A DNA stretch of 64,000 bases, from the IMG/VR virus record IMGVR_UViG_3300044529_000082, positions 8,299-72,298 of that record; one strand, given 5' to 3'. The first letter of the stretch is position 1. Each line of letters begins with the position of its first letter. A model generated the notes under the pieces. That model ran no database searches. It was not told the origin of the DNA and was given only the letters and a program-made list of their open reading frames with translations. The translations under genes and the position numbers were made by a program. Origin of the DNA: a virus. Positions 1-64,000 of this stretch are shown piece after piece.

Positions 1-1
1 T

Positions 2-166
2 TCTCGGGAGCGCTTTCTAGAGTGCCTGGAATGTAGCAGCTTTTTAGAGGGTGAATGCACCGCTTGTAATTGCCTTGTTCAAGCTAAAGTCATGCTGTCC
101 AGCGAGGAATGCCCCCGGGGGTTCTGGATGTCGGTTAAGATTCTCAATGACAAGAAGCGCCCCTGA
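2..166 (+). CDS. Partial Cys-rich (probable Zn-binding) phage protein, 5' truncated
   Basis: Frame 2 reads SRERFLECLECSSFLEGECTACNCLVQAKVMLSSEECPRGFW...KKRP*, a CxxC...CxxCxC...K...CPxGxW pattern common in small phage proteins. Confidence 0.6.
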   Translation, partial: SRERFLECLECSSFLEGECTACNCLVQAKVMLSSEECPRGFWMSVKILNDKKRP

Positions 167-167
167 C

Positions 168-177
168 GTAACTGTTA
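168..177 (+). promoter_or_regulatory. GTAACTGTTA motif, putative late promoter
   Basis: Intergenic, upstream of portal; same motif recurs before other + strand genes. Confidence 0.55.
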
Positions 178-212
178 GATACAATGAATTTTTGTGCCCT
201 TGAAGGATATCT

Positions 213-2360
213 ATGGCTGATGGAATGAGCGACCCCGGCGGTTTGATGGGTCCCGGGGGCATCACAAACCAGGATGCCGGGCAGAATTATACCGGCGCCA
301 TCATCGCGTCCCCGAAGCTGGATTCGAAGTTCGAGCCCACGCAGCGAAGTGTGACCAGTGCCGCAATGGGACGAGACATTATTCGCACTGTAATCATGGC
401 GAGCCGGAATCGGTCCATCGTCAATAGCCGCATCCTGGCGAAGATTAACGCGGAGCGGCCTTATGATGCGTATAAGCTCGAAGCGGAGGGTCTGGGCTGG
501 CGCTCCAATTTCACAACCAAGCCCCTGCCCACAATGGCCGAGAAAGTGGCGCCGCGATTTTATTCCGTCATCGACAACCTGAAGTATTTCACAAGCGCAT
601 CTCTATCCGATAAGTGGCAGAACAATGTTGAAAAAACTGAAACGTTTCGGCGCGAAGTTACTGATACGATTCGAAATCGTAAAGGCTGGCGCATGTTTAT
701 CGAGTCACTGGCCTTTAATAACGCGATTTTTGGGTATTCCATAGCGGCGTGGCTGGACCAGTGGACTTGGTTCCCAAAGATGTTCGAGCAGGAGAACGCT
801 TTCGCCGCAGACGGCACTAAGTCGGACCCAACATACGCGCAGATTCTCGTCTTAAAAGAGGAATTGTTGCCGCACGAGCTTTTCCTCCAGGTCAAGGAGG
901 CCGGAGACTTGGCGGATGACGCTGGGTATTTCAAGGACGCGGTTCGCGAAGCCATAGACACCGCAAGCCCGATGCAGATTCGAGACCGGCTCAATGTCGG
1001 CGGGACTTTGGAAACGTGGTATCAGAACGCGTTGCGAGAGCTGACCATCGGCGCTAGCTACATGGCCGGTAACTCGGTCATCGTGGTTTACAACTTGTAT
1101 GCGCGCGAGGTAACGGGCAAGGTAAGCCATTATCGTTTCGCAGGGCCGGGGCTGCACCTGATTCAGCAGGTGGAAGACCAGTTTCCGACGATGAATGACG
1201 CGACTGCATTTTTCTCGTTCCAACGCGGAAACGGCACGCTTCACGGTTCGAAAGGCATAGGCCGGGACCTGTATGAAATGGCCGGGATGATTGACCGCAT
1301 CCGAAACGAAGTGGTGGACCGGCTAATAATGTCCGGCAAGGTTTTGGTGCAGGGCGACATCAAGCGCATTCACACGTTTCGGATGAACGTGGTTGGCGCG
1401 TCGCTGGTAATTCCGACCGGCTGGCAGGTTCTTGAACAGAAGCTCGACGGCAATGTTGACCCGTTCATCAAGCTAGACGCCTACATGAACCAGCTCATTG
1501 ACCAGCTCGTGGGCTCAGTATCAGTCCCGCAAATGAGCGGCGCGGGCGAGGCTTTTCGTTCTCCCGCCGCGTGGAATCTTCTCGCCTCGCGGCAGCAGGA
1601 AGGGCAAGACGTCCGTATTGTCCGATTCATGGAGCAATTTGCGGCCATGATGCAAGGTTTTCAGCGGCGCCTGTGCGACAAAGAAACGATTGACGACGAC
1701 GCGAAAGCGATGCAGGCGCGCCTTCTCAAGGTGATGACGCGCGAGGAGCTGGACGAGCTTGCTGCGTGTTCCACCGCAGGCACCGTAAATGATTTGACTC
1801 CGGTCGAGCGACAGATGATTGTCGCGCTCGCGCAGGAGAAAAAAGGCAACCCGCTTTACAACCAGAGGCAGCTCGAAATCGAAGACGTAACGGCGCGAAT
1901 CAATGCGGACTTCGCGCAGCGGGTGCTGCTGCCGGAGAATGACCCCACGGTTCAGGCCGAGCAGTCTCGCGAGCAGGACCTGGAAACCATGCTGCTCAGT
2001 TCCGGACACGCGGTCGCGGTTTCTCCGCGGGACAATCACCTTATTCACTTGCAGGAACTGATGCCGGATGCCGAGCAGCTCGCGTCCCAGATGATGCAAG
2101 GGCAGTTCCAATTACCAGTGCTCGAAGCGGTTCTTGCCCACGTGAACGAGCATTATCAGCAGGCCATCGCGCAGGGAACAAAGAAAGAAGTGCTCGCGGA
2201 AGTGGCCGACTTCGTCAAGAAGATTGGCCCGGCCCTTCAGAAGCTCACCGAAATTGAGCAGCAGAAACAGCAGCTCCAGCAGCAAGCATCCGCGATGCAG
2301 CAGCAGCAAGCACCACCCGACAACGTAGTTCAAATGCCGCAATCTCCACCCCAACAATAA
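213..2360 (+). CDS. Portal (head-tail connector) protein
   Basis: 715 aa, first gene of the virion module, helical with a Q-rich C-terminal tail as in podovirus portals; called from position and size. Confidence 0.7.
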   Translation: MADGMSDPGGLMGPGGITNQDAGQNYTGAIIASPKLDSKFEPTQRSVTSAAMGRDIIRTVIMASRNRSIVNSRILAKINAERPYDAYKLEAEGLGWRSNFTTKPLPTMAEKVAPRFYSVIDNLKYFTSASLSDKWQNNVEKTETFRREVTDTIRNRKGWRMFIESLAFNNAIFGYSIAAWLDQWTWFPKMFEQENAFAADGTKSDPTYAQILVLKEELLPHELFLQVKEAGDLADDAGYFKDAVREAIDTASPMQIRDRLNVGGTLETWYQNALRELTIGASYMAGNSVIVVYNLYAREVTGKVSHYRFAGPGLHLIQQVEDQFPTMNDATAFFSFQRGNGTLHGSKGIGRDLYEMAGMIDRIRNEVVDRLIMSGKVLVQGDIKRIHTFRMNVVGASLVIPTGWQVLEQKLDGNVDPFIKLDAYMNQLIDQLVGSVSVPQMSGAGEAFRSPAAWNLLASRQQEGQDVRIVRFMEQFAAMMQGFQRRLCDKETIDDDAKAMQARLLKVMTREELDELAACSTAGTVNDLTPVERQMIVALAQEKKGNPLYNQRQLEIEDVTARINADFAQRVLLPENDPTVQAEQSREQDLETMLLSSGHAVAVSPRDNHLIHLQELMPDAEQLASQMMQGQFQLPVLEAVLAHVNEHYQQAIAQGTKKEVLAEVADFVKKIGPALQKLTEIEQQKQQLQQQASAMQQQQAPPDNVVQMPQSPPQQ

Positions 2361-2379
2361 ACAAAAAGGTTCCCCACCT

Positions 2380-2700
2380 ATGGAAATTTCCGCAGACCCC
2401 CTGGCCTGGACGACGCTCGATAGCGACTCGCTCGCCAAGTTTCTTGACACGGAAACCGGCAAGCGGCTGGTTCCCAAACTGGCAGACGCGTCCCCTACGC
2501 TTTTCGACCGAGGAGACACTAACGCGTTGCTGATTCGCACCGGCGAGGTCCGGGGCGTGCAGATTATCTTGCGTGAGATTTTGATGCTCGCGCATCCGCC
2601 CCCGCCGATGAAGCCAACAGACTCCAACTATCCGCCCCCGGAAGACGATTCCAAATGGGACGGCCCAAAAATCAACGACCCGTCGCCCGGATTGCTATGA
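2380..2700 (+). CDS. Hypothetical protein
   Basis: 106-aa ORF between portal and scaffold, stop overlaps the next ATG. Confidence 0.65.
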   Translation: MEISADPLAWTTLDSDSLAKFLDTETGKRLVPKLADASPTLFDRGDTNALLIRTGEVRGVQIILREILMLAHPPPPMKPTDSNYPPPEDDSKWDGPKINDPSPGLL

Positions 2701-2753
2701 GACTGATTACTCTCACGCAGGGAAAGTTTGCTAAAGTCGCAACCAAAAAATAA
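2697..2753 (+). pseudogene. 18-aa remnant of an HNH-AP2 homing endonuclease N-terminus
   Basis: MRLITLTQGKFAKVATKK*; matches the IxLTQGKxAxV start typical of phage HNH-AP2 endonucleases. Confidence 0.5.
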
Positions 2754-2756
2754 ATT

Positions 2757-4115
2757 ATGCCAGAAATCGCAGGACAAGCACCGGCGCCCCTTCCTACCGC
2801 GGAAGAAGTGGCGGCACACAATGCGGCAATCAAAGCTAAAGTCGCGTCGCAGGATGCGGCGGGCGACCCAAAGCCCGACCCGATAGAGCAGAAGTCGGCC
2901 GGGGACGCACTAGACGCCCTGGCGCAGCAGCTCGAAAAGAAGAAGCCCGACGAGCAGGAACCTCCTGCCTCGGCTTCCGCTCCCGCTCCCGCTCCCGAGG
3001 CAGATGACGCGGCCGCCAAGGCCGCCGCGGCTAAGGCAGAGGAAGAGAAAGCCGCGCGCGAAGCTGAGTTGAAAAAAGCGGACGATTTTTTCAAAGATGC
3101 TCCCTCGCTGCCCCAGGGCGCCTCTGTAAAATCGCACGAGGCGTTTTCGTCAATCAAGGTCAAGGCCGCTCAGGAAATTAGCAAGCTTTCCGAGGAGCTG
3201 GAGAAGGCCCGGAAGGAATTGGAAACGCACAAACAATCGGCTGGCAAGGCTACGCCCGAGCAGGAGCAGCTCGCGAAGGAAAATGAGGAGCTGAAGAAAT
3301 GGCGCGCCAAGCTGGACGTGGAATTCGACCCGAAGTTCAAGGAGTATGACACCGAGGCGGAGCAGAGCCGCGAGTTCATCTACGCGCAATTGCGGAAGTC
3401 TTCGGCAATCACTCCAGCCACGATTGAGAAAATTAAGCAGCTCGGCGGCCCGGACAAAATCCAGATGAAACCGGTGCTGGATGCCTTGAACGACACCACC
3501 ACGCAGCGGCTGGTTGAGGCGAAGCTGGCGGATATTGAAATGGCCAAGTATAAAAAGGAGCAGGCCGTCACGCAGTCCAAAACGAATATCGAGCAATACA
3601 TGACCGCGCGGCAGGAGGAGCTGACCAAGGCTTCGACGGCCGCCTTTGAAGAGACCCGAAAAGAGCTTGATGGGCTGTGGAAGGAGCTTCCGTGGACCAA
3701 GCCCCTGGCCCCTAAGCAGGGCGCTACTGAAGCAGAGAAGACTCAAATAGACAATCACAACAAGTTTGTCGAGAGCATGCGCAAGGAACTGGACACGGCT
3801 GCCCAGGATAACAGCCCGCGCATGAAGGCGACCATGTTGACCGCTGTGGCGCAGCTTTTCAATCTTCAGGAGAACCACAAAAATCTGAAGGAAGCGCACG
3901 CAAAGCTCGAAAAGGAAGTCACGGAGCTCCGAACCTTCAAGGACAAAATAAAGGGCGCCACTCGTTCGCGGCTGCCCGAATCCCAGGCCCCGGCCAGCGG
4001 CGCCGCCTCAGTTCAGAAGCCCGTGAACCAGTTCAATACGCCTGCCACCGAAGGGCTCGACGCCCTCGCGCGGCAGGTTATGGCGGAGAGGGCCGCTAAG
4101 GCAGGTCGTGCGTGA
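2757..4115 (+). CDS. Probable capsid scaffolding protein
   Basis: 452 aa, charged, coiled-coil and Pro/Ala-rich, located between portal and capsid. Confidence 0.6.
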   Translation: MPEIAGQAPAPLPTAEEVAAHNAAIKAKVASQDAAGDPKPDPIEQKSAGDALDALAQQLEKKKPDEQEPPASASAPAPAPEADDAAAKAAAAKAEEEKAAREAELKKADDFFKDAPSLPQGASVKSHEAFSSIKVKAAQEISKLSEELEKARKELETHKQSAGKATPEQEQLAKENEELKKWRAKLDVEFDPKFKEYDTEAEQSREFIYAQLRKSSAITPATIEKIKQLGGPDKIQMKPVLDALNDTTTQRLVEAKLADIEMAKYKKEQAVTQSKTNIEQYMTARQEELTKASTAAFEETRKELDGLWKELPWTKPLAPKQGATEAEKTQIDNHNKFVESMRKELDTAAQDNSPRMKATMLTAVAQLFNLQENHKNLKEAHAKLEKEVTELRTFKDKIKGATRSRLPESQAPASGAASVQKPVNQFNTPATEGLDALARQVMAERAAKAGRA

Positions 4116-4522
4116 GCCCGGAAGAAAAAGAATCGTGGAGTCGCGTCGAAGCTTACTGGGAGCGCAATGTTTCTTGGGAGGAAACTTTGCGGGCGGTTCG
4201 AATTCGTTGGCGGAATCCGCGCGAATGGAGACATACGGTCGCTAGGATTCGGCACTGGTGGATTTTTCGATTGGGGAATCCCGGCAAGTTTTTTAAGTCA
4301 AACACGCACCCGCATTTCGGCAGCCCACAACCGGGCGATGAAGAGGCGGATATAATGCCCGGGTTCGGCATTCCCAGGGAAATTTATATAGCGTTCCCAA
4401 CAGTAGTCCACATCGGCGACTCGCGGTTTCCTACTCTTTTGGAAGGAGACACGCTTGAAGGAATTGCGAAAATAGCGGACGAGCGAAAGGCCGCAAAGCT
4501 TCGGGACGGACGGTGCCCATGA
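4112..4522 (+). CDS. Hypothetical protein
   Basis: 136 aa, GTGA/ATGA overlaps with both neighbours. Confidence 0.5.
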   Translation: MSPEEKESWSRVEAYWERNVSWEETLRAVRIRWRNPREWRHTVARIRHWWIFRLGNPGKFFKSNTHPHFGSPQPGDEEADIMPGFGIPREIYIAFPTVVHIGDSRFPTLLEGDTLEGIAKIADERKAAKLRDGRCP

Positions 4523-5364
4523 GTGATATCGCAATTTCATCGCCGCCCGTTTCGGTCCTCTCGTTCGGAAAGCGAGTGCTGATTGGGATGCCCTGGCAGA
4601 AGGTCACCAATCCGCTAACCGCGTTCTGTGTTAGCCGACTGGTGGACACCCGCAGGTGCGCCCTGACGCTCAATCACGGGGACGCATTCGTGGCCCACAC
4701 TCGAAATGCAATCGTGGACGTTTTCCTGCGGTCCGACCTTGAGTGGCTCTTGACAATCGATGACGACATGATTTTGCCTACGGGAAACGCAAAGGTCTTC
4801 CGCACCTACACCGGATGGAACGTGCCAGAGCCCTTCGCCTCGTTCCATGCGCTCGACCGGCTGATGTCTCACGGGAAAACCCTAGTCGGAGCGCTCTACT
4901 TCGGGCGGCAGGGGCTGAACAGCCCGCCCGTGTATAGCGAGGGAATGAGCGACAAGGATGAGGCGGCCTACGCGCGTAAAGGCTGGCGAGACCAAGTCAA
5001 GCTCACGCGCTGGGTCGGAACCGGCTGCATGCTCGCGCACCGAAGCGTTTTCGAGGCGATTGAAAAGCGGTTTCCCACCCTCGCGCGCACCGCGGAGCAC
5101 GGCGGCAACTGGTTTTCGTCCACTGAGGCAAGCTTGCGAACGAGTGTCGAAAAGGTCAGTGATGATTTGCTGGCTAACCTCACTCCGGCGGGCGCACACA
5201 AGGCGGCGACCGATTTGATTTCTGCCCTCGCGCACGCGAAGGCGGACAACCCGGTCGGTTGCGGTGAGGACGTCGCATTCTGCTTGCGCGCCGCGGCCTG
5301 CGGGCACCCGGCGCACGTGGACATGGGCTTGCGTTGCGGCCACCTTGGAACTTTCTGCTTTTAA
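4519..5364 (+). CDS. Glycosyltransferase, GT-A fold (GT2-like)
   Basis: VAHTRNAIV, LLTIDDDM (DxD), GTGCMLAHRSVF, GEDVAFCLRA and HVDMGLRCGH motifs. Confidence 0.8.
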   Translation: MSDIAISSPPVSVLSFGKRVLIGMPWQKVTNPLTAFCVSRLVDTRRCALTLNHGDAFVAHTRNAIVDVFLRSDLEWLLTIDDDMILPTGNAKVFRTYTGWNVPEPFASFHALDRLMSHGKTLVGALYFGRQGLNSPPVYSEGMSDKDEAAYARKGWRDQVKLTRWVGTGCMLAHRSVFEAIEKRFPTLARTAEHGGNWFSSTEASLRTSVEKVSDDLLANLTPAGAHKAATDLISALAHAKADNPVGCGEDVAFCLRAAACGHPAHVDMGLRCGHLGTFCF

Positions 5365-6098
5365 TGCCTGGAAAATTGCTAATCGCTCTACAGTTTTGGG
5401 ACGGAGACCGAGCCCAGGCCCTCGAATTGTCCAGATTCTTGGCCGACTTGGAACCCAAGCATTGTGATTTAGCGGATTTGGTGCTGGTGCATAGGAAAGA
5501 TTGCCGCGCGCCGAGCGAGGTAATCTCGCACGTGTCACGAAAGTTCAATACGCGCATTTATCACAGCCAAAAAAGCGAAGTCGGATGGCCGCAGGGCTGC
5601 AATGCGCTCATGGAAGCGACCCTTGAATGGGCCTATTGCCTCATGGACGCGAACCGGCTCCCTCGATACAAGGCGATTTTCTTGTGTGAGGCGGACGGGG
5701 GACCCGTTTCCCGGGACTGGATTGCCAAAATGTCGAACGCGTGGGACGAAGCGAGCCGCCGCAAGCCGGTCGTCATCGCCGGTCCGCTAGTTTACGGCCC
5801 CTCGGAGCACATAAACGGCAACTGTATGCTGACCGGCGACCTGAATTTCCTCCGCTGGATGGTCCGCGGCCCCCGGCAGCACACCGCGGGCGGATGGGAC
5901 TACGTTATGTGGCCGATTTTCAAGCAAAAAGGTGCTGCAAATATTCTCGGCATGCGAAGCTATTACGCCACGCCGCATTTTTCGCTCGAACAGTATCACC
6001 AGATGCAAAATGAGGACTTGATTTGGTGCCATGGCGATAAATCGGGAGATTTAGTTAAATGGGGGAGACAGGAATTGCTGAATTATCCAAACCTATGA
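5364..6098 (+). CDS. Putative glycosyltransferase
   Basis: GWPQGCN, FLCEADGGP (ExD), HINGNCM and GGWDY motifs; coupled to sugar-nucleotide genes. Confidence 0.5.
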   Translation: MPGKLLIALQFWDGDRAQALELSRFLADLEPKHCDLADLVLVHRKDCRAPSEVISHVSRKFNTRIYHSQKSEVGWPQGCNALMEATLEWAYCLMDANRLPRYKAIFLCEADGGPVSRDWIAKMSNAWDEASRRKPVVIAGPLVYGPSEHINGNCMLTGDLNFLRWMVRGPRQHTAGGWDYVMWPIFKQKGAANILGMRSYYATPHFSLEQYHQMQNEDLIWCHGDKSGDLVKWGRQELLNYPNL

Positions 6099-7018
6099 AC
6101 AAAAATAGCACAGTTTTTGTGACAGGGCATCGCGGACTCGTGGGGAGCGCCGTTTGCCGCGCGCTTACCGCCCAGGGCTTCACAAACATACTCACGGCGA
6201 CGCGCCAGGAGGTAGATTTGAGCGACCCCGTTCGGACCGAGACATTTTTTCACACCCGGCGACCGGAATACGTGATTCACTGCGCGGCCAAAGTGGGCGG
6301 CATCGTTTTTCACTCGAATAATCCGGTTTCGGCCATGTCCGAGAATCTTTTCATCAACGAAAATGTGATTCACTCCGCGGCTTGCACGAACGTAAAGAAG
6401 CTTTTGTTTCTGGGGTCCGCGTGCGCCTATCCCAGGCTAGCGGAAGTCCCAATCAAAGAGTCTTCACTGCTCTCCGGCTCGCTTGAGCCGAGCAACGAGG
6501 GGTATGCGCTGGCTAAAATTGTCGGCATCCGCCTGTGCCAGTATTATAAGCGCGAGCAGGGCAAGAATTTCATTTCGTGCATGCCCACGAATGTTTATGG
6601 GGTCGGTGATAATTACGATTTGAATAATTCTCACGTGCTGCCTGGAATGATGCGGCGCATGTATGCATGCAAGCTCGAAGGCGCGGCGGTAAAGCTGTGG
6701 GGAACCGGGACGCCCACGCGTGAATTTATTTTGTCGGACGATTTGGCACGCGCCTGTCTAGTGCTGATGGAAAAATATGATGGGGAGGAAACGGCGAACA
6801 TCGGCACCGGCGACGAAATCGCGCTCTCTTTTCTGGCGAAGCAGATAGCACGAACAATTGGATTTGCGGGCGAAATCAAGTGGGACCACTCGAAGCCGGA
6901 CGGAACGCCCCGGCGGTTTCTCGACTCCTCGAAAATTTTTCAGCTCGGATGGCGACCGCAGGTAACCTTAGAAGCGGGGATTAAACTGGCGTATGAGGAC
7001 TTTTTACAGAGGATATAA
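6095..7018 (+). CDS. fcl: GDP-L-fucose synthase
   Basis: [71 protein letters not shown]. Confidence 0.95.
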
Positions 7019-7020
7019 AA

Positions 7021-7977
7021 ATGAGCAAACGAGCTTTTGTTACCGGGCTTACTGGCCAGGACGGGGCGTATTTAGCCAAACTTTTATTGGACAAGGATTA
7101 CGAAGTTCATGGACTGATTCGCCGCTCCAGCGTGGACAATCTCTCACGGTTGGGTCCTCTGGCGTCCCAGTTGCAGCTACACTATGGAGACCTGGGCGAC
7201 TCTGGCTCGCTGGTTCGGGCGCTACGGAAAGCGCAACCCGATGAGGTTTTCAATCTCGGGGCCATGTCACATGTCGGCGTATCGTTCGACAACCCCGAAT
7301 ATACGGTGGACGTGACTGGCGCCGGAGCTATCCGTCTGCTCGAAGCGGTTCGCGACACCTGCCCGAACGCGCGCTTTTATCAGGCCAGCTCCTCCGAAAT
7401 GTTCGGCTCGACCCCGCCGCCTCAGAACGAGGAAACCCCGTTTCATCCGCGCAGCCCTTACGGATGCTCGAAGGTATTCGCCTATTGGGCCGCCGTGAAC
7501 TATCGAGAGTCCTACGGCATGTTCGTCAGCAATGGGATTCTGTTCAACCACGAGAGCCCCCGGCGCGGCGAGACTTTTGTTACGCGCAAAATTACGCGCG
7601 CGGTCGCCAATATCCACCTGGGCCGACAAAATAAGCTCCTGCTCGGGAATCTGCGCGCCCGGCGAGATTGGGGATTCGCGGGAGATTTCGTGAACGCAAT
7701 GTGGCTGATGCTCCAGCACGACACACCGGACGATTTCGTGGTCGCGACGGGCGAAATGCACACGGTCGCTGAATTCTGCGAGGCGGCTTTTAGTGTCGTG
7801 GCCCTCGACTGGCGCGAACACGTTCAGTCTGATGCGGCGCTGTTTCGCCCGGCCGAAGTGGACGCGCTCCAGGGAGACAGCACGAAGGCCCGGCAGCTCC
7901 TGGGATGGCAGCCTAAAGTCAGCTTTTCTGAACTGGCCAAAATGATGGTCGAATCCGATATTGAATCGCTCGCATGA
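7021..7977 (+). CDS. gmd: GDP-mannose 4,6-dehydratase
   Basis: [71 protein letters not shown]. Confidence 0.96.
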
Positions 7978-8696
7978 ACCCAGATACAGCCGTTGTTGCG
8001 TTTGGATATTCCGGAGACGCGCACCAGATTTTCCTTCTGATGCCATATTATTTGCACCACAAGTGCCCGGTAGTTGTCATGTCTCCCAGCGATTCGCCAA
8101 TCGCGCGAAAAGACACAGACCGCATTTTTTTCCGGCAAGCAGGCAAGCGAGCTTACACCGGGCAGGACTCGCTCGACCGGCAGGTCCTTCAGATGAAGCG
8201 GCTGCTAGAAGAATTCCCGCATAGATTTTTTCTCTTCAACGATTCGGATTCGGTCTGCTTGTCGCCCCACCTTCCGCAGTATCTCTACAACGCGCACGAT
8301 ACGGTCTGGAGCAACGAGGTCTCAGACATGATGCACGTGCGAACGGACCCGGCGTATCCATGGCCCAGGCTCGCATTCCAGCCGCCCTACTTCGTCTCCC
8401 GGGAGACCGTCGGGGCGTGGATTAAAGCGGCCGATGAAGTCAAGGCCGACCCGCAGACCCCGTTCCTCGATTGGTTTTTTATGGCAGCCACAATCCGCGC
8501 AGGTCTGAAGCATTCCAGCTTTTTGAATGGCGAGGGCGTGAGTTGCCCGACACGCGGGTATGAGCCCGGATGCCAAGCCATGGAAAATGCGGTGAAGAAC
8601 CACCGAGCCATTTTCTTGCATTCCATCAAGGACAAGCAGGCGCTGCTCCGGATGGCGCATGCGCGGCTGGCTTGCAAGAAAAAGTTCAAGCTTTAG
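7974..8696 (+). CDS. Putative glycosyltransferase
   Basis: [11 protein letters not shown] (DxD after a hydrophobic strand), C-terminal FLHSIK; coupled to gmd. Confidence 0.5.
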
Positions 8697-8743
8697 CGCA
8701 AAAAGGCATTGCGTAAGCCGTCTTTTTGTGCAACTATTAGCGG

Positions 8744-9241
8744 ATGACAAAATGCTGCAATAAATGTGGTCTTGAAAAGCCGCTATTGGAATTTCGGATA
8801 TGCGCTGTGCGCGGAACCGATTACGTGCGAGGAGGCTGTCGAGAATGTGAACGAAAAGCCCGGGCCGCACAATATGCGGCCAATCCTGAAAAGGCGGCAG
8901 CGGCGGCCAGAAAATGGTCAAGAGAGCATCCTGAGAAGCGAAACGCTACCAAGCGCAGGTGGCGCCAAAACAATCCAGATAAGCATAAAAATGCCGTGTT
9001 GAAACGCACTTATGGCATTTCGTTGGAACAGTATAACCAGATTCTGGCCGCTCAAGGGGAAGTGTGTGGCATCTGTATGTCTGCTACCGTTAGCAATTGC
9101 GGGAGGAGATTAAGCGTTGACCACAATCACGAAACGGGAAAAGTTCGAGGGCTTCTGTGTGGTCGATGTAACAGTATGCTGGGGTTTATAGACGAGCATC
9201 CGGGCACTTTGGAGCGAGCCGCGGCCTGGATTAAAAAGTAA
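8744..9241 (+). CDS. Endonuclease VII-family (HNH-like) homing endonuclease
   Basis: CNKC...CREC N-terminus; YGISLEQY, QGEVCGIC, LSVDHNHETGKVRGLLCGRCNSMLG. Confidence 0.9.
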   Translation: MTKCCNKCGLEKPLLEFRICAVRGTDYVRGGCRECERKARAAQYAANPEKAAAAARKWSREHPEKRNATKRRWRQNNPDKHKNAVLKRTYGISLEQYNQILAAQGEVCGICMSATVSNCGRRLSVDHNHETGKVRGLLCGRCNSMLGFIDEHPGTLERAAAWIKK

Positions 9242-9259
9242 TTTGAATTACAGCATTAG

Positions 9260-9294
9260 AAAAGCGCCACACTTTTTTGTGTGGCGCTTTTTTT
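9260..9294 (+). terminator. Rho-independent terminator
   Basis: aaaagcgccacac / gtgtggcgctttt stem followed by a T run. Confidence 0.8.
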
Positions 9295-9302
9295 ATGCGC
9301 AG

Positions 9303-9311
9303 GTAACTGTT
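9303..9311 (+). promoter_or_regulatory. GTAACTGTT motif, putative late promoter of the capsid gene
   Basis: Directly after the terminator, about 145 nt upstream of the capsid ATG. Confidence 0.55.
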
Positions 9312-9455
9312 TAGTGAGTCTAACACCCGCCGAGACTCAGTGGGAATCGGCCTTACTAAATCTGCTGGAGTGGCCAACGGTAGAAGCTGTGTTGCGCAGT
9401 GAAACTTGCAACAACTCTTGGAGAGAGTAACAATCTCCGATAGACAGTTTTTACT

Positions 9456-10772
9456 ATGAGCTTTTTCTGTGACGACCCTTCAGCAATTTCGGATATCGCA
9501 TCAAAAGATACGGACCGCATAGTCGGGGTCATTGGCAAAGCGTTGGCTGCGAACGCACCCTACATGAACGTAGTTTCCGGCGGGACTTTCCCGTCCGGCA
9601 CTTCTGACGCCATCCGCTCGGTGGTCCAGATGATGGCGGCCCCTGGCGACAGCTATGCGGTGCCGACCTTCGTTTGCGATACCGACATCTGCGGTCAGAA
9701 CGGCGTGCAGGATTTGACTGACACGGTCGAATTCACCCTGCGCCTCGAATCCTTCCGCGGCCGCGGCCCGAACATCTGCGTCAAGAAAGGCTACTCGGCC
9801 TTCAAAGGCAGCTATGTCATGGCCGAGGACTCGCTGAAGAAAAACGTGGTCCAGTATATCAACGCGGATATCCGCGCGCAGACTTACCTCCGCAGCGCGA
9901 GCAAGTTCACTGCGAACGCGCACTACGACTTCAACAGCCTTTTCACCGGCGGTCTCGAAACCGACCTGGGCGTCAAATTCGCGCCCCTGTTGCCTACCGG
10001 CCCGATGACCTTCAAGGCGTTGCACTACATCGCCCGCTATATGCGCGAGGTGCTTTTCGCCGAGTGGTATTCTCAGGACAAGGGCATGCCGCATTTCCGT
10101 TTCATCGGCGGCAGCGACCAAATCGAATACTTCCGCAATGAAGTCGGCGTCCAGAACGTGATGATTGGTTTGACGACTGGTGGTTACCAGCTCGGCGAAA
10201 CCACTCTCACCGCTTACAGCTTCGAGCAGAGCCCCGCTTACCGCGGCCTCGCGTTCGGCGTTGACCAGCGGCCTCTCCGCGCTTCCGGTTTCAATCCGGA
10301 CGGCACGCTGGCCCTGATTAACCCGGTTACCATCGTCAGCAACCCCGCTCGCGGCGTCGCTTTCGCCAAGCCTAATCCTACGTGGTTGACGGCCCCTTAC
10401 GAGGTCGGCACCCTTTTCGCGGACGGCGCTTTCGAGCGGCTCGTGCCCGAAAAGTATGTGGGCGAAGGCTCGTTCAAGTTCGCGCCCCAGTTGCACATGG
10501 GCGAGCTGGAATGGCATTACATCATGGACAACCAGTGTAACCAGTGGGGTGACTTCGGTTGGCATAAATACCAAATCACTCGCGCCTATCGGCCTCTGCG
10601 CCCGCAGCACATCGTCCCCATTCTGTATGGGCGTTGCACTGCCGACCTGGGTCTGGTTAGCTGCATCACCACGGATGCCAGCTCCTACAGCGGCGCATTC
10701 AACTACGTGCAGGTTGGCGTATGCGGTGACAACGAGTCGCCGGTTGTGGGTCCTGGCGTTCCGACGCTCTAA
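9456..10772 (+). CDS. Major capsid protein
   Basis: 438 aa, strong codon bias, own promoter motif and downstream terminator, head-module position. Confidence 0.75.
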   Translation: MSFFCDDPSAISDIASKDTDRIVGVIGKALAANAPYMNVVSGGTFPSGTSDAIRSVVQMMAAPGDSYAVPTFVCDTDICGQNGVQDLTDTVEFTLRLESFRGRGPNICVKKGYSAFKGSYVMAEDSLKKNVVQYINADIRAQTYLRSASKFTANAHYDFNSLFTGGLETDLGVKFAPLLPTGPMTFKALHYIARYMREVLFAEWYSQDKGMPHFRFIGGSDQIEYFRNEVGVQNVMIGLTTGGYQLGETTLTAYSFEQSPAYRGLAFGVDQRPLRASGFNPDGTLALINPVTIVSNPARGVAFAKPNPTWLTAPYEVGTLFADGAFERLVPEKYVGEGSFKFAPQLHMGELEWHYIMDNQCNQWGDFGWHKYQITRAYRPLRPQHIVPILYGRCTADLGLVSCITTDASSYSGAFNYVQVGVCGDNESPVVGPGVPTL

Positions 10773-10830
10773 TCCGGCACACATTACTTTGATGCTGTTT
10801 CTGACAGCATCGGGGTAGGGAACCAAAACA

Positions 10831-10862
10831 AAGGGCCGGGGCACTTAGGCCCCGGCCCTTTT
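10831..10862 (+). terminator. Rho-independent terminator after capsid gene
   Basis: aagggccggggc-actta-ggccccggcccttTT hairpin. Confidence 0.8.
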
Positions 10863-10881
10863 AGCTTAGGTAGAAAAATTT

Positions 10882-11754
10882 ATGGCCATTGACAATCTCA
10901 GTCCTGCGCAGGGGGACACACAGTATAATCTCCTCTGGAAGCTCTTGAAGGGCTTCTATACTGGCACTTTTAGCAGCGGAGGCGGCGGAGGGGGCGGCGG
11001 CGCGGTTACTATCGCGGATGGCGCGGACGTCGCAGTAGGCGCCACTACTGATAGCCCAGCAACCAATACGGCTCTCCCCGGAACTGTAATGGGATGGCTG
11101 AAGGGAATAAGTTTTCTCCTTCAATCCGGGTCTTTTGAGGTCAAGCAAGCGAGCGCCCCACAACTGAATGCTACAGTGGTCCAGGGCAACGGCGCGAATT
11201 TGAATGCTACGGTGGTTCAAGCCGCGGCGGCCAATCTGAATGCTACGGTAGTTCAAGCCACGGCGGCCAATCTGAACGCGACGGTTATCGGCAATGTCGG
11301 CGGCTACACCACGGTAATTAAAGACACCACTGCGGTTAGCACGTCCCCCGCTTACTCGGCGGGCGACGCGGTCGGCGCGAAGCGCACCATTGCAAACGCG
11401 GTGCGCACCCAAGGAACCGGGGTCCTCGAATCAGTAACTATTCTTGACCGGGCAAACCAGAAAGCGGGAATGACGCTTTTCATTTTTGACGCGGACCCTT
11501 CGGCGGCGACAATTACGGACAACGCGGCTTTCGTGTTTAGCACGGATGACGTGAAGGTGATTGCGCAAGTCAACATTGCATCCAGTGACTACGTCACTAC
11601 TAACAGCAAAGCAGTGGCCCAGAAAACCGGTCTCGGCGTCGCGTTGAAAGTCGCCAGTGGGACAACGCTATACGCGGCCCTCGTCACGACCGGAACGCCT
11701 ACGTTTGCGGCTACGACTGACGTGCAACTGGAATACGGGATACTCCAGGATTAA
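10882..11754 (+). CDS. Virion structural or decoration protein with 12-aa repeats
   Basis: 290 aa, poly-Gly linker, 4x (N/Q)LNATV repeats, beta-rich C-terminus. Confidence 0.55.
   Translation: MAIDNLSPAQGDTQYNLLWKLLKGFYTGTFSSGGGGGGGGAVTIADGADVAVGATTDSPATNTALPGTVMGWLKGISFLLQSGSFEVKQASAPQLNATVVQGNGANLNATVVQAAAANLNATVVQATAANLNATVIGNVGGYTTVIKDTTAVSTSPAYSAGDAVGAKRTIANAVRTQGTGVLESVTILDRANQKAGMTLFIFDADPSAATITDNAAFVFSTDDVKVIAQVNIASSDYVTTNSKAVAQKTGLGVALKVASGTTLYAALVTTGTPTFAATTDVQLEYGILQD
11161..11290 (+). repeat. 36-nt coding tandem repeat, about 3.5 units
   Basis: N-A-T codons at 11167, 11203, 11239 and 11275. Confidence 0.85.
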
Positions 11755-11978
11755 TGACAATTCAAGAGCATCATGTCCCCATAATTGCATCCGCGAATCT
11801 CGGCCTGGGTGGACTGTCCGTTCTGGTTTCTCAAATCGTCCCGCATCTTGCCACTATCGCGGTGCTGTTGCAGATAGCCGTGGCCGCGGTTTCGCTATGG
11901 CAGATGCTCAAGAAAAAATCGACCAATGAAAAAAACGTTCCCACAAATCCCGAAAGCCCGAAAACTAAATCCGATTGA
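11754..11978 (+). CDS. Putative holin / small membrane protein
   Basis: 74 aa, two hydrophobic segments, basic C-terminus, adjacent to the spanin-like gene. Confidence 0.5.
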   Translation: MTIQEHHVPIIASANLGLGGLSVLVSQIVPHLATIAVLLQIAVAAVSLWQMLKKKSTNEKNVPTNPESPKTKSD

Positions 11979-13170
11979 ATTGCGCGGTTCGACGGCTTGG
12001 CTAGGACTCACAAAAGGAAAGCGAACCCAGATAGACGCTGAAGACTTAGGTCGCGTAGCCGCCTTTCGGTGGAGCGTATCTTTGGCGGGTCCAGGAAAGC
12101 CTTACGCCAGGACGGCGTCCTCTGGCGAATCGATAGCGATGCATAGAATGCTGGCAGGAGCCTCTGCGGGAATGGACGTGGACCACATAAACGGAGATAC
12201 GTTAGACAATCGAAAAGAAAATCTTCGGGTGAGCACGCACGCAGAAAACTGCCGTAATCAAAAACCAAGAGCCGCGCATGGTCTCAAGGGGGTCTCGTTT
12301 AAGCCCGCCGATAGCTCAGGAAAGCCTTGGGCAGCCACTTTGCATCTGGGGCATTTTTCTACAAAAGAATTGGCAGCCAGGGCTTATGACAAGGCCGCCG
12401 TGTTTTTCTGTGGAAAATTTGCTAGATTGAATTATCCAATAGCACTAGGTATTCTAATGCTGGGACTTACTGGTTGCGGAATTTTGCCTAAACGTGTAGA
12501 ATTTTTTCAGGACAAGGTCCAGAGGTTTCCTGTCCCGGCATCTAAGCAAATAGAATTGCAGCGCGAGGTAGCGCGCAAGGCCAATGACAAGGCAGCGGAG
12601 ACCCTGCATCAAGCCATCAAAGAGAATTCGAGCCCCACGCTCTTGGTGCCCGCGGCAGAGACCGAGAAATTAACGGCTGCGGTAGCGGAATCAGTCGGCG
12701 CTCCTGCCAAATCACCGGCCAAGCTGGAAACGGACGCGCTAATCACCGACCTGCGCGCGCAGATGGCGAAGCTCGATAATAAGGTGACGGAGTTCGTGAA
12801 AGACAACAATGAAAACGCCGGAAAAAAGATTGAGGGAACGGGTCTGGTTCAAGTTCCTTATTTTGCTTGGACTGGCGGCATCCTGGTTTTTCTTCTTGTT
12901 GGCTGGTATATTCTGCGGACTGTGGCTGGGGCAGCCGCATTGGCCAACCCCGGAGCTGCCGTGGGTGTTGGTGCGATGAACGTCGCGGGCTCAGTTGTCA
13001 GCAAAGCTTTTCAGCAGGTTGTTAAAGGCGGCGAGGAGTTCAAGGACTGGGTAGGCAAGGAAATCAACGACCCGGCGCTAAAGCAAAAAGTTTTGGACGC
13101 GTTTACCGCCGCGCACAAGGAAACCCAGGACCAGGATGTTAAGAGCTTGGTGGACCACGTAATCAAATAA
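11926..13170 (+). CDS. HNH-AP2 endonuclease fused in-frame to a lipoprotein with C-terminal TM (unimolecular spanin-like)
   Basis: MHRML..VDHINGDTLDNRKENLR (HNH), LGHFSTKELAARAYDKAA..ARLNYP (AP2), then IALGILMLGLTGC lipobox, coiled coil and TM FAWTGGILVFLLVGWYIL. Confidence 0.75.
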   Translation: MKKTFPQIPKARKLNPIELRGSTAWLGLTKGKRTQIDAEDLGRVAAFRWSVSLAGPGKPYARTASSGESIAMHRMLAGASAGMDVDHINGDTLDNRKENLRVSTHAENCRNQKPRAAHGLKGVSFKPADSSGKPWAATLHLGHFSTKELAARAYDKAAVFFCGKFARLNYPIALGILMLGLTGCGILPKRVEFFQDKVQRFPVPASKQIELQREVARKANDKAAETLHQAIKENSSPTLLVPAAETEKLTAAVAESVGAPAKSPAKLETDALITDLRAQMAKLDNKVTEFVKDNNENAGKKIEGTGLVQVPYFAWTGGILVFLLVGWYILRTVAGAAALANPGAAVGVGAMNVAGSVVSKAFQQVVKGGEEFKDWVGKEINDPALKQKVLDAFTAAHKETQDQDVKSLVDHVIK

Positions 13171-13173
13171 TTT

Positions 13174-14298
13174 ATGCCTGACGGAAATAACTGCACGAGC
13201 TGCGGAGACGGGGACCAAAATCCCAATCCGCTAGACGCGTGCACGCGAAGCTTCATGGGCTGCGACAACCCGTGCGCCATAACGCAGCAGAACACGGTCG
13301 CGTGTGAGTCTCTTCCCTCGCGCGTCGAGAACTTCACGAAGAACTTTTTCGGCGATGTCATTCGAACCGAAGTAAACGGTCAGGTCATTTGGTCGTTGCC
13401 GTGCGGGCTCGATATCGGCCTGCCGAGCAACCCGCGCGGCGCGGACGAAGGGCTCGCGTGCTATTTTCTGCGGCTGTTCAATGACGGTATCGTGGGCCTC
13501 ACCGGTCCCGCCGGGGCAGCGGGGGCTCAAGGTCCGGCGGGCCACAACGCTTACACCGTCACGCTCCAGGGATTCAACACCCCGGCGGTCGGCGGAAGTG
13601 TAACGGTCTCGACATTCTACAATCCGGCCATGCTAGTGGGCGCCTACGTCCTAGTGGACACTTCGGGATGGTATATCATAACCGGCTCGAATGGCCTAGG
13701 CGTGCTCACTTTGCAACTCATTATCGCGGCGCCCGGCGCAGGATACACGACTGCGGGAAAGCTGGTCGTCCCCTCGGGGGCGCCCGGCCAGTCGATTACC
13801 GGCCCAAAAGGCGATATGGGAGATACCGGCCCGCGCGGCGGGGTCGGCCCGCAAGGCGCCACCGGCCCAAAGGGGGACACCGGTCCGGCCGGAGACAGCT
13901 TTCTCGCCAACAACGGCTATGTATCGGGCTCCGGCGGTAGCGACTTTAACATTCCGAACAACACATTTACCACGGTGAATTTTGGAACGGATTTCGGATT
14001 TGACACCACCGCGCAGGGAACATATTTTGTGATTACAACGTTCGGAGTCGTCAACGGTTCTGCGTCTCCGGCGACCGCGACGTTCCAGCTTTTCAATGCA
14101 ACCGACTCAATTTCGCATCCGGGCTCGCAGTCTCAGGTTTATTTGCTGGCCGGGGAAGAGGCTTCCGTGACTGTCACTGACTTAATCGCTCCTACAGGAA
14201 TAAATAAGCACATCGTATTGCAGGGGTCTTCGACAACGGCCGCAGCCAATTCAGTTGTCGCGGCGCACTCGGCGATGGTGCATTTCCAAATCGCGTAA
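13174..14298 (+). CDS. Collagen-repeat tail fibre protein 1
   Basis: Gly-X-Y runs (GPKGDMGDTGPRG...), Cys-rich N-terminus, beta-rich head. Confidence 0.7.
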   Translation: MPDGNNCTSCGDGDQNPNPLDACTRSFMGCDNPCAITQQNTVACESLPSRVENFTKNFFGDVIRTEVNGQVIWSLPCGLDIGLPSNPRGADEGLACYFLRLFNDGIVGLTGPAGAAGAQGPAGHNAYTVTLQGFNTPAVGGSVTVSTFYNPAMLVGAYVLVDTSGWYIITGSNGLGVLTLQLIIAAPGAGYTTAGKLVVPSGAPGQSITGPKGDMGDTGPRGGVGPQGATGPKGDTGPAGDSFLANNGYVSGSGGSDFNIPNNTFTTVNFGTDFGFDTTAQGTYFVITTFGVVNGSASPATATFQLFNATDSISHPGSQSQVYLLAGEEASVTVTDLIAPTGINKHIVLQGSSTTAAANSVVAAHSAMVHFQIA

Positions 14299-15453
14299 AT
14301 GAGCTGCAATCAAAATCCTCTTGACCCTTGCACTCGCAGCTTCATGCAATGCGATAATCCGTGCAACACTCACGAGCCGTGCAAGGAGTTGCTGCCGACC
14401 CAAATCGATACCTTTATCACGCAGTTTTTCGGGCAGCTTGGAAAGGCCAATTCAAACGGCTCTGTTGCATGGACGCTTCCCTGCGGATTAGACTCCGGCA
14501 CATCCGCGAATCCTCGGCAGGCAGGCGAGAGTTTGGCGTGCTATTTTCTCCGGCTCATGCAGGCCGGGCTGGCGGGAATCTCAGGTCTCCCAGGCGAGGA
14601 CGGGCAGGCGGGCGTCCCCGGACCGGACGCCTTCACCTACACGGAGCAGGATTTTTCTCAGCCCAGTGTAGCCAGTCCCTACTTATCGGTGAAGCTGCAT
14701 CCTTCCGCTTCGCTGGTAACCGGTCTATATGTGGAAATCGCCGGGTCGGGAATCTATCAGATTTTGAATCTCGCGGCGGACGGAACCGCGCTGCTTCAGC
14801 TCTTGACTGCGCTCGCCGCAGAGGGTTCTGTCATTCCTTCCGGCGCCACGGTCATAGCTTCCGGTTTTCCGGGCGTGCGTGTGCAAGGTCCACAAGGAGA
14901 AAAGGGCGACACCGGGCTTCAGGGGCCTCAAGGATTCATCGGCGCTACCGGGATAAAGGGCTCGCAGGGCGACCAAGGCGCCGAGGTTCCGTTAGTGAGT
15001 GGAAAATCGCTTTTTACTTCCGGCTCTTTTGTGGCCATTCCGAATACGGCTACCTGGGTCGCTCTGGCGTCTCCTCCTGATAGCCGATTTGTTGCGCCCA
15101 CCACAGATGCAGCGACGTATTTTGTCATATTCATATTGTTCCCCGGCTTGCTGGCCCAGGGAAGTTACCCTCCGGTCGCACACGGCGGTCTGCGGATGAA
15201 AATCAAGAAATTTGATGGAGCGGTCGAGGTCGGAGACGAAGACGGAACACTGCGCTACTGGGAATATAACACCACCCAGATACCGATGCCGTCTGAGTTC
15301 GTTTTGCAGATTTATCGACAGTGTGTTATTCCTTTTTTTGCGGTAAATAACGCCGGAGAATCTGGAAACTGGATACCCTACTATTATAGCGAGGTTACCG
15401 GTGATGGTTACGCTGGGTCTAGGGGGTCCATGGCAATCTGGTTTAAATTATGA
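14299..15453 (+). CDS. Collagen-repeat tail fibre protein 2, paralog of fibre 1
   Basis: Shares NPLDxCTRSFMxCDNPC, WxLPCGLD and LACYFLRL with fibre 1; Gly-X-Y runs; different C-terminus. Confidence 0.7.
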   Translation: MSCNQNPLDPCTRSFMQCDNPCNTHEPCKELLPTQIDTFITQFFGQLGKANSNGSVAWTLPCGLDSGTSANPRQAGESLACYFLRLMQAGLAGISGLPGEDGQAGVPGPDAFTYTEQDFSQPSVASPYLSVKLHPSASLVTGLYVEIAGSGIYQILNLAADGTALLQLLTALAAEGSVIPSGATVIASGFPGVRVQGPQGEKGDTGLQGPQGFIGATGIKGSQGDQGAEVPLVSGKSLFTSGSFVAIPNTATWVALASPPDSRFVAPTTDAATYFVIFILFPGLLAQGSYPPVAHGGLRMKIKKFDGAVEVGDEDGTLRYWEYNTTQIPMPSEFVLQIYRQCVIPFFAVNNAGESGNWIPYYYSEVTGDGYAGSRGSMAIWFKL

Positions 15454-15671
15454 GCGACCGAATGTCACAGAGCGTGGGAAAATGCACGCCAATAATTCGA
15501 GACACGAAAGCTGGGTATTCGAACGACCCGAGCGTCCCCGCGCCGCACGTTGGCGGTTTGTTGTCGCATGACTGCAAGCGGGAGCGCGGCGGGACAAAGA
15601 CGGCTGGGGTGAAGCCCTATGTCTTGACGGTCAAAAACATCGATAACGAGGAAATGTTGCCGCCTCTCTGA
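15450..15671 (+). CDS. Hypothetical protein
   Basis: 73 aa, ATGA overlap with the previous gene. Confidence 0.5.
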   Translation: MSDRMSQSVGKCTPIIRDTKAGYSNDPSVPAPHVGGLLSHDCKRERGGTKTAGVKPYVLTVKNIDNEEMLPPL

Positions 15672-15677
15672 TTTCCG

Positions 15678-15687
15678 GTAACTGTTA
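15678..15687 (+). promoter_or_regulatory. GTAACTGTTA motif
   Basis: 7 nt upstream of ATG at 15695. Confidence 0.55.
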
Positions 15688-15694
15688 ATAGCGT

Positions 15695-16138
15695 ATGAGT
15701 GAAATTGATTTAGGCGTGTCGGCAAAAGACAAATATGAAATTTCCAGCCCCACGGAAATGGGCAAGGAAAAGGTATATCCGTGCTTCCATTACTGCGGTC
15801 CGGTCGAGCTTGATTTGCCGGACGAGGGTGAAATGACAATTCGGTTTCGCAAGAAGCGCGAAGCGTCCTCAGTCGAGGAAGACGGTTCGCACTGGTATGA
15901 ATGCGACATCGAAGTCCGCAAAATGCTGGGAGTTGATGGCGAGGAACCGGAGGCGGACGAGGCTCCCGCCAAGAGCTACGACGAGGCCGGGGACGCCCTG
16001 GATTCTATTCGCGACCGGCTAGCAAAACATTTCGGCAAGGACGAAATCGAGGAAGAGCGGACCGGTGACGCGCTCGAAGAAATCAACGAAAAGTTGGCGG
16101 GATTGTTGGAGAACGAGAAAAACGAAAGCTCGGACTGA
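15695..16138 (+). CDS. Acidic hypothetical protein
   Basis: 147 aa, E/D-rich, preceded by the motif. Confidence 0.65.
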   Translation: MSEIDLGVSAKDKYEISSPTEMGKEKVYPCFHYCGPVELDLPDEGEMTIRFRKKREASSVEEDGSHWYECDIEVRKMLGVDGEEPEADEAPAKSYDEAGDALDSIRDRLAKHFGKDEIEEERTGDALEEINEKLAGLLENEKNESSD

Positions 16139-17151
16139 TGTTCATTCTGGACGATATTTGGGACGAGGCTAAGCACATTATGGGCTCTTGCCCAGACACG
16201 CGCCTGCTTCGCTGGCTCAGCGATGCCGTCGCGTTGACCGCCAACAAGGCGGACCTCGACGGTCTTCGTGGATACTTGGACATATGCACGGTCGGATGCA
16301 AGTGTGGCGGATGTGGCGCGCAGGGCAGCACGTGTAATTCTCCGGCTGGGTGTGGTCGGAAGTGCGTCACCCTCCCGCGCGAAGTCGAGACGGTCATAGG
16401 AATCCAAATTGGCGGGCAGCCGGTGCTTTTTCGTGGCGAGCTTTTCCAGTTCCATTTAAACGGGCCGGGAAGTTGCCGGACGATTTGCGAATGGGCCGCG
16501 GATGACCGCGGGCACAATTTCTGCACGCTGCGAGACATAATCACGCCGTCGAAGCTTGTCGCATATCTCGATACCGACGAGGATAACGGGAAAAAGCTGC
16601 TCGTTTATGGATTTGACAAGAGCGGCGGCAAACTGAAGCGGCAGGTAAACGGAAGCTGGGTCGATGGATATCAGGTGCCCACCGTTTACGGGGCCGCCAT
16701 CCCGGACGACACCGCGCCGGAGGTCGCGCGAATCACGAATATTTTCAAAGATAAGACAGTCGGTAATATGCGGTTGGCTACGGTGGACAGCTCCGGCACG
16801 ACCGGAATCAACCTCGGGATTTATGAACCCGACGAGCAGGTCCCAAATTATTGCAGGCTTCAATTGAACCGTAGCTGTAACTGGGTGCGGATTGCGTATC
16901 TGAAAACCAATCCGAATTTTCAGAGCCGGTATGACCACGTGCCGCTGCGGTCCCCGCGCTCTGTGCTTCTCGCGCTTCAGGCAATCAAGCACTATAGCGA
17001 GCGGGATTACGCTAACGCGCATCTGGTCGAAGCGGACGCTGCGCGGCTTGAAATCGAGGCCCAATTGAAGGCAGAACCTCCGACGTATAACCCCATCCAG
17101 GTGATTAACAATAGCTTACCTAGGGATTTTTACGACTACAGCATAGTTTAA
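16138..17151 (+). CDS. Probable head-tail adaptor / tail tubular protein A
   Basis: 337 aa preceding the large nozzle-like gene; contains a Cys-rich insert; called from synteny. Confidence 0.5.
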   Translation: MFILDDIWDEAKHIMGSCPDTRLLRWLSDAVALTANKADLDGLRGYLDICTVGCKCGGCGAQGSTCNSPAGCGRKCVTLPREVETVIGIQIGGQPVLFRGELFQFHLNGPGSCRTICEWAADDRGHNFCTLRDIITPSKLVAYLDTDEDNGKKLLVYGFDKSGGKLKRQVNGSWVDGYQVPTVYGAAIPDDTAPEVARITNIFKDKTVGNMRLATVDSSGTTGINLGIYEPDEQVPNYCRLQLNRSCNWVRIAYLKTNPNFQSRYDHVPLRSPRSVLLALQAIKHYSERDYANAHLVEADAARLEIEAQLKAEPPTYNPIQVINNSLPRDFYDYSIV

Positions 17152-17154
17152 CTA

Positions 17155-17808
17155 ATGATTACTTCACTGGACCAAACTTTGTTTTTTGCTTGGAATCTTT
17201 TGGGTCTAAAAGAAGACCCCAAAGGATTTGAAAAATTTTGTCATCGAATTAGACAAAATAGGACGCGAGAGTCTTGGAGTGAAGACCGGTGGCAGAAGCA
17301 TTTTAAACAAACTGAAATCTGGAATAAAAACAACCCGGAGCAGCGTAAAAAAATAGCCAGAAAAAGCGCGGCAGAGATTCGCGGTCCGGCCACAAGAGTG
17401 CCGTTGACTCCGGAAGAAAGAAAACAATATCGGCGCGATTATGAAAATATTCGTCGGAGAACAGACCTTAATTGGAAGATTAAAAAATACGTTACCACAG
17501 ATATTCTGCAAGCGTTAAAACGGACTAAAAGTAAAAAGCACGTCCGAACCGTCGCGCTTTTAGGATGTAGCATCGAAGAGTTTAAGCAAAAAATTGCATC
17601 GCAATTTACAGCCGCAATGTCTTGGAAAAATCACGGACCGGTTTGGCACCTTGACCATATTCGTCCGAAAAGGAGCTTTGATTTGAATGACCCCGCGCAG
17701 CAGGCTCAATGTTTTCATTGGTCGAATTGGCAATCGCTGAGCGCCTTCGAGAACCAAAGCAAGGGCGCGAAGTGGAACGGAGTTGACTGGAGGTTTCAGG
17801 ATGCCTGA
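17155..17808 (+). CDS. HNH homing endonuclease
   Basis: LLGCSIEEFK, MSWKNHG..WHLDHIRP..SFDL..CFHWSNWQSL..EN..KG; AT-richer than flanking genes. Confidence 0.8.
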   Translation: MITSLDQTLFFAWNLLGLKEDPKGFEKFCHRIRQNRTRESWSEDRWQKHFKQTEIWNKNNPEQRKKIARKSAAEIRGPATRVPLTPEERKQYRRDYENIRRRTDLNWKIKKYVTTDILQALKRTKSKKHVRTVALLGCSIEEFKQKIASQFTAAMSWKNHGPVWHLDHIRPKRSFDLNDPAQQAQCFHWSNWQSLSAFENQSKGAKWNGVDWRFQDA

Positions 17809-19807
17809 GCGAGTTCTAGACTGGGATTCGAACTGGTTTCAAGGCGTCCAAAGTTCGATGGACCCCTCCCAGGTCCCGCTTGGCTACGCGTGGTCTGTTG
17901 AGAACATGCTGAACCTCGGCGGCCTGTGGTCGTGCCGCCCAGGTCACCGGTGCATCAAGCTCCTGCCGGACGGCAATCTTCAGGGCGCCGCGATTTTCCG
18001 TCCCCAGGTCGGAATCGAGCAAATCGTGGTCGCGATTGACGGGCTGCTCTATGCGGCGGCCTATCCGTTCTATGAAGGCTGGCGCCAGCTCCCCGGCATT
18101 CAGCTCTCCGCTTCTGCAAAACAGATTTTCTGGGCTCTCGCAGTCCAGTCCGCGGAGCGGCTCTCGCTCGACATCGCCGCGGGAATCAAAGTCATCGAGC
18201 CCAAGGTTGTATTGTTCGCGCAGGACGGTCTTCTGACTGCTCCGGCGTGGTATGACGGCTCAAATTCTGGCCACGTGCGCGGCGACCCCTTCGGCACTCC
18301 TTCTGGCGGACCTATGGTGTGGGTCGGCGACCGCCTGTGGGTCGCAGCAGGCAATCAGGTTTACGCGAGCGACGTTGCCAATCCCTTTTCGTTTCGTGAG
18401 CAGATTTATCTCGGCGGCGCGACCAGTTTTTTCTTCGCCGATGAAGTCACCGCCATGCAGAAAACCCCCTCGATTGAGTCGCCGCAGCTCATGGTATTCA
18501 CGGGCGACAACGCTTCGCTCTTGCAGGCCAACATTCGCGACCGGTCGCAGTGGCCTACTACCGTCGATTTTCAAGTCGAGGTTGTGCAGGTCGGCTGCCT
18601 GTCTCAAAAATCGGTCGTGTCCCATTACGGACACATCATATGGTTCTCTCCTTCGGGAGTAGCCATCTACGACCCGGCTACTAGTGGCAAGCTAACAAGC
18701 CGCCTTCCTGTCCGTGATAGCGAAATGATGGTGTCTAAAATAGGCTTGTCTGATGACCTATCGCTGGTCTGTGCCGCAACCTTCGGGCAATACATGCTGA
18801 TGTCGGTGCCGCACGAGGACGTCCACAATAAGCACACTTGGGTCCTAAATAACGCATCCCTGGCATCGCTCAATGACGACTCTGGTCCGTGCTGGTCTGG
18901 TCATTGGACCGGGACGCGTCCAGTGGAATGGTTGTTTGGCGAGATTGCCAGCCAGGAGCGCATTTATCACGTTGCGGCGGACACTGACGGGCATAATCAC
19001 TTATGGGAATCCTTTACTCCGGACCGGCTGGACGGCGGGTGTCCGATTGCCTGGAAAATAGAGACCCGCGGCTATTTTGGGCAGACGGCAGCCATCCAAT
19101 CGAAGCCCCCCGGCGAGCGGGTCCGGTTGCTCTATGTCGATGTCGCCCTGGCGGGCATTTCTGAGAATCTGGACCTGGGGGTCTTCTTTGCGGGCGGCAC
19201 GCGCGGCGCTTTTCGTCAGCTCATGGACCGGCGGCTGAACGTGTCTAAGGGCTCCCTATCCTACACGCTCAAGCTGGACGCGAATACGCAGATTTTTGCA
19301 TTCAAGCCGCAGAGCCGAAATGAACGGACCCAGGACGCGAATCAAATCGACAATGCCGAGGACGGCTCGTGCCCAGTCGAGCGCTTTGACCTCGACAATA
19401 TCGACGATTCTTTTCAGCTAGCAATCTGCGGGCACGGCCCGGCAACGATTCGCTGGATTCGGCCCTGGGGGCTCACCGTCCCGCCCAATGTGGACGGTAA
19501 CGGAATGGCGTGCGAAGATGAAGTCACTCTGAAGGCGGTCCGGTTCGATGGCTGGGGCGCCCACGGCGACACGCTGCAAGAACTGGTAGATACGCTAACT
19601 GCGGCACCTATGTTTTTCTTCGAGTCCAACGAGACGGCATCGCTTTCGATAGACGATTTCATAGCCATCGGGACCGGCTACGCGCAGTCGGTGATATCAC
19701 AGCGCGCGGCGGACCGGGTAGCGAAAATCATTGCCACGAATCAGGCCGAAATGGAACTGGCTTCCGTGCGACCGCCGACGCTTTCAACCGGATTGGGATT
19801 TGAATAA
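17801..19807 (+). CDS. Probable tail nozzle / tail tubular protein B
   Basis: About 668 aa, beta-propeller-like content (GDRLWVAAG, VGCLSQKSVV, IIWFSPSGV), podovirus synteny. Confidence 0.6.
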   Translation: MPERVLDWDSNWFQGVQSSMDPSQVPLGYAWSVENMLNLGGLWSCRPGHRCIKLLPDGNLQGAAIFRPQVGIEQIVVAIDGLLYAAAYPFYEGWRQLPGIQLSASAKQIFWALAVQSAERLSLDIAAGIKVIEPKVVLFAQDGLLTAPAWYDGSNSGHVRGDPFGTPSGGPMVWVGDRLWVAAGNQVYASDVANPFSFREQIYLGGATSFFFADEVTAMQKTPSIESPQLMVFTGDNASLLQANIRDRSQWPTTVDFQVEVVQVGCLSQKSVVSHYGHIIWFSPSGVAIYDPATSGKLTSRLPVRDSEMMVSKIGLSDDLSLVCAATFGQYMLMSVPHEDVHNKHTWVLNNASLASLNDDSGPCWSGHWTGTRPVEWLFGEIASQERIYHVAADTDGHNHLWESFTPDRLDGGCPIAWKIETRGYFGQTAAIQSKPPGERVRLLYVDVALAGISENLDLGVFFAGGTRGAFRQLMDRRLNVSKGSLSYTLKLDANTQIFAFKPQSRNERTQDANQIDNAEDGSCPVERFDLDNIDDSFQLAICGHGPATIRWIRPWGLTVPPNVDGNGMACEDEVTLKAVRFDGWGAHGDTLQELVDTLTAAPMFFFESNETASLSIDDFIAIGTGYAQSVISQRAADRVAKIIATNQAEMELASVRPPTLSTGLGFE

Positions 19808-21429
19808 TGGATAGCGTTCTTGATTTTTTATTCCTGCGGCGGCTCAAGTTTGAATACACGAGCCCTCCCATATGCCCTATCTCGCCCGCCAGTGCGAGCG
19901 GAACCGGCATTCAGGGACAGGTAATCAGCCCGATTCTCAAGATGCGGACTCCGACCGTCTCGGGCCGATTTTTAATTTGGCCCTGCCAAGCGACGGAAAT
20001 TTGCTACAATATCTATTTCAACAATGGTGGTATTTTGACGGAAGTCGCCACTTGCATTTCTCCTAACTCGGTGCTTGTGTGCAGCGCCGGGTGCTGGAAA
20101 AGCATCCCGCTTTTTGGACAGACGCCCGGGCCAGAAACTACTCCGGTATGCGTCGATGGCAGCGCGCCCGTAGTAATCTCACTTCCCGCAGAGCCCGGTG
20201 TAACCGGATATGAAATCTATTTTAGCCCTGACGGAGTAAGTTACGAGCTTATTTTGGCGGGAGAATTCTGCGCGGCATTTGAGACTTGCACCCTTGGATG
20301 TTACAGCCTATCAGCTATCACCGGCGATGGCGAAACTCCGCCCAGTGACCCGGCTTGTAACGGAGGGGACCCCACGATTTCAATCACGAGCCCCGCCGAT
20401 GGAACTACAGGAGACCTGCCCTATTCTACTTCGATAGTGGCCGCGACAAACGAAAACGGGCATACTCCGGTCCAAGTGGACTTTTATGATGGTGCCTCGT
20501 TGCTCGGGTCGGTTTTAGGGGCGGGACCATATTCGCTTCCCTGGACGCCGACAGTGCTAGGGATGCACATCCTAACGGCCGTGCTGGTCTATGATAGCGC
20601 ACTGACCGTCACTTCAGCTCCGATAAGCGTCAACATAGACGTAATACTCCCGGGCTCTAACGATTTGCTTCAGCAGACCGAGAGCTTCGATTTTGATTCG
20701 ACCCCGGACGGCACGCTTATTTCGCCTTGGTTGGATAAGACTCCCTATCATAACAATTGGGTGCATTACGTTACAGACCCCGTTGTGGATGGGACAATTA
20801 CGGCCGGTGGGCATAAAACGTTACGCTTTTCCGGAACTGGCACGTGCGGCTTAAAAAGCATCAATAAATTTATTCCTAACGGGCTTACCGGGATGGAACT
20901 AATGGTTATTTTCCGAGCCGCTGTTGACCCTCCCCCTACTAGAAATGCAGTAATCACGTATCAAACAACCCCCAACGAAGCGGGAGGGACCGTGGCAACG
21001 CACGCTGACCAAGGCGCCAATCCGGCAGTAGCGGGTTGCGGAGGCGCAGGCCCGTTTTATCTAGAAACATTTTGTGTAGATAATACGCTAGGGGCCGTTG
21101 CGAACTGTGGCCCATTTCTTAATTTGGGAACACCAGCTACGAATACGGCTTCGGAATTTGTGTGCTATAACCTCTCAGCAGAATCCGGAGGCCCCTTTGA
21201 CGCGTTTATTAATTCTGAGCATTTCTTTACCAGTCCGACCGGATTCCCTTTTATTAGCCAGGGGACGGAAATTTTTTATACCGTGGGCTGGGGGCTTAAT
21301 TCCAATGGGTCCGCTGATTATTTTGCTGGAAACATAGCCGCGGTGTATCTGTGGAAACGGGCGCTAACCTCGGATGAGCGGGATAAGGCGCGCATCTATA
21401 TCGCCCAAAAATGGGGAGTGCCTTTTTAA
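19807..21429 (+). CDS. Virion protein with Ig-like and lectin/LamG-like domains
   Basis: PTISITSPADG..VDFYDG..PYS..W..G.HILTA (Ig-like); FAGNIAAVYLWKRALT..YIAQKWG (LamG-like end). Confidence 0.6.
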   Translation: MDSVLDFLFLRRLKFEYTSPPICPISPASASGTGIQGQVISPILKMRTPTVSGRFLIWPCQATEICYNIYFNNGGILTEVATCISPNSVLVCSAGCWKSIPLFGQTPGPETTPVCVDGSAPVVISLPAEPGVTGYEIYFSPDGVSYELILAGEFCAAFETCTLGCYSLSAITGDGETPPSDPACNGGDPTISITSPADGTTGDLPYSTSIVAATNENGHTPVQVDFYDGASLLGSVLGAGPYSLPWTPTVLGMHILTAVLVYDSALTVTSAPISVNIDVILPGSNDLLQQTESFDFDSTPDGTLISPWLDKTPYHNNWVHYVTDPVVDGTITAGGHKTLRFSGTGTCGLKSINKFIPNGLTGMELMVIFRAAVDPPPTRNAVITYQTTPNEAGGTVATHADQGANPAVAGCGGAGPFYLETFCVDNTLGAVANCGPFLNLGTPATNTASEFVCYNLSAESGGPFDAFINSEHFFTSPTGFPFISQGTEIFYTVGWGLNSNGSADYFAGNIAAVYLWKRALTSDERDKARIYIAQKWGVPF

Positions 21430-21432
21430 CGT

Positions 21433-22275
21433 ATGCCTAATCCAATAGTCAATCGCAGATTGGTTTCTGCAACTGGCCCGAGCTTAGACCCGGTCGTGTC
21501 TGCTTGGGCGGCAAGTGTCGTCGCGAATGGCGGCACGCTCCCGTCTATGGCCACACAGATGGCACTCAATACTTTTTACGGGTCCATTTCGACCATAGCG
21601 TCGAAAATGATTGCCGTGAACTGCTTCGCTCCAGACAGCTTAATAGCGGCCATAACCCCGCTGATTCACACCGCGGGGAGCAATCCGTGGACGAACCATA
21701 ACTTTGTCGGAGGCGACATCGCCATTCAAGGGTTACTGGGGAACACTTCTTCTAAGTATCTCGACACTGGATGCAATCCGGCTAGTATTTACCCGAATGA
21801 CAATGGCTGCGGGTTTACTCTCTATAGTGCTTCGACCGGGTCGGCCCTTTCGGCGCGAATGAACGCCTATAACGGTAGCACGATGGCGGGACTGTATCAA
21901 GACAGTTCGTCCAGCTATACGGGGGCCTATCAGGCCTGGGATACTTCTTTCGTAATCAGTGCGCTTTTTCCGGCAGGGACCTTCGGTTTCACCAGCGCGA
22001 ACAGGACGGCTTCCAACGCGGTCGCGATTTACAGAGCCAACTCTCTCACTGCGTTTGCAGCGGGTTCCTCGGCAGGAGGCGCCCCCGGCGGCAGGCCAAA
22101 TTTGAATTTGTGGATGAATTGCTGGAACTTTAACGGTTCTCCCTCGCAGTTTCCTGTTTCCGCTACTCGCTATTCTTTTGCGGCGATTCATCTGGGGCTC
22201 ACTTCGGGGGAAGCGCAGACACTATATAACGCAGTCCAGGCGCTAAGAATCACACTCGGCGGAGGCTATACCTAA
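21433..22275 (+). CDS. Virion structural protein, lectin-like
   Basis: 280 aa, S/T/N/G-rich, KYLDTG and FAAIHLGLT..LYNAVQAL motifs. Confidence 0.55.
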   Translation: MPNPIVNRRLVSATGPSLDPVVSAWAASVVANGGTLPSMATQMALNTFYGSISTIASKMIAVNCFAPDSLIAAITPLIHTAGSNPWTNHNFVGGDIAIQGLLGNTSSKYLDTGCNPASIYPNDNGCGFTLYSASTGSALSARMNAYNGSTMAGLYQDSSSSYTGAYQAWDTSFVISALFPAGTFGFTSANRTASNAVAIYRANSLTAFAAGSSAGGAPGGRPNLNLWMNCWNFNGSPSQFPVSATRYSFAAIHLGLTSGEAQTLYNAVQALRITLGGGYT

Positions 22276-22280
22276 AATTT

Positions 22281-23108
22281 ATGAGCTTAAAAGACACCAG
22301 TCTAATCATCCAGGCAGCGCCGCTGCCCTTGACATTCGAAGGAACGCCCAACGAATTTCTGGCCGCCATGGTCCAGAGGATGCGGGTCGTTTCGCCCAAC
22401 GGCGCGAACTTCATTTTCATCGGCGACATCGCACCTACTACCAACTTAGGTCCCTGGCTGAAGGGCGGGACGCAGTGGTATGTGTGGGATAATTCCAGCA
22501 ACTCCTACGTGCCGCTCGACGTGTCGGCGTCAATCACAATTCCGTATTGGATTGGCAACGCGACCCCGACCGGAAATTCTCCGCCGGTGTGGTTGCAGAC
22601 CACGAACAACTCTACCGACACGGACCCAAACGGCTACGGAACCCCGCTCTCGTGGTTTTTCTGGAACGGCACGAGCTGGCAGTCTTTCAATTCTGTGCCC
22701 GAGTCCGGTTCGACCAGTTTGCGCCCCGCGGCCCCGCTGAATTATCAGCAATATTTTGACACGGACATCAACGTCCTGATTCACTGGGAAAGAAGCGCTT
22801 GGCGAACAGTCTCCGGTTCTCCGGGCGATTTGAAATATGTCACCGCGGCCACACAAGCGGTAGCGCTTCAGCAGAACCCCGGCTGGGTCATTTTCTCGGA
22901 TACGGTGACCGCCTATCGCGGCCGCGGGCTCTCTCAGGCCACTCAGGACTCCGGGACCAATCCCGTGTATGTCCAAACCCCCCCGTCAGGGGTCACGGCG
23001 CGCGCGGTCGGGGATACCTGGGGCGAAACGACCCTGTTGCAGCTCAACGGGGTGTCTCAAACCACCTTGCCCCCGCAGATTGCGTTCTTTTTGTTGGTCA
23101 AGCAGTGA
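22281..23108 (+). CDS. Virion / tail fibre-associated protein
   Basis: 275 aa with WYVWD and WNGTSW fibre-like motifs. Confidence 0.55.
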   Translation: MSLKDTSLIIQAAPLPLTFEGTPNEFLAAMVQRMRVVSPNGANFIFIGDIAPTTNLGPWLKGGTQWYVWDNSSNSYVPLDVSASITIPYWIGNATPTGNSPPVWLQTTNNSTDTDPNGYGTPLSWFFWNGTSWQSFNSVPESGSTSLRPAAPLNYQQYFDTDINVLIHWERSAWRTVSGSPGDLKYVTAATQAVALQQNPGWVIFSDTVTAYRGRGLSQATQDSGTNPVYVQTPPSGVTARAVGDTWGETTLLQLNGVSQTTLPPQIAFFLLVKQ

Positions 23109-23115
23109 TTTTGAC

Positions 23116-23125
23116 GTAACTGTTA
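23116..23125 (+). promoter_or_regulatory. GTAACTGTTA motif
   Basis: Intergenic, before the ejection-protein cluster. Confidence 0.55.
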
Positions 23126-23251
23126 ATGGAACAAATGACTATTGACGAAAAGCGCGCAAAAGAACGCGAACGCAGCAGATTGCGACGCGCTTCTGAGACC
23201 CCCGAGCAGCGAGAAAAAAGGCTGGCTAAAGGGACTTCGGTAATACATTAA
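23126..23251 (+). CDS. 41-aa basic mini-ORF, possible endonuclease remnant
   Basis: MEQMTIDEKRAKERERSRLRRASETPEQREKRLAKGTSVIH*. Confidence 0.35.
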   Translation: MEQMTIDEKRAKERERSRLRRASETPEQREKRLAKGTSVIH

Positions 23252-23266
23252 TAGACAGGAACTTAC

Positions 23267-24268
23267 ATGGATTTTGGAGGGGTCTTCGGCGCGGCCGGGC
23301 AAATCGCAGGAGCGTTTATCGCTTCTGACGCGGCTAAAAAAGCAACGGCTATACAGAATCAAGCGATGCAAGACGTGCGTACGCGTCTTGAGGGTGAGCT
23401 GTCGCCGTCCACACTTCAGCAAATCGCCACGCAAGGCGATACGCAACGCGCGCAGCAGCAGCAGCAGTTGTTTTCTCAGATGTTTCCCGACCTTGCCTCG
23501 GCATCGTCGGCGGCTCAGAAAAGCTTGCAGATGCAGGCCGGAGGTTACGGTGCTCAGTCCCAGGCTTCTCAGGTCGGCAACGCAGCCGTTGCGGACGCGC
23601 TAAAGAACGCGGGCGCTACGCAGCAAGGCCAGAACCAACTGATTGACGCCGCGCTCGAACAACTGAAGGCCGGAGCGACCCTGCCCCCGGACGTTGAAGC
23701 GCAGCTTGTGCAATCCGGTCTCGAATCGTCCGGGATGGTTACGCAGCACGCTTCGGGTCAAGGCATCGGCGGCCAGCAAATCCGCACCCTTCTCGGCACC
23801 GCGGGCATCCAGCTTCAGCAGCAACGGCAGGTGCAGGCCGCTAGTCTGCTCACGCAGGCGCAGAATCTCGAAACGCAACGCCAGTCCGTGCTTCAGGACC
23901 TTTTCCCCAAGCTATCTTCAGTCCAGTTGCAGCAGACGCAAGGCGCCGCCGGAATTTTCAATACTGCCCAGAGCGCCGTGCCTCAAGCGGGGCTCTCCGG
24001 CACCCAGCTCGCCAACACTTGGTTGCAACGTATTGGTGCGTTGAATCAGGCTCAGGAACAACAGGCCGGTATCAATGCCTCGGGGCAGCTTGCTCAAGGC
24101 CAGATTTGGGGTAACGCAATCGGCTCTGCGGTCGGCGGTCTCGGGTCTATGGGGATTGGGGGGATGGGCGGCGGAGGGGGCCAGAAAGTGAACAATGGCC
24201 CTGCGTTGTTTTCCAGCCTTCAACTGGGAAACAGCGGGCAGTCGGCAGACTTCGGAGGAGAGCTATAA
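23267..24268 (+). CDS. Probable DNA ejection / pilot protein
   Basis: 333 aa, Q/A/G-rich, N-terminal GGVFGAAGQIAGAF typical of internal virion proteins. Confidence 0.6.
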   Translation: MDFGGVFGAAGQIAGAFIASDAAKKATAIQNQAMQDVRTRLEGELSPSTLQQIATQGDTQRAQQQQQLFSQMFPDLASASSAAQKSLQMQAGGYGAQSQASQVGNAAVADALKNAGATQQGQNQLIDAALEQLKAGATLPPDVEAQLVQSGLESSGMVTQHASGQGIGGQQIRTLLGTAGIQLQQQRQVQAASLLTQAQNLETQRQSVLQDLFPKLSSVQLQQTQGAAGIFNTAQSAVPQAGLSGTQLANTWLQRIGALNQAQEQQAGINASGQLAQGQIWGNAIGSAVGGLGSMGIGGMGGGGGQKVNNGPALFSSLQLGNSGQSADFGGEL

Positions 24269-24269
24269 T

Positions 24270-25763
24270 ATGGCGGGAATCGGCCAACCTGATGTAGAAC
24301 CACTGAGCGGCGGTGCCGCAGCGCAACCGCTAGTTTCGCCCATGCAGCCCGTTTTGACACCGAACGCGGTGCAACAGCTCGTGGACGCGGTCCACAATGG
24401 CGCCATCAACACGATTGATATCGCTAATCGGATTGGCGCTGTAGCGCAGGCGGAGAAAAAAGCGAACCTCGAAAAGCTCGGCGAATACGTTTCTCCCGAA
24501 GCGATTCAATCGCGCATGTCGCAGCTTCGAGCGCAGGGCCAGCAGGCACAGCTCACCGGTGCCCAGGCGGAAGCAGCCCAGGGGCTAGTGCAACCGGCAA
24601 CTGAAAGCCAGCTTCAGGACATAATCCAGAAAAACGAAACTCGATACAGCGCTCCTGCCGTCTCAGCCTACACCCAGTTCAATCCGCCCATTTACAAGGT
24701 GGACGAAAACGGCAACCCGACGAAGGAGTATGACGTTCAAGCCATGTCACGTGAGGGTTCGAGGTATGTCCGCGCGCAGAGCATGCTCGCTTTAGCGGCG
24801 GATGGATTAAAAGCGACGCCGACGCAGATGAAGAATCCTAAAACCGGAGCGCCGGTCACCGTGTGGCTCAATGCCAAAGGCGAGGATGTCACTCCCGTAG
24901 CTGGAAATAAGTCATACGAGTTCTATAACCAGATGCGCCGAGATGCCTACGAAGTTTTCCACGAGAAGCCGGACACTACTCCGCACGTTGAGCCAGTAAA
25001 AAACGCGGAGGGCATTAACATTTTGCCGAAAGACAATCCTCCGGCTGGAATGATTACGGGGCCGGACCAAGAAGCCGTTCCCGCACCTGGAGTTACCCCG
25101 CAGGCGTCGCAAGGAGCCGCCGCGGCGGACCCCACGCTTACTCAGCCCGCCATCGTCGCAACTTCAGAGCAGCCGACAGTTGCTCCAGATTATATGCCAT
25201 ATCAAGGAATGCAGGTCGGCCCGGTCCAGACTCCGCCCGAGGCGACGAAAGCTTTCGAAGAGAAACCGGACGTAAAAGCCTTTTACACGAGCCTTCCAGT
25301 TTACACCGGATTTGCTGACGCGTCGCGGCAGTCGATTCAGCAGCCCAGTAGCGTCTCGGACCTCGCCCTGGCAGAGTCCTACAGCAAGCTTTTCGACCCG
25401 CAATCAACGTTGCGAGAATTCAAATTCGACGCCTTGCAAAAGGCGATTCCCTGGTTGTCCAAGTTCAAAGACGCGCTCCCCATCATCGAACGCGAGCACA
25501 TGTTTCCGGACAACGTTCGAAAAGCCATCGCGCGCTCAGGGCTAGACGTGATTAACTCGCGCGAGAAAGCGCTAGTTCCGCGGCTGCAAGAAGCGCAGGC
25601 CGAAGGTGCGCTTTTGGACCCGGAGCAAAGAAAGATTCTCGCTGGCATTCCTTTTAGCTCCCGGGCCGGGCTGGACCCAATGCTCGCGGGCGCGCCCGGG
25701 TCCGCACCTGGATTGACGACACTTCCATCCGGACGGCGGGTCCGGTTCGTTCCTGGCCCTTGA
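24270..25763 (+). CDS. Probable DNA ejection / internal virion protein
   Basis: About 497 aa, helical, DLALAESYSKLFDPQSTLRE motif; synteny. Confidence 0.55.
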   Translation: MAGIGQPDVEPLSGGAAAQPLVSPMQPVLTPNAVQQLVDAVHNGAINTIDIANRIGAVAQAEKKANLEKLGEYVSPEAIQSRMSQLRAQGQQAQLTGAQAEAAQGLVQPATESQLQDIIQKNETRYSAPAVSAYTQFNPPIYKVDENGNPTKEYDVQAMSREGSRYVRAQSMLALAADGLKATPTQMKNPKTGAPVTVWLNAKGEDVTPVAGNKSYEFYNQMRRDAYEVFHEKPDTTPHVEPVKNAEGINILPKDNPPAGMITGPDQEAVPAPGVTPQASQGAAAADPTLTQPAIVATSEQPTVAPDYMPYQGMQVGPVQTPPEATKAFEEKPDVKAFYTSLPVYTGFADASRQSIQQPSSVSDLALAESYSKLFDPQSTLREFKFDALQKAIPWLSKFKDALPIIEREHMFPDNVRKAIARSGLDVINSREKALVPRLQEAQAEGALLDPEQRKILAGIPFSSRAGLDPMLAGAPGSAPGLTTLPSGRRVRFVPGP

Positions 25764-25788
25764 CATCCCCGACAAACTGTGCCATATT
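25760..25788 (+). promoter_or_regulatory. Sigma70-type promoter TTGACA-N17-CATATT
   Basis: Perfect -35, 17-nt spacer, ATG 5 nt after the -10. Confidence 0.6.
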
Positions 25789-25793
25789 TCAGC

Positions 25794-26159
25794 ATGAATA
25801 TGCTACTTATCTTGGCGGCGGGACTGTATATTTCGAGTAATCCGCAGTGGCGCGCTTTTCTGCGCGCGCTCCCCTGGTGGATATTTTTGCCCCTTGTGGC
25901 CGGTTTTTGGTCGCCCCTTGCCGGTTGGGTGCTGTTTATCCCACTCGCTGCCCTAAAATCGCTGCATTTAATTTTTACCAAAGGCCCGCGTATTTGTAAA
26001 TCCGCGATTAAGGCAGTTCGAGGTTTTTGGAATGCGATGCGGCAGGGCGCCCAGAAGCGTCCAGAACGACCTTTTGCATGTTCTGGAATGTATCCCATTT
26101 TCGAGATTCGAAATCCCGACCACATTTCATTACCGACCCAAGCCAATGCCGTTCGTTGA
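25794..26159 (+). CDS. Small membrane protein (moron, possible superinfection exclusion)
   Basis: Hydrophobic Trp/Pro-rich N-terminal half, own host-type promoter, inserted between ejection genes. Confidence 0.5.
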   Translation: MNMLLILAAGLYISSNPQWRAFLRALPWWIFLPLVAGFWSPLAGWVLFIPLAALKSLHLIFTKGPRICKSAIKAVRGFWNAMRQGAQKRPERPFACSGMYPIFEIRNPDHISLPTQANAVR

Positions 26160-29100
26160 CGAAAATAATCAGCCAGTTCAACTATCTCCCGAAGACCAAG
26201 CTGCCTATTGGCAGCAGAATCCCCCGGCGGGCGCCCTCGTCGATGAATCCGGAAAACCGATAAACGCACTGCGCGATTTGTCAGCCCCGGACCTAGCGGC
26301 GCTTTCCACTGACCAGAAAGACAAGTTCGACCTTCTTTCCGCGTTTAATGCGGACCCCGAAGCGCAGAAAAATCCGGACACTGTTCAAAAAGTCGCGGAC
26401 GCTTTTCACATCCTGCGCGAGCAGCCGCTATTGACCGGCGTCACCCCCACTGGAGTAATCAAGAACGTTTGGAATACCTTTGCTGGGCTCGGGAGATACG
26501 GCGCCAAGACGGCTATTGGGACGGGCCAAATGGCAGAAAGCTTAGCCGCCCGCGCGCTCCCCGGAGATACCGCCGAAACTTTTGCAAATCAGACTGAGAC
26601 GGCAGGAAGGCAGAATCTGGGAGAGACCGCCGCCGCCACTGAACAGGGAATGACCGGCCTCGTCACCGCCGCGACAAAAGTCGCCGCAGCGTTAGGCCGC
26701 GGATTGCACCTGACTAAATCTCTTTCAGACTATTCTCCCGAAGACAAACGAAATGCGCTTTTCGATGCTGCCGCGGTTGCGCAGCAGGCCCAACAGACCG
26801 CTACCGGGCAAGGCCCCATAGCGCAAGCCGTCACGGGCGGCGCCGTCCCTGTCCGACCCGAGGAAGTCAGCAAGCTCACTTCTCCGTTTGACTGGGAAGC
26901 GCTCGGCGGTTTGACCCGCGGAGCCGCCGCAGTCACTCCCGAAGTGCTGGGCTCCGCAAAGGCGGCCGCGGGCGAGTTACTCGCCAAAGGTGCGGGCAAA
27001 ATATCTGACGTCGCTTCGCGCATCGGCGCGGGAACGGCGCGAGTCGCCGAAAAGGCCGCTCCAGTAGCCGCGGCAGTGGGCGTTCCGACATATGCTATTG
27101 CCACGGGGGACGCGCATCTTTTGGCCGAGTCTCTGCTTTTCGGCAGCAGCGCGGGAGAGAAAGCCGCCGCCGTCGCAGAGAAGACTGCAAAGGGTCTGGA
27201 TGCGGCTAGCAAGTTCGCAAAGCAGGTATCTGGAGAAGTGCCGGTAACTTCTGCATATGCCCAGGCGGCCCGTGATACGCTACTCGCGGCCCCGGCCGCG
27301 GCGGTAGAACTGGGCAAAGGCGCGGCATTCGATGTCGCAATGGCGTCTGGCGCCGACACTCCGCAAGAACGTCAAGCTGCCATCGGGCTGGGCACCGCGT
27401 TCGGATTACTCGGTGCCGCCAATATGGCCGGGCGGCACGTAATAAGCGGGCAGCTAATAGCCCCCCGGGGATATGACATTTCAATGCCAGTTTCGGGAAG
27501 CGGAAGATTTCCGGCGCTAGAAGCATTGCATAAAGACGCGTTTTCTCAGCTCGCGCCGGGGCAGCAGCAACGGCTAAATGCCGTGCGCTCTTTCTTAAAG
27601 AAGGCGTCCCCGAATACGGACGTTTTCGCCCTTGGCGAAGACCCCGCGGTGGTTTCTGATGCATTGCAGAAAACGGGGCTCTCTCCGGAGCAAGCAGACT
27701 TCTATTCCCAGCAGGCCGGTTTTAGCACAAAAATCGGGGACCGCAAAATAATCGGAGTTGCGGAACCCGGCGCGGCTCCGCACGAGGCTTTTCACGGAAT
27801 CGAAGACGTAATTGGCGCAGCTAAAATGCGAGAGCTGGATGCCGTAACCAAGCAACAATACGCAGACCGGTGGAATGATTTCGGTCGGTATTATGCGCAA
27901 CGGCTAACCGGTCAAGACCCTGGAGCTGATTGGAAAACCCCGATTCTCACTGCCTCGAAATGGGGGTCCGCTGACGCGGGCGAAAAGCTTTACCGAGAGA
28001 CGGCAAATCAATATGTTTTAGAAGCTAAACGCAACGGCCAGCCGATGCCGACCGAGCAAGAGATTCGAGACGCCGTGAATCTCAGCGCTCCTCGTCTTCC
28101 GGATGGAACGGTGGATTGGCAAAAAGTGCTTACCCCGGCTGAGCAGCAAGAAACGGCAGACCGCTATATTGCCCGAGAAAAGCTCGCTGAAAATTTCGAT
28201 GCCTTTTTCAAGCACGCCGGGCCAACGCTTGAATCCGGCAAACAGGTGCCCGAGAAGATTGCCCAGATAATGGGCCAGATGATGCAGTTCTTTGGCGTAA
28301 ATCCGCTAGCGGGTCGCGCCAGCGAAGCGCTGCACGTGCCGCTGAATCCAGACGTAATTAAGGCCGTGTCCGAAGCTGGGCGCGGGGCAATCCCCGAAGC
28401 TCCAGAGATAGCGTCTAAAACTCTAAGCGCGCCGTCCCAGTCCCGCGCGCCGATGCCCGTAACTCCGCAGCAGCAGCAAGAGGCCGCCGACGAGGCTCGT
28501 CAGGCTGCCGCCGCCGCTCCTACTACTCCCGTTGCGGGCGGCACGCAATCGCCTCGGGAGATTCTGGGCGCAATCGCGGAGTCTATTGCTAGCCGAACCG
28601 GAATCAAGCTGAATTATCTCTCGGCCCCCGATGAACCGGCGGCCGCAATTTCGATGAATCGAAAGGTCCGGCGCGCGCTAATTGAGGCAGGCCGAACCAT
28701 GAGCGCCGCGGGAAAATCGCTGTGGGAAAAAAGCTTTTTCCCTGAGCGAGTCATCCAAAACAAGAACGGCTCTTTTCAGGTCTCGGGCTGGGCGCCGGAG
28801 GTCTTTGCAGCCAATGTTCACAGAACGGCGCAGGAAGTTAGCCAATTAGGGCATCCGCAACTGGTGCCCTATCCGCTGGACCCAAAGACCGGTTCTCTTA
28901 CTCCGGATGGTTGGCGCCAGCTATACGAAGACACGCAGAAAGCGGTCCGCAATTACGTGGGCGGCTACACCGCATCCGGCGAGGATTTGGTGGTTCCTCG
29001 GTCCGCGGTTGCCGCTGGCGCGTCAAAGCCGCCAGTCCGCGGCGCCGCGGAAGCGTTAGACCAGAATAAAGCGGATTTCATCAATGCCATGTTCGGGATA

Positions 29101-32100
29101 AAGCTCCCGAAGACTCCTCGAATTTCTACCAAAGAGCTTGGATTACCGACCGCGATTGTAGGCGAGGATATCAGCCGGGCCACTCTTCCAGGCCGCGTGC
29201 AGCCGCCGATAGTCCCGCGCGGAACCTTTGAGGGGCCGAAGGCAGAAGCGCTCGGCATCGCGGGGCGCCCGATAATGGAAGTCAACCCCTGGCGCAATCA
29301 GGCAGAAGCCGCGGGCTTTGATTCGTCGAAGCTAATCGAAGCGCGCCAGAATCTCAACGTTGACAACATCAAAGACGTTGCGATGACCCCAGAGCAGCCG
29401 CAGTTCCGTGGGAATACTTTGACCCTTCAAGCCGGATTCATGCCTGCCGAAATCTCTCCCGAGAAAGAGGCCAGTATCCAAGAGCGAATCGCCCGGGGAA
29501 TCCCTCCGGCGAATATCCGCCTGTCTATTTTCAATGACCCGTCGCTGCCTGAAAAATATCATGGGGTCCAGGTGGACGAAGTTGACCCGAGCGCTCCGCC
29601 CGGACAACGGAATATCTTTTCGAGCAACCCGGAAGACATGCGGCGGCTTGGATATGACATGCCGACGACCCAGGAGCTGCTCAAGCTGCCTTTTGGGCAG
29701 CACACCCTGGCGGACGCGAAGAAAGTTCTTGGCGGCAAAGAACCGACCGGCCAGTTTAGTCCTGCCGACACGGCCGGAGTAACGAATCAAAGCGACGTTC
29801 GAGAAGCCCGCAAGGCGTGGCGCGAGCAAGGCGTCCAGTCTCCATATTTCAAGCGGTGGTTCGGTGACAGCAAAGTGGTGGACGAGAGCGGGGGACCGCT
29901 GGTTATCTATCATGGCACTACGCATAACTTTGACCGCTTCGCCAACGTCCGCGGAAATCCAGAAAACTCGCTGGGCATAGGGCACTATTTCACCACGGAC
30001 GAAAACGATGCTTCTGGAAACTACGGCACTACAACGAGCTCGGATTTGAATTCGCGACTTGAGTGGCGTGTTGACCAGTTGATTGGTGAGGATATGCCCG
30101 AGGCTGCGGCCAGAAAACAGGCTCGCCGGGAACTGGTAGGCCGCACAGAAAAGGTAATTCCTGCGTATCTGAAACTGGAAAATCCGGTAGTGCTCGACCC
30201 GAAAGGCGGCACGCATTTCAATTACGATTACGACGAGAGCACCGGCCAAGAGTCGGGAACTTCAGTTGACCTTTACAATGAATTAATGCGGCTCGGGGCC
30301 GAGCACAAATTCGACGCTCAATCGGTGTGGAACGACATCACTGAGAATGGGGCGGATGACCTAAAAGCGTATGATATTTGGAAGGAGATTAAGGATTCGG
30401 ATGCCATGCTGGACGCGACCGATGAAAATGGAAATCAGCTCAGCTCAGAAATCGCGCGGCAGCTTTTTGAAAACCTGGGATACGACGGAATAGAGCTCGC
30501 CAATCCGGCCGACGAGTATCAGGGGATGCGCCTCGACCCCGACACCAAGCACTACGTCGCTTTCAATTCTGAGCAGGTCAAAGGCGTTGAAAATCGCGGG
30601 ACATTTTCTCAACAGGACCCGCGTTTTCAGTTCCTTCCTTCGGATGAAAATCGCGAAGAGGAATCAGTGCCCAAAACGTTTATTGTCCGTCACGGCAGCA
30701 CCGAAATGAATAATGCGGACCCCGCGAAAGATTTGATACGCGGGCATCTTGACGTGCCTTTGGACGATAAGGGAAAGAAGGAGGCCAAAGAGACCGCCGC
30801 AAAGATTGCCGAGCAAGGCGGAGTCTCGCACATCGTCGCCTCGGACCTGGGCCGCACGCTCCAGACCGCTGCGGAGATTTCCAAGGCGACCGGCGCCACG
30901 ATTGAACCGGACCCCGGCTTACGCCCGTGGAAGCTGGGACCGACAATCGAGGGCCATCCAACCTCGAAGATGCTGCCGAAAATTGCGGAGCTTACCGACA
31001 ATCCCGACACCCGTCCTCCGGGCGGAGAAACCTTCAACGAATTCAAGGACCGTTTTCTGTCCGCATGGAACCGCATCCAGGCCGAGCATCCGGACAAAAA
31101 TACAGCCGTGGTGACGCATTATCGAGGCACTAAGCTGCTCGACGCATGGCGCGCGGCTGGCGTGGATAACAACGAAATCGACAAAGGGGTTTTCGAGACT
31201 TACGACAAGAACAAAAAGCCGGGGCACGTGGACGTGGTTGACAAGACAGGAAACGCCTTTTCCGGCGCCCCGGCTAAAGAAACTCCCGCCGCTCAATTTG
31301 CCACTCGAAAAGCCAAGCAGGATTACGAATTCAAAGAGTCGCCCGGCTCATTGTTCAGCAAGGCGTGGGTTCTTCCTAACGGAAAGATTGTCCAGCTCGG
31401 GGGCAAGTGGCACCATGAATGGGTGAACGAAAATCCGGAAGTGATGAAGCAATTCGGTCTGAAGAAAACCACGAGCGGAGAAGAGAACCGCGTGGATGCT
31501 CTGAAAAGAGGGTTCGCGCGCGTCAACTACGAGCGGAATACCGGCACGCTGAAGGTAGAAGCCCGCGCGCAAGACTGGGCTCGGCTATCCCCATCGATTA
31601 AAGAAATGGTCCGGGCCAACCTGGGGCGAGTCGATAACATGGACGTGCATTTGCTCGACGATAAAGCGCAGAACATCGTCGAGCAGGACGGGGTCGCACT
31701 GCACACCTATGACCCCGAGGAGCGCATGGACCACATTCCGCTGATTACGGAACCCAGTGCCACGACTACATTTTCTCCGCAGAGCTCGGCAGAATCTAAC
31801 CGCGGCGCTCAGTTTATGCCCGAGACCCGCTGGTACGGGCAAGAGCGGGAAGGCGAAAAAGAGCATAGGTGGGACGCGCTAAGTAATTCTATTTTACATC
31901 CTGACATGCGAACCCCTGCCAATGAAGGGGAGGCCCCAGAGGTTACTTTAGAGGCTCTAAAAAAAGAGGGGTATAAGACGGTGGACTGGGCCGAGACACC
32001 TACCTTTCACGACCATACAACGCGAGCCGTTTTCTATAAGAACGACCGAGGACGATTCCCTTTATCTGAAGAGGGGGTTCGCAAGGCATCGGAAGCCGCG

Positions 32101-35100
32101 AGGCAGCAGGAAAAAAAAGTGCAGGCCATTGCGTATCCGCAAGATTCAGACGTCCAATTTATGCCCGGCGGAGACGCCAGAGCAATCAAAGCAGCCGCTA
32201 TTCGTGACCCAGAGACCGGCAAAGTCTATGAAGGCCCGATGCACTTCATGGCGCGGCAGAACTACATCAAGGAACACCCCGGCTTCGACCCGATGAACTT
32301 TTTCAAGTTCGAAGAGGGATTCACCGATAACGGGGACCGTTTTCTGAGCCGCACGCAAGCCTTCGAGCGGGCCAAGGAACTGAAGCAGCTGAAGCCGGTG
32401 GTTGGGGCCAATCAAAAAAACGCCGAGCAGACGTATGACAAGCTCGGGCAGCTGGCCAGTGAGCGAACGCAATTAGCGCAATTCTTTCCCATGCAAAAAG
32501 GCGAAGGACCGGACGAAGTTTTACGAACCGCAAGAAAATTCTGGGTCACCAACGGAGGGGAGACGCGCCCTGCTTGGGGCACGCATGCGCATCAGGCGGC
32601 GCAAGAAATTCTTGGAGACTGGAAACCTAAGGACCCCGAAAACGCAGGTCCCGAAACGAACGAAGAGGCCATCAGGCGCGGGCATGTTCGGGGCGTATAT
32701 CGGATGTATCCGCACATGCTGGATTTGAACGGCAGGCCTTGGTCCGAGCTTTCGGTTCCTGCGCAAAAAGAAATAAGGCGACTATCTCAGAGCTTAGCGC
32801 TTCCGACAGATTACAATGGACGTCCCGTTGACACGGGCGTGGGTCCGTTTCCGCTCGACTCAGAAAACGTCCAATTTATGCCCGGCGGAGACCCTCGCGC
32901 GATTCGCGCCGCGGCAATCCGCGACCCGGACACCGGCGAAGTCACCGAAGGGATGGCGCACTTTTACGCGCGTATGAAGCATTCCGAGGAGCACCCCGGG
33001 ATGGGCCCGTTCAATTACTTCAAATTTCAAGAGGGCTTCGTGGACAACTCCGGGAATTTCCTCGACCGAGTCCAAGCGTTCGAGCGCGCGAAAGAGCTGA
33101 ATCAGCTCAAGCCCGCCGCTACTCCAGGCCAGAAAGATTTGCATGAACAGTTTGACCGGATGGGCAAACTGGCCGCGGAACGGGTGGCGACATCCCAGTT
33201 TATGCCTAGCCGAAGAGAGGCAGACAACATTAAAGACGAAATCGAACCGCTTTTTCAAAAGCACGGTATGTCTTTAGACGTGGTTGGGTCTTTGTCAAAA
33301 AAACCTGAAGGAAACGACATCGATTTTCATTTGCGGCCTGAAAAATCGGGCGCCACTATTGAAGAACAAATGGGGTCATTTTACGACCATATTGCGCCAG
33401 AGCTAAAAAAACAAGGATGGGACCTTCGTGATACCAACAATCCTCGGGATTATGTCCATCCTGTTCGCGGCAAAGAGTGGTTCGTTTCGGCGGACGACCC
33501 TAAAGGTAATACTGTTGAATTTTTTATGTCAGGGCCTGAAGGATTCGACAGTGCTCAATTTAGACCCGGTGCGGCGCCGGAGGAATTCAAGGACGAAAAA
33601 ACGCTGCCCGCCGCTTTGACAAAACCAAACTGGGCCGTGCTCACCGCAACCCAGGAATCGCTCGGCGCGGGGACCGACAAGGTAAATCAAGAAGCCAATC
33701 GGCGCCTGGAAAAAGAACTAAAGGCGGCCGGATTCAACCCAATTCCGGTCAAAGGGAATTACAAAGGCGTTGACCAGGGCATGAATTATTTGGTCACTGG
33801 AATGACCCCGGACGAAGCAGTCGCCTGGGGTCGGAAATTCGGCCAGGAATCTGTTCTCACTCCGCGCGGGCTGCTTTATGGGGACGGCTCGCTTAGCCCG
33901 GCCATTCCGGAAGAAACCACAATCGGAGACCGGGCCAAAAAACAGGATTTCTATTCTCAGATTGAAGGCGGCCCCGCGTTCAGCATGGGCATCGACTTCG
34001 GCAAGCGGGTCCCGGCTGCAATTGATACCGGCGCACTCCCCGGGTTCGAGGGCGAAATCGGCTCGCCCAAAACGCGTGCCCTATCTACCGTCGAGAAGGG
34101 CAACATGACGATGAAGCAGCTCGGCGAGCAGTTCCCCGAAGCTGTGGTCCCGCGGAAGAAGGACGAAGCAATTCCGTCCAAGATTACCGAGTCTCCGCTT
34201 TACAAACAGGCCGGTAGTGAAGAGAACGCGGTTAAAGCTTTTGCAAAACGGCTTGTCGATTTCGCCAAGCAGTATAAGGACCATCCGGCGTTTGAAGACG
34301 GAAAAACGTGGTATGACCACATCGCGCCGAAAATCAAAAAGCACTTTGGCAAGACCGGACAGCTTTTTGCCGAAATGCTGGCGGCCACTTCGCCGGGCCA
34401 GAAGCCGGACACGAATTTTGCTGATGCGCTGGCGGCACATGACATGGCCGTCGCGGGCAAGTATGACAAGCAAGTCAAAAAACTCGTCCAGGGCCTCGAC
34501 ATGATTGAAAAAGACACGTGGCGCGGCTGGCTGACAAAGCACGGAACAGACCTGCCCGAGACTCCCACGCCAGAGACTTTTCTGGGCCAGTGGATTGATT
34601 TTCACGACCTCAAGCCGCGCAAGGAAAACGGCGCGCTTTACGGTTACAATTCCGTGCAGGTGCTCAAGGTTGCCGCGCGCAAGTGGCTTTCTGAGGCGGG
34701 ACCTAAGACGAGCAATTTCATCCAGAACCTGCTCGGCACGGGGCACGAGGCGACGATTGACCTTTGGGCAGACCGCACCATGCGATGGGCCGGATACGAG
34801 GGCGCAAAAGACCGCTGGCGGATTCTGCCGGAGAACAAGTCCGGGGTATCAGACGAGGATTTCGCTTTCGCGCAGAAGGCATTTTCGGCCGCCGCTAAAG
34901 AGCTTGGAATGCGCCCGGACCAGCTCCAGGGCGCCCTGTGGTTCGCCGAAAAGCAGCGTTGGGCGGACAACGGCTGGTCTCCGCTCGACCTAGGGACCTA
35001 CGAACCAGAATTCGCGAAAATCGAGCAACGCCGTGCGGGCGCGCGTCAAACCGCCGCCATCAAGCAGCAGGCGAAAAAGGCCGCTCCGGCATTGACAGGA

Positions 35101-35148
35101 GAGCAAATCGGGTTTAACCTGGGGCCGGACATGATACAACCAAAATGA
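26146..35148 (+). CDS. Giant (~3000 aa) polyvalent internal virion protein
   Basis: Ala-rich ejection-like N-terminus; HEAFH zincin; ART-like module (YHGT, GHYFT, GYDG); histidine phosphatase (RHG); NTase-like (GS..DID); DUF3293-like; C-terminal glycosylase-like domain. Confidence 0.8.
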   Translation: MPFVDENNQPVQLSPEDQAAYWQQNPPAGALVDESGKPINALRDLSAPDLAALSTDQKDKFDLLSAFNADPEAQKNPDTVQKVADAFHILREQPLLTGVTPTGVIKNVWNTFAGLGRYGAKTAIGTGQMAESLAARALPGDTAETFANQTETAGRQNLGETAAATEQGMTGLVTAATKVAAALGRGLHLTKSLSDYSPEDKRNALFDAAAVAQQAQQTATGQGPIAQAVTGGAVPVRPEEVSKLTSPFDWEALGGLTRGAAAVTPEVLGSAKAAAGELLAKGAGKISDVASRIGAGTARVAEKAAPVAAAVGVPTYAIATGDAHLLAESLLFGSSAGEKAAAVAEKTAKGLDAASKFAKQVSGEVPVTSAYAQAARDTLLAAPAAAVELGKGAAFDVAMASGADTPQERQAAIGLGTAFGLLGAANMAGRHVISGQLIAPRGYDISMPVSGSGRFPALEALHKDAFSQLAPGQQQRLNAVRSFLKKASPNTDVFALGEDPAVVSDALQKTGLSPEQADFYSQQAGFSTKIGDRKIIGVAEPGAAPHEAFHGIEDVIGAAKMRELDAVTKQQYADRWNDFGRYYAQRLTGQDPGADWKTPILTASKWGSADAGEKLYRETANQYVLEAKRNGQPMPTEQEIRDAVNLSAPRLPDGTVDWQKVLTPAEQQETADRYIAREKLAENFDAFFKHAGPTLESGKQVPEKIAQIMGQMMQFFGVNPLAGRASEALHVPLNPDVIKAVSEAGRGAIPEAPEIASKTLSAPSQSRAPMPVTPQQQQEAADEARQAAAAAPTTPVAGGTQSPREILGAIAESIASRTGIKLNYLSAPDEPAAAISMNRKVRRALIEAGRTMSAAGKSLWEKSFFPERVIQNKNGSFQVSGWAPEVFAANVHRTAQEVSQLGHPQLVPYPLDPKTGSLTPDGWRQLYEDTQKAVRNYVGGYTASGEDLVVPRSAVAAGASKPPVRGAAEALDQNKADFINAMFGIKLPKTPRISTKELGLPTAIVGEDISRATLPGRVQPPIVPRGTFEGPKAEALGIAGRPIMEVNPWRNQAEAAGFDSSKLIEARQNLNVDNIKDVAMTPEQPQFRGNTLTLQAGFMPAEISPEKEASIQERIARGIPPANIRLSIFNDPSLPEKYHGVQVDEVDPSAPPGQRNIFSSNPEDMRRLGYDMPTTQELLKLPFGQHTLADAKKVLGGKEPTGQFSPADTAGVTNQSDVREARKAWREQGVQSPYFKRWFGDSKVVDESGGPLVIYHGTTHNFDRFANVRGNPENSLGIGHYFTTDENDASGNYGTTTSSDLNSRLEWRVDQLIGEDMPEAAARKQARRELVGRTEKVIPAYLKLENPVVLDPKGGTHFNYDYDESTGQESGTSVDLYNELMRLGAEHKFDAQSVWNDITENGADDLKAYDIWKEIKDSDAMLDATDENGNQLSSEIARQLFENLGYDGIELANPADEYQGMRLDPDTKHYVAFNSEQVKGVENRGTFSQQDPRFQFLPSDENREEESVPKTFIVRHGSTEMNNADPAKDLIRGHLDVPLDDKGKKEAKETAAKIAEQGGVSHIVASDLGRTLQTAAEISKATGATIEPDPGLRPWKLGPTIEGHPTSKMLPKIAELTDNPDTRPPGGETFNEFKDRFLSAWNRIQAEHPDKNTAVVTHYRGTKLLDAWRAAGVDNNEIDKGVFETYDKNKKPGHVDVVDKTGNAFSGAPAKETPAAQFATRKAKQDYEFKESPGSLFSKAWVLPNGKIVQLGGKWHHEWVNENPEVMKQFGLKKTTSGEENRVDALKRGFARVNYERNTGTLKVEARAQDWARLSPSIKEMVRANLGRVDNMDVHLLDDKAQNIVEQDGVALHTYDPEERMDHIPLITEPSATTTFSPQSSAESNRGAQFMPETRWYGQEREGEKEHRWDALSNSILHPDMRTPANEGEAPEVTLEALKKEGYKTVDWAETPTFHDHTTRAVFYKNDRGRFPLSEEGVRKASEAARQQEKKVQAIAYPQDSDVQFMPGGDARAIKAAAIRDPETGKVYEGPMHFMARQNYIKEHPGFDPMNFFKFEEGFTDNGDRFLSRTQAFERAKELKQLKPVVGANQKNAEQTYDKLGQLASERTQLAQFFPMQKGEGPDEVLRTARKFWVTNGGETRPAWGTHAHQAAQEILGDWKPKDPENAGPETNEEAIRRGHVRGVYRMYPHMLDLNGRPWSELSVPAQKEIRRLSQSLALPTDYNGRPVDTGVGPFPLDSENVQFMPGGDPRAIRAAAIRDPDTGEVTEGMAHFYARMKHSEEHPGMGPFNYFKFQEGFVDNSGNFLDRVQAFERAKELNQLKPAATPGQKDLHEQFDRMGKLAAERVATSQFMPSRREADNIKDEIEPLFQKHGMSLDVVGSLSKKPEGNDIDFHLRPEKSGATIEEQMGSFYDHIAPELKKQGWDLRDTNNPRDYVHPVRGKEWFVSADDPKGNTVEFFMSGPEGFDSAQFRPGAAPEEFKDEKTLPAALTKPNWAVLTATQESLGAGTDKVNQEANRRLEKELKAAGFNPIPVKGNYKGVDQGMNYLVTGMTPDEAVAWGRKFGQESVLTPRGLLYGDGSLSPAIPEETTIGDRAKKQDFYSQIEGGPAFSMGIDFGKRVPAAIDTGALPGFEGEIGSPKTRALSTVEKGNMTMKQLGEQFPEAVVPRKKDEAIPSKITESPLYKQAGSEENAVKAFAKRLVDFAKQYKDHPAFEDGKTWYDHIAPKIKKHFGKTGQLFAEMLAATSPGQKPDTNFADALAAHDMAVAGKYDKQVKKLVQGLDMIEKDTWRGWLTKHGTDLPETPTPETFLGQWIDFHDLKPRKENGALYGYNSVQVLKVAARKWLSEAGPKTSNFIQNLLGTGHEATIDLWADRTMRWAGYEGAKDRWRILPENKSGVSDEDFAFAQKAFSAAAKELGMRPDQLQGALWFAEKQRWADNGWSPLDLGTYEPEFAKIEQRRAGARQTAAIKQQAKKAAPALTGEQIGFNLGPDMIQPK

Positions 35149-35312
35149 AAAAGCTCGAATTAAGCGAAGCAGAAAAAGCTCAAGCCGGGAAACTGGCGAA
35201 AACCGCTACCGCAACACCGTCTGACGACTTCTGGCGGAACGTCCAGGCCGAGGCAAACCGCCTGCACAAAGCCCGCGGTCCTGAAATTAAACCACGACAA
35301 ATCCGGTCCTAG
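35145..35312 (+). CDS. 55-aa hypothetical protein
   Basis: MKKLELSEAEKAQAG...RQIRS*, ATGA overlap with the giant gene. Confidence 0.5.
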   Translation: MKKLELSEAEKAQAGKLAKTATATPSDDFWRNVQAEANRLHKARGPEIKPRQIRS

Positions 35313-35314
35313 GA

Positions 35315-35324
35315 GTAACTGTTA
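35315..35324 (+). promoter_or_regulatory. GTAACTGTTA motif
   Basis: 5 nt upstream of ATG at 35330. Confidence 0.55.
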
Positions 35325-35329
35325 AAGGT

Positions 35330-36013
35330 ATGGCCGACATCGACATTCAGCCCCGAGAACCCGCCGGTGCGATGGCAACGCCGCCCCCGGCGCCGCCGTC
35401 TCCTTCTGACGCCGCACCCACGCCCACACCCGAGCAGGCACAACCAGAGCAGCCAGAGCAGCCAGCCGCGTTACCTCCCGAATTGCTGGAAATACCCGCC
35501 ATCCAGGGCCTTGTTGCGGGCGCCCCGGCCGCCGTCTCGATGGATATCAGCCAATTTGCCAAAACAGAGCCCGGAAAGCTGATTGCGGCCAACTCGGACG
35601 ACATGCAGCAGGCCGGAATGGGGTTCTACCACTCGATAAAGGGCGATATCGGGGTGATTTTCAATCAGCTTCACGTGCATCCGGCCGACCTTCAGGCGGC
35701 CGACAAAGCGGGAAAGCTGACGTCTGTGGCGCCGCCGTGGTCCAAGGTTGACCATGCCCTATCTAAAGCCGGTGCCGCGCACCCCGCGCTGGGGCACCGC
35801 GGCGCTCCGACCGGGCCGCCTATGGCAACACCGCCTCCGCCGCCCCAGGCAGCAACTGGGGTCATCCAGACACCAGGGAAGCCCCTTCCTGCCGCTGCTC
35901 AGAATAAACTACTTCAGGCGCGAATCGCGGCTACGCAGCCAGTGGCACCTACTGGGGGGCCTGCCCCGGGGCAGTCTCAGCTCCTGAATCGGGTCCTGCG
36001 GCCCATAGTTTAG
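35330..36013 (+). CDS. Pro/Ala-rich hypothetical protein
   Basis: 227 aa, last + strand gene before the convergence point. Confidence 0.65.
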   Translation: MADIDIQPREPAGAMATPPPAPPSPSDAAPTPTPEQAQPEQPEQPAALPPELLEIPAIQGLVAGAPAAVSMDISQFAKTEPGKLIAANSDDMQQAGMGFYHSIKGDIGVIFNQLHVHPADLQAADKAGKLTSVAPPWSKVDHALSKAGAAHPALGHRGAPTGPPMATPPPPPQAATGVIQTPGKPLPAAAQNKLLQARIAATQPVAPTGGPAPGQSQLLNRVLRPIV

Positions 36014-36174
36014 TGTTTGTATAGGAAAGTCACCGTTGCCGTAATCGCGGCCGCGGATAACCAGTAGCACGCATCGGCCCACTTGTGGCTGAGCGCCCAA
36101 CGCGTGGCACTGAGCATGTAAAGCCCCAGGATGACGTAATTGAAGACGGCCGGGTCAAGTAGAAGTTTTTTCAT
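36010..36174 (-). CDS. 54-aa membrane protein
   Basis: MKKLLLDPAVFNYVILGLYMLSATRWALSHKWADACYWLSAAAITATVTFLYKH*. Confidence 0.5.
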   Translation of the reverse strand: MKKLLLDPAVFNYVILGLYMLSATRWALSHKWADACYWLSAAAITATVTFLYKH

Positions 36175-36211
36175 GGGAAGACCGCCCCGCCGTTTGTTAG
36201 CCGAATTTCTT

Positions 36212-37270
36212 TCATGCGTTCAAAACGAGGTGCCCCTTGAGGATTTTCACGTCACTCGTCAGATACTTTTTATAAAAGCCGCGAGTGAAGTATCGAACGA
36301 ATTCCAGTCGGCACCGCGTAACAGAACCGTCCTCGGGATTGCGTTTGAATTCCAGAATGGCGCCCCCGATTTCCATACGCAGCCTTTTCTTGCGCGCGAA
36401 AATGGTTTGGTCCTGCCAGCCGGGGAGCGAAACCACGTGAATGTTCCGGTCGTTCATCCAGTTTGACACGTGGTAATGCCCCTGCACCAGAATGGCAGGC
36501 TTCTCGCCGCCTTCGAATGCCTCGACCTGCTTCTGACCGGTGTAACTTCTCGCGTAGGAAGACCCGCCGCCTGGATGCTGAATCTTGATGATGGTGCTGG
36601 CTTTCTTGCTCTTCAGCTCGATGTCCGCCTCGACGTGGCCAATATAGACCAAGTCCTTGCGGCCTTGGTCGTGCGCCAGATACTGAAGATAGCCGCCGAA
36701 ATTGAATCCTTCTTTTTGCCACCATCCTTCGTGGTCGTCGCCCGTGATATAGTAGGTAGTGATGCCTTTTCGTGACGGGTAATTGTCAATGAAGTATTGG
36801 CATTGGCCGTCAATCGAGGAATCGAAAACAGAATCTCCATTGATTTTCGGGACATATCCATCTACCGGATTGCCTGCGTGGAAAACCTCATGTATGCCTT
36901 CTTTTTCCAGCAGGTCATAAAACTGATGCAGCTCTGCTAGGCGCTCCTGCTTGCAGCAAAGATGCGTATCTCCCACGAGCCCGTAGCGAAACCATTCGCC
37001 CGAATCCGTCACGCTCAGCGGAAGGTGCCCAAACTCTGGCTTGGGCAGTTCCAGCTCTTTAACCTTTACCGGGACCGCCGTTTCGTATTCCGGCTCGATT
37101 TCTACCTTTGGGCGAGCCGCGGCCGGAATGTCAAACCGGGCCGCCGCTTGTTCCACCGCTTTGACCGAGCGATTCATCTGTTTGGATATCTCCCTCGTTG
37201 TCAGTCCCCGGCTGCGAAGGGCTCTGAGTTGCGTCACTTCCGTTTCCGTCCACTTGTTTGTTTTGCTCAT
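36212..37270 (-). CDS. Calcineurin-like metallophosphoesterase with N-terminal HTH
   Basis: WTETEVTQL..REISKQMNRS (HTH); GDTHL, HAGNPVDG, ITGDDHE, QHPGGG, GHYH. Confidence 0.8.
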   Translation of the reverse strand: MSKTNKWTETEVTQLRALRSRGLTTREISKQMNRSVKAVEQAAARFDIPAAARPKVEIEPEYETAVPVKVKELELPKPEFGHLPLSVTDSGEWFRYGLVGDTHLCCKQERLAELHQFYDLLEKEGIHEVFHAGNPVDGYVPKINGDSVFDSSIDGQCQYFIDNYPSRKGITTYYITGDDHEGWWQKEGFNFGGYLQYLAHDQGRKDLVYIGHVEADIELKSKKASTIIKIQHPGGGSSYARSYTGQKQVEAFEGGEKPAILVQGHYHVSNWMNDRNIHVVSLPGWQDQTIFARKKRLRMEIGGAILEFKRNPEDGSVTRCRLEFVRYFTRGFYKKYLTSDVKILKGHLVLNA

Positions 37271-37799
37271 TCAGTTCTTGTATTGTTTCTGCTACTTTGC
37301 CACGAAAAGCGTCATCGAAAGCGGCCAGGGCTTCTTCTGGAGAGGAGCCCAGACCATAGATGTTCGGATTTTCTGCCGAGCCGGTAAAGGCGGCATACTT
37401 GCCGTCCTGCAATAGCGCGAGGTTCGGATTGCAGATATGATGCGGCGATGCGGCCTCGACCGCCGCGTCTCGCTGCGCGCGGATGTATTCGAGGTTCATT
37501 TGCATCGCGCTCGCGTAGTCGTCTTCGACCTTCTTTTGAAAGGCGTAGTCCCAGCGTTGTTTGTCGGAAACGATGGCCTCGATGGCCTCGCATGCCTTGA
37601 CGAAACAGTTTTCCGCCGCTACCGGCGCTTCGCCAAGAACTGGATGATACTCTCCATCCGGCTGCGGCGGCCGCGCATGAATCGCACTCAGCATGAATCC
37701 CGCGATATTCAGCAGCGAGTGCAGTTGCGCCTGCGTGGTCGTCTCCCGGGAGGAGACCACAACCCGGTTCAAATCCTGTTCTTTGATTTTATTTGCCAT
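37131..37799 (-). CDS. Hypothetical protein
   Basis: Starts MANKIKEQ; contains a GLGSSPEEALAAFD HicB-like motif. Confidence 0.5.
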   Translation of the reverse strand: MANKIKEQDLNRVVVSSRETTTQAQLHSLLNIAGFMLSAIHARPPQPDGEYHPVLGEAPVAAENCFVKACEAIEAIVSDKQRWDYAFQKKVEDDYASAMQMNLEYIRAQRDAAVEAASPHHICNPNLALLQDGKYAAFTGSAENPNIYGLGSSPEEALAAFDDAFRGKVAETIQELNEQNKQVDGNGSDATQSPSQPGTDNEGDIQTDESLGQSGGTSGGPV

Positions 37800-38286
37800 A
37801 GTTCGCGCGGGAGAGATTGTGCGCTGCCCAATAAAAAATCCAAAGGGCATCAATTGCGTTGTCGTCGAGCTTCGCGTTTTTCCATTTCGGATACTGCAAA
37901 AACAGATGCTTTTCCATGCCTTTCTTGTCGGCGTTTCCCGAGCCGGTTGCAAACTTTTTCAGCGTGGTAACGGGCACGCATTCAATAGTTACCTGGGTCG
38001 CAAAAGCGAGCCACACGGCAGTCCGAAGGCTGGACCACATTTGGGTCTGTTTGCAGTAGGAGCTGAATTCAACATCTTCGAAGACTACCACATCGGGTCG
38101 CTCCAGGGAGCACAAAAATTCATAAAATCGAACCACCCGGGGGTCCCTCCTCCGGGTCTGCCGCTGCTTCCCCCAGGCGGTCACTTCGGCGCCGGTGGCC
38201 CAGGTCTTTGTATATGCCGACACTTCACCGCCCAGGTTAGTGGCGATGCCGGTCTTAGTCCCGAGGTCCAAGGCAAGAATTTTCAT
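37789..38286 (-). CDS. RuvC-like Holliday junction resolvase
   Basis: MKILALDLGTKTG, VVFEDV, TLKKFATGSGNADK, DDNAIDAL. Confidence 0.85.
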   Translation of the reverse strand: MKILALDLGTKTGIATNLGGEVSAYTKTWATGAEVTAWGKQRQTRRRDPRVVRFYEFLCSLERPDVVVFEDVEFSSYCKQTQMWSSLRTAVWLAFATQVTIECVPVTTLKKFATGSGNADKKGMEKHLFLQYPKWKNAKLDDNAIDALWIFYWAAHNLSRANYGK

Positions 38287-38882
38287 ACGTTGAGAACCTT
38301 TTGCACTCTTTCTATGACCTTGGAAGCTATCGCCTGCGCCGCGGCTCGGGAAATGCCTAATACCTTGCCGGTTTCCTCGAACGTAAAATGCATGCTGAAT
38401 ACCAGTTGCATAATCGTGCGTTCCCGGTCGGTGCATCGCTTGGCAAGAATCGCAGAGACCTCGGCCCAGCGTTCCCGGAAGCCGATAGAATCGAAATCTG
38501 GTTCGGAGTGCGGCGTATCGTAGTCTCGAATTTCCGAGTCCGGTGCTTCATCCAGAAAAACCGCGGTTGAGAGTTCAGGAACTACTTCTGCATTTCGCAC
38601 GGTCGCCATAGTGGTTTTCCAATGACGCAGAAGCGAGCCCCGGATTCGCGGCTTGCAGTAGGCGAAAAATCGGCCGCGCTCGGGAGAGAACAACTTGGCC
38701 GTTTTCATCATCGCATCATAGCAGATGCTGACAAGCTCGCCATCGGGGATTTCGGACGCGCAGCACGCGCGCGCGTAGAGCACGGCCTCGTGCATATAGG
38801 CAACCGAGAGGTCCTCGGGTTTCATCCTTGCTTCAGTTTTAGCGTCCAGTTCAGTTTTCGGAAAAGAATCGAGTATGTTCAT
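38283..38882 (-). CDS. Phage sigma-70 family sigma factor
   Basis: Region 2-like ELVSICYDAMMKTAKLFSPERGRFFAYCKPRIRG; region 4-like RERTIMQLVF..FEETGKVLGISRAAAQAI. Confidence 0.75.
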   Translation of the reverse strand: MNILDSFPKTELDAKTEARMKPEDLSVAYMHEAVLYARACCASEIPDGELVSICYDAMMKTAKLFSPERGRFFAYCKPRIRGSLLRHWKTTMATVRNAEVVPELSTAVFLDEAPDSEIRDYDTPHSEPDFDSIGFRERWAEVSAILAKRCTDRERTIMQLVFSMHFTFEETGKVLGISRAAAQAIASKVIERVQKVLNV

Positions 38883-39519
38883 TTTACGTATCAAAAGGAT
38901 TTTTGGTTGTGGTTCCTTCACCGGCGGTGGTGCCCAGGTCGAGGCAGAGCAACTTCATCGGGCCTCCCAGCGATTTTTTACAAGCCCCATAACCGGGGCA
39001 TACGTGCGAGAAGTCAAGTGGTCCGCTTTCCTCCAGCCGGGAGCGACTGGTTTAGTTTTCCCAACCTTTTCCCACCCAGCCCCGCGTAGCGAAGCCCCCG
39101 ATTCCGTTTCCAGGGTATAGGTAATCATTTTACGACCGCCCATCGCCCGCCAGGCGCGCCAGCAAGCTTGATATAACATGGAGCACGCGCCTCGGGGAGC
39201 TTTCTCAACGGTGCAGACCCTAAGTACCTCTGAAGTAAACCCGTCCATGTAAGTTGCGGAAAGCGGGTTTCCCACGATAGCAACACCGACTTGCTCGCCG
39301 TCTAGCAGTAGAGAGATGGCAAACTTGCCGCCATTACGGGCAGTGCGACCGTTGTGCCGATGGTGCAACGCCACAAAATCATTAGCCTTGCGGAGGGTGG
39401 TTGGAGCTACCTGCAAAACTGCTTTAGAAATCTCATTGCACTGCCCTATAATTTTTGGCTCGGGTTCAGTTTTCGGAAAAGAATCAAGTATGTTCATTCT
39501 ACTTATCAAAAGGATTTTT
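38849..39519. repeat. 56-bp direct repeat pair (38849-38904 and 39464-39519, 3 mismatches)
   Basis: gttcagttttcggaaaagaatc(g/a)agtatgttcatt(t/c)tac(g/t)tatcaaaaggattttt seen twice, 615 bp apart. Confidence 0.9.
38955..39497 (-). CDS. XF1762-family / Mom-like GNAT-fold protein
   Basis: ANDFVALHHRH, GVAIVGNP, EVLRVCT, ACSMLY, ITYTLETESGASLRGAGW. Confidence 0.75.
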   Translation of the reverse strand: MNILDSFPKTEPEPKIIGQCNEISKAVLQVAPTTLRKANDFVALHHRHNGRTARNGGKFAISLLLDGEQVGVAIVGNPLSATYMDGFTSEVLRVCTVEKAPRGACSMLYQACWRAWRAMGGRKMITYTLETESGASLRGAGWEKVGKTKPVAPGWRKADHLTSRTYAPVMGLVKNRWEAR

Positions 39520-41733
39520 TGTGGTTGGCGTGATTGGACCAGCTTGAATCGTGGGAGCGACGGCGACGGGGACCCCAAGAACGTCTTCGAAGGCGGTCCG
39601 CTTGAAAATCCAAACGCGGGTCTTGAGCTTTCCGCTATCCGCCTCGCAGTGCAGCAGGCCCTCTTTCTGGATTTGCTCCAGGTATCGGTTGACTTGGTCC
39701 ATTTTCAGGCCGCGCATTACGTGGTCATTCAACGGATTCGAGGAGAGCAGCCGCATGAGCTGAGTAACGGTGCCGCGCCATTCCGGCTTCTCCAGGTCTT
39801 GCCGAAAATAGTCTGAGAGAGATTCGATTAGCAACTCCTTGAAGGGTCCGATGGACTGAGATTGATTCGTGCGGTCCAGCAGCAGTTCATCGTGGTATGC
39901 TTCCCAGCCATAGCGCCCGTAAGGCTTCACCAGCTCCTGCGGAATCTCGACCGTCATCACAGCTTTGATAAAGTAGGGCAGCTCGACGCTAAGAATCCGC
40001 GCAACCTCGGCCCGCGAGGGAAACGCGAAAGGAACCTCATTGCACCGATAGATGTTCGTTTTTTCGAGCGTAGCGGAATCCTGTGGGCCGATAATGCGCA
40101 TCGAATTAGTGTCCAGGTTCAACGTTACCCCGAGCCGACCGGAGAATTCCACCATACTCTGTTTTTGGAATTTCGCATGAGACATCATAGTCTGATTCGC
40201 GGCGATTTTCTTGAACATATTCGAAGTTCGCTGCATGTTCGCGGGGGAGCCAACAACCGTTTCGTCATCGATTACCCAGTGGCCGACTTCGAACAAGTGG
40301 GCGTTGAACATAGAAAGACCGAGAAAATACTCGCTCGCGTCCATGAATCCGCCGACCGAGGCGCCGATATAGTGCCGGTTAGCAAGGGTCTTTCCCGAGT
40401 TGTGGACTCCCGCGAGGAAAATGTTTTGCCCGGGCCGCGGACACCAGTCATTCACGCTTATCAAGAGGTATTGATACCAAGCGATGAAGGACCAGTAAGC
40501 TTTTTCCTCGTTCAGCATATGCCGAAACAGGGCCGAGGACCAGGGCGAGTTGCCGAGGGGTCCCAGGACCTGGGTGCCCGCCGCGGGGGTAATCGGCTTC
40601 CGGAAATAGGTGTTCAGAATGCGGCCGCTGTCCCGGGTAATGATGCCCGGGCGCTGGAAAGCAAATGACGCGGCAGAGACGATGCGATTGTTGCGATAGA
40701 TGTAGTTCATCGCCTCGTCCATTTGAGAAATCCCAGTCTGTTTGTCGCCCTTGGTAGAAATCCGGCAGTTCACTTTCAGATAATTCGCCAAGGCATCTTT
40801 ATTCGTAAGCTGATAGATTCCCTCGACGCCCTGCATAAAGAAATCGTGGCCGTCGAAGAAAATGTTCTCTGTCGATTTGGATATGGCGCCCTGGGACCAG
40901 CCTTTCGCGAATTCCGTACCTAAGATATCGCTCCAGGTGTTAAAGGGCTTCGTGGCGTGCGCCGCAAATGTCATCATTCCGCCGGGCTTCACAATGGCGG
41001 ACATGGGGCTCGTCGATTCAGGAATCCAGAATGTTGGACCCTGCGAATTTAGTTCGAACGCGGAGGGCCACGCGAACGAGGGATACTTTTCTCGAAGAGC
41101 CTTTTCGACCGCGTCCAGCGGCACGTCTGATTCGACGCGCGACGGCTTGAAATCGAAATCCCGCGCGGCATCCACAAGAAAAGCCTGAACCGCGTCCATG
41201 GGCAAATCGCCGTGCCCGGTGTCCAGCCATTGGCAGCCGTTGCATAGATACCGCGTGGGGGTTTCAAATGCCGATTGGTCCAGACAGGGAAGGATGTCGA
41301 GGTTCAGCCATTTCACCGCGCGCTTGCACAGGAACTGGTCAAAGTTAAAATTGCCCACGTGTATCCCGCGCGGAAGAGTGAAAACCAGCCGCCAATTATG
41401 GCCCAGGCTCTGCTCGATTCGACTTGGCTTCAGGGGCATCTGCTTAACTGCCTCGGCGATGCGTTCGTGCGATAGATTGAGGGTATCGTAATCGGCAGCG
41501 AAACCCCACCGAACGTGCGGCGGGTTCTCGTCCTTCGTGATTCGCGCATTCGGATTCAACGGCTCGACCATCGAATAAAAGCTGTGCCGGGTGCCGGGAT
41601 TGGAATACCACGCCTGCCGGGCGGCTTTGTTCTTTCGCACGTCTTCCGAAAGGACTTCCGCGGGCTTGAAGTCCCACGGGTTTCCTTGTTGCGCAGTGAC
41701 AGAGACCAGATTGTGTATGTAGTAGAGCGGCAT
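39499..41733 (-). CDS. Primase-helicase (primase-like N-terminus plus SF3/DUF5906-like ATPase)
   Basis: FAADYD..SLGHNWRLVF primase-like motifs; GVHNSGKT Walker A; FN..WVIDDE. Confidence 0.7.
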   Translation of the reverse strand: MPLYYIHNLVSVTAQQGNPWDFKPAEVLSEDVRKNKAARQAWYSNPGTRHSFYSMVEPLNPNARITKDENPPHVRWGFAADYDTLNLSHERIAEAVKQMPLKPSRIEQSLGHNWRLVFTLPRGIHVGNFNFDQFLCKRAVKWLNLDILPCLDQSAFETPTRYLCNGCQWLDTGHGDLPMDAVQAFLVDAARDFDFKPSRVESDVPLDAVEKALREKYPSFAWPSAFELNSQGPTFWIPESTSPMSAIVKPGGMMTFAAHATKPFNTWSDILGTEFAKGWSQGAISKSTENIFFDGHDFFMQGVEGIYQLTNKDALANYLKVNCRISTKGDKQTGISQMDEAMNYIYRNNRIVSAASFAFQRPGIITRDSGRILNTYFRKPITPAAGTQVLGPLGNSPWSSALFRHMLNEEKAYWSFIAWYQYLLISVNDWCPRPGQNIFLAGVHNSGKTLANRHYIGASVGGFMDASEYFLGLSMFNAHLFEVGHWVIDDETVVGSPANMQRTSNMFKKIAANQTMMSHAKFQKQSMVEFSGRLGVTLNLDTNSMRIIGPQDSATLEKTNIYRCNEVPFAFPSRAEVARILSVELPYFIKAVMTVEIPQELVKPYGRYGWEAYHDELLLDRTNQSQSIGPFKELLIESLSDYFRQDLEKPEWRGTVTQLMRLLSSNPLNDHVMRGLKMDQVNRYLEQIQKEGLLHCEADSGKLKTRVWIFKRTAFEDVLGVPVAVAPTIQAGPITPTTKNPFDK

Positions 41734-41788
41734 GGTTATTGAGGAAAATTAGGCCGCGCAAACTTTCCCTGCGTGAGAGGAATCAATT

Positions 41789-43750
41789 TCATTTTCCGTA
41801 GCGCTCCATGATTTTTGCCTCGGCGGCGACCGGAAGGCCCGGAATCCACTCCGGCGTTTTTCCCATTTCCCGTTCCACGTCTTCAACAGAAACGCTCGGG
41901 TCAGTCTCTAGTAATGCTTCGTCGTGAACGCTTAGAATACAGGGCCACCCTCGGCGGTCCATGTTCACGAGCTGCCACGCGAAAACGTCTCGGGCCGCCG
42001 CCTGCACTACGTTTTCGAGGATTCGCGAGCCCCACAATTCAAATCTTCGGCCGCCTATCCCGGCAGTATAAGCCGTTTTCCGGATTGGCTTTTTAGTCTC
42101 GGGGTCCACGTCAATTTTTATTCCGCAACGGACGTCCTCATATACCAAAGCCCTTCCGGAGGGTAACGTGACTTTGAAATCCTGCCCCACAGAACTACGC
42201 AAAGCGTCATCCAGCCGGGACCAGAGCCCCGTTATTTTAGGGCTGGCTTTTCGGAATTTTTCAACCGCACTCCGGCTCGTTTGCCCGTATCCGCTTTTTG
42301 AAACAGTCTCTCCGGTAATCGGGTCTTCAGTTTCAATAAGCTCTGGGTCTTGGGCACAGAGGTCAATTCCTCCGGTTGCTGCAATCTTGATGAACTTACG
42401 CCAGCCCGCGCCATACCCCAGCCCGAGCACCATAATCTTGGTCATCTTGTAAAAGTCGGAAGCTTTGTCCATCTTGGGACCAGAGTATTCAAGCGCGGTT
42501 CGCGCGAAAGCTTCATACACGCTCATGCCCTGGCTAACCGCGTCGAGCAGCGGTTTATTACCCCCCAACCACGCGAGCACCCGAGGCTCAATGGTCGCGA
42601 GGTCTGACACGATGAGTCTCTTTCCCGGACGGGCCATAATCATGGACCGAACATCGAGCGCGCCGCGGACCCATCCCGGCTCTTTGCCCGTTGCTTTTAT
42701 CACGGCGGAGCGTTCTGCGAGCCGTTTTACATCGTGTTCCATAAGTCCATGCTCGTTGCAGACGACCGGCTGTCGCAAAAGATTTTGCATGTTAAGCTTG
42801 CCATCGCCAGAAAAACGACCGGTATGCGCTCCCCAATATTTCAGCGAATACGGCATTGTGCCATCTTCCCGAGAGCGAAATTTCATCAACTCAAAAGTTT
42901 TATAGAGCCGATTAATCGAACGCCAGTTCGACACTTCATAAATCCAGGGATGCTTAGGGCCGTGAGTCTCTTCCCACAGCTCAAAGCCTTCAAGGTCGTC
43001 AACTTTGGCAGGAGGACACGGGATACCGACCCGCCGACAATTTTCTGCGATGCATTTGCTGCTCGTCGGTTTTGTGTTGAAATCGTCCCAATCTTCGGCG
43101 CCTGCCGTCCAGGGAACTTGCTTTTCAGTATTCTTCAGCATCTCGTGCGCGAGACAGAGCGCCGCATCCAGCCGGTCTTGGTCTAGCTGCACGCCGCGCT
43201 TGCCTTGTTCGATTGTGAACCGACTCAAATATCGTTCTGTAGCGGGCCACTGGTTCCCGAACTTGTCCCAAAGTCGCCACGTCCAAATCGCGTCGTCCTT
43301 GGCGTATTTGAGCATCGCGGTTTGCTCCGAGGCGGTGAAATCATTTGGCCATTTTTTATTGTCGGCGTCTGCTCGGACTGATTTGTCGAGCTTTACCTTG
43401 AACAGATACTCGACCGCATCCGCCAAAGCGCGGCGGTTGCACAAATACGATGTGAGGTTGGCCGTGCAGACCCACTCCGCGACATTTATCCTGGGAGCAA
43501 GGCCCCGCTTGACCATCTCTTCATAGACGCTTCCGTCGAACCTATAATTATGGCAGAGCACAACGGCCCCTTCCAGGGCGCTCCAGTTAAAGTCTTTTGG
43601 GGCTCCGCTCCACGAGTGCGTTCCGTCGCATACGGACAAAAGATATGGGTCAAAGCGCTCGTCGGCACAATAGATTTCCGGAAGATTCCCGGCGACTGAA
43701 TACTTTAGCTTACGTGAAAAAAACGTTTCAAAGTCAAGTGCGATTGGCAT
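41789..43750 (-). CDS. DNA polymerase family A
   Basis: ALDFET exonuclease, HTGRFSG..NMQNL, SDLATIEPRVLAWL (motif A), KIMVLGLGYG (motif B), ENVVQAAARD, VHDE (motif C). Confidence 0.92.
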   Translation of the reverse strand: MPIALDFETFFSRKLKYSVAGNLPEIYCADERFDPYLLSVCDGTHSWSGAPKDFNWSALEGAVVLCHNYRFDGSVYEEMVKRGLAPRINVAEWVCTANLTSYLCNRRALADAVEYLFKVKLDKSVRADADNKKWPNDFTASEQTAMLKYAKDDAIWTWRLWDKFGNQWPATERYLSRFTIEQGKRGVQLDQDRLDAALCLAHEMLKNTEKQVPWTAGAEDWDDFNTKPTSSKCIAENCRRVGIPCPPAKVDDLEGFELWEETHGPKHPWIYEVSNWRSINRLYKTFELMKFRSREDGTMPYSLKYWGAHTGRFSGDGKLNMQNLLRQPVVCNEHGLMEHDVKRLAERSAVIKATGKEPGWVRGALDVRSMIMARPGKRLIVSDLATIEPRVLAWLGGNKPLLDAVSQGMSVYEAFARTALEYSGPKMDKASDFYKMTKIMVLGLGYGAGWRKFIKIAATGGIDLCAQDPELIETEDPITGETVSKSGYGQTSRSAVEKFRKASPKITGLWSRLDDALRSSVGQDFKVTLPSGRALVYEDVRCGIKIDVDPETKKPIRKTAYTAGIGGRRFELWGSRILENVVQAAARDVFAWQLVNMDRRGWPCILSVHDEALLETDPSVSVEDVEREMGKTPEWIPGLPVAAEAKIMERYGK

Positions 43751-43953
43751 TAGTGGTAGTAGGGTATCCGGTCAAGTTTCGCGCGAAGGTCGTCAATGAC
43801 GCCTTCCTGTTCCAAAAGTTTCTCCTCCGCCCGGGCGAGCCGGACGTATAGTGATTCGTTTTCTCGCAGCGCTTTAGCGAGTTCGGGACAATGTAACTCC
43901 GCAACTGGGCTGGCGTTCGACGGCTCTTTGGATAATTCTGGCAATGACTTCAT
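43750..43953 (-). CDS. Small coiled-coil protein
   Basis: 67 aa, stop overlaps the polymerase start. Confidence 0.4.
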   Translation of the reverse strand: MKSLPELSKEPSNASPVAELHCPELAKALRENESLYVRLARAEEKLLEQEGVIDDLRAKLDRIPYYH

Positions 43954-44215
43954 TAGTTGCTTCGGTTAATTTATCAGTTAAAGCGCCGGAGGGGAACATA
44001 AGATTGCATGATACCTGAGGATGTGTAAGCGTTGGGTGCTCGTTACGAAGCTTGCGGACTAGCGCTTCAACGTCAGCTTTAATCTGGTCCACAAATTCCG
44101 CCGACACTCTCGTAAACTTTCCAGCCCGGCATTGTTTAGAGCATTCCAGCGCATGCTGGCGGATGGCCGACTCGTTAAGATACCGGCCTGAAGCTAAATC
44201 TAGAATTTCACTCAT
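43874..44215 (-). CDS. Hypothetical protein
   Basis: Starts MSEILDLASG; RAGKFTRVSAEF motif. Confidence 0.5.
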   Translation of the reverse strand: MSEILDLASGRYLNESAIRQHALECSKQCRAGKFTRVSAEFVDQIKADVEALVRKLRNEHPTLTHPQVSCNLMFPSGALTDKLTEATNEVIARIIQRAVERQPSCGVTLSRTR

Positions 44216-44219
44216 TGGC

Positions 44220-44254
44220 AAAAGGGCGGCCCGGCTTGGGACCGAGCCGCCCTG
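44220..44254 (-). terminator. Rho-independent terminator
   Basis: Minus strand agggcggctcgg-tcccaag-ccgggccgccctttt. Confidence 0.7.
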
Positions 44255-44270
44255 CATCGGGGTTCGGGGA

Positions 44271-45083
44271 CTAGCCTTTCAGGACCTTATCGGCGAAGGC
44301 CAGAAACTCCGGCGTGCTGGCCTTTGCGGGCACCAGCACCGGGAGCCATGCGAAATTGCCCCCCTGGAAGGGAGTCAACTTCGTTGAGGCGGCAAAGCTG
44401 AACGCGGGGTAGCCTTTCTGAAGGCAGCCGGTCAGCTTCGCGGGGAACACCACGCGCTTGCACGCGGCGGTGTATGCGGACGCTTTGAACGACCAGAACG
44501 CCAGCGCGTATTTCAGGCCATTGACTTCATGCACGAACAGCGCGCCGTCATCCGCGACGTGCTCGGGACGCTGAATGGCGACCATGGCGCGAACCGTGGG
44601 CACGAAATACTTCATGCCCTGAGCCTTTTTCAAACTCCACTCGCCATAGTCCAGGGTGCCGCCGGACGCGGTGACCGCCTGCTCCGTGTTCACTACGATG
44701 CCTCGGGCGCCACCGGCGACCTTTTCCGCGTAACGGGGCGTCTCGATTCCGAGAAATGTCACGATGCACGGGGGCAGCGCAGCGCGGCGAACGGTGCCGG
44801 TCGCAGTGTCGATGTCGGGCGGAGCGAAAAGCACCACTCGATTGTCATACACGATGGAACCGTGCGGGAACGTTTTCCCGATTTCGCCAACCGGGTGCGC
44901 GATGTTCAAGGCCGGAAGAATCACGTCCCGAAAACCGGGAATGTAATCGGCCGCGAGCGGCCGGGCGACGGCACCGGCGCCAGTGGTATCGGGAACTTGA
45001 GACTCGTTTTGCGGAACCGCGGCGGTCTCAGGGGCTGCGGTTTCGACCGGCGTGGCACCGGCACCAAAATTAACTTCGGACAT
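44271..45083 (-). CDS. Probable ssDNA-binding / annealing protein
   Basis: 270 aa, strong codon bias, own terminator, between Cas4-like nuclease and polymerase; called from synteny. Confidence 0.45.
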   Translation of the reverse strand: MSEVNFGAGATPVETAAPETAAVPQNESQVPDTTGAGAVARPLAADYIPGFRDVILPALNIAHPVGEIGKTFPHGSIVYDNRVVLFAPPDIDTATGTVRRAALPPCIVTFLGIETPRYAEKVAGGARGIVVNTEQAVTASGGTLDYGEWSLKKAQGMKYFVPTVRAMVAIQRPEHVADDGALFVHEVNGLKYALAFWSFKASAYTAACKRVVFPAKLTGCLQKGYPAFSFAASTKLTPFQGGNFAWLPVLVPAKASTPEFLAFADKVLKG

Positions 45084-45190
45084 ACTATTTATTTTCCTTT
45101 GGTTTGTGTGTTTATGTTTTCTGCAAATTTGGAAAATTCAAGCAAGCAAATTCCCCAAAAATTTCGCGTGCGGCGCGGTCATGATTAATT

Positions 45191-46402
45191 TCACGGAGTT
45201 TCGTTAATCAAAGCTTGCTGCTTAGCCGCTTTCTTTTTCTCTTTATCGTTCGAAGCTTTCAAAAAGCTGTAAGGCTCACCGTGAGCTACCGCTCCGGCAG
45301 CTTCGAGGTCTGCGGCATACTGCCGAACTGTCGATTCTTTACTGCCCCGCGGGGCCGCTTCCGATATAACCTCTTCAATCGCTCCTATCGGCGGCGGCTC
45401 AACCAGTTTGTCGTAAACCTCTTTCTTGATATAGTTCAAAGTGATTTGTGCGAACTTCACTACGTCTGCAACCTTTCGGTTGCCTCGGCGGGACTCGATA
45501 TGAAAACCTTCCGGCAAGTCCGAGTCGCCGCGCAGCACGCGGTCGGTTTGTCGAGCCCGAAAAGCCTCGGCCCAGGTCTTGGCAATCTGGGCGATTTTCA
45601 TGCACATTCCGGTGTCTTTCGAGCTCAGCAACGCGGTCGGCGTGATATCCGGCGGCACCGCTACGGAGTGGAACTTTCGGCCAACATTCAGCATCAAGGC
45701 CGCAACCTTTGGGCACTCGCCGAGATTTGCACAAAAACAGCACAGCGGGCAACCCGGAGTCGCCGAATCGTAATTCCCAGACTTTCGCGCAGTCCGAGCG
45801 CGCGCCACTACGGTTTGAATTCGAAGATACATTTCGGGAATTCGGTCCCGCGTCATTTCCGTTTCGCTAAAACCATCGATATGCGGCTGCCTAAAGAAAA
45901 AACGGATGCGCTGGAGCTTCGGGTATCTCTTGAAAAGGCCTAGCATATAGGAACCTGCTTGCAGATTGTTGGACGCGTCTTCGACCGCCCACATTCCAAA
46001 TTTCCAATCCGCCATTTCGGCGTAGGTTTTATCCCAGCTCAGCAGCACCGTATCCACATACCCGGCCGTCGTGCTTTTCGCGTCATCGAAAACGAGGTCG
46101 TCAATCGACAGATAGGATTCTTGCAGCTCGATAACCGGGCCGCCAGGAAAGCGGGTCTGAATATCCAGCTTGCGCGTTTCGACAAAGTCAATGCACGCCG
46201 CGGCTGCTACAGCGTCAGCGTCCGAGAGCCGGTCATCGTCCATTTTTGTCTCGACAACCTTATGGCCGAGGGTCCCCGCAATGGTGCGTTCGTGCTTGCT
46301 GTCCTTGCCCTTGTAGCAGGGGCACGCTTCGAGGGATTGAAGCTGCGACGGGCTGTAGGGGTGGTGGACCCTCTCTTCAGAATTATCGGCGTTCGTTGAC
46401 AT
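45191..46402 (-). CDS. Cas4-like PD-(D/E)xK exonuclease (DUF2800-like)
   Basis: HHPYSPS..CP, GTLGH, GYVD, DWKFG, NLQ..Y, CCFC..CP. Confidence 0.8.
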   Translation of the reverse strand: MSTNADNSEERVHHPYSPSQLQSLEACPCYKGKDSKHERTIAGTLGHKVVETKMDDDRLSDADAVAAAACIDFVETRKLDIQTRFPGGPVIELQESYLSIDDLVFDDAKSTTAGYVDTVLLSWDKTYAEMADWKFGMWAVEDASNNLQAGSYMLGLFKRYPKLQRIRFFFRQPHIDGFSETEMTRDRIPEMYLRIQTVVARARTARKSGNYDSATPGCPLCCFCANLGECPKVAALMLNVGRKFHSVAVPPDITPTALLSSKDTGMCMKIAQIAKTWAEAFRARQTDRVLRGDSDLPEGFHIESRRGNRKVADVVKFAQITLNYIKKEVYDKLVEPPPIGAIEEVISEAAPRGSKESTVRQYAADLEAAGAVAHGEPYSFLKASNDKEKKKAAKQQALINETP

Positions 46403-47069
46403 CGGGGTCTATTTCTCGAAGGTTTTCGATTATGTCCTGTTCCAAAGCGCGAGCCTTTGTATCACACAAATACTGGGCCTGGGCGGCGCAGCGTGCGGTA
46501 ACGGCAGCTATCGTATCCAGCGGTGGATGATATCCGCGGCGAAGATATTTCATCAAGCGAAGCATCGAACCGCCGGGCTCTGCCTCCGCAATGGACGGCC
46601 ACGTATAGACTAGCCGCTTCGCGGCAAGGTCCGCGTAGAACGAATCGCCGATTTGCGACGTCCAGCGGTCGCCCTCCCGGCTGATACCGAACCACATAGC
46701 GGCCCGGCATACAGTGAAGTCAAAAAGGTTCAGCACTCCGGCCGGGCCGGAGAAGGGCCAGCGATGCACAATCTGAATAACGGGCGCGAAACAAGTCAGG
46801 GTCAGAGCGTTTTTGGTCTCGAAAACGTGACCGGCCGTGCCGCTGCCCAGTTTGCGCTTTACGAGGTCTGCGGCCAGCGATTGCGCCACCGCTTCGCTCG
46901 GGACAAAAACGTCAACGTCGTTTACATCCTCGCGCGCAATCGTGGCTCGGATGAATCCGCCCGCGATTATGGCATCAGAGATTTCACGTTCCTCGACGGC
47001 TTCGCGGAGCTGCCACGGCAGCCGCGCGACACAATAATTTAAATCACAGTTTCTAAGCGCGTTCGACAT
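46383..47069 (-). CDS. Nucleotidyltransferase (CCA / poly(A) polymerase head-like)
   Basis: IAGGFIRA..DVNDVDVF, FDFTVC, SMLRLMKYLRRGY. Confidence 0.7.
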   Translation of the reverse strand: MSNALRNCDLNYCVARLPWQLREAVEEREISDAIIAGGFIRATIAREDVNDVDVFVPSEAVAQSLAADLVKRKLGSGTAGHVFETKNALTLTCFAPVIQIVHRWPFSGPAGVLNLFDFTVCRAAMWFGISREGDRWTSQIGDSFYADLAAKRLVYTWPSIAEAEPGGSMLRLMKYLRRGYHPPLDTIAAVTARCAAQAQYLCDTKARALEQDIIENLREIDPDVNERR

Positions 47070-47253
47070 TTGCAATTTCTTTCAGTTTGATTGCGATTTT
47101 TGCCAGTGCGCGCCGCTCAATCCGCCGGACCGCTTCGCGTGAGATGCCCAGTTCCCGGGCTACCGCGTGCTGCGATTTCAACGGAGTGAGGCATTCGGCG
47201 AGCCTCTTTCCCAGTTCCAGCTCCGCCGTCTCGGCGGCGTTTCTACCGAGCAT
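47053..47253 (-). CDS. HTH protein, sigma region 4-like
   Basis: SQHAVARELGISREAVRRIERRALAKI. Confidence 0.6.
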   Translation of the reverse strand: MLGRNAAETAELELGKRLAECLTPLKSQHAVARELGISREAVRRIERRALAKIAIKLKEIANVERA

Positions 47254-47659
47254 AAAAAGCCTCGTGAACGGTTGAAAAAGCATCCCGAACGGCAAAGAAC
47301 GAGCGGGCCGCACACCATTCGCGGCGGCTGATGCGGGTCCATTTTGCTGGCCCGGATTCCTGGATGACCGATGCGTGCGACGGGATGCAGATAGCGGCGC
47401 CGCGCGGCGCGGCCGAGACAGGACTGCGGTCTTCGTAGGCCAGCTCCCGCTTGCGCTTCTCCAGGCGATTGGCCGCGACGCGGTCGGCGCCAATTTGGTT
47501 GCGCATTTTGGCGACCAGGGTTTCCTTGTCAGGGGCACCCAGTTCCTCGTTGGCTTGAACGGCCTCGATTTGAGCCTCGCGATTTTTTATGCCGAGGAGG
47601 ATTTCCCTCAGCTTTGCGCTTAAACGACGACTGCGATTTCCGGATTTAATGTTTTGCAT
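47243..47659 (-). CDS. Hypothetical protein
   Basis: 138-aa ORF with an A-rich upstream region. Confidence 0.5.
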   Translation of the reverse strand: MQNIKSGNRSRRLSAKLREILLGIKNREAQIEAVQANEELGAPDKETLVAKMRNQIGADRVAANRLEKRKRELAYEDRSPVSAAPRGAAICIPSHASVIQESGPAKWTRISRREWCAARSFFAVRDAFSTVHEAFYAR

Positions 47660-47718
47660 TTTTTCTATTTTCGAGTTTTGAGTTTATCAGAATTTTCGGG
47701 GAAAGGGAACACAAACTT

Positions 47719-48006
47719 TCATGGCACGCAATCCGGGTGCGTCACTACCATAACCGGAGCGGTCTCGTAGCGCTTAATCATCAAGCGCTCCGTGGCGCCG
47801 GGCTTGCCGCAGAAATGACAGTGGAGAACTGTCAGGAACTTTGCATTACGCGCTTCCGAAAGTCCGGATTGTGTTCTATCCCCCGGAGAAGTCGCGCTTG
47901 TGCCTCGGCCTTCGTTTTGCTCGTCCCTTTCGCCTTGACTCCGCCGGGGGTTCGAACTTGGACTTTTCCGTGACCTACAGATTTGATTTTGACAGGCATA
48001 GCTCAT
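47719..48006 (-). CDS. Hypothetical protein, possible Zn finger
   Basis: CHFCGKP..HPDC. Confidence 0.35.
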   Translation of the reverse strand: MSYACQNQICRSRKSPSSNPRRSQGERDEQNEGRGTSATSPGDRTQSGLSEARNAKFLTVLHCHFCGKPGATERLMIKRYETAPVMVVTHPDCVP

Positions 48007-48078
48007 AAATAGTTACGCGATTACATTAGCAGCGCAATTAGAAAAGTAGCCCAGATAATGTCCCGCAGAATAAGGCGG

Positions 48079-48723
48079 TCAATGACTTGTTGGCACATAT
48101 TGAATCAGTTCCTTCGCGATTTCTTGCACGCCCGGGGTATTGGTCGGCCATACGCAGGGATTTATTCGCGCGTCTCGGGGTGTCCCGAGCGGGACCCAGG
48201 GAAAAGGTCCCCAGGTGTGTATCCCGGTATCCTGGCAGAATTTATCAATAGTGCTCAGCTTCAGCCCCGGCTTGTGGCAGAGCAGCGCGCATCCGAGCGG
48301 GCCTGTTTCAACGCGGATTTCGAAATCCCCATCCGGGGTCACGCGGCACTTGGCGGGCACTCCATTGTGTCGGCAGTGCATGAGAATGAGCCCGGACACC
48401 GCAAGGCGGTTTCGGTAATCAGGGAACTTGAACCGATTGACGGTCATAAAAGGGAATGGGGCGCCCGGAGTGGGAGTGATTGCCTGCGCCGCGGCGGCTT
48501 TTCGCAGAGCCGATTTCAGCTCGGGGCCGCGGAGGAAATCCAGCATCCGCTTCCACTTGTCGATAAAATACGGGCTCGCGTGCTCCTCGGCGGCTGCAAC
48601 AGAAAAGCCGTCATATTTCCATTGCCTGCGCAGCACGTTGTGATACGCGCGGGTCGCGCGCATTAAAGTTTCGGGGAGCGCCAGCTTGAAAAGCTGGCCA
48701 AATGTCAAGTGGTCAAGTTTCAT
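48079..48723 (-). CDS. Hypothetical protein
   Basis: Starts MKLDHLTF; overlaps the upstream stop. Confidence 0.5.
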   Translation of the reverse strand: MKLDHLTFGQLFKLALPETLMRATRAYHNVLRRQWKYDGFSVAAAEEHASPYFIDKWKRMLDFLRGPELKSALRKAAAAQAITPTPGAPFPFMTVNRFKFPDYRNRLAVSGLILMHCRHNGVPAKCRVTPDGDFEIRVETGPLGCALLCHKPGLKLSTIDKFCQDTGIHTWGPFPWVPLGTPRDARINPCVWPTNTPGVQEIAKELIQYVPTSH

Positions 48724-49097
48724 GGTCGTGAATACGGAGCTAAACGAAGAGTGCGGTGTTTGTCTGAGAGTTGATTGAACCAAACAGTCTTTACGAAATA
48801 TCTGGCCGCAGTCCGGGGCAGCAGAACCAAAACTAGGTCCAGCTTTTCGTCATACGGAAAGCGAACCACCGCTTTAACCGGACTGCCGCCCCGGACTTCT
48901 ACCTCGACCACGTCGCCCGATTGAATCTCAAGAGAGCCGGGCAGCTCGGCGATGCCGTAGCGGTCCGCTCGGGACTCTTCCAGGGCGTGATTCGCGTAGT
49001 CGAGGGTCGCAATCGTGGCGGCGAATACTTCAGCCGCCCCGGAAGGGAGCCCGTAGGCGCCGCGATTGTAAAGGCCGTCTTTCATTAGTCCAGCCAT
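48720..49097 (-). CDS. Hypothetical protein
   Basis: HA..RY..EVE..VKTVWFN..DKH motif seen in small phage proteins. Confidence 0.55.
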   Translation of the reverse strand: MAGLMKDGLYNRGAYGLPSGAAEVFAATIATLDYANHALEESRADRYGIAELPGSLEIQSGDVVEVEVRGGSPVKAVVRFPYDEKLDLVLVLLPRTAARYFVKTVWFNQLSDKHRTLRLAPYSRP

Positions 49098-49202
49098 CGG
49101 TCGATTGCCCAGTTGACTACCGCGATGCCCGCGAACACCGCAACGACAACCAGGGCGACCACGACCCAGAGATTACCCGAAAATTCGTAGGCACTCATGG
49201 GG

Positions 49203-49448
49203 TTAGAAGTAGGATTCAACCAGATGGTCGCGCTGCTCCTGGCTGTTCACGGACCACCAGGCCGCCAGAAATGCCGCCGCCTGCCGTCCGCCGCGCAGGA
49301 AAACCGTATTGCGGTGCTTGGCGGAGTGCAGGACCACGCCTTCCTGGGAGTTGCCCGCGAACGAGCAGTGCCGTGAAAAGTTGTCTTCGCGCATCGACTG
49401 CTCGACCGCTTCCCGGTTCATCCGAATAATTTGATTCAACGCATACAT
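49203..49448 (-). CDS. Hypothetical early protein
   Basis: 81 aa, preceded by a leaderless sigma70-like promoter. Confidence 0.6.
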   Translation of the reverse strand: MYALNQIIRMNREAVEQSMREDNFSRHCSFAGNSQEGVVLHSAKHRNTVFLRGGRQAAAFLAAWWSVNSQEQRDHLVESYF

Positions 49449-49454
49449 GAGACA

Positions 49455-49482
49455 AATATACTAAGTAGCCGCAACTCTGCAA
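49455..49482 (-). promoter_or_regulatory. Sigma70-like promoter TTGCAG-N16-TATATT-N6-ATG
   Basis: Read on the minus strand. Confidence 0.55.
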
Positions 49483-49485
49483 GCC

Positions 49486-50991
49486 TCAATGTAAAACTAA
49501 GTTATCGGGCATCAGGTCCCCGTCAACCAGGGCATCCAGGCAATCCAGCTTTCCGCGCAGGCTTTTCCAGACAGGCTCTTCCACCGTTCCCGCGGCGAAA
49601 ATCACGCGATAGTAGCAGGTGCTCTTTCCGCCGTCCCGATGGAACCGGCCCACGAGCTGACGAAACTCTTCGGCCGAAAAGCCCGGGAACACGATGCCGG
49701 ACCTAGGGAAGCATCCGACCAAATCTTGCAGGCTCAGCGAAACCCCTCCGGCGGCGCAGTTGACAATTAGCTCCCGCAGAACGTTGTCTTGATACTGGTC
49801 TATGTAGCGCTGCCGGTTGCGCAGCGACTCCGGAGAGCCGTCGATTATCCCGGCGCCCGGGAACCGCTTTTTCAGCTCCTCGATAGTTTGCCGAAAGTTC
49901 ACGAAGAACGCGACCGACATCCCCTTTTCCAAATCGTCCTGGGCCAGCTCAGTGGCGACGGGCACCTTGAGCAGCTCGACTTGCTGTCTCTCTCGGAGGA
50001 TGCAAGTCAGCGCACTGTCCGGATTTTTATCTCCCGCGGCTTTTAATTTCAACGCCTCAATTGCCCCGGCCATCGTTTTATAGCACGAGTTGACGGCTTC
50101 CGGGTCGTCCAGCGTGTATAGCTCGGGCAGGATTACGCGTTTCGGAAAACCGGGAATAGATTCTGTAGTGACTCGAACGCCGCGCGCGGGAATTATCGAG
50201 TTGCGGATTTCGAGCATTATTTTTTTCTGGTCCTCCCGCCCCGCAAACCATTTTAAGCCTTTGAAGCGCGCGTCGTTCCAGCACTGATACTGTCTCAACC
50301 ATTGGTAGAAACTGGGCTTGCCCCGGCGGGGAAGCATCTGGCCTGAAATCGTGATAGCTTCCTCGGTCTTATCGTTGTGAAGCCCCAAAGCAAATCCTAA
50401 AGCGCGCATATTGAGGGGAGAATGCGCGGGAGTGGCCGAAAGATATAGAGCTTTTATTTTCTGTCGAGTGGCTGCCAGCGACAGTTCGGAATTTAAAGAA
50501 TCCAAGCCATTAATTCGCTGGCTTTCATCATAAATGATTAGCTCGATAGCGGGATGAAATACAAAGCTACCGTAATTCGGCGGTCGCCGTTTCTTTTCTA
50601 CCGAATGGATGCCCCGTGGGTGGTGCGGGCACGGAAAAGGGTTTACCGGGTCCACAACACACTGACAAACTTCGCATTTAAGATAATCAACACCTGGCTT
50701 ATAACCATCCCACTTTCCAAAAGGAGTGTTGCCGCCGCGCAAAAGTTCATAGTTACAAAAAGAAAATTTATCTTCGAAGTTCGCCGCTCCTCGGTCCCAA
50801 GCCGAGCGGCTGATTTTCGGACCTATGACCAGAGTAGCCGCATGTAACTGATTAGCTATCCAAGAGGACACATAAGTTTTTCCCGTGCCTGTGTCAGAAG
50901 CATCTAGGGCAGCTCCGTATTGTGTAAGGCATTTCCGAAGCTCTTGCGCGGGTCTCTGTTGGTGCGGCCGTAATCGTTCTAGAAACAGCAT
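49486..50991 (-). CDS. Superfamily 2 helicase
   Basis: LRPHQ, DTGTGKT, YDESQR, LSATP, GGVSLSL, RQLVGRFHR. Confidence 0.85.
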   Translation of the reverse strand: MLFLERLRPHQQRPAQELRKCLTQYGAALDASDTGTGKTYVSSWIANQLHAATLVIGPKISRSAWDRGAANFEDKFSFCNYELLRGGNTPFGKWDGYKPGVDYLKCEVCQCVVDPVNPFPCPHHPRGIHSVEKKRRPPNYGSFVFHPAIELIIYDESQRINGLDSLNSELSLAATRQKIKALYLSATPAHSPLNMRALGFALGLHNDKTEEAITISGQMLPRRGKPSFYQWLRQYQCWNDARFKGLKWFAGREDQKKIMLEIRNSIIPARGVRVTTESIPGFPKRVILPELYTLDDPEAVNSCYKTMAGAIEALKLKAAGDKNPDSALTCILRERQQVELLKVPVATELAQDDLEKGMSVAFFVNFRQTIEELKKRFPGAGIIDGSPESLRNRQRYIDQYQDNVLRELIVNCAAGGVSLSLQDLVGCFPRSGIVFPGFSAEEFRQLVGRFHRDGGKSTCYYRVIFAAGTVEEPVWKSLRGKLDCLDALVDGDLMPDNLVLH

Positions 50992-51149
50992 GGAAAATTG
51001 AGAAAAGCAAACTCTCCAAAATATTTTCTCGCTGCGTCGTCCCTGGCCCGAGCCGCCAAAATAGCAGACTCGAAGCAGCCTAAAAAAATCTGTTTTCGAT
51101 TTACCCGTACCTTGGCTGCCTTTCCTTGAGTAAGCGGGATTAATTTCAT
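50979..51149 (-). pseudogene. Internally deleted HNH-AP2 endonuclease (AP2 tail only, 56 aa)
   Basis: MKLIPLTQGKAAKV joined to RVNRKQIFLGCFESAILAARARDDAARKYFGEFAFLNFP; HNH core missing. Confidence 0.65.
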
Positions 51150-51152
51150 TAG

Positions 51153-51437
51153 TCAGCCGGTGATATAGACAGAATTCTTGGTGCGAAAGCCGTTCGAGCT
51201 GACTTCAGTGACGGGGCTCGACACGAATGCTCCAGGGACCGTCTCGCCGTTTCGTTTGTCCCGGAGCACGAAGACCGATTCTCCCGGCCGGATAGGCCAG
51301 AGCAGCTCGCCTTCGATTTCGTATTCCACCGGGAGAGATTTCCCATCATCATTCGGGCCGCCGGGGACGTGGTCTTTCATGCTGCGCGCCTCGGCGCCGC
51401 CCGGGTTCTCGGCGATTTTCTTGATGCGGATTCTCAT
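51153..51437 (-). CDS. Hypothetical protein
   Basis: MRIRIKK..SLPVEYEIEG..FRTKNSVY. Confidence 0.55.
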   Translation of the reverse strand: MRIRIKKIAENPGGAEARSMKDHVPGGPNDDGKSLPVEYEIEGELLWPIRPGESVFVLRDKRNGETVPGAFVSSPVTEVSSNGFRTKNSVYITG

Positions 51438-51676
51438 ACGGGCGGCGCGCCGGGATTTTTGACCATGCGACAAGAAAGCGAGCCGTCCTCCTCGGCCCAT
51501 AGCTCTAGATGCCATCCCGCTTTTTGTGCTGTGATTGCTTGCTGTAGCGCGCCCTGCATATCATAAGCCGTATTAAAATTGTCGATATGCCACAGCGGCC
51601 GCGTTTCTGGATTTCGAACTTGATTGACCCAGGCCGCGGTCCGCTCGAACAGCCTTTTGTATCCACCCTCTTTCAT
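51434..51676 (-). CDS. Hypothetical protein
   Basis: 80 aa, ATGA-coupled. Confidence 0.5.
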   Translation of the reverse strand: MKEGGYKRLFERTAAWVNQVRNPETRPLWHIDNFNTAYDMQGALQQAITAQKAGWHLELWAEEDGSLSCRMVKNPGAPPV

Positions 51677-52227
51677 AGCTCCACGCTCGCTCCTAGGGCC
51701 GCGGCTTTTTCTTTAGAGATTTCCCGCGCAGTATGAAACTTTTCAATGGCGGGCAGCATCCCACTCACGTTCCAGACGCCATTAAACCAATACTCGCCTA
51801 AATCCTCAGAATGGCGCGCACGATAAATAACGGAACTGCTTGTAATAAAATACTTTGGATACTTGGAAGTAAATTGCGTCCCTTCCAGTTCTTTCTGCAA
51901 CAGCGCAAGCGCACGCCACGCCATCTTGACCGTATGCCGAACGCCGTCCGTGTCAACAGTGCCGCGCTGGAGAAAATGCCGCATCATCGTGTCCGCCTCG
52001 TCACCTGATTTTGAACGGTCCCAGTGCAACGGCTTGCCGGGATTGTGCTGGTCATTGCCTTTTTGTGACAGAGCCGAAATCGCGACCAGGGCGTCCGGAA
52101 AGTAATCCAAAACGCCAGAGGCGACGGGAAACTTTTTACGGTCTGCGGCGCCCTCGGGAAGTGTAGTTGCCCGGGTCGGCGCGCCGCCGGGGCCTTTCAA
52201 GCTAGGGTCTGAGTTTAAGGAATTCAT
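51673..52227 (-). CDS. dATP/dGTP diphosphohydrolase-like protein (DUF5664-like)
   Basis: RKKFPV.SGVLDYFPDAL..S..GN.QHNPG..LHWDRSKS.D..D..RH..AWRALA.LQ. Confidence 0.7.
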   Translation of the reverse strand: MNSLNSDPSLKGPGGAPTRATTLPEGAADRKKFPVASGVLDYFPDALVAISALSQKGNDQHNPGKPLHWDRSKSGDEADTMMRHFLQRGTVDTDGVRHTVKMAWRALALLQKELEGTQFTSKYPKYFITSSSVIYRARHSEDLGEYWFNGVWNVSGMLPAIEKFHTAREISKEKAAALGASVEL

Positions 52228-52750
52228 AAATAAAACGGTTGCTGATTTGTTCTTTAGACATTGTTTCCCACTCGGAAAAGTCCCACTGTTCCGGCAGGTG
52301 AATTCCTAGGGGTCGCTGAACTGCCAGAACGTCCTCCGCGTATTCGTGCGGAAAAAATGCTCGATGTTCTTCTTGCAGCGCGATTGAATCCGCGATTTTC
52401 ACGAGGTCCGGCTTGGGCCACTTGTAGCCGAAACGCTTAGAACCGGCGGTCATAATTGAGTGTTCGATTTCCTTGTATTCCGGCATGAGCGCTTTGAACG
52501 GGCTCGGTATATCGCAGAAATACGCTTCGCTCAGGTCGTGCATGAGCCCGTCAAACTTAAGTTCGCGTGGCAGCATCGCGGCGACGAAAAGGCAATGAGG
52601 AACCACCGGATACCACCAGCGGGTGTGGCCGCCCCAGCGAGAGGCGCATGCGAGTCCCCGGGCAATATCGCGAATGTCGAAGTCTTCCGGCCGAGGCGAC
52701 GTATGAAATTTATGTCCCGAATATGTCCGGATGTAATCGGGGACGCTCAT
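52202..52750 (-). CDS. HD-domain phosphohydrolase (YfbR-like 5'-deoxynucleotidase)
   Basis: DIARGL..RWGGH..H..LMHDLSEAY..DIPSPFK..VKIAD. Confidence 0.8.
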   Translation of the reverse strand: MSVPDYIRTYSGHKFHTSPRPEDFDIRDIARGLACASRWGGHTRWWYPVVPHCLFVAAMLPRELKFDGLMHDLSEAYFCDIPSPFKALMPEYKEIEHSIMTAGSKRFGYKWPKPDLVKIADSIALQEEHRAFFPHEYAEDVLAVQRPLGIHLPEQWDFSEWETMSKEQISNRFIYEFLKLRP

Positions 52751-52929
52751 TGGCCGTTAGCTGTCGGATGATTCGGCAGCTCAGGAAGGGTTGTGTCGTC
52801 TTTCTTACCCGGCGCGAGCAGACCGTCTCCCGGCCAGTGTGGATTTTGACCACAAGCCGATTCATCCACGCCTTCAATGCGGGGCGCTTCGGGCTTGCCC
52901 TGTTTCTTGTTGTCGATTTTCTTGTCCAT
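52747..52929 (-). CDS. Hypothetical protein
   Basis: 60 aa, coupled to the HD gene. Confidence 0.4.
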   Translation of the reverse strand: MDKKIDNKKQGKPEAPRIEGVDESACGQNPHWPGDGLLAPGKKDDTTLPELPNHPTANGQ

Positions 52930-52933
52930 AGAT

Positions 52934-53161
52934 TTACTTTCCGAAAAGCGTCCGGCCTAGGATGCTCAGCACCCAGAGTATGGCGAATGTCAGCCAGAAC
53001 CCTATATGATGAATCCCGAAGGCCGGTGCGATGGCGTGATTCCAGAGCAACCACACGATTAAGGTGGGCAGCATAACCGCGCACCCCACTACAACGAAAA
53101 CCGCGAGGATGCCAAGAATCGCGGCACCCAGGCCCAGACTAATTAGACTTTTTTCTCCCAT
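52934..53161 (-). CDS. Membrane protein
   Basis: 75 aa, almost entirely hydrophobic. Confidence 0.6.
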   Translation of the reverse strand: MGEKSLISLGLGAAILGILAVFVVVGCAVMLPTLIVWLLWNHAIAPAFGIHHIGFWLTFAILWVLSILGRTLFGK

Positions 53162-53163
53162 AT

Positions 53164-54069
53164 TTATTCTCCCGTTATGATTGAATTTTGCGATTGCTGA
53201 AGCATCTGTCGCGCGGTTTCCAGCGTAAGGAACCGGGGACTCGGCGCGGGGACCGTATCATTCCAGATGCACGGTAACTGGCCGCCCTGCGGGCGCATGC
53301 TGACCTCACGCACGAGCTGATTAGAAAGCGCGACGGCGAGCTGGTCATTGGCGCCGACGCGCCGCTTGCGGGTGCCCAAAGTCTGATTGCTGCACGCGAT
53401 ATGAAAATGCTGAAAGCCGTTCGACTTCAATTCGTCCAACAGGGCTTGGGTTGTGCATGTCGTCACAGCCACGGGCATCGATTCTCTATTCGCGCTGTTA
53501 ATCAGCATCTTCTGCCAAAAACCGCGCTCGCCAAACTCGAAATTCAACGACTGCGGCATCAGTAGCTTGCGGACAAAGTCAACGAAAAGCATGCGGGCCG
53601 GAGTCACCGGCGTTTTGGGGTCCACTACGCCCTCGCCCCAGACCAGGAGCGTGTTGACGAAGTCGGCCGGTGGTTCTTGACCGGGAAAGTAGCGATGATA
53701 CAGGTCCCGAATCGAGTCCTGGATTTGCAGCTCAATGAGGCCGAGCTGCTTCGCGACTGAAGACTTCCCGGAGCCGGTGACGCCGGTAAAGACCATACGC
53801 AAGCCCGCCGGAATGGGGACCGCCGCCTCTGGAATGAAAATCTCGGGGGCGGCAGGTTTAGTTCCGGACAACGTTTTACCACGCTGCGCGGCGGTCACGG
53901 GCGGCGCCGTGGGCGCGCCGGTGGTATCGAGAATCGGGTCCGCGGGGACCACCGTCATCCCGTCCGGACCGTCCGGACCGCTGTATTCGTCTTTACTTGG
54001 CACTGAAGGCACTGAAGGCACTGAATCGAGGTTGGACATCATTTGCTGCAATTTTTCCATTTCAGTCAT
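53164..54069 (-). CDS. P-loop kinase, dNMP kinase-like
   Basis: FTGVTGSGKSSVA Walker A after a low-complexity N-terminus. Confidence 0.55.
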   Translation of the reverse strand: MTEMEKLQQMMSNLDSVPSVPSVPSKDEYSGPDGPDGMTVVPADPILDTTGAPTAPPVTAAQRGKTLSGTKPAAPEIFIPEAAVPIPAGLRMVFTGVTGSGKSSVAKQLGLIELQIQDSIRDLYHRYFPGQEPPADFVNTLLVWGEGVVDPKTPVTPARMLFVDFVRKLLMPQSLNFEFGERGFWQKMLINSANRESMPVAVTTCTTQALLDELKSNGFQHFHIACSNQTLGTRKRRVGANDQLAVALSNQLVREVSMRPQGGQLPCIWNDTVPAPSPRFLTLETARQMLQQSQNSIITGE

Positions 54070-54094
54070 AATCGTTGCGGTAGTATGGCAGAAA

Positions 54095-54598
54095 TCACGC
54101 CGCCCGGGAACACAAAGCTTTCTTTAATGTTCGAGCGAACGCGGGGGCACCGGCAGTTTTAACGGACTCCCAGAGCTTCCTCCGCTTGCCAATTTCCGAC
54201 TCGACAGCGTCGATGAAAATATCCAGTATGCGCGCTTTGGCGTTCAGTGCGGCCGTCGCTTGCTGGAGCACAAGCAGCTCCTGAATGTCACTATCGCTGG
54301 GCTGCCCAGTTTTCTTGCCGAGCTTCTCCTGGCGCCGCTGAATGATTTGGAACTTGGCCTGCGCGTCCCGTCTGCGGGTGGTCGCGCGCTTCAGCCATTT
54401 ACAGAGCTGTTTCCAGTTGCGCTGACACAGCCGATAGTCCAGCCGGTGCTCGATGCCTAGCGGGTCAAACTTCTCGGGGTTAAGCAGGGTCCACCGCGCG
54501 CGGTGAAACTGTTTGCGTTCTTTATTGGTCATTCGCAGGCCCGGAGTGCAGAGCAATTCGGTTGCAACTTCTTTAGTAATTACGGTTTGTGTTTGCAT
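54095..54598 (-). CDS. Hypothetical basic coiled-coil protein
   Basis: 167-aa ORF in the operon. Confidence 0.55.
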   Translation of the reverse strand: MQTQTVITKEVATELLCTPGLRMTNKERKQFHRARWTLLNPEKFDPLGIEHRLDYRLCQRNWKQLCKWLKRATTRRRDAQAKFQIIQRRQEKLGKKTGQPSDSDIQELLVLQQATAALNAKARILDIFIDAVESEIGKRRKLWESVKTAGAPAFARTLKKALCSRAA

Positions 54599-54631
54599 AT
54601 TGACTGTGTTTTTCTGTTTTAGCTGACTGTG

Positions 54632-55570
54632 TTATTGAGCGGCCGGAGCGGTTACCATTTCCTGATAAACCGACATGCCGTTATTAAGAAGTGATTTGTA
54701 ATACTGCGCGAAACCCTGGACCACTCCACGGTGAATCTCTGTCTTTGCGGCAACGAAAAGCTGCTCTTTAATCCAGTCGGCTTCCTCTTCCAGAGTGTCG
54801 CGTTGAATCTCTCGGACCAGTGGACCGATATCCTTTTCCGCATTGGCAAGCTGGCCCGCCTCTCGGAGATGCTGAATCGCTTTGAGCCATCGCGCCTCGG
54901 TCCGCAAGCTGTTTATGATTGCTTGCATGTGCTCGCCCTGTCCGGCCTTCGGATTGCGGGGCTGGCTGGACTGCTTCTCTTTGAAGCGCTCAGAGACAAT
55001 TTTGGCGGTCATTGGCGCGAAGCCCGATTCGGACTCCGGATGCGGCAACGCATAGTTCTTTATGACAATGCCCTCGACCTTGCAACCGCCTAGAGCAGAG
55101 TCGGTCTGAAGAAAAGCGTCCACCCATTCTTGGGTTGGAGATAGCTCGCCGAAATGCAGAACCGGAACGGGTTCGAGACCTAAAATGTCGGCGGACGCGC
55201 GTTTCGCGTCGAGCGACAAATAGGTTCCATCTTTATCTTTCGCGTCGAAAAGCACCAGATGGCTTCTAGGTATCCGGTTGTATGACAGAACGTTGTGCTT
55301 CGGCTTGGCGAGATATTCGCACTGATAAACCCGTCCGGGCACGAGCACGTCACCGAACCCGAGCGCGGTTTCTACTGCGGCTGAAAACATGCCCGGAGCG
55401 TTCAAGTCGATGACTTGTCCCTTGCTGCGGCAGACCAATACGCCCTCTTCCAGGTCAAGGCCAAACTGGAACTGGCTGCCGTCGATTTTCTCCTCGACCG
55501 CGACTGGGCCTCGGAGAATGTCAGTATTGAACCGTGTTCCGAACGTGTAGATTTTTGGGATTTTGTTCAT
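54632..55570 (-). CDS. RNA ligase, Rnl2-like
   Basis: EEKIDGSQF (motif I), CEY, LFDA, EGIVIK (motif IV), AKIVSERFKE (motif V). Confidence 0.75.
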   Translation of the reverse strand: MNKIPKIYTFGTRFNTDILRGPVAVEEKIDGSQFQFGLDLEEGVLVCRSKGQVIDLNAPGMFSAAVETALGFGDVLVPGRVYQCEYLAKPKHNVLSYNRIPRSHLVLFDAKDKDGTYLSLDAKRASADILGLEPVPVLHFGELSPTQEWVDAFLQTDSALGGCKVEGIVIKNYALPHPESESGFAPMTAKIVSERFKEKQSSQPRNPKAGQGEHMQAIINSLRTEARWLKAIQHLREAGQLANAEKDIGPLVREIQRDTLEEEADWIKEQLFVAAKTEIHRGVVQGFAQYYKSLLNNGMSVYQEMVTAPAAQ

Positions 55571-56283
55571 AACACTTTAGAAAAAGCTTCATCCACGAGC
55601 TGCTTGAAAAGGTCCCTTTGTTCTTTATTCGCCGCCGACCGCGCCAACGCCGCCGACGTCGCATCAGCCGACCGCGCCGCCGCATAAGCCGCCGCATCAG
55701 CCGACCACGCCGCCGCATCAGCCGCCGCATCAGCCGACCACGCCGCCGCATAAGCCGCCGCATCAGCCGACCACGCATCAGCCGACCGCGCCGCCGCATC
55801 AGCCGACCGCGCCGACCACGCCGCCGCATCAGCCGACGTCGCATCAGCCGACCGCGCCGCCGCATAAGCCGCCGCATCAGCCACCGCCTTAGCCGCCGAC
55901 CGCTTCGATTCGTCCCCGGTTTCAAGGTATTCCCGAACAACCGGCGGGACTTCACCGCGCCAGTTTTTCAAGCAACTCAGGGCGCACAAGCGAGCAAATT
56001 TTCGCATCACTTCGGTAGCGTCAATGCTGGCCGCAATCCTCCGCCGATTAGAAACTACTTTGTCCACCGGGTCCCCGTGCGTTTTGACTTCGTCCCCCAA
56101 TTCCACTATATGCAGCCGATTTCCGGGCGCATATTTAAGCGCATCGAACGGATGCTCGCTTGCATGCAATCCAGACTCGCAGGGAATAACTGGCCCGGTG
56201 TGGGTAAGCCATTCCCCGGGCTGGGGAACGGGGCGTCCATCGCGGAGTTTATCTCCAGTGAAGTGATAATAGTATTTTTTCAT
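55567..56283 (-). CDS. Phage protein with CxxGLHA domain and Ala-rich repeats
   Basis: CESGLHASEHPFDALKY followed by repeated AA(W/R/Y)SADA units. Confidence 0.7.
   Translation of the reverse strand: MKKYYYHFTGDKLRDGRPVPQPGEWLTHTGPVIPCESGLHASEHPFDALKYAPGNRLHIVELGDEVKTHGDPVDKVVSNRRRIAASIDATEVMRKFARLCALSCLKNWRGEVPPVVREYLETGDESKRSAAKAVADAAAYAAARSADATSADAAAWSARSADAAARSADAWSADAAAYAAAWSADAAADAAAWSADAAAYAAARSADATSAALARSAANKEQRDLFKQLVDEAFSKVL
55630..55900. repeat. Imperfect coding tandem repeats (gccgccgcatcagccgacc family)
   Basis: Visible directly in the sequence. Confidence 0.85.
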
Positions 56284-56382
56284 TGCTCGTTTGATTTTCT
56301 GCGGTTGTATCCCGGTTTTTTGCCGGACTGGTGAATTCGTTCCGTGGGCCGAAGCTGTCCCCAGCTCCGGCGCACTTTGATG

Positions 56383-57585
56383 CTATTCGATGACTTCGAT
56401 GACTGCACGGGATACCTTGGTTTGTTTGCGGCCCTTGTATTCTTCATGGGTCTTCACGGTGAAAGTGGCCACAATTTTCTGGTCCACCGATAAATCGAGT
56501 TCGGTCGCGGTCTTCCACATAATGCTTTCTCCGCCCGGGCCGCGAAAAATGTGCAGGAACTGGTAACCATACATCGACTCAAAGCCGACTGAGCGAACGT
56601 AGCTCAGCTCAACATGGCGGACGCGCTTTCCGACTTCACCGAAATAGGCATCCACGCGGCCCGCGTTCTGTTCTACCTGGCGCGCATAATACTCAGGCAC
56701 GAAGGCCAGAATGCCGATGTTGCGGGGCTCGACAGCTTCGCACTTGCAAGCGACAAGCATATTGTGCTCAAAATCGTTTAGTTCAGATTCCGGGCGCGCG
56801 CCGAGAGTATCGAGCACGAATTGCCGGGCAACCTGGGCACGCTCCTCGTCCTGGGGCTCCGGCAGAAAATAATCTCGGCCGAGTTTATCGTCGCGGACGG
56901 GGTTCATCCATTTCGAGGCTGTCGATTTGGTGGACCGGGTTTGGCCGCTGATGTCGTCCCGTTCGCGCTGGCTGGAGATATATCCACGAAGGCGAATCGC
57001 GCAGGCCGCATAATTCAGCATGGTGCTAACGTGCGAAAGTTGCCAGTTTCCCGGGTCACGATATTCGCTAGACTCCTCAGCACCGCACAACTCTCCGACT
57101 GAGAAAATGATTTCAGCCCACTTGGCGAGCTGGTGCGGGTCGGCGTGCCCGAGAAAATCCTTGATACAGTTGCTGCCGACTTGTTTCTGGGCGCCGGAGT
57201 CGTGAACCAAAACGTAAGTGTCGCGGCGGTTGCGGAGTGTGTTGCAATGGTCGCATTTCGGGGCGCCCTCGCGGAAGCTGGACAGCTCGACCGCGCAGCC
57301 CGGGGCTTTGCGGAGGATGTTCCCGGCTTCAGAGTGCTCAACCAGGGCCGCAAAGGTCCAGCCCGAGAATTTCGGAGTCTCGCCGATAACCTCGATGAAA
57401 CGGAATCGGTCCACGCGAACAACGGCGTTAGTAATCTCGTTTCGGATTTCCTTGTCTTCAAAACGGCCGGTGTCGCGGACGACAATCGCGGGAACGCCAA
57501 GCTTGGCGGCGCGCCGGTTCAAAATGTCAATCTGGTGCTTCAGACCCTCGATTCGGTCTTCTCGGATGCGGTATTCGTTTTGCAT
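56383..57585 (-). CDS. Conserved phage protein with Zn-ribbon and C-terminal OB-like fold
   Basis: CDHC..RNRR..Y..QVGSNC..FLG; C-terminal YFGEVGKR..FTVKTH.EYKG.KQT. Confidence 0.7.
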   Translation of the reverse strand: MQNEYRIREDRIEGLKHQIDILNRRAAKLGVPAIVVRDTGRFEDKEIRNEITNAVVRVDRFRFIEVIGETPKFSGWTFAALVEHSEAGNILRKAPGCAVELSSFREGAPKCDHCNTLRNRRDTYVLVHDSGAQKQVGSNCIKDFLGHADPHQLAKWAEIIFSVGELCGAEESSEYRDPGNWQLSHVSTMLNYAACAIRLRGYISSQRERDDISGQTRSTKSTASKWMNPVRDDKLGRDYFLPEPQDEERAQVARQFVLDTLGARPESELNDFEHNMLVACKCEAVEPRNIGILAFVPEYYARQVEQNAGRVDAYFGEVGKRVRHVELSYVRSVGFESMYGYQFLHIFRGPGGESIMWKTATELDLSVDQKIVATFTVKTHEEYKGRKQTKVSRAVIEVIE

Positions 57586-57591
57586 GGTTCT

Positions 57592-57620
57592 AATTTGCCC
57601 TCGGCGGCGCCGAAATGCAA
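57592..57620 (-). promoter_or_regulatory. Sigma70-like promoter TTGCAT-N17-CAAATT-N6-ATG
   Basis: Minus strand, with an A-rich tract upstream. Confidence 0.55.
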
Positions 57621-57804
57621 ATTATTTTTTTGTCCGTAGTAATACGGGCTGCGGCATCAAGCTGGGCTCCGGTCGCTGCGCTATCATCCTGGCCCGGCGT
57701 AAAGCGTTCGAACGCTCGGAGGTCTTCCGATAGCTCGAAGCGCTCCTGGCTGCGCCTAGCCCTACGCTGTGCATTCCGTTGGCGGCTTCTGAGGCTCATG
57801 CGGC

Positions 57805-58050
57805 TCATAAAACGTAAGAAACTAGTTCATATCTACCGCTGTCCAGCCGAGAAATCACGACATGGAAGTATTTCTTGGTCGGGCGGTCCCGATACAGGTC
57901 CAGCTCGAAGTCGCCGTTGCGAACCTGACCGTAAGTCAGGGGCTCCTGGCACATAGACCAGACTTCAGAGGGACGACTAAGGAGGGCGCGGGATTCATCG
58001 GCTGCCCGAATGGCGCCGTCGATTGCTTGTGCAAAAGTTTCGTAATACAT
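57805..58050 (-). CDS. Hypothetical early protein
   Basis: 81 aa ending RLDSGRYELVSY, a motif seen in small phage proteins. Confidence 0.65.
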   Translation of the reverse strand: MYYETFAQAIDGAIRAADESRALLSRPSEVWSMCQEPLTYGQVRNGDFELDLYRDRPTKKYFHVVISRLDSGRYELVSYVL

Positions 58051-58056
58051 GCATGC

Positions 58057-58085
58057 ACACTACACCCAGCGAGTGTATCGTGCAA
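58057..58085 (-). promoter_or_regulatory. Sigma70-like promoter TTGCAC-N17-TAGTGT-N6-ATG
   Basis: Read on the minus strand. Confidence 0.55.
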
Positions 58086-58230
58086 GTAGTATTTATACGG
58101 ATTCTTTCGGGTCCGTAAAAGTCAGCCGGCAGGGCGAGTCAATCATCTTGGCATACTCCGGCGTTTTCCACCTCGTCGCGCTCGGCCCAGCGTGAAAATT
58201 GCGGGTATCCGGCTAAAGTGGTTGAAGTCA

Positions 58231-58449
58231 TTAGTCTTTCTTGACCGGCTTTCCGCAGAACGGGCAGTGAGAGACAAACATGCTGGTTGGCCGTTTCTTC
58301 TTACCCTTCGGAGCCTTGTCCTCATCAATCCATTCAGTATTGATGGTGAAAACAGGCTTAAAGGTTGGCATGATAAAGGCATACCCCGACAGGCGGAGGT
58401 TGTGCTCTTTCAGCTTCTCATTCACTTCTTTGATGCAGTCGCAATTCAT
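58231..58449 (-). CDS. Small Zn-binding protein
   Basis: MNCDC...HCPFCGK. Confidence 0.65.
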   Translation of the reverse strand: MNCDCIKEVNEKLKEHNLRLSGYAFIMPTFKPVFTINTEWIDEDKAPKGKKKRPTSMFVSHCPFCGKPVKKD

Positions 58450-58610
58450 AACGTCTAATAGTTCAGTTTGTGTGCTTTTCGGTTTTCAACCATTTATGCC
58501 GGATAGCCAAAATTGCTTAGCCTTGGAGACGGGGACCAGATACCAGTGGCTAGAGCAGTCTCGGTCGAGGAAGAATCGCTCCGGCGCGATACTGTCGCTT
58601 ATTTTGCCTT

Positions 58611-58892
58611 TCATACGAACGTGGCGAGGCAATCAATATTGTTGTCATATCGCACCCCACACTGGACCAGCTCCTTGACTTGCTCTTCGGTGATGCCCGA
58701 TTTCTCCAGCTCGTCCATTTCGACCGCGAACCAGATTTCGTCATGCTCCGCAGCCTGGACTATGTATCGGGAACCGGGGCACAGCTTGCTCAGCAGGTTG
58801 AACGCGCGCAGGTCCAGCGGATACCAGTCCTCCGGCGCTTTTAGAAAATCATCCTCGAACTTTTCGAACATTGCTTTTATTTTTTCGCTCAT
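58611..58892 (-). CDS. Hypothetical protein
   Basis: DLRAF.LL..L.P..AAEHDEIW motif. Confidence 0.6.
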   Translation of the reverse strand: MSEKIKAMFEKFEDDFLKAPEDWYPLDLRAFNLLSKLCPGSRYIVQAAEHDEIWFAVEMDELEKSGITEEQVKELVQCGVRYDNNIDCLATFV

Positions 58893-58972
58893 AAATCAAA
58901 ACCTGGGCCTGGGTCCGTTTTCTTCCGTCAGCAACCAGAGCACGACGACAACCACGAGTAGAGTGAAGCCAA

Positions 58973-59203
58973 TCATCTGGGGCCGGAGTGAATGCCATTA
59001 AACAGGCGTTGATATTTCTTCCAGGCCCAGCGGCGATAGGCGCTTTGAACATCGAGAACCCGCCACAGAAAAGGCTCGAACAACCGCTCGGTGAATTCTT
59101 GAATCAGAATGACCGGCAACGAAATCGGGACGACGAACAGGAGAATGGGTATCCCGATTGAAAGCCGGATTACAATGTCAGCGATTCGGTCTGATGTTTT
59201 CAT
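58973..59203 (-). CDS. Membrane protein
   Basis: One long hydrophobic segment. Confidence 0.45.
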   Translation of the reverse strand: MKTSDRIADIVIRLSIGIPILLFVVPISLPVILIQEFTERLFEPFLWRVLDVQSAYRRWAWKKYQRLFNGIHSGPR

Positions 59204-59468
59204 TTCGGCAGGTTCCGCCAGAACCGCGGAATAAATTATTGATTTCCCAGACTAAGGCGTTTAATGTTAGTCCGGCCAAATCTTTTTTCTGGCGCCCGGT
59301 AGTCACTGTGTAATTACAATGGCGAAAATGCACCTGAACCTGCCACGCTTCGCAGCGGCCCGGGGCGCTTATCGGGCATTCGTTAATGAGCTTCGCGCTG
59401 ACTACGTCGTCCAGACGGACGAACAGGGCGGTCTGGATTTCGAACATCATATTTTTTCCTGTGTCCAT
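59178..59468 (-). CDS. Hypothetical protein
   Basis: 96-aa ORF in the operon. Confidence 0.45.
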   Translation of the reverse strand: MDTGKNMMFEIQTALFVRLDDVVSAKLINECPISAPGRCEAWQVQVHFRHCNYTVTTGRQKKDLAGLTLNALVWEINNLFRGSGGTCRNENIRPNR

Positions 59469-59773
59469 TCATATCCTCGGCAGCCGTCATAGCTGCACGA
59501 AAAGGTTTCAATAGTGCCGCGTGAGCTGCGGGGTCGGCATCCGCATTCAGCAGCCGAACTGTGGTTCAACGGCGGCACAGGGGGCACGCGGGAGAATTCG
59601 AGAGGCGCGTTTTCAGGATGGCATCCGCCGCCGCAACATCCGGGTCCCCAATTAATTTCATCGTAATTTTTTCGATAGGCTTCGTCATTTTCAGTTCTGT
59701 TTTTGTCTCCCTTTCCGTTGATTCCAGGCTGCGAGCTGAGCAGGTCCCGGGTTCTGCCGCTATGTTTTTTCAT
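59447..59773 (-). CDS. Hypothetical protein
   Basis: NGKGDKNR..YRKNYDEINW motif, Cys-rich tail. Confidence 0.5.
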   Translation of the reverse strand: MKKHSGRTRDLLSSQPGINGKGDKNRTENDEAYRKNYDEINWGPGCCGGGCHPENAPLEFSRVPPVPPLNHSSAAECGCRPRSSRGTIETFSCSYDGCRGYEWTQEKI

Positions 59774-59778
59774 AATCC

Positions 59779-60192
59779 TTAGTCCAACCCGGCCTCCTCC
59801 CGGCTTTTCGTCACCCATTTTCCGGCGCGATAGACCCAGGCCTCCGTTGCCACACAATCACGCGCACGTGTAGCATCTGCGTTGAACCGGGAAAGGTGAA
59901 TAGAGGGCCTGGCATCAGCATACACGTTAACGAAAATGGGTTCCGAATCGCTCGGCGCGTTGACTATGTCGCCGGGGCCGGGACGAGGCGCATAACCATC
60001 TCCCAAAGCAACGGTCCCCCACTCGGAATAAACGGTCGGTTTGTCTTCTGTGCCATCAGGATTTTCCGTAATAGCCACAATAGGGAACTTCCCAGGAAAA
60101 ACTCCGCCTTTGTAGTCGGTGCAAAGGATGCGGACTCGGCGGCAGGACCCGTCTAAGGTGACAACGGGCTTGGTTGTGTCGAGCTTATTCAT
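59779..60192 (-). CDS. Hypothetical protein
   Basis: KPVVTLDG..VRILCTD..PIVA motif typical of small phage proteins. Confidence 0.6.
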   Translation of the reverse strand: MNKLDTTKPVVTLDGSCRRVRILCTDYKGGVFPGKFPIVAITENPDGTEDKPTVYSEWGTVALGDGYAPRPGPGDIVNAPSDSEPIFVNVYADARPSIHLSRFNADATRARDCVATEAWVYRAGKWVTKSREEAGLD

Positions 60193-60481
60193 TCGTTTGT
60201 GTAACTGGGTTTTTTCGCGAAGCGATGGCGGCGGAGACGCGCCCGGCCACGTGGGATACGGCAGTTAGCAGAGGCTCATACTCATACTTGGCCGCAATCC
60301 AGCTTCCAACAAACTCAGACCCGTGCTCAAGGAGCACGTTGGCGAAAAAGTTTTTCAGGCCCGTCAATTCCGCTTCACTGCGCGGGTCGATGACTATTAA
60401 ACTGCCAATCTCGCGGAATCGAGAAAGGGCGGCGGAGATTTGCTGAACCTTTTCAGGTGTCAATGGTGTCTGTTCGTTCAT
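60185..60481 (-). CDS. Hypothetical protein
   Basis: 98-aa ORF. Confidence 0.55.
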   Translation of the reverse strand: MNEQTPLTPEKVQQISAALSRFREIGSLIVIDPRSEAELTGLKNFFANVLLEHGSEFVGSWIAAKYEYEPLLTAVSHVAGRVSAAIASRKNPVTQTNE

Positions 60482-60499
60482 ATATTTCAGAGGAAGATA

Positions 60500-60733
60500 T
60501 CAGATTTTTCGGGACGGGGGAACACAAACTTCTGCTTCTACCCAAAAGCCCTTTCCCAAGCTGCGCATAACAAAGTATCCGCGGTCAGACAAAGCTTTGA
60601 CGGTTTGAGTGGAGAACCGAGGCACCGTCAAGCCGGGGATAGCCCAAAACCCCTCGGGATATCGCACCAGCTTGCCGCCATGGCGCCGGGCCAGTGCAAG
60701 AGCGTTGAGTTGTGTGATAGATAATTTTTTCAT
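60500..60733 (-). CDS. Hypothetical protein, winged-helix-like
   Basis: LSITQLNAL..GFW..TVKALSDRG. Confidence 0.55.
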   Translation of the reverse strand: MKKLSITQLNALALARRHGGKLVRYPEGFWAIPGLTVPRFSTQTVKALSDRGYFVMRSLGKGFWVEAEVCVPPSRKI

Positions 60734-60810
60734 GCTGTTTCAACTTATTTTTTCCTTCGGGTCGTTGGCGTCAACCCAGCCACGGTCGTCGAGCTTCCAG
60801 CGGTCCGTAG

Positions 60811-61140
60811 TTATACGGACATTTCTTTGAGCAGGTCCAGAAAATCCGCGTGCCTTTTGGCGAATGGAGAATCCGGCGCGGATTCTTTCAAGCGCTTTTG
60901 GTAGTCTGGGCACCCCTGCATCCGGATTTTCGTAATCTTCAGGGAGCTTTCCCAGAGATATTTTTCTCGGGCGGAAGAGTCGAGCGGTCCGCCTTGGCGA
61001 AGGGCGCATTCTACGTTAAGCTCCGCTTGGCTGATTCGCGCCGCGGCTTGCTGTTCCGAAATTCGTCTCGCGTAGTCGGCCGCTTCTTGCTGTTGCTTCT
61101 CTCGCTCTTTGCGGAGAAAATGCTGATACGCGGCGCCCAT
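60811..61140 (-). CDS. Hypothetical protein
   Basis: 109 aa, coupled to the upstream gene. Confidence 0.5.
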   Translation of the reverse strand: MGAAYQHFLRKEREKQQQEAADYARRISEQQAAARISQAELNVECALRQGGPLDSSAREKYLWESSLKITKIRMQGCPDYQKRLKESAPDSPFAKRHADFLDLLKEMSV

Positions 61141-61679
61141 TACTTCATTCCTTTCAATATCAAGTCAAGCTTTGCTTCGATTGCGTCGAGCCTGGAGAGC
61201 AGCACGGTGCGCTTATCGCGGGGAACTGGTGACGCGGCGCCGGTTGGGTCTAACAAAGCGCCTAGAGAGCGCAGGTGCTCGAAAATACCGTCCACAGCGG
61301 AGCGGATTGCGGGCTCGTTATCATAGTCGAGCTGCGCTTGCTCCTTGGTGTAGTTGTAATCGGGGTCCTCCGTTGGGCGAGGAAATTTCAGTCGAAGGTG
61401 ACCGAATTTGTAAGTCAAAACGTCCGCGATGCGGCACGCGAGATAAACGTCCAGGCGCACGGAGCAAAAGGTCCGGACTTCTCCGCCTATGTAGGATTGC
61501 ACCAGATAGACGGGCTTTGCATTGGGCGAGAGCTTCACGCCCCGGAGTTTATTTTCGATTTCAGCCACGTCAATCGCGGGCTGACGGAGAGCGGCGCGCG
61601 CGGTGAGCGGCGCTTGAAACCCGGCGTCGAGAAGGATTTTCCCGAGCCGGGACAGTTCCATGTCTTTCGGATAATTCAT
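61140..61679 (-). CDS. Hypothetical protein, first leftward gene
   Basis: Start MNYPKD lies 7 nt after a GTAACTGT motif on the minus strand (61687-61694). Confidence 0.55.
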   Translation of the reverse strand: MNYPKDMELSRLGKILLDAGFQAPLTARAALRQPAIDVAEIENKLRGVKLSPNAKPVYLVQSYIGGEVRTFCSVRLDVYLACRIADVLTYKFGHLRLKFPRPTEDPDYNYTKEQAQLDYDNEPAIRSAVDGIFEHLRSLGALLDPTGAASPVPRDKRTVLLSRLDAIEAKLDLILKGMK

Positions 61680-61741
61680 ACAATATACAGTTACAGACGA
61701 TTCGTATCTCCGCAACAATTATTTTTGAGGAAAATGAGCAT

Positions 61742-61940
61742 TCGTGGTAGAAGCAGCCTTTTCGGTATTCAAGTCTAGGTAAAAAGGGCCCCTAAGAATA
61801 AAAAGAATAAAAAGAATGAAAACACTGATATAGGTTATTATATTTATTTAAGTCTTGCGCGGAGATTAGTATTGTTCTTTTTATTCTTAGGAGGGGTCTG
61901 TCTATAGACTTGAATACCGAAAGGGCTGCTTCTACGACGA
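61742..61940. repeat. Large nested inverted repeat around an AT-rich core at the strand switch
   Basis: 36-bp arms 61742-61777 / 61905-61940 (2 mismatches); 19-bp inner arms 61792-61810 / 61872-61890 (1 mismatch). Confidence 0.9.
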
Positions 61941-62023
61941 GTGCACAAAGACCCGGCCAAGCCGGGGATGCGGCCTTTTCCGGAAAGGGCCGGTTTTCTT
62001 TGTTGCCCCGTCGCTGCGCTCCG

Positions 62024-62032
62024 GTAACTGTT
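62024..62032 (+). promoter_or_regulatory. GTAACTGTT motif
   Basis: 4 nt before the GTG start at 62037. Confidence 0.5.
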
Positions 62033-62036
62033 CGAT

Positions 62037-62210
62037 GTGAAACAGAAACTGAATCCACTTTACGCCAGCGTGCATCCCGAGGTTCAGAAACTGGCTGCCC
62101 AGGCACAGCGCGAGCAGCGCCTGAAAGCCCGGGCTCAGTGGTGGAACGCCAACAACCAATTACCCCAGGCAACCGGTTTGAAGCCGTTGCCACAATCTCC
62201 CAACAAATGA
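62037..62210 (+). CDS. 57-aa hypothetical protein
   Basis: MKQKLNPLYASVHPEVQ...SPNK*, ATGA-coupled to the next gene. Confidence 0.45.
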   Translation: MKQKLNPLYASVHPEVQKLAAQAQREQRLKARAQWWNANNQLPQATGLKPLPQSPNK

Positions 62211-62386
62211 CTAAAGCCGAATTGGTGAAGAAGCTCCAAGACGCAGGCGGCCCCGAGGACGCTGAAGTTTTGGTAGTAATTAACTCAAAAAACGAGACGC
62301 TTCTGTATGGCACAGAGCTCCTCGAAGTCTTAACCTCAGCCAGGCCACATTCTCCCCAGACGTGGGTTTCCCTGAACCTGTCATGA
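62207..62386 (+). CDS. Hypothetical protein
   Basis: MTKAELVKKLQ start typical of small phage ORFs. Confidence 0.55.
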   Translation: MTKAELVKKLQDAGGPEDAEVLVVINSKNETLLYGTELLEVLTSARPHSPQTWVSLNLS

Positions 62387-62655
62387 TTCCCAAATTGCAC
62401 TGTCCAGTTTGTAAGGCGCGCGGAACAATTGACCGCGAGGCTAGACGTTGTCGCAAATGCTACACCGCGCTGCTTTTCGCGGGTGACTCGGGGCACTCGA
62501 ACCAGGACGAGCTTTGGTTCATGTATTTTCGTGGGCCGCGTGGGCTCGGTTGGTATCAGCGAGGCTTGCTCGAAAGCGCGGAGCTAATGGGTCCCGGAGG
62601 ACAGCGCTCCAGTCAGATGGCTCCCGATGACCCATATGCGTCGCTCTACCGTTAA
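62383..62655 (+). CDS. Zn-ribbon protein
   Basis: CPVC..CRKC. Confidence 0.5.
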   Translation: MIPKLHCPVCKARGTIDREARRCRKCYTALLFAGDSGHSNQDELWFMYFRGPRGLGWYQRGLLESAELMGPGGQRSSQMAPDDPYASLYR

Positions 62656-63010
62656 GTTTTCGTTTGTCTATCCCGATTCGACGCACAAGATTGAAGTAAC
62701 CATACACCCCAGCCTGAGAGCACTCCGAGCTGGGATGAGGAGACGCGGCGAGAAAGACTACCGAGACACGCTCGCTTGCTGTTTTCAGCCGTATGATTTT
62801 TCTGAACCCATCGAGCTGCACTTTTGCTGCGAGTATCTGTCCACTGAAACCATTGCGCACGAATGCGTGCATGCCGCGTGGCACCGCTCAAGGTTTCTCG
62901 GTTACCCACGAGACCACGAGGAGCTTCAAGAAAAGCTGGCCGAGAATACCGGCATCATCGTTGCGCGCGTAACTGAAAAACTTTTGGAACTGGCAATCAA
63001 AATCAAATGA
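62627..63010 (+). CDS. Small zincin-like metallopeptidase-domain protein
   Basis: TIAHECVHAA..QEKLA. Confidence 0.6.
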   Translation: MTHMRRSTVKFSFVYPDSTHKIEVTIHPSLRALRAGMRRRGEKDYRDTLACCFQPYDFSEPIELHFCCEYLSTETIAHECVHAAWHRSRFLGYPRDHEELQEKLAENTGIIVARVTEKLLELAIKIK

Positions 63011-63708
63011 GCACTCCAAAACAGGCGGCCTACATCAAGTGCGGAATCACGAAAGCCCGCGAGCTGACTAAATCTCTGGACGAGATTGACCCGACATTCA
63101 CGAGCGAGGCGGAGTCCGCGGGCTTTGACGTTGAGCAAGCTTTCCAGTTATATGCGCAATTCTGTGGCGATGTTGAAAGGACCGCGCACGCTCTCGGCGT
63201 GGCGCCGGTCGATGTGCTGCGCGCCGCTGACCGGCTGAATTGGAATAAACAACTCGAAAAAATTCTTGAGTTGAAGAAATCCGGGCGAGCCGGTGACACT
63301 GAGCGCGGTATTAGCCGAGCCATGAATTTCGTCCAGGCGCACCGCATGCGCGTGGTGCTTGAACGATTGCTAAAAAGGTTTTACGACATGAGCGACGACG
63401 AGCTTTTCGAGTGCGCGTTTACCGTGAAGACGACGACCGCAAAGGACGGCAGCGTCAGCGAGTCACGCGCAGTCAACGCCAAGCCGTTTGCAGACCTAGC
63501 TACTGCGCTCGAAAAAGTTCAGAGCATGACCTATCTTGCGCTCAATGACACGGCCACTGAACGCGCGGCCCGGCGCGACGGTCTCGGAGAGGACGACAGC
63601 ACCAGCGCAGGCCAGCTTCACGCTATCATAGCGCAAGCTATGTCAGAGACCACGAGCCCGGCCGCTCAGTTATTGCAAGAGAAGCTCGATGGCGCGAAGC
63701 CTGAGTAA
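63007..63708 (+). CDS. Probable terminase small subunit (HTH)
   Basis: AFQLY..ERTAHALGV..W HTH followed by helical domains; lies upstream of the virion genes on a circular map. Confidence 0.45.
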   Translation: MSTPKQAAYIKCGITKARELTKSLDEIDPTFTSEAESAGFDVEQAFQLYAQFCGDVERTAHALGVAPVDVLRAADRLNWNKQLEKILELKKSGRAGDTERGISRAMNFVQAHRMRVVLERLLKRFYDMSDDELFECAFTVKTTTAKDGSVSESRAVNAKPFADLATALEKVQSMTYLALNDTATERAARRDGLGEDDSTSAGQLHAIIAQAMSETTSPAAQLLQEKLDGAKPE

Positions 63709-63726
63709 CTACGAAAGCGTTCGTAG

Positions 63727-63825
63727 AAATGTTTTACCCCTAATACATTTGTTCACTCCTTAAACAAATGTTTTACCCCTAATACATTTGTTCACTCCTT
63801 AAACAAATGTTTTACCTCTAATACA
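63727..63825. repeat. AT-rich 39-bp tandem repeat, about 2.5 units
   Basis: aaatgttttacccctaatacatttgttcactccttaaac at 63727 and 63766, partial unit at 63805. Confidence 0.9.
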
Positions 63826-64000
63826 GTTCAAGCGAAACGAGCCCGCCCGCCCGCCGCTTTGGTTTCGGCTCGCGTCGCGAGGGTCGCGCGCCGGTCGATG
63901 CCCGCTGCGCGCCGCCCTAGCCCGCTGAGCGTTCGGTGATGCCGTCGCACCCCAGACGCTGCGCCCCAGGACCCTGCGCCCAGAGCCGCGGGGGGCCCGC

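Follow-up and report, generated by a model that had tools for sequence, protein, structure and literature searches.

Organization of the locus

The window, a stretch of 64,000 nt from one uncultured peat phage, contains on its plus strand a single uninterrupted open reading frame (ORF, 11926-13170) of 414 codons, translated as 414 amino acids, in which an HNH-AP2 homing endonuclease is embedded in the signal peptide of a lipoprotein (Table 1). The insert comprises 495 nt, i.e., 165 codons (codons 7-171), and separates the n-region of the lipoprotein (MKKTFP) from its h-region and lipobox (IALGILMLGLTGC). It lies in the host frame on both sides and carries no stop codon, the first stop in the frame of the ORF being found at 13168. 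A CCA codon is present at both junctions, namely as codon 6, which ends at 11943, and as the last codon of the insert, which is directly followed from 12439 by ATA GCA (I-A) of the h-region. Residue 184 (12475-12477) is the Cys of the lipobox. These results confirmed the in-frame insert with CCA at both ends that the initial annotation had described. The public gene call for the fusion ORF begins at an internal ATG and gives a product of 340 aa.

Table 1. Features of the fusion ORF and the adjoining small ORF in the window.
Feature	Position	Strand	Basis
Small holin-like ORF (74 aa; two hydrophobic segments, charged tail)	11754..11978	+	Translation
Native lipoprotein start and n-region MKKTFP; the nuclease fusion begins here too	11926..11943	+	Relatives begin MKK/MKR
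HNH(HNN)-AP2 homing-endonuclease insert	11944..12438	+	Pfam, PHROG, alignment, AF2
In-frame TTG (residue 19), candidate coupled start of the nuclease alone	11980..11982	+	Predicted; MFE -11.3, A+T 0.70
HNH_3 catalytic core, residues 81-108, with D-H, DNR, NLR, and EN boxes	12166..12249	+	Pfam
AP2-type DNA-binding domain, approximately residues 120-171, LNYP exactly at the junction	12283..12438	+	Alignment, PDB, AF2, Foldseek
In-frame GTG (residue 159), candidate start giving a 26-residue signal peptide with K and R	12400..12402	+	Context
In-frame TTG (residue 168), candidate start giving a 17-residue signal peptide without K/R	12427..12429	+	Context
h-region and lipobox (IALGILMLGLTG and Cys184)	12439..12477	+	Sequence, family alignment
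Mature lipoprotein	12478..13170	+	Family alignment, structure model
DNA block with the highest conservation in the first 186 nt examined (codes for ..PK.VEFFQDKV..)	12481..12522	+	Column identity
Three-helix periplasmic part of the lipoprotein	12541-12816	+	Structure model
TM helix of the lipoprotein	12859-12945	+	Structure model

The small ORF upstream overlaps the lipoprotein start by 53 nt and runs into the insert, which supplies, in another frame, its TGA stop and the 11 codons before it. Its homologues were found upstream of the lipoprotein in two related loci (L004 and L005, 61-63% identity), and 22 of 37 relatives have an ORF upstream with a 4-nt overlap into the lipoprotein start. The small ORF gave no Pfam family above the cut-off and no PHROG. 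The small ORF and the lipoprotein are flanked as a pair by capsid and tail-fibre genes, and across the relatives the neighbors of the lipoprotein are capsid-side and tail-fibre genes as well.

The nuclease insert

The initial annotation had considered the insert to be a complete HNH plus AP2 domain, and our analysis agrees with this assignment. The HNH_3 core scored 38.4 bits in Pfam (cut-off, 24.8), and the nuclease matched PHROG 99, "HNH endonuclease" (E = 5.8e-27). The AP2 match in Pfam was weak (13.8 bits, under the cut-off of 33.3); however, a domain of this type does lie C-terminal to the nuclease core, as indicated by a match of this part to plant WRI1 in the PDB (E = 3.8e-4), by Foldseek matches to AP2 structures (probability 0.90-1.00, E of at least 0.057), and by a full-length alignment ending at LN[FY]P with 16 homologues, most of which have a precomputed AP2 domain. 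The best Foldseek matches of the insert were I-HmuI and AP2 domains (E of at least 0.025). The two halves of the fusion were modelled separately, and the AF2 model of the nuclease half (residues 1-187) had a mean pLDDT of 85.9 and a pTM of 0.71, with the blocks from residues 11 to 170 at 78-98. In the 17 aligned sequences, including the phage copy, D86, H87, N89, D94, N95, R96, N99, R101, N108, and N111 of the HNH core are invariant, and these ten residues are among 22 invariant columns; the names of the boxes in Table 1 follow an earlier description (PMC2248197). Judging from these residues and the model, the nuclease looks active.

The closest relatives of the nuclease are at most 54% identical. 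All 16 free-standing homologues have a stop codon of their own shortly past the equivalent LNFP, where they end within 0-6 residues, except for one with a longer tail. The phage copy is not a free-standing ORF with its own start and stop, and among the best 146 representatives of 86,023 nuclease matches, none continues past the AP2 domain with a hydrophobic segment or a lipobox. Scans for a sigma-70 promoter and a terminator belonging to the insert gave results no better than chance, and none of the nine GTAACTRTT sites lies within the insert. A putative start for the nuclease alone is the in-frame TTG at 11980, which is placed 1 nt past the stop codon of the small ORF.

The most conserved DNA block in the 5' part of the lipoprotein gene lies 43 nt downstream of the insertion point. 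Its mean column identity in 32 sequences is 0.74-0.81, compared with 0.48-0.58 in the signal-peptide codons, and this block is a candidate for the region that the nuclease recognizes.

The lipoprotein half and its resemblance to spanins

The lipoprotein belongs to a family of 212 matches, with P0003 (82% identity) among its closest protein relatives. Its HMM score of 372 bits ranks 14th of 57 held-out members, all family-invariant residues are kept, and this half of the fusion shows no decay in its sequence. The mature protein has a conserved GKKIEGTG loop. The h-region and lipobox (LTGC) are typical of the family, with a hydrophobicity of the h-region of 2.17 against a family mean of 2.18. 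The stretch from the start to the Cys could be recognized in 100 of 119 family members, where the Cys is at position 17 in 36 and at position 19 in 33 of the 100, and where 99 have K/R in the n-region. When the insert is ignored, the Cys of the phage protein is at position 19, one of the two modal positions, and the earlier statement that removal of the insert restores a lipoprotein start was borne out. The Cys is at position 184 when counted from the start of the ORF, 17 from TTG 12427, and 26 from GTG 12400; bacterial lipoprotein precursors typically have the lipobox, L-x-[GAS]-C, behind a positively charged n-region and a hydrophobic h-region and approximately 15-30 residues from their start.

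In the structure model, the helical bundle of the lipoprotein has a pLDDT of 91-97, and the TM helix occupies residues 141-169 of 243. The TM helix had been placed at the C-terminus in the initial annotation; this has to be corrected, as the helix is followed by approximately 74 residues predicted to form two more helices. Neither Pfam nor PHROGs gave a family above the cut-off that would indicate the function of the lipoprotein, Foldseek gave no match for its fold in BFVD at E ≤ 0.001, all clusters obtained from the protein atlas were viral and annotated as "hypothetical protein", and neither the lipoprotein nor the capsid protein had a tblastn match among 50,697 GenBank phage records.

The protein had also been called spanin-like, and of this only the topological resemblance stands. 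Like the unimolecular spanin T1 gp11, as described in PMC6139136, the lipoprotein has no periplasmic Cys and is directly preceded by a small two-TM ORF. Unlike in T1 gp11 as characterized there, the periplasmic part is helical rather than beta, 74 residues extend past the TM helix, and the neighbors of the gene are capsid and tail-fibre genes, no endolysin having been detected close by. No endolysin-type family was detected in 25 ORFs by Pfam and in 10 by PHROGs, a scan that left out the giant 3038-aa ORF and many small ORFs. Of a lysis cassette with adjoining holin and endolysin, only the holin-like two-TM ORF upstream was found. Additionally, PHROGs, the structure model, and Foldseek gave no sequence or fold match between the lipoprotein and a T1 gp11-type spanin.

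Absence of the insert from related loci

The initial annotation had proposed a search for homologues without the insert, and such homologues were found. All 22 aligned family members begin with MK, an h-region, and L(T/S/A)GC and have a gap opposite residues 5-171 of the fusion. The insert was not detected by tblastn in any of 52 related viral loci, nor at the lipoprotein site in any of 80 capsid-anchored loci, and the only match in the latter was a distant one (31% identity) located approximately 6.6 kb upstream of the capsid gene. Such a sporadic presence is characteristic of HNN/HNH-AP2 homing endonucleases. That the ORF has this anatomy, that the insert is unique to it, and that both halves are intact was observed directly on this genome and its relatives. 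The lipoprotein family itself is present in 35 of 62 relatives, and at least 20 of the other 27 have another lipoprotein-plus-TM gene in the same slot. As regards the host, seven of nine distant relatives in genome contigs carry Verrucomicrobiota MAG labels, which, with the binning taken as given, are accorded no weight as evidence.

Proposed expression and processing of the fusion

To our knowledge, homing endonuclease genes persist in essential genes only where the product is freed of them. Such removal is known to be achieved by introns in the RNA, by inteins in the protein, and by the splitting of genes. For the phage ORF, we propose, with a probability of approximately 0.4, that the fusion is made from the native ATG, inserted into the membrane in an N-in orientation, and cut by the lipoprotein-processing enzymes Lgt and signal peptidase II (LspA). 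A free-standing gene of the HNN-AP2 type, exactly 165 codons long, would have entered the signal peptide after codon 6 and ahead of the hydrophobic core. The insert has neither a stop codon nor a promoter motif of its own and would therefore be made from ATG 11926 as part of a 414-residue fusion. The nuclease domain would fold in the cytoplasm, the uncharged stretch LNYP-IALGILMLGLTGCGILP would serve as an N-in signal anchor, and the remaining protein would be exported as far as its own TM helix. Lgt would then lipidate Cys184, and LspA would cleave before this residue, giving a normal mature lipoprotein and a nuclease with a spent signal peptide, which would be tethered to the membrane until the signal peptide is degraded. 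We infer the translation of the whole fusion, its topology, and its cleavage from the arrangement of these elements. Excision by signal peptidase II, which the initial annotation had proposed, is a reasonable expectation for the full-length product because its sequence offers an uncharged stretch of 21 residues, a lipobox, and cytoplasmic K/R. Many inner-membrane proteins, ToxR, RodZ, and RseA among them, begin with a folded domain in the cytoplasm that is followed by an N-in TM segment.

The context of the start codon also counts in favor of the fusion. Shine-Dalgarno sequences are almost absent in this phage, and its real starts are distinguished from internal codons by a mean MFE of -8.8 versus -14.9 and an A+T content of 0.59 versus 0.44. 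ATG 11926, with an MFE of -4.4 kcal/mol and 60% A+T upstream, has the best context of the 13 in-frame NTG codons up to the Cys and agrees with these real starts. Further points in favor are the apparently active nuclease, the lipoprotein half without decay, the family-typical h-region with the Cys at position 19 once the insert is removed, and the importance of the slot in this phage group (see below). The loss of the nuclease stop codon, as seen against the free-standing homologues, is as would be expected if read-through into the lipoprotein was selected. Against this reading, the insert is a single instance, and an in-frame junction arises by chance in one of three cases. In addition, the intact lipoprotein half may only reflect a recent insertion. 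The open-access literature searched yielded no published case of Lgt/LspA processing behind a folded n-region of 171 residues and nothing relevant on a nuclease within a signal peptide. Other public proteins include HNH-AP2 read-through fusions with RecU, ClpP, an SbcC-like ATPase, an M20 peptidase, and Mor; these are beyond the help of a signal peptidase, and therefore a fusion as such needs no special excision device.

A wider interpretation, which we offer tentatively as possible, is that the homing endonuclease is housed in the signal n-region, where Lgt/LspA replaces self-splicing and frees an important late protein without the cost of a ribozyme or Hint domain, the nuclease being released on a degradable membrane tether. 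If signal peptidase II does process the fusion, this would be a removal route that needs no self-splicing sequence, and Lgt and LspA would accept a precursor with a folded N-terminal domain of 170 residues. Such processing would matter in practice for the engineering of lipoproteins and for predictors of signal peptides, by which genes of this kind would be missed. If the arrangement is general, signal peptides would represent a third kind of safe harbor for selfish genes in coding regions.

Alternatively, the fusion may be a by-product, with the lipoprotein translated by internal re-initiation from TTG 12427 or GTG 12400 in the 3' end of the insert; we regard this as rather unlikely. A separate start immediately ahead of IALGIL had been named in the initial annotation as a result that would refute its reading. 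The context of TTG 12427 is start-like (MFE of -10.8 and A+T of 0.65, values reached by 16% and 8% of 615 internal NTG codons, respectively), and its product would have the Cys at the commonest position of the family (36 of 100 members). However, this product would lack K/R in the n-region, unlike 99 of 100 family members, and the TTG encodes the invariant Leu at the end of the AP2 domain, which explains its presence without a start function. The product from GTG 12400 would have K and R in its n-region, but the context of this codon is G+C-rich like that of internal codons (A+T of 0.35), and only 2% of 41 real starts are as G+C-rich. ATG also accounts for most longest-ORF starts of the phage, ribosomes reading from ATG 11926 would probably compete with initiation at an internal codon, and a restart would leave the missing stop codon of the nuclease unexplained. 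A parallel for a restart has been described in the phages Shivani and phiR201, where the o-spanin start was rebuilt after the arrival of a GIY-YIG gene (PMC6139136). If the lipoprotein does restart within the insert, the locus would be a further example of nuclease genes rebuilding the ends of split genes, a pattern already known.

A knock-out that the phage tolerates is unlikely in our view. In such a case, the insertion would be recent or the gene dispensable, export or processing of the fusion would fail, the function of the lipoprotein would be lost or crippled, and the open frame would be due to chance. Homing endonuclease genes are able to spread even at a cost. The insert is found in one genome only (among the family of 212 matches and the 52 and 80 loci), the chance of an in-frame junction is one in three, and the absence of the family from 27 of 62 related loci suggests that the lipoprotein gene is replaceable. 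Nevertheless, the analogous genes in at least 20 of these 27 loci make the function of the lipoprotein seem near-universal; the slot thus matters to this phage group, and a knock-out would therefore probably be costly. Moreover, the lipoprotein half scores as other members do with its family-invariant residues all kept, and random insertion of a free-standing gene would not remove the nuclease stop codon. The contig was judged to be a complete 72-kb genome at a depth of 18.8, with no competing contig without the insert.

Removal of the insert from the RNA, from the protein, or during translation is highly improbable. Most nuclease genes within genes sit in introns or inteins, as far as the consulted accounts go, and the identical flanking CCA codons formally resemble the take-off and landing codons of ribosomal bypassing. 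However, all 495 nt code for the folded nuclease and leave no space for a ribozyme core, and cmscan of 10800-13600 with E values up to 10 gave no Rfam family of any intron type, the six weak rows obtained being sRNA or CRISPR-repeat families. Pfam gave only HNH_3 and AP2 and no Hint domain. Inteins have Cys or Ser at the N side and His-Asn followed by Cys, Ser, or Thr at the C-junction, whereas the junction residues here are Pro-Gln on the N side and Tyr-Pro/Ile on the C side. In the bypass of T4 gene 60, 50 nt are skipped; the gap here would be approximately ten times as long, and no stop follows the first CCA. Group I and II introns, inteins, and CCA-to-CCA bypassing were rejected on these grounds, in agreement with the initial annotation, which had seen no stop, intron, or intein marks in the insert.

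An assembly or sequencing artefact, the latter of which the initial annotation had named as a possible source of the fusion, is equally improbable. The record is a metagenome-assembled contig; the stretch is present in one run only, and a look-up of RNA runs for it came back empty. However, a Logan contig (64,057 nt, depth 18.8) reproduces 11500-13200 without any difference or gap; this contig is a second assembly of the same run, probably from the same sample, so that only the assembler is independent. The two flanks are parts of one lipoprotein gene and are in frame, which would not result from a simple chimera or a single indel. No joint without the insert occurred in the contigs of the run (X1), although contigs drop rare variants and this result therefore carries little weight.

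Comparison with known nuclease insertions

A published precedent is that of the T5-like phages Shivani and phiR201, whose i-spanin and o-spanin genes are separated by a GIY-YIG homing endonuclease gene (Kongari et al. 2018, PMC6139136). As in that description, the nuclease of the peat phage sits in the overlap of a membrane-protein gene and the 5' end of a lipoprotein gene with its lipoylation signal, and only signal-peptide residues differ from relatives without the insert. The nuclease of Shivani and phiR201 is reported there as a separate ORF, after which the o-spanin start and signal were rebuilt; in contrast, the peat phage has one ORF with the old start upstream of the nuclease. Whichever way the lipoprotein is produced, homing nucleases have landed at the 5' end of a phage lipoprotein gene both here and in the T5-like spanin case (PMC6139136), which points to a recurrent target.

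The ShiLan domain and the Pacc40 insert are "hidden HNH" homing elements in DNA methylase genes of actinophages (Arsenault, Gosselin, and Gogarten 2025, PMC11855218). As in the account of ShiLan, an HNH homing nuclease lies inside a phage protein gene without an intron or intein, the host frame is open, and the host protein carries an extra segment. The ShiLan nuclease is described as being read from a GTG start to a TAA stop of its own, in a frame other than that of the host; the additional peptide in the host frame is thought to loop out (PMC11855218). Unlike in ShiLan, the HNH nuclease of the peat phage shares the open frame and the start codon of the host gene, lacks a stop, and is in a part of the protein that the cell normally cuts off.

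The rps3-LAGLIDADG fusions of Ophiostoma mitochondria (Gibb and Hausner 2005; Sethuraman et al. 2009, cited in PMC7902536) also have a homing endonuclease in frame with a host protein gene and no splicing element. In those fusions, an organellar LAGLIDADG enzyme is placed within a ribosomal protein gene, and neither a signal peptide nor excision by a host protease plays a part (PMC7902536).

Free-standing enzymes of the HNN/HNH-AP2 type are known from 21 genes of the Xanthomonas phages Xp10, OP1, and Xop411 (PMC2248197). These genes are described as intergenic with their own start and stop, of which the insert has neither to itself. The insert shares with these enzymes and I-HmuI (PDB 1u3e) the domain pair and the DNR, NLR, and EN boxes, and it resembles the Xanthomonas phage enzymes, as characterized in PMC2248197, in its size (150-190 aa) and in its sporadic presence among related phages.

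Insertion of a nuclease gene into a lipoprotein gene

The fused gene consisted of one uninterrupted frame of 414 codons, lying in a source record of 72,298 nt that is rated complete in IMG/VR and of which the window is a part. The 495-nt segment between the CCA codons was in frame and without a stop, as the initial annotation had described, and was coding over its whole length. In the public annotation this ORF is called as P0002 (340 aa), which begins at an internal ATG at 12148 (residue 75), within the nuclease, and omits the lipoprotein start and the initial 74 residues.

Coordinates of the fused gene, its neighbours, and related features (window nucleotides, unless a locus or the 243-residue C-terminal part, C-part, is named; the alternative lipoproteins are examples among others)
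Feature	Position	Strand	Details
Fusion ORF	11926-13170	+	
ORF opening	from 11926	+	ATG AAA AAA ACG TTC CCA
Insert	11944-12438	+	closing codons TAT CCA
Segment after insert		+	ATA GCA ..., encoding IALGILMLGLTG and Cys184, then 230 more residues
290-aa gene	10882-11754		capsid side
Small ORF	11754-11978	+	overlaps lipoprotein start
Endonuclease VII gene	8744-9241		free-standing; Pfam E 6.5e-22
Endonuclease VII-like gene	17155-17808		free-standing; PHROG match
GTAACTRTT	168, 9303, 11434, 15678, 23116, 35315, 62024	+	
GTAACTRTT	37984, 48008	-	
Confident helices (model)	C-part 35-61, 66-86, 98-126		
GKKIEGTG..PYF loop (model)	C-part, after three helices		conserved
TM helix (model)	C-part 141-169		
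Two further helices (model)	C-part 171-208, 212-242		
Alternative lipoproteins	L083:11898-12467; L088:5080-5601; L098:9763-10314; L135:10952-11485		loci of related phages

The lipoprotein family included 212 proteins at E <= 0.01 (the 120 listed span 135-340 aa, mostly 240-260), and among the members listed only P0002 carried a Pfam domain. The fusion was aligned with 22 members, all of which start with MK.., followed by an h-region and L(T/S/A)GC, and have a gap opposite residues 5-171; tblastn of the insert gave no match in any of the 52 viral loci carrying the family. The closest DNA relative at hand (L002/L004, 79% protein identity) had the same small upstream ORF and a normal 18-residue signal. 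In 80 capsid-anchored loci, the insert found one distant match (31% identity), approximately 6.6 kb upstream of the capsid gene. Removal of the insert would place the Cys at position 19; this position occurs in 33 of 100 members and position 17 in 36, the two modes of the family.

Nuclease domain

Pfam placed HNH_3 at residues 81-108 of the fusion (38.4 bits against a cut-off of 24.8) with a sub-threshold AP2 match, PHROG 99 'HNH endonuclease' matched at E 5.8e-27, and the AP2 part matched plant WRI1 in the PDB (E 3.8e-4). Together with the alignment to free-standing homologues, these results support the earlier description of a complete HNH plus AP2 nuclease. With 16 homologues as input, AlphaFold2 modelled residues 1-187 at a mean pLDDT of 85.9 and a pTM of 0.71; the domain was confident at about 11-170, and confidence was low in the h-region that follows. 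The top Foldseek PDB rows of this model were I-HmuI and plant AP2 domains (probability 0.90-1.00, E at least 0.025).

Relatives of the nuclease (470 matches in a near-length search; 86,023 representative matches) were free-standing proteins of 150-190 aa with identities up to about 54%. Fifteen of the 16 aligned stopped 0-6 residues past the AP2-closing LNFP, and one was long-tailed; in the window nuclease, the closing LNYP coincides with the junction, and the protein continues into the h-region. Judged from this alignment, the insert is an entire nuclease gene minus its stop codon. Ten nuclease-core residues (D86, H87, N89, D94, N95, R96, N99, R101, N108, and N111) all fell within invariant columns of 17 aligned sequences (window copy included), and the window nuclease carries the same DNR, NLR, and EN boxes that PMC2248197 describes for HNN-AP2 free-standing phage endonucleases.

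Start codons and possible separation of the two products

Shine-Dalgarno sequences were hardly used in the window phage. Real starts (n = 41) had a mean MFE of -8.8 and an A+T content of 0.59, versus -14.9 and 0.44 for internal NTG codons (n = 615), and the native ATG at 11926 had the best start context of the ORF (MFE -4.4, A+T 0.60). TTG 11980, one base past the stop codon of the small ORF, could serve as a separate coupled start for the nuclease. Because the insert lacks a stop codon, translation of the nuclease from the candidate starts always continues into the lipoprotein.

The initial annotation proposed that signal peptidase II (LspA) releases the nuclease post-translationally. The fusion contains an uncharged stretch of 21 residues, bounded by K/R toward the nuclease and by K-R at the other end, and its h-region hydrophobicity is 2.17 compared with a family mean of 2.18. 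The full fusion would be expected to insert N-in via this stretch, after which Cys184 would be lipidated and LspA would cleave. We infer this route at every step, and it is the likeliest single reading, with a probability of roughly 0.4.

It is somewhat unlikely that the working lipoprotein begins instead at a start inside the insert. A published parallel in its favour exists in two T5-like phages, Shivani and phiR201: PMC6139136 describes a GIY-YIG gene separating their spanin genes and an o-spanin that departs from that of T5 in the lipoylation signal only. However, GTG 12400 has a context like that of an internal codon (A+T 0.35), and TTG 12427, of intermediate context (MFE -10.8, A+T 0.65), would yield a 17-residue signal without K/R, which 99 of 100 family members possess. 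TTG 12427 is also the codon of the invariant Leu at the AP2 end. A tolerated knock-out of the lipoprotein gene, consistent with a single, undatable insertion, is also somewhat unlikely; the lipoprotein half scored 372 bits against an HMM of 57 other members (rank 14 of 57 scored, 326-386) and so shows no sign of decay.

The absence of intron or intein hallmarks noted initially was borne out. A permissive Rfam scan of 10800-13600 returned six weak sRNA/CRISPR-repeat rows and zero introns; the Pfam scan found no Hint domain, and by the junction-residue rule for inteins, Pro-Gln and Tyr-Pro/Ile do not fit. CCA at both junctions formally resembles the take-off and landing codons of ribosomal bypassing, which was rejected on the 495-nt gap and the absence of a stop codon after the first CCA. 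An assembly or sequencing artefact was likewise rejected, as a second assembly of the sole run with this stretch (contig of 64,057 nt, depth 18.8) spans 11500-13200 with 0 differences and 0 gaps, the run probably being the source sample and independence extending to the assembler only; additionally, the flanks on both sides form one gene in one frame.

Comparison with known systems

Nuclease inserts that lie in frame or preserve the frame, and that have no splicing element, are already known. PMC11855218 describes 'hidden HNH' elements of ShiLan and Pacc40 in actinophage methylase genes, and PMC7902536 describes rps3-LAGLIDADG fusions from Ophiostoma mitochondria; both keep the frame without a splicing element, like the window insert. 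In ShiLan and Pacc40, the nuclease is read in a frame other than that of the host gene and has a start and a stop of its own, whereas that of the window uses the host frame and host start and has no stop. The literature searched contained no nuclease in frame in a signal-peptide n-region and sharing the host gene start, and the case for the fused nuclease-lipoprotein comes from one metagenomic genome. In seven of ten proteins scanned from 25 longer matches (public metagenome proteins P0402-P0408), HNH-AP2 shared one predicted ORF with another domain (RecU, ClpP, a ThyX C-terminal piece, M20 peptidase, SbcC-like ATPase, or Mor). Read-through fusions of HNH-AP2 nucleases to host genes seem to recur.

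Lipoprotein structure and neighborhood

The lipoprotein part was modelled from a 26-sequence alignment (mean pLDDT 76). Its predicted topology, with a lipid anchor, periplasmic part, and inner-membrane helix, resembles that of the unimolecular spanin proposed initially; the helix is not C-terminal, as 74 residues follow. The lipoprotein lacks a periplasmic Cys, a feature in common with the 58 u-spanins described by Kongari et al. (PMC6139136), but its periplasmic part is predicted to be helical. It had zero matches in Pfam, PHROGs, BFVD, a protein atlas, or 50,697 GenBank phages. The modelled protein resembles spanins in topology and is not assigned to them. T5 Llp and Cor are receptor-masking exclusion lipoproteins, and by analogy an exclusion lipoprotein beside fibre genes would be an equally fair guess.

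A small ORF always precedes the lipoprotein-family gene; that of the window (74 aa), with its charged tail and pair of hydrophobic segments, is holin-like. The overlap with the lipoprotein start was 4 nt in 22 of 37 relatives and 46-92 nt in the closest ones. In near and distant relatives alike, the pair was flanked by capsid-side and collagen-like tail-fibre genes. Endolysin-type families were absent among the 25 ORFs scanned with Pfam and the 10 scanned against PHROGs.

Among capsid-anchored relatives, 62 extended 5 kb or more downstream, and 35 of these had the family. A script found a different lipoprotein in the same position in 20 of the other 27, and one more (L090) was recognized by eye. 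This protein (approximately 175-200 aa) has a lipobox followed by the motif C..PLKPG, carries 2-3 hydrophobic segments late in its sequence, lies directly upstream of the tail-fibre gene, usually after a small TM ORF, and looks like a non-orthologous replacement of a conserved function. These results suggest that the slot is near-universal and the gene in it replaceable.

Comparison of 9456-17151 with three relatives (L056, L005, and L004) revealed strong mosaicism: capsid proteins were 93-97% identical, versus 44-79% for the 290-aa protein, small ORF, lipoprotein, and fibre proteins (L056: capsid 93%, lipoprotein merely 49%). A Gly run and repeats of the unit NLNATVVQ mark the 290-aa protein, which is encoded between the capsid gene and small ORF; its N-terminal half varies across relatives, and it had zero Pfam or PHROG matches. 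Distant family members (31-37% identity) occurred on nine MAG contigs (L136-L144), seven labelled Puniceicoccales or Opitutales and others Dependentiae or Sediminibacterium, a possible hint at the host of the wider phage group.

Possible target site and other mobile or repeated elements

Free-standing homing nucleases typically cut near, not at, their own insertion site. Across the first 186 nt of 32 sequences, the best-conserved DNA was a block coding for ..PK.VEFFQDKV.. (mean column identity 0.74-0.81 versus 0.48-0.58 in signal-peptide codons), beginning 43 nt downstream of the insertion point; the nuclease might cut near this candidate target. The Endonuclease VII gene had a counterpart in only two of seven relatives compared, and this patchiness indicates that the window phage holds several mobile nuclease genes. 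The motif GTAACTRTT occurred in nine copies versus 0.27 expected, mostly immediately upstream of gene starts. None of the nine lay within the nuclease insert, and the copy at 11434-11442 was inside the 290-aa gene, approximately 310 nt ahead of the small ORF.

Follow-up and report, generated by a model that had tools for sequence, protein, structure and literature searches.

Conserved Gln-Phe-x-Pro junctions in a modular giant phage protein, a candidate signal for its processing

In the polyproteins of RNA viruses, a single translation product carries an embedded protease and conserved junction peptides with Gln, as in the picornavirus 3C sites, and the prohead protease of phiKZ-like phages recognizes the motif A/S/G-x-E. 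In phiKZ-like phages (SPN3US gp245), a phage protease is described as processing packaged ejection proteins at a short motif that recurs (PMC10052503, PMC7411985). For polyvalent proteins, Iyer, Burroughs, Anand, de Souza and Aravind proposed in 2017 that they travel with DNA and that zincin-like metallopeptidase (MPTase) domains process them (PMC5512222). Polyvalent proteins and their proposed MPTase processing are already published. The main text of that work names no cleavage site: it never uses the words 'linker', 'interdomain' or 'boundaries', and it has 'cleavage site' only within a reference title (PMC5512222).

In a 64,000-nucleotide window from an uncultured phage, we analyzed the gene of a giant protein, P0001, a chain of swappable modules roughly 3,000 residues long (Table 1). 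Its true start is probably M39 (26146), giving 3000 aa, because the database gene call has this length and residue 1 of the relative P0004 aligns to residue 39. The gene product is best explained as a phage polyvalent protein in three parts, i.e., an N-terminal core, a variable array and a C-terminal module. The array in turn is best explained as a set of small effector modules: an ADP-ribosyltransferase (57.7 bits in Pfam for ART-PolyVal), a histidine phosphatase, DUF3293 and several of unknown fold. Core A clustered as one module in 13 of 16 family proteins and terminates in a conserved PQFRGNTLTLQ-AGFMP. 'Virion' and 'injected', as the first-pass annotation labeled the protein, are presumptive labels.

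Table 1. The giant gene, its modules and their junctions. Coordinates refer to the window, residues are counted from the first ATG.
Feature	Coordinates	Strand	Residues	Remarks
Giant ORF, P0001	26032..35148	+	3038 aa	Counted from first ATG
Conserved N-terminal core A	26032..29433	+	1-1134	Ala/Gly-rich stretch; without Pfam family
Zincin-like region, modeled	27433..28422	+	468-797	
HEAFH	27781..27795	+	584-588	Inside conserved A-P-H-E-x-x-H-x-x-x-D-V-x-G
Junction 1, AGFMP	29431..29445	+	1134	Variant, G for Q; end of core A
Module x106	29434..29751	+	1135-1240	Without family; no homolog in set compared
Junction 2, GQFSP	29749..29763	+	1240	
Module N	29752..30627	+	1241-1532	ART-PolyVal (PF18760) at 1284-1523
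Junction 3, FQFLP	30625..30639	+	1532	
Module C	30628..31293	+	1533-1754	His_Phos_1 (PF00300) at 1550-1700
Junction 4, AQFAT	31291..31305	+	1754	Variant, T for P
Module D	31294..31809	+	1755-1926	Most widespread middle module
Junction 5, AQFMP	31807..31821	+	1926	Linker with pLDDT below 50
Module G	31810..32154	+	1927-2041	Without family
Junction 6, VQFMP	32152..32166	+	2041	
Module E copy 1	32155..32478	+	2042-2149	
Junction 7, AQFFP	32476..32490	+	2149	
Module H	32479..32871	+	2150-2280	Without family
Junction 8, VQFMP	32869..32883	+	2280	
Module E copy 2	32872..33195	+	2281-2388	Paralog of E copy 1
Junction 9, SQFMP	33193..33207	+	2388	
Module x120	33196..33555	+	2389-2508	No Pfam match; single homolog, in P0020
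Junction 10, AQFRP	33553..33567	+	2508	
Module F	33556..34020	+	2509-2663	DUF3293 (PF11697)
Conserved C-terminal module B	34021..35145	+	2664-3038	DUF7178 (PF23802); preceding junction degenerate in P0001

All ten motifs of the first-pass annotation lie in frame 1 of the ORF and read as given there, and these positions give its module lengths (106, 292, 222, 172, 115, 108, 131, 108, 120 and 530 aa). Strict QF.P occurs eight times in P0001, with 0.44 copies expected from composition, and none of 2000 shuffles reached eight; in an unbiased count it ranked first among all three-residue patterns (Poisson p 2e-8). Two of the ten motifs are variants, one without the Q and one without the P, and those at residues 2041 and 2280 open paralogous modules and are not independent. 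The annotation's further claim that the first ~1100 aa are free of the motif held: N-terminal to residue 1241 there is no QF.P, only QFFG (752) and QFRG (1124). Its placement at domain boundaries proved right for 10 of 11 module boundaries, the exception, near residue 2663, being the one that separates DUF3293 from DUF7178, at which relatives have QFSP or QFKP. Likewise, QFxP is recurrent as proposed, but the consensus is broader, small-(Q>R,K,G,S)-(F>Y,L,M,A)-x-P, in which x is specific to the lineage. Elsewhere in the phage, QF.P is found in one real ORF (24195..25763, residue 161), at about chance level and outside conserved stretches.

The Pfam envelopes of the ART and His_Phos domains fill their respective inter-motif segments. 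For module D, AlphaFold2 predicted a core with pLDDT above 90 (residues 1765-1904) that matched no clear known fold, and QFAT was placed ten residues N-terminal of this core at pLDDT 57-68. In the one module modeled, the motifs thus lie outside the predicted folded core, and we take the junction peptides to lie in flexible linkers.

The motif is conserved in homologs, with 4-9 copies in ten close relatives (P0003-8, P0011-14) against 0.31-0.48 expected, whereas 0 of 67 distant polyvalent proteins (P0018-84) have more than two QF.P copies. The view of the array as cassettes delimited by the motif is supported, and homology breakpoints coincide with motifs: 138 of 372 BLAST HSPs in the variable region start within -5..+4 of a motif Q, versus 18 of 372 for random positions. 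Gain, loss and permutation of modules exactly at the motif are evident in two comparisons. Between P0001 and P0004, 6/6 variable-region HSPs begin -2..+4 from a motif in both proteins and module order differs, and P0003 and P0005 are distinguished by presence or absence of one module exactly between two motifs. The His_Phos module follows a motif in 6 of 8 proteins, with differing neighbors.

Codons at the motifs vary (CAA and CAG for Gln, TTT and TTC for Phe, any of the four for Pro; in L008, five QFQP are encoded with different codons), so the peptide is what selection acts on. A recombination sequence could be ruled out on the same grounds, since the motif codons are not conserved. The proposed role of the motif as a joint for swapping modules therefore stands as a pattern and not as a DNA mechanism. 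The residue x differs by lineage but is uniform among the junctions within a protein, with flavors such as FLP in L015, FMP in P0016, F[KR]P in P0013 and P0008, F[AS]P in P0012 and FQP in many relatives. Among 28 non-redundant relatives, 111 of 309 junction pairs shared the same x (43.8±6.0 when shuffled; 0/5000 shuffles), and so did 602 of 1568 (291±16; 0/2000) in a second set, independent of the first and comprising 104 full-length representatives. These homogeneity tests left out pairs with similar downstream sequence, and the signal persisted. Of 34 x residues ahead of module type D, 20 equaled the majority x of the host protein, versus 9.4±2.0. Such uniform variation within one protein argues for one co-evolving reader. 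In 67 of the 104 representatives no pattern was more enriched than the junction motif, and in the first 900 aa none of 16 strongly enriched top patterns was junction-like.

A candidate reader is the H[ED]xxH domain of core A, which in its model bears only a weak likeness to zincin folds of the anthrax lethal factor (LF) or Pro-Pro endopeptidase (PPEP) type (Z 6.1). Of the 104 representatives, 102 have the H[ED]xxH motif, located between residues 300 and 1100. In the model, beta strands are followed by the HExxH helix and, after a large variable helical insert, by the conserved Glu helix. H117, H121 and E249/E253/N254/F255 (model numbering) are invariant in 11 sequences, and E118 is kept in 90% or more of these. 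Among the long structural matches, PPEP-3 (9g0j; Z 6.1 over 167 residues) and the lethal-factor catalytic domain (1yqy; Z 6.1 over 162 residues) scored best, both below the caution line of 8, under which the tool warns of a possibly mere common arrangement; PPEP-2 (6fpc) scored Z 5.6, and LasB and thermolysin were lower at about Z 4. Foldseek on the modeled region gave nothing at E<=0.001, the top row being lethal factor at E 0.38. A Pfam search of the giant protein found no peptidase family at E<=1, the HEAFH domain did not match Pfam MPTase-PolyVal at E<=10, and the region profile matched no PDB sequence at E<=10. Non-canonical active-site motifs occur in 5 of the 27 relatives having the region, and the junction motif is kept in all five: HDALH (P0008, 7 junctions), HDAGH (L015), HEIIGH (P0010), HEAAGH (P0011) and, with the first His lost yet 6 QFQP retained, GEEMGH (L008). 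The HDxxH form may be active, as it is stable across a whole clade (11/104 representatives), whereas zinc binding is difficult to envisage for the HExxxH and GExxxH sequences. The FLP flavor was seen in 7 of 11 HDxxH proteins versus 5 of 91 others, essentially in one clade and hence confounded by descent.

Most likely, the chain is cut at the QFxP tag to yield separate enzymes. We infer such cleavage together with its scissile bond, the protease, and packaging and injection of the protein. The tag before each module (small residue, Gln, Phe, x, Pro) would then be a site-specific processing signal, and a single reader, most likely the protein's own zincin-like domain, would recognize every junction of one protein. 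With cleavage at Gln|Phe, P1' would be Phe, P2' the lineage-specific x and P3' the invariant Pro, and the modules would be released as enzymes of their own, either within the capsid or once the host has been entered. Since any tagged module could be released, the tag would let the array gain, lose or rearrange modules and stay functional. We put this self-processing by the zincin-like domain at slightly below an even chance. It is weakened by the low zincin match (Z about 6), by the HExxxH/GExxxH lineages (P0010, P0011, L008) that keep their junctions, and by the N4 virion RNA polymerase, which has an MPTase yet is stated to be packaged unprocessed (PMC5512222).

These same lineages would be expected if the junctions were cleavage sites of a host protease or an unrecognized phage protease acting in trans, with the H[ED]xxH domain serving, for example, to attack the cell wall or host proteins or to assist encapsidation. 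The F/Y/L/M residues at the aromatic position also match a chymotrypsin-like P1 preference, and lineage-specific x could follow different hosts. A precedent is the phiKZ-like prohead protease of SPN3US, reported to cut ejection proteins at a consensus motif (PMC10052503, PMC7411985). We nevertheless regard cleavage in trans as rather improbable. HMMs of S78, ClpP and S77 prohead proteases had no match in the phage genome (CheckV: 100% complete), and Pfam found no protease family in 30 of its ORFs. A head protease would normally be expected to cut capsid or scaffold proteins as well, and apart from the chance-level QF.P noted above the motif is missing from other phage proteins. The near-universal retention of H[ED]xxH also speaks against it.

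Alternatively, the protein might stay whole like beads on a string, its junction peptide being a non-proteolytic short linear motif repeated for avidity: for docking to capsid, portal or internal core, for spacing or pacing of unfolding in tail ejection, or for host-factor binding. Peptide-level conservation and concerted variation of x need one co-evolving binding partner and no protease, and a linear motif would suit the predicted flexible linkers. Full-length transfer is described for the N4 virion RNA polymerase and for some polyvalent proteins of plasmids (PMC5512222), and phi24B gp47 (2811 aa) is found in virions with no processing reported in the preprint (10.64898/2026.04.10.717836). 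We consider this unlikely, if less so than a protease in trans: no packaging or translocation signals of such form are known, and the tag is found at module boundaries throughout rather than clustered. An invariant Pro three residues after Gln, a hydrophobic residue beside the Gln and a small one before it resemble a protease subsite pattern, the diverse enzymes would be expected to perform better when freed, and, by an Atlas lead, DUF7178 also occurs in stand-alone viral proteins of 412-481 aa. A linker remnant without own function, spread with modules by duplication and recombination and seemingly conserved just through the kinship of these modules, would account for the 2 of 10 motifs that open paralogs E1 and E2 and for the C-terminal tail of the ART module, which overlaps part of the motif (NRGTF...D-I-R-F in distant proteins). 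This reading is already disfavored and appears very improbable, as unrelated modules are preceded by the same four residues, synonymous sites differ, x tracks the host protein and not the module, its homogeneity survives exclusion of similar downstream sequences, and neutral linkers are not expected to become the top enriched pattern in most representatives.

In the literature searched, we found no match for the junction code or for the way it varies in concert by lineage; both add to published polyvalent-protein work. With polyvalent proteins, P0001 shares the giant phage polypeptide, many unrelated effector domains, the hallmark domain ART-PolyVal and an HExxH domain, although the latter differs in lacking a match to Pfam MPTase-PolyVal. 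The likeness to the M34-type zincins PPEP-1/2/3 and the lethal factor catalytic domain lies in the HExxH helix after beta strands; P0001 has no sequence-level membership (no Pfam or PDB sequence match), carries the large helical insert, and embeds its domain in a 3,000-aa phage protein, whereas M34-type zincins are secreted. PPEPs are described as reading a six-residue P3-P3' window with Pro required at P3' (PMC12828418), and this Pro would match Q|F-x-P of the giant protein. The prohead protease of phiKZ-like phages is a separate protein that acts on capsid proteins as well; in the P0001 phage the HMMs found no such enzyme, and the motif, limited to one protein, lies between complete enzyme modules of a shuffled array. 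RNA-virus polyproteins use a different protease class, belong to eukaryotic RNA viruses and have a fixed product order, whereas in the giant protein module order and content vary among close relatives.

The giant polyvalent protein is encoded by the final large gene of a plus-strand block led by the terminase. Its true start is probably M39 (26146), because the database gene call comprises 3000 amino acids and residue 1 of the homolog P0004 aligns to residue 39. All ten junction motifs listed by the first-pass annotation lie in frame and are spelled as reported there, AGFMP and AQFAT being variants. Its observation that the motif is missing from the N-terminal part was borne out, with no QF.P ahead of residue 1241. 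The strict form QF.P occurs 8 times against 0.44 copies expected from composition, a number reached in none of 2000 shuffles. It ranked first among all three-residue patterns of the forms abc, ab.c and a.bc in the giant protein (Poisson p 2e-8). The motifs at residues 2041 and 2280 are not independent, because both open paralogous modules (VQFMPGGD...).

Starting from the N-terminal core A (residues 1–1134), the module order is A, x106, ART, His_Phos, D, G, E, H, E, x120, DUF3293 and the C-terminal DUF7178 module B. Each of the four Pfam domains is confined to a single inter-motif segment. The boundary between DUF3293 and DUF7178 carries no motif in the giant protein, so that 10 of 11 boundaries are marked; relatives feature QFSP or QFKP at the same place. 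For x106, D, G, both copies of E, H, x120 and residues 1–1134, Pfam scans yielded no family even when each was scanned singly at E ≤ 5. Module x120 contains VVGSLSKKPEGNDIDF, which we take to resemble the G-S...D-x-D signature of minimal nucleotidyltransferases; at E ≤ 5 Pfam gave no match for a nucleotidyltransferase-like x120. A protein-atlas feature search found stand-alone viral DUF7178 proteins of 412–481 amino acids (scores 0.94–0.96), and the C-terminal module B is therefore a separate gene in other phages. A search of PDB sequences with the module B profile returned weak rows only (E 0.039). Stand-alone D genes were limited to two short proteins (116 and 140 amino acids), which are probably fragments.

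Module D was the sole middle module modelled with AlphaFold2, from 12 sequences. Its core (residues 1765–1904) had pLDDT values above 90. The preceding QFAT (1755) lies ten residues ahead of this core with pLDDT 57–68, and the following QFMP (1927) belongs to a stretch of 50 residues whose pLDDT block means are 41–57, within segment 175–197 (<50). No clear fold emerged for module D: the best Foldseek row was Rai1 (E 0.015, TM 0.24) and the best VIA-align match a gelsolin-like chain (Z 5.6 over 80 residues). The expectation that each inter-motif segment forms one complete domain was checked for three segments, for D in the model and for ART and His_Phos by their Pfam envelopes, which fill the respective segments. 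In a MAFFT alignment, module E fragments were placed onto D with shared invariant H, G and F columns (QFxP ... G..H ... GF). D and E, the commonest of the middle modules, may be distant homologs, or the alignment may be artefactual.

A protein search with residues 1100–3038 yielded 83 proteins of 1,889–5,116 amino acids, including the window's own gene call. A nucleotide search of phage records gave no match, and tblastn found single-module matches only, with coverage of at most 14%. In ten close relatives (P0003–8, P0011–14), QF.P occurs in 4–9 copies against 0.31–0.48 expected; P0009, P0010 and P0015–17 have 1–2 copies, and all 67 distant polyvalent proteins (P0018–84) have at most 2. One of the latter, P0019 (4,583 amino acids), contains six tandem ART modules at residues 1133–2046 and a seventh at 3814, each ending in NRGTF(D/S)...D-I-(R/L)-(F/L/M) before the next module starts. 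These endings look like a different junction peptide.

When 16 family proteins were cut at the motif and the pieces clustered into module types, core A was recognised in 13 of 16 and module B in 12 of 16, with a variable middle. For example, P0004 has the order A K L I J D. G ART H F B (F being the DUF3293 module) and P0012 the order A M. His_Phos. D H E S G T. In the variable region, BLAST high-scoring segment pairs (HSPs) started within −5 to +4 of the motif Gln in 138 of 372 cases, compared with 18 of 372 for random positions, and ended 0 to +14 past it in 95 of 380 (29 for random). Between the giant protein and P0004, all six variable-region HSPs begin −2 to +4 from a motif in both partners. 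P0003 and P0005, which are more than 80% identical elsewhere, differ by a single module gained or lost precisely between two motifs. The His_Phos module (KTFIVRHGSTEMN) directly follows a motif in 6 of 8 proteins, with differing upstream modules. Homology breakpoints thus coincide with the motif, which upholds the cassette array proposed from the sequence. The test of homologs set beforehand also had a favourable outcome, since the motif is conserved and modules are gained and lost at it.

The junction peptide itself shows a characteristic pattern of variation. Across sequences, including sixteen loci taken with their DNA from IMG/VR and metagenomes, its consensus is small-(Q>R,K,G,S)-(F>Y,L,M,A)-x-P. 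The residue x is nearly uniform inside one protein and differs between lineages: FLP is typical of L015, FMP of P0016 and mostly of the giant protein, F[KR]P of P0013 and P0008, F[AS]P of P0012, FMA of P0017, YMP of P0018, and FQP of many. Among 28 non-redundant relatives, with pairs of similar downstream sequence left out, 111 of 309 pairs shared x against 43.8±6.0 upon shuffling among proteins (0 of 5000 shuffles). An independent set of 104 full-length representatives gave 602 of 1568 against 291±16 (0 of 2000). Furthermore, x before module D equals the majority x of the host protein's remaining junctions in 20 of 34 cases (9.4±2.0 expected; 0 of 5000). All of these shuffles leave relatedness between proteins out of account. 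The flavour hence goes with the protein and not with the module. Past residue 900, 67 of the 104 representatives have a junction-like top three-residue pattern, and of the 56 in which this pattern reaches p<1e-5, 47 do; within the first 900 residues this applies to 0 of 16 reaching p<1e-5. The concerted change of the junctions within a protein from lineage to lineage implies a single reader, and we take the flavour following the protein as the strongest evidence for one co-evolving partner that would read all junctions.

What kind of signal the motif provides was considered at the levels of DNA, translation and peptide. A DNA recombination signal was rejected since motif codons vary: Gln is written CAA or CAG, Phe TTT or TTC, and Pro with any of its four codons, and locus L008 has five QFQP with differing codons. 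What is conserved is therefore the peptide, and the motif does not serve as a recombination sequence. At all eight strict motifs of the giant gene the Pro codon is CCY (CCT or CCC; background 41%), and the gene's commonest Pro codon is CCG. In relatives, however, this bias is weak (26 of 45 against a 43% background), and we hence treat it as chance. Internal translation starts, for which QFMP would provide an ATG, were likewise discarded, given that relatives have Q, K, S, A or L as x. We are confident that the junction peptide is a selected signal, and both a cassette array and a functional junction peptide are well supported.

It is probable that this peptide is a cleavage site. As to the protease, sites of a head protease common to other virion proteins were discarded as an explanation: QF.P occurs in just one other real ORF, in a poorly conserved region. 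Prohead-protease HMMs (S78, ClpP, S77) found no match in the genome, a search that could miss divergent proteases. The embedded HExxH domain is therefore the only protease-like element found. That this domain of the giant protein itself cuts the junctions appears possible, at somewhat less than even chances.

The HExxH domain lies in core A and has the motif A-P-H-E-x-x-H-x-x-x-D-V-x-G. Searching with a profile of this region (E ≤ 0.001) gave 228 hits, each the representative of a 50%-identity cluster; among the best 150 of 228, it is always located at about residues 430–880 of proteins mostly 1.9–3.4 thousand residues long. H[ED]xxH occurs at residues 300–1100 in 102 of the 104 full-length representatives. 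In an 11-sequence alignment (model numbering), H117, H121, E249, E253, N254 and F255 are invariant and E118 is conserved in at least 90%; invariant Y143/Y154 are also present in the alignment of this region. E249/E253 and Y143/Y154 are candidates for the third zinc ligand (Glu) and the catalytic Tyr of a zincin site. The AlphaFold2 model (mean pLDDT 75.4, pTM 0.72) predicts three strands, the HExxH helix and a later helix with the conserved Glu residues. Foldseek found no match at E ≤ 0.001, the top row being lethal factor (E 0.38). With VIA-align (48,161 chains), the closest matches were PPEP-3 (Z 6.1, rmsd 4.5, 167 aligned) and the lethal-factor catalytic domain (Z 6.1, rmsd 4.6, 162 aligned), along with PPEP-2 (Z 5.6) and the LF-like domains of Certhrax and edema factor (Z 5.9 and 5.3), all below the tool's caution line of Z 8. 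LasB and thermolysin scored near Z 4. Every long match was a zincin or zincin-derived, with all Z below 8, and for this reason we call the region zincin-like and not an M34 member. A complex prediction of the zincin-like region with Zn and a 34-residue junction peptide scored 0.02 against a mark of 0.32, which is evidence neither way.

Against self-processing, five of 27 relatives with the region present have non-canonical active-site motifs (HDALH in P0008, HDAGH in L015, HEIIGH in P0010, HEAAGH in P0011, GEEMGH in L008), and their junction motifs stay uniform. HDxxH is stable across one clade (11 of 104 representatives). The FLP flavour is found in 7 of 11 HDxxH and 5 of 91 HExxH representatives, with HDxxH forming a single clade. 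HDxxH could thus be an altered yet working site that would co-vary with the junction code; zinc binding is difficult to envisage for the HExxxH and GExxxH forms. Covariation of HExxH-neighbour residues with flavour, inspected by eye, was set aside as confounded by descent.

If the cut fell between Gln and Phe, the invariant Pro would occupy P3′ and the lineage-specific x P2′. We may further speculate, although this is rather unlikely, that each phage lineage has a private protease–substrate code with an aromatic P1′, a lineage-specific P2′ and Pro at P3′, in which the embedded zincin-like domain and its own junctions would co-evolve. Under such a code, any domain gaining the four-residue tag would become a releasable effector, allowing plug-and-play assembly of injected enzyme arsenals. 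With a cut between Gln and Phe, every module set free in this scenario would have an N-terminal Phe, which is a bacterial N-degron, and the effectors would thereby carry a built-in removal timer.

The virus record comprises 72,298 bp in a single contig that CheckV rates as 100% complete; the window spans its bases 8299–72298. Few of the phage's proteins matched PHROG or Pfam families and the majority had no match, which points to a divergent uncultured phage. The genome encodes collagen-repeat (collagen-like fibre) proteins and a Big_7 protein; two adjacent, paralog-like collagen-repeat genes are probably fibres. The epimerase, dehydratase and glycosyltransferase-like genes downstream of the terminase could serve virion glycosylation or host-surface modification. 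The gene directly following the giant gene occupies a syntenic place in 12 of 16 related loci and conserved over residues 61–227 (37–53% identity among these loci); Pfam and PHROG gave no match for it, and the protein atlas no usable one.

Features of the phage genome and of the giant protein. Positions refer to the window unless marked L001 (the window's own genome record) or residues (giant protein).
Feature	Position	Strand	Remarks
Serine-recombinase/invertase-like gene	L001 3070-3921		phrog_95/125; upstream of window
Terminase large subunit	L001 4660-7653	+	Just upstream of window; unusually long, 997 aa, terminase match confined to residues 100-400
Weak glycosyltransferase-like gene	4513..5364	+	Block downstream of terminase
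NAD-dependent epimerase	6059..7018	+	Block downstream of terminase
GDP-mannose 4,6-dehydratase	7021..7977	+	433 bits; block downstream of terminase
Endonuclease VII domain protein	8744-9241	+	E 6.5e-22; inside late block
HNH endonuclease	11926..13170		Immediately ahead of the collagen-repeat genes
Collagen triple-helix repeat gene	13174..14298		
Collagen triple-helix repeat gene	14299..15453		
Giant ORF	26032..35148	+	3038 aa
HEAFH	residues 584-588	+	Core A
ART-PolyVal (PF18760)	residues 1284-1523	+	Pfam, E 3e-15, 57.7 bits (cut-off 31.2)
His_Phos_1	residues 1550-1700	+	Pfam
Module D	31294-31809	+	
Module E	32155-32478	+	
Module x120	33196-33555	+	
DUF3293	residues 2548-2608	+	Pfam
Module B	34021-35145	+	
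DUF7178	residues 2888-2973	+	Pfam
Gene following the giant gene	35330-36013		227 aa
DNA polymerase A, DUF2800, RNA ligase		opposite to terminase/giant-gene block	

By the definition of Iyer et al. 2017 (PMC5512222), the giant protein belongs to the polyvalent proteins. Like these, it is phage-encoded (polyvalent proteins also occur in conjugative elements), joins unrelated effector domains, here in eleven modules, in one polypeptide and contains the hallmark ART-PolyVal domain. In contrast, the genome yielded nothing for the Pfam family MPTase-PolyVal (PF18818) at E ≤ 10, and a HExxH domain of another kind is found instead. Phages and plasmids widely carry polyvalent proteins, which have been thought since 2017 to be cut into separate effectors; the main text of Iyer et al. 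proposes processing by the MPTase and names no site (PMC5512222). By the same account, the N4 virion RNA polymerase is packaged without being cut in spite of its MPTase (PMC5512222), which speaks against self-processing of the giant protein. Within the polyvalent-protein literature searched, which for Iyer et al. was the main text, we found no junction motif or cleavage site named. We infer that the giant protein would be located in the virion, injected and cleaved by self-processing. Its packaging and delivery with the DNA are suggested by the gene position closing the terminase-led plus-strand block and by analogy to the polyvalent protein gp47 of phi24B, which proteomics detected in virions, with no processing reported in the accessible part of the 2026 preprint (10.64898/2026.04.10.717836).

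With M34 zincins of the lethal factor/PPEP type, the giant protein shares the HExxH zinc-binding motif; in profile searches, however, neither a Pfam peptidase family (E ≤ 1) nor a PDB chain (E ≤ 10) matched the region. PPEPs read P3–P3′ and require Pro at P3′ (PMC12828418). The giant protein and its roughly 230 relatives (50%-identity clusters) supply exact, residue-level candidate cleavage sites that make the general processing proposal experimentally testable. A processing tag would account for the free gain and loss of modules in polyvalent proteins and, if confirmed, tag and protease could lend themselves to programmable release. Protease-processed polyproteins are marked by a short recurrent junction consensus, and the giant protein has one at nearly all of its module boundaries and family-wide. 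In the literature searched, the nearest established analogue is the phiKZ-like prohead protease, with its motif-directed cutting of packaged proteins (PMC10052503, PMC7411985).
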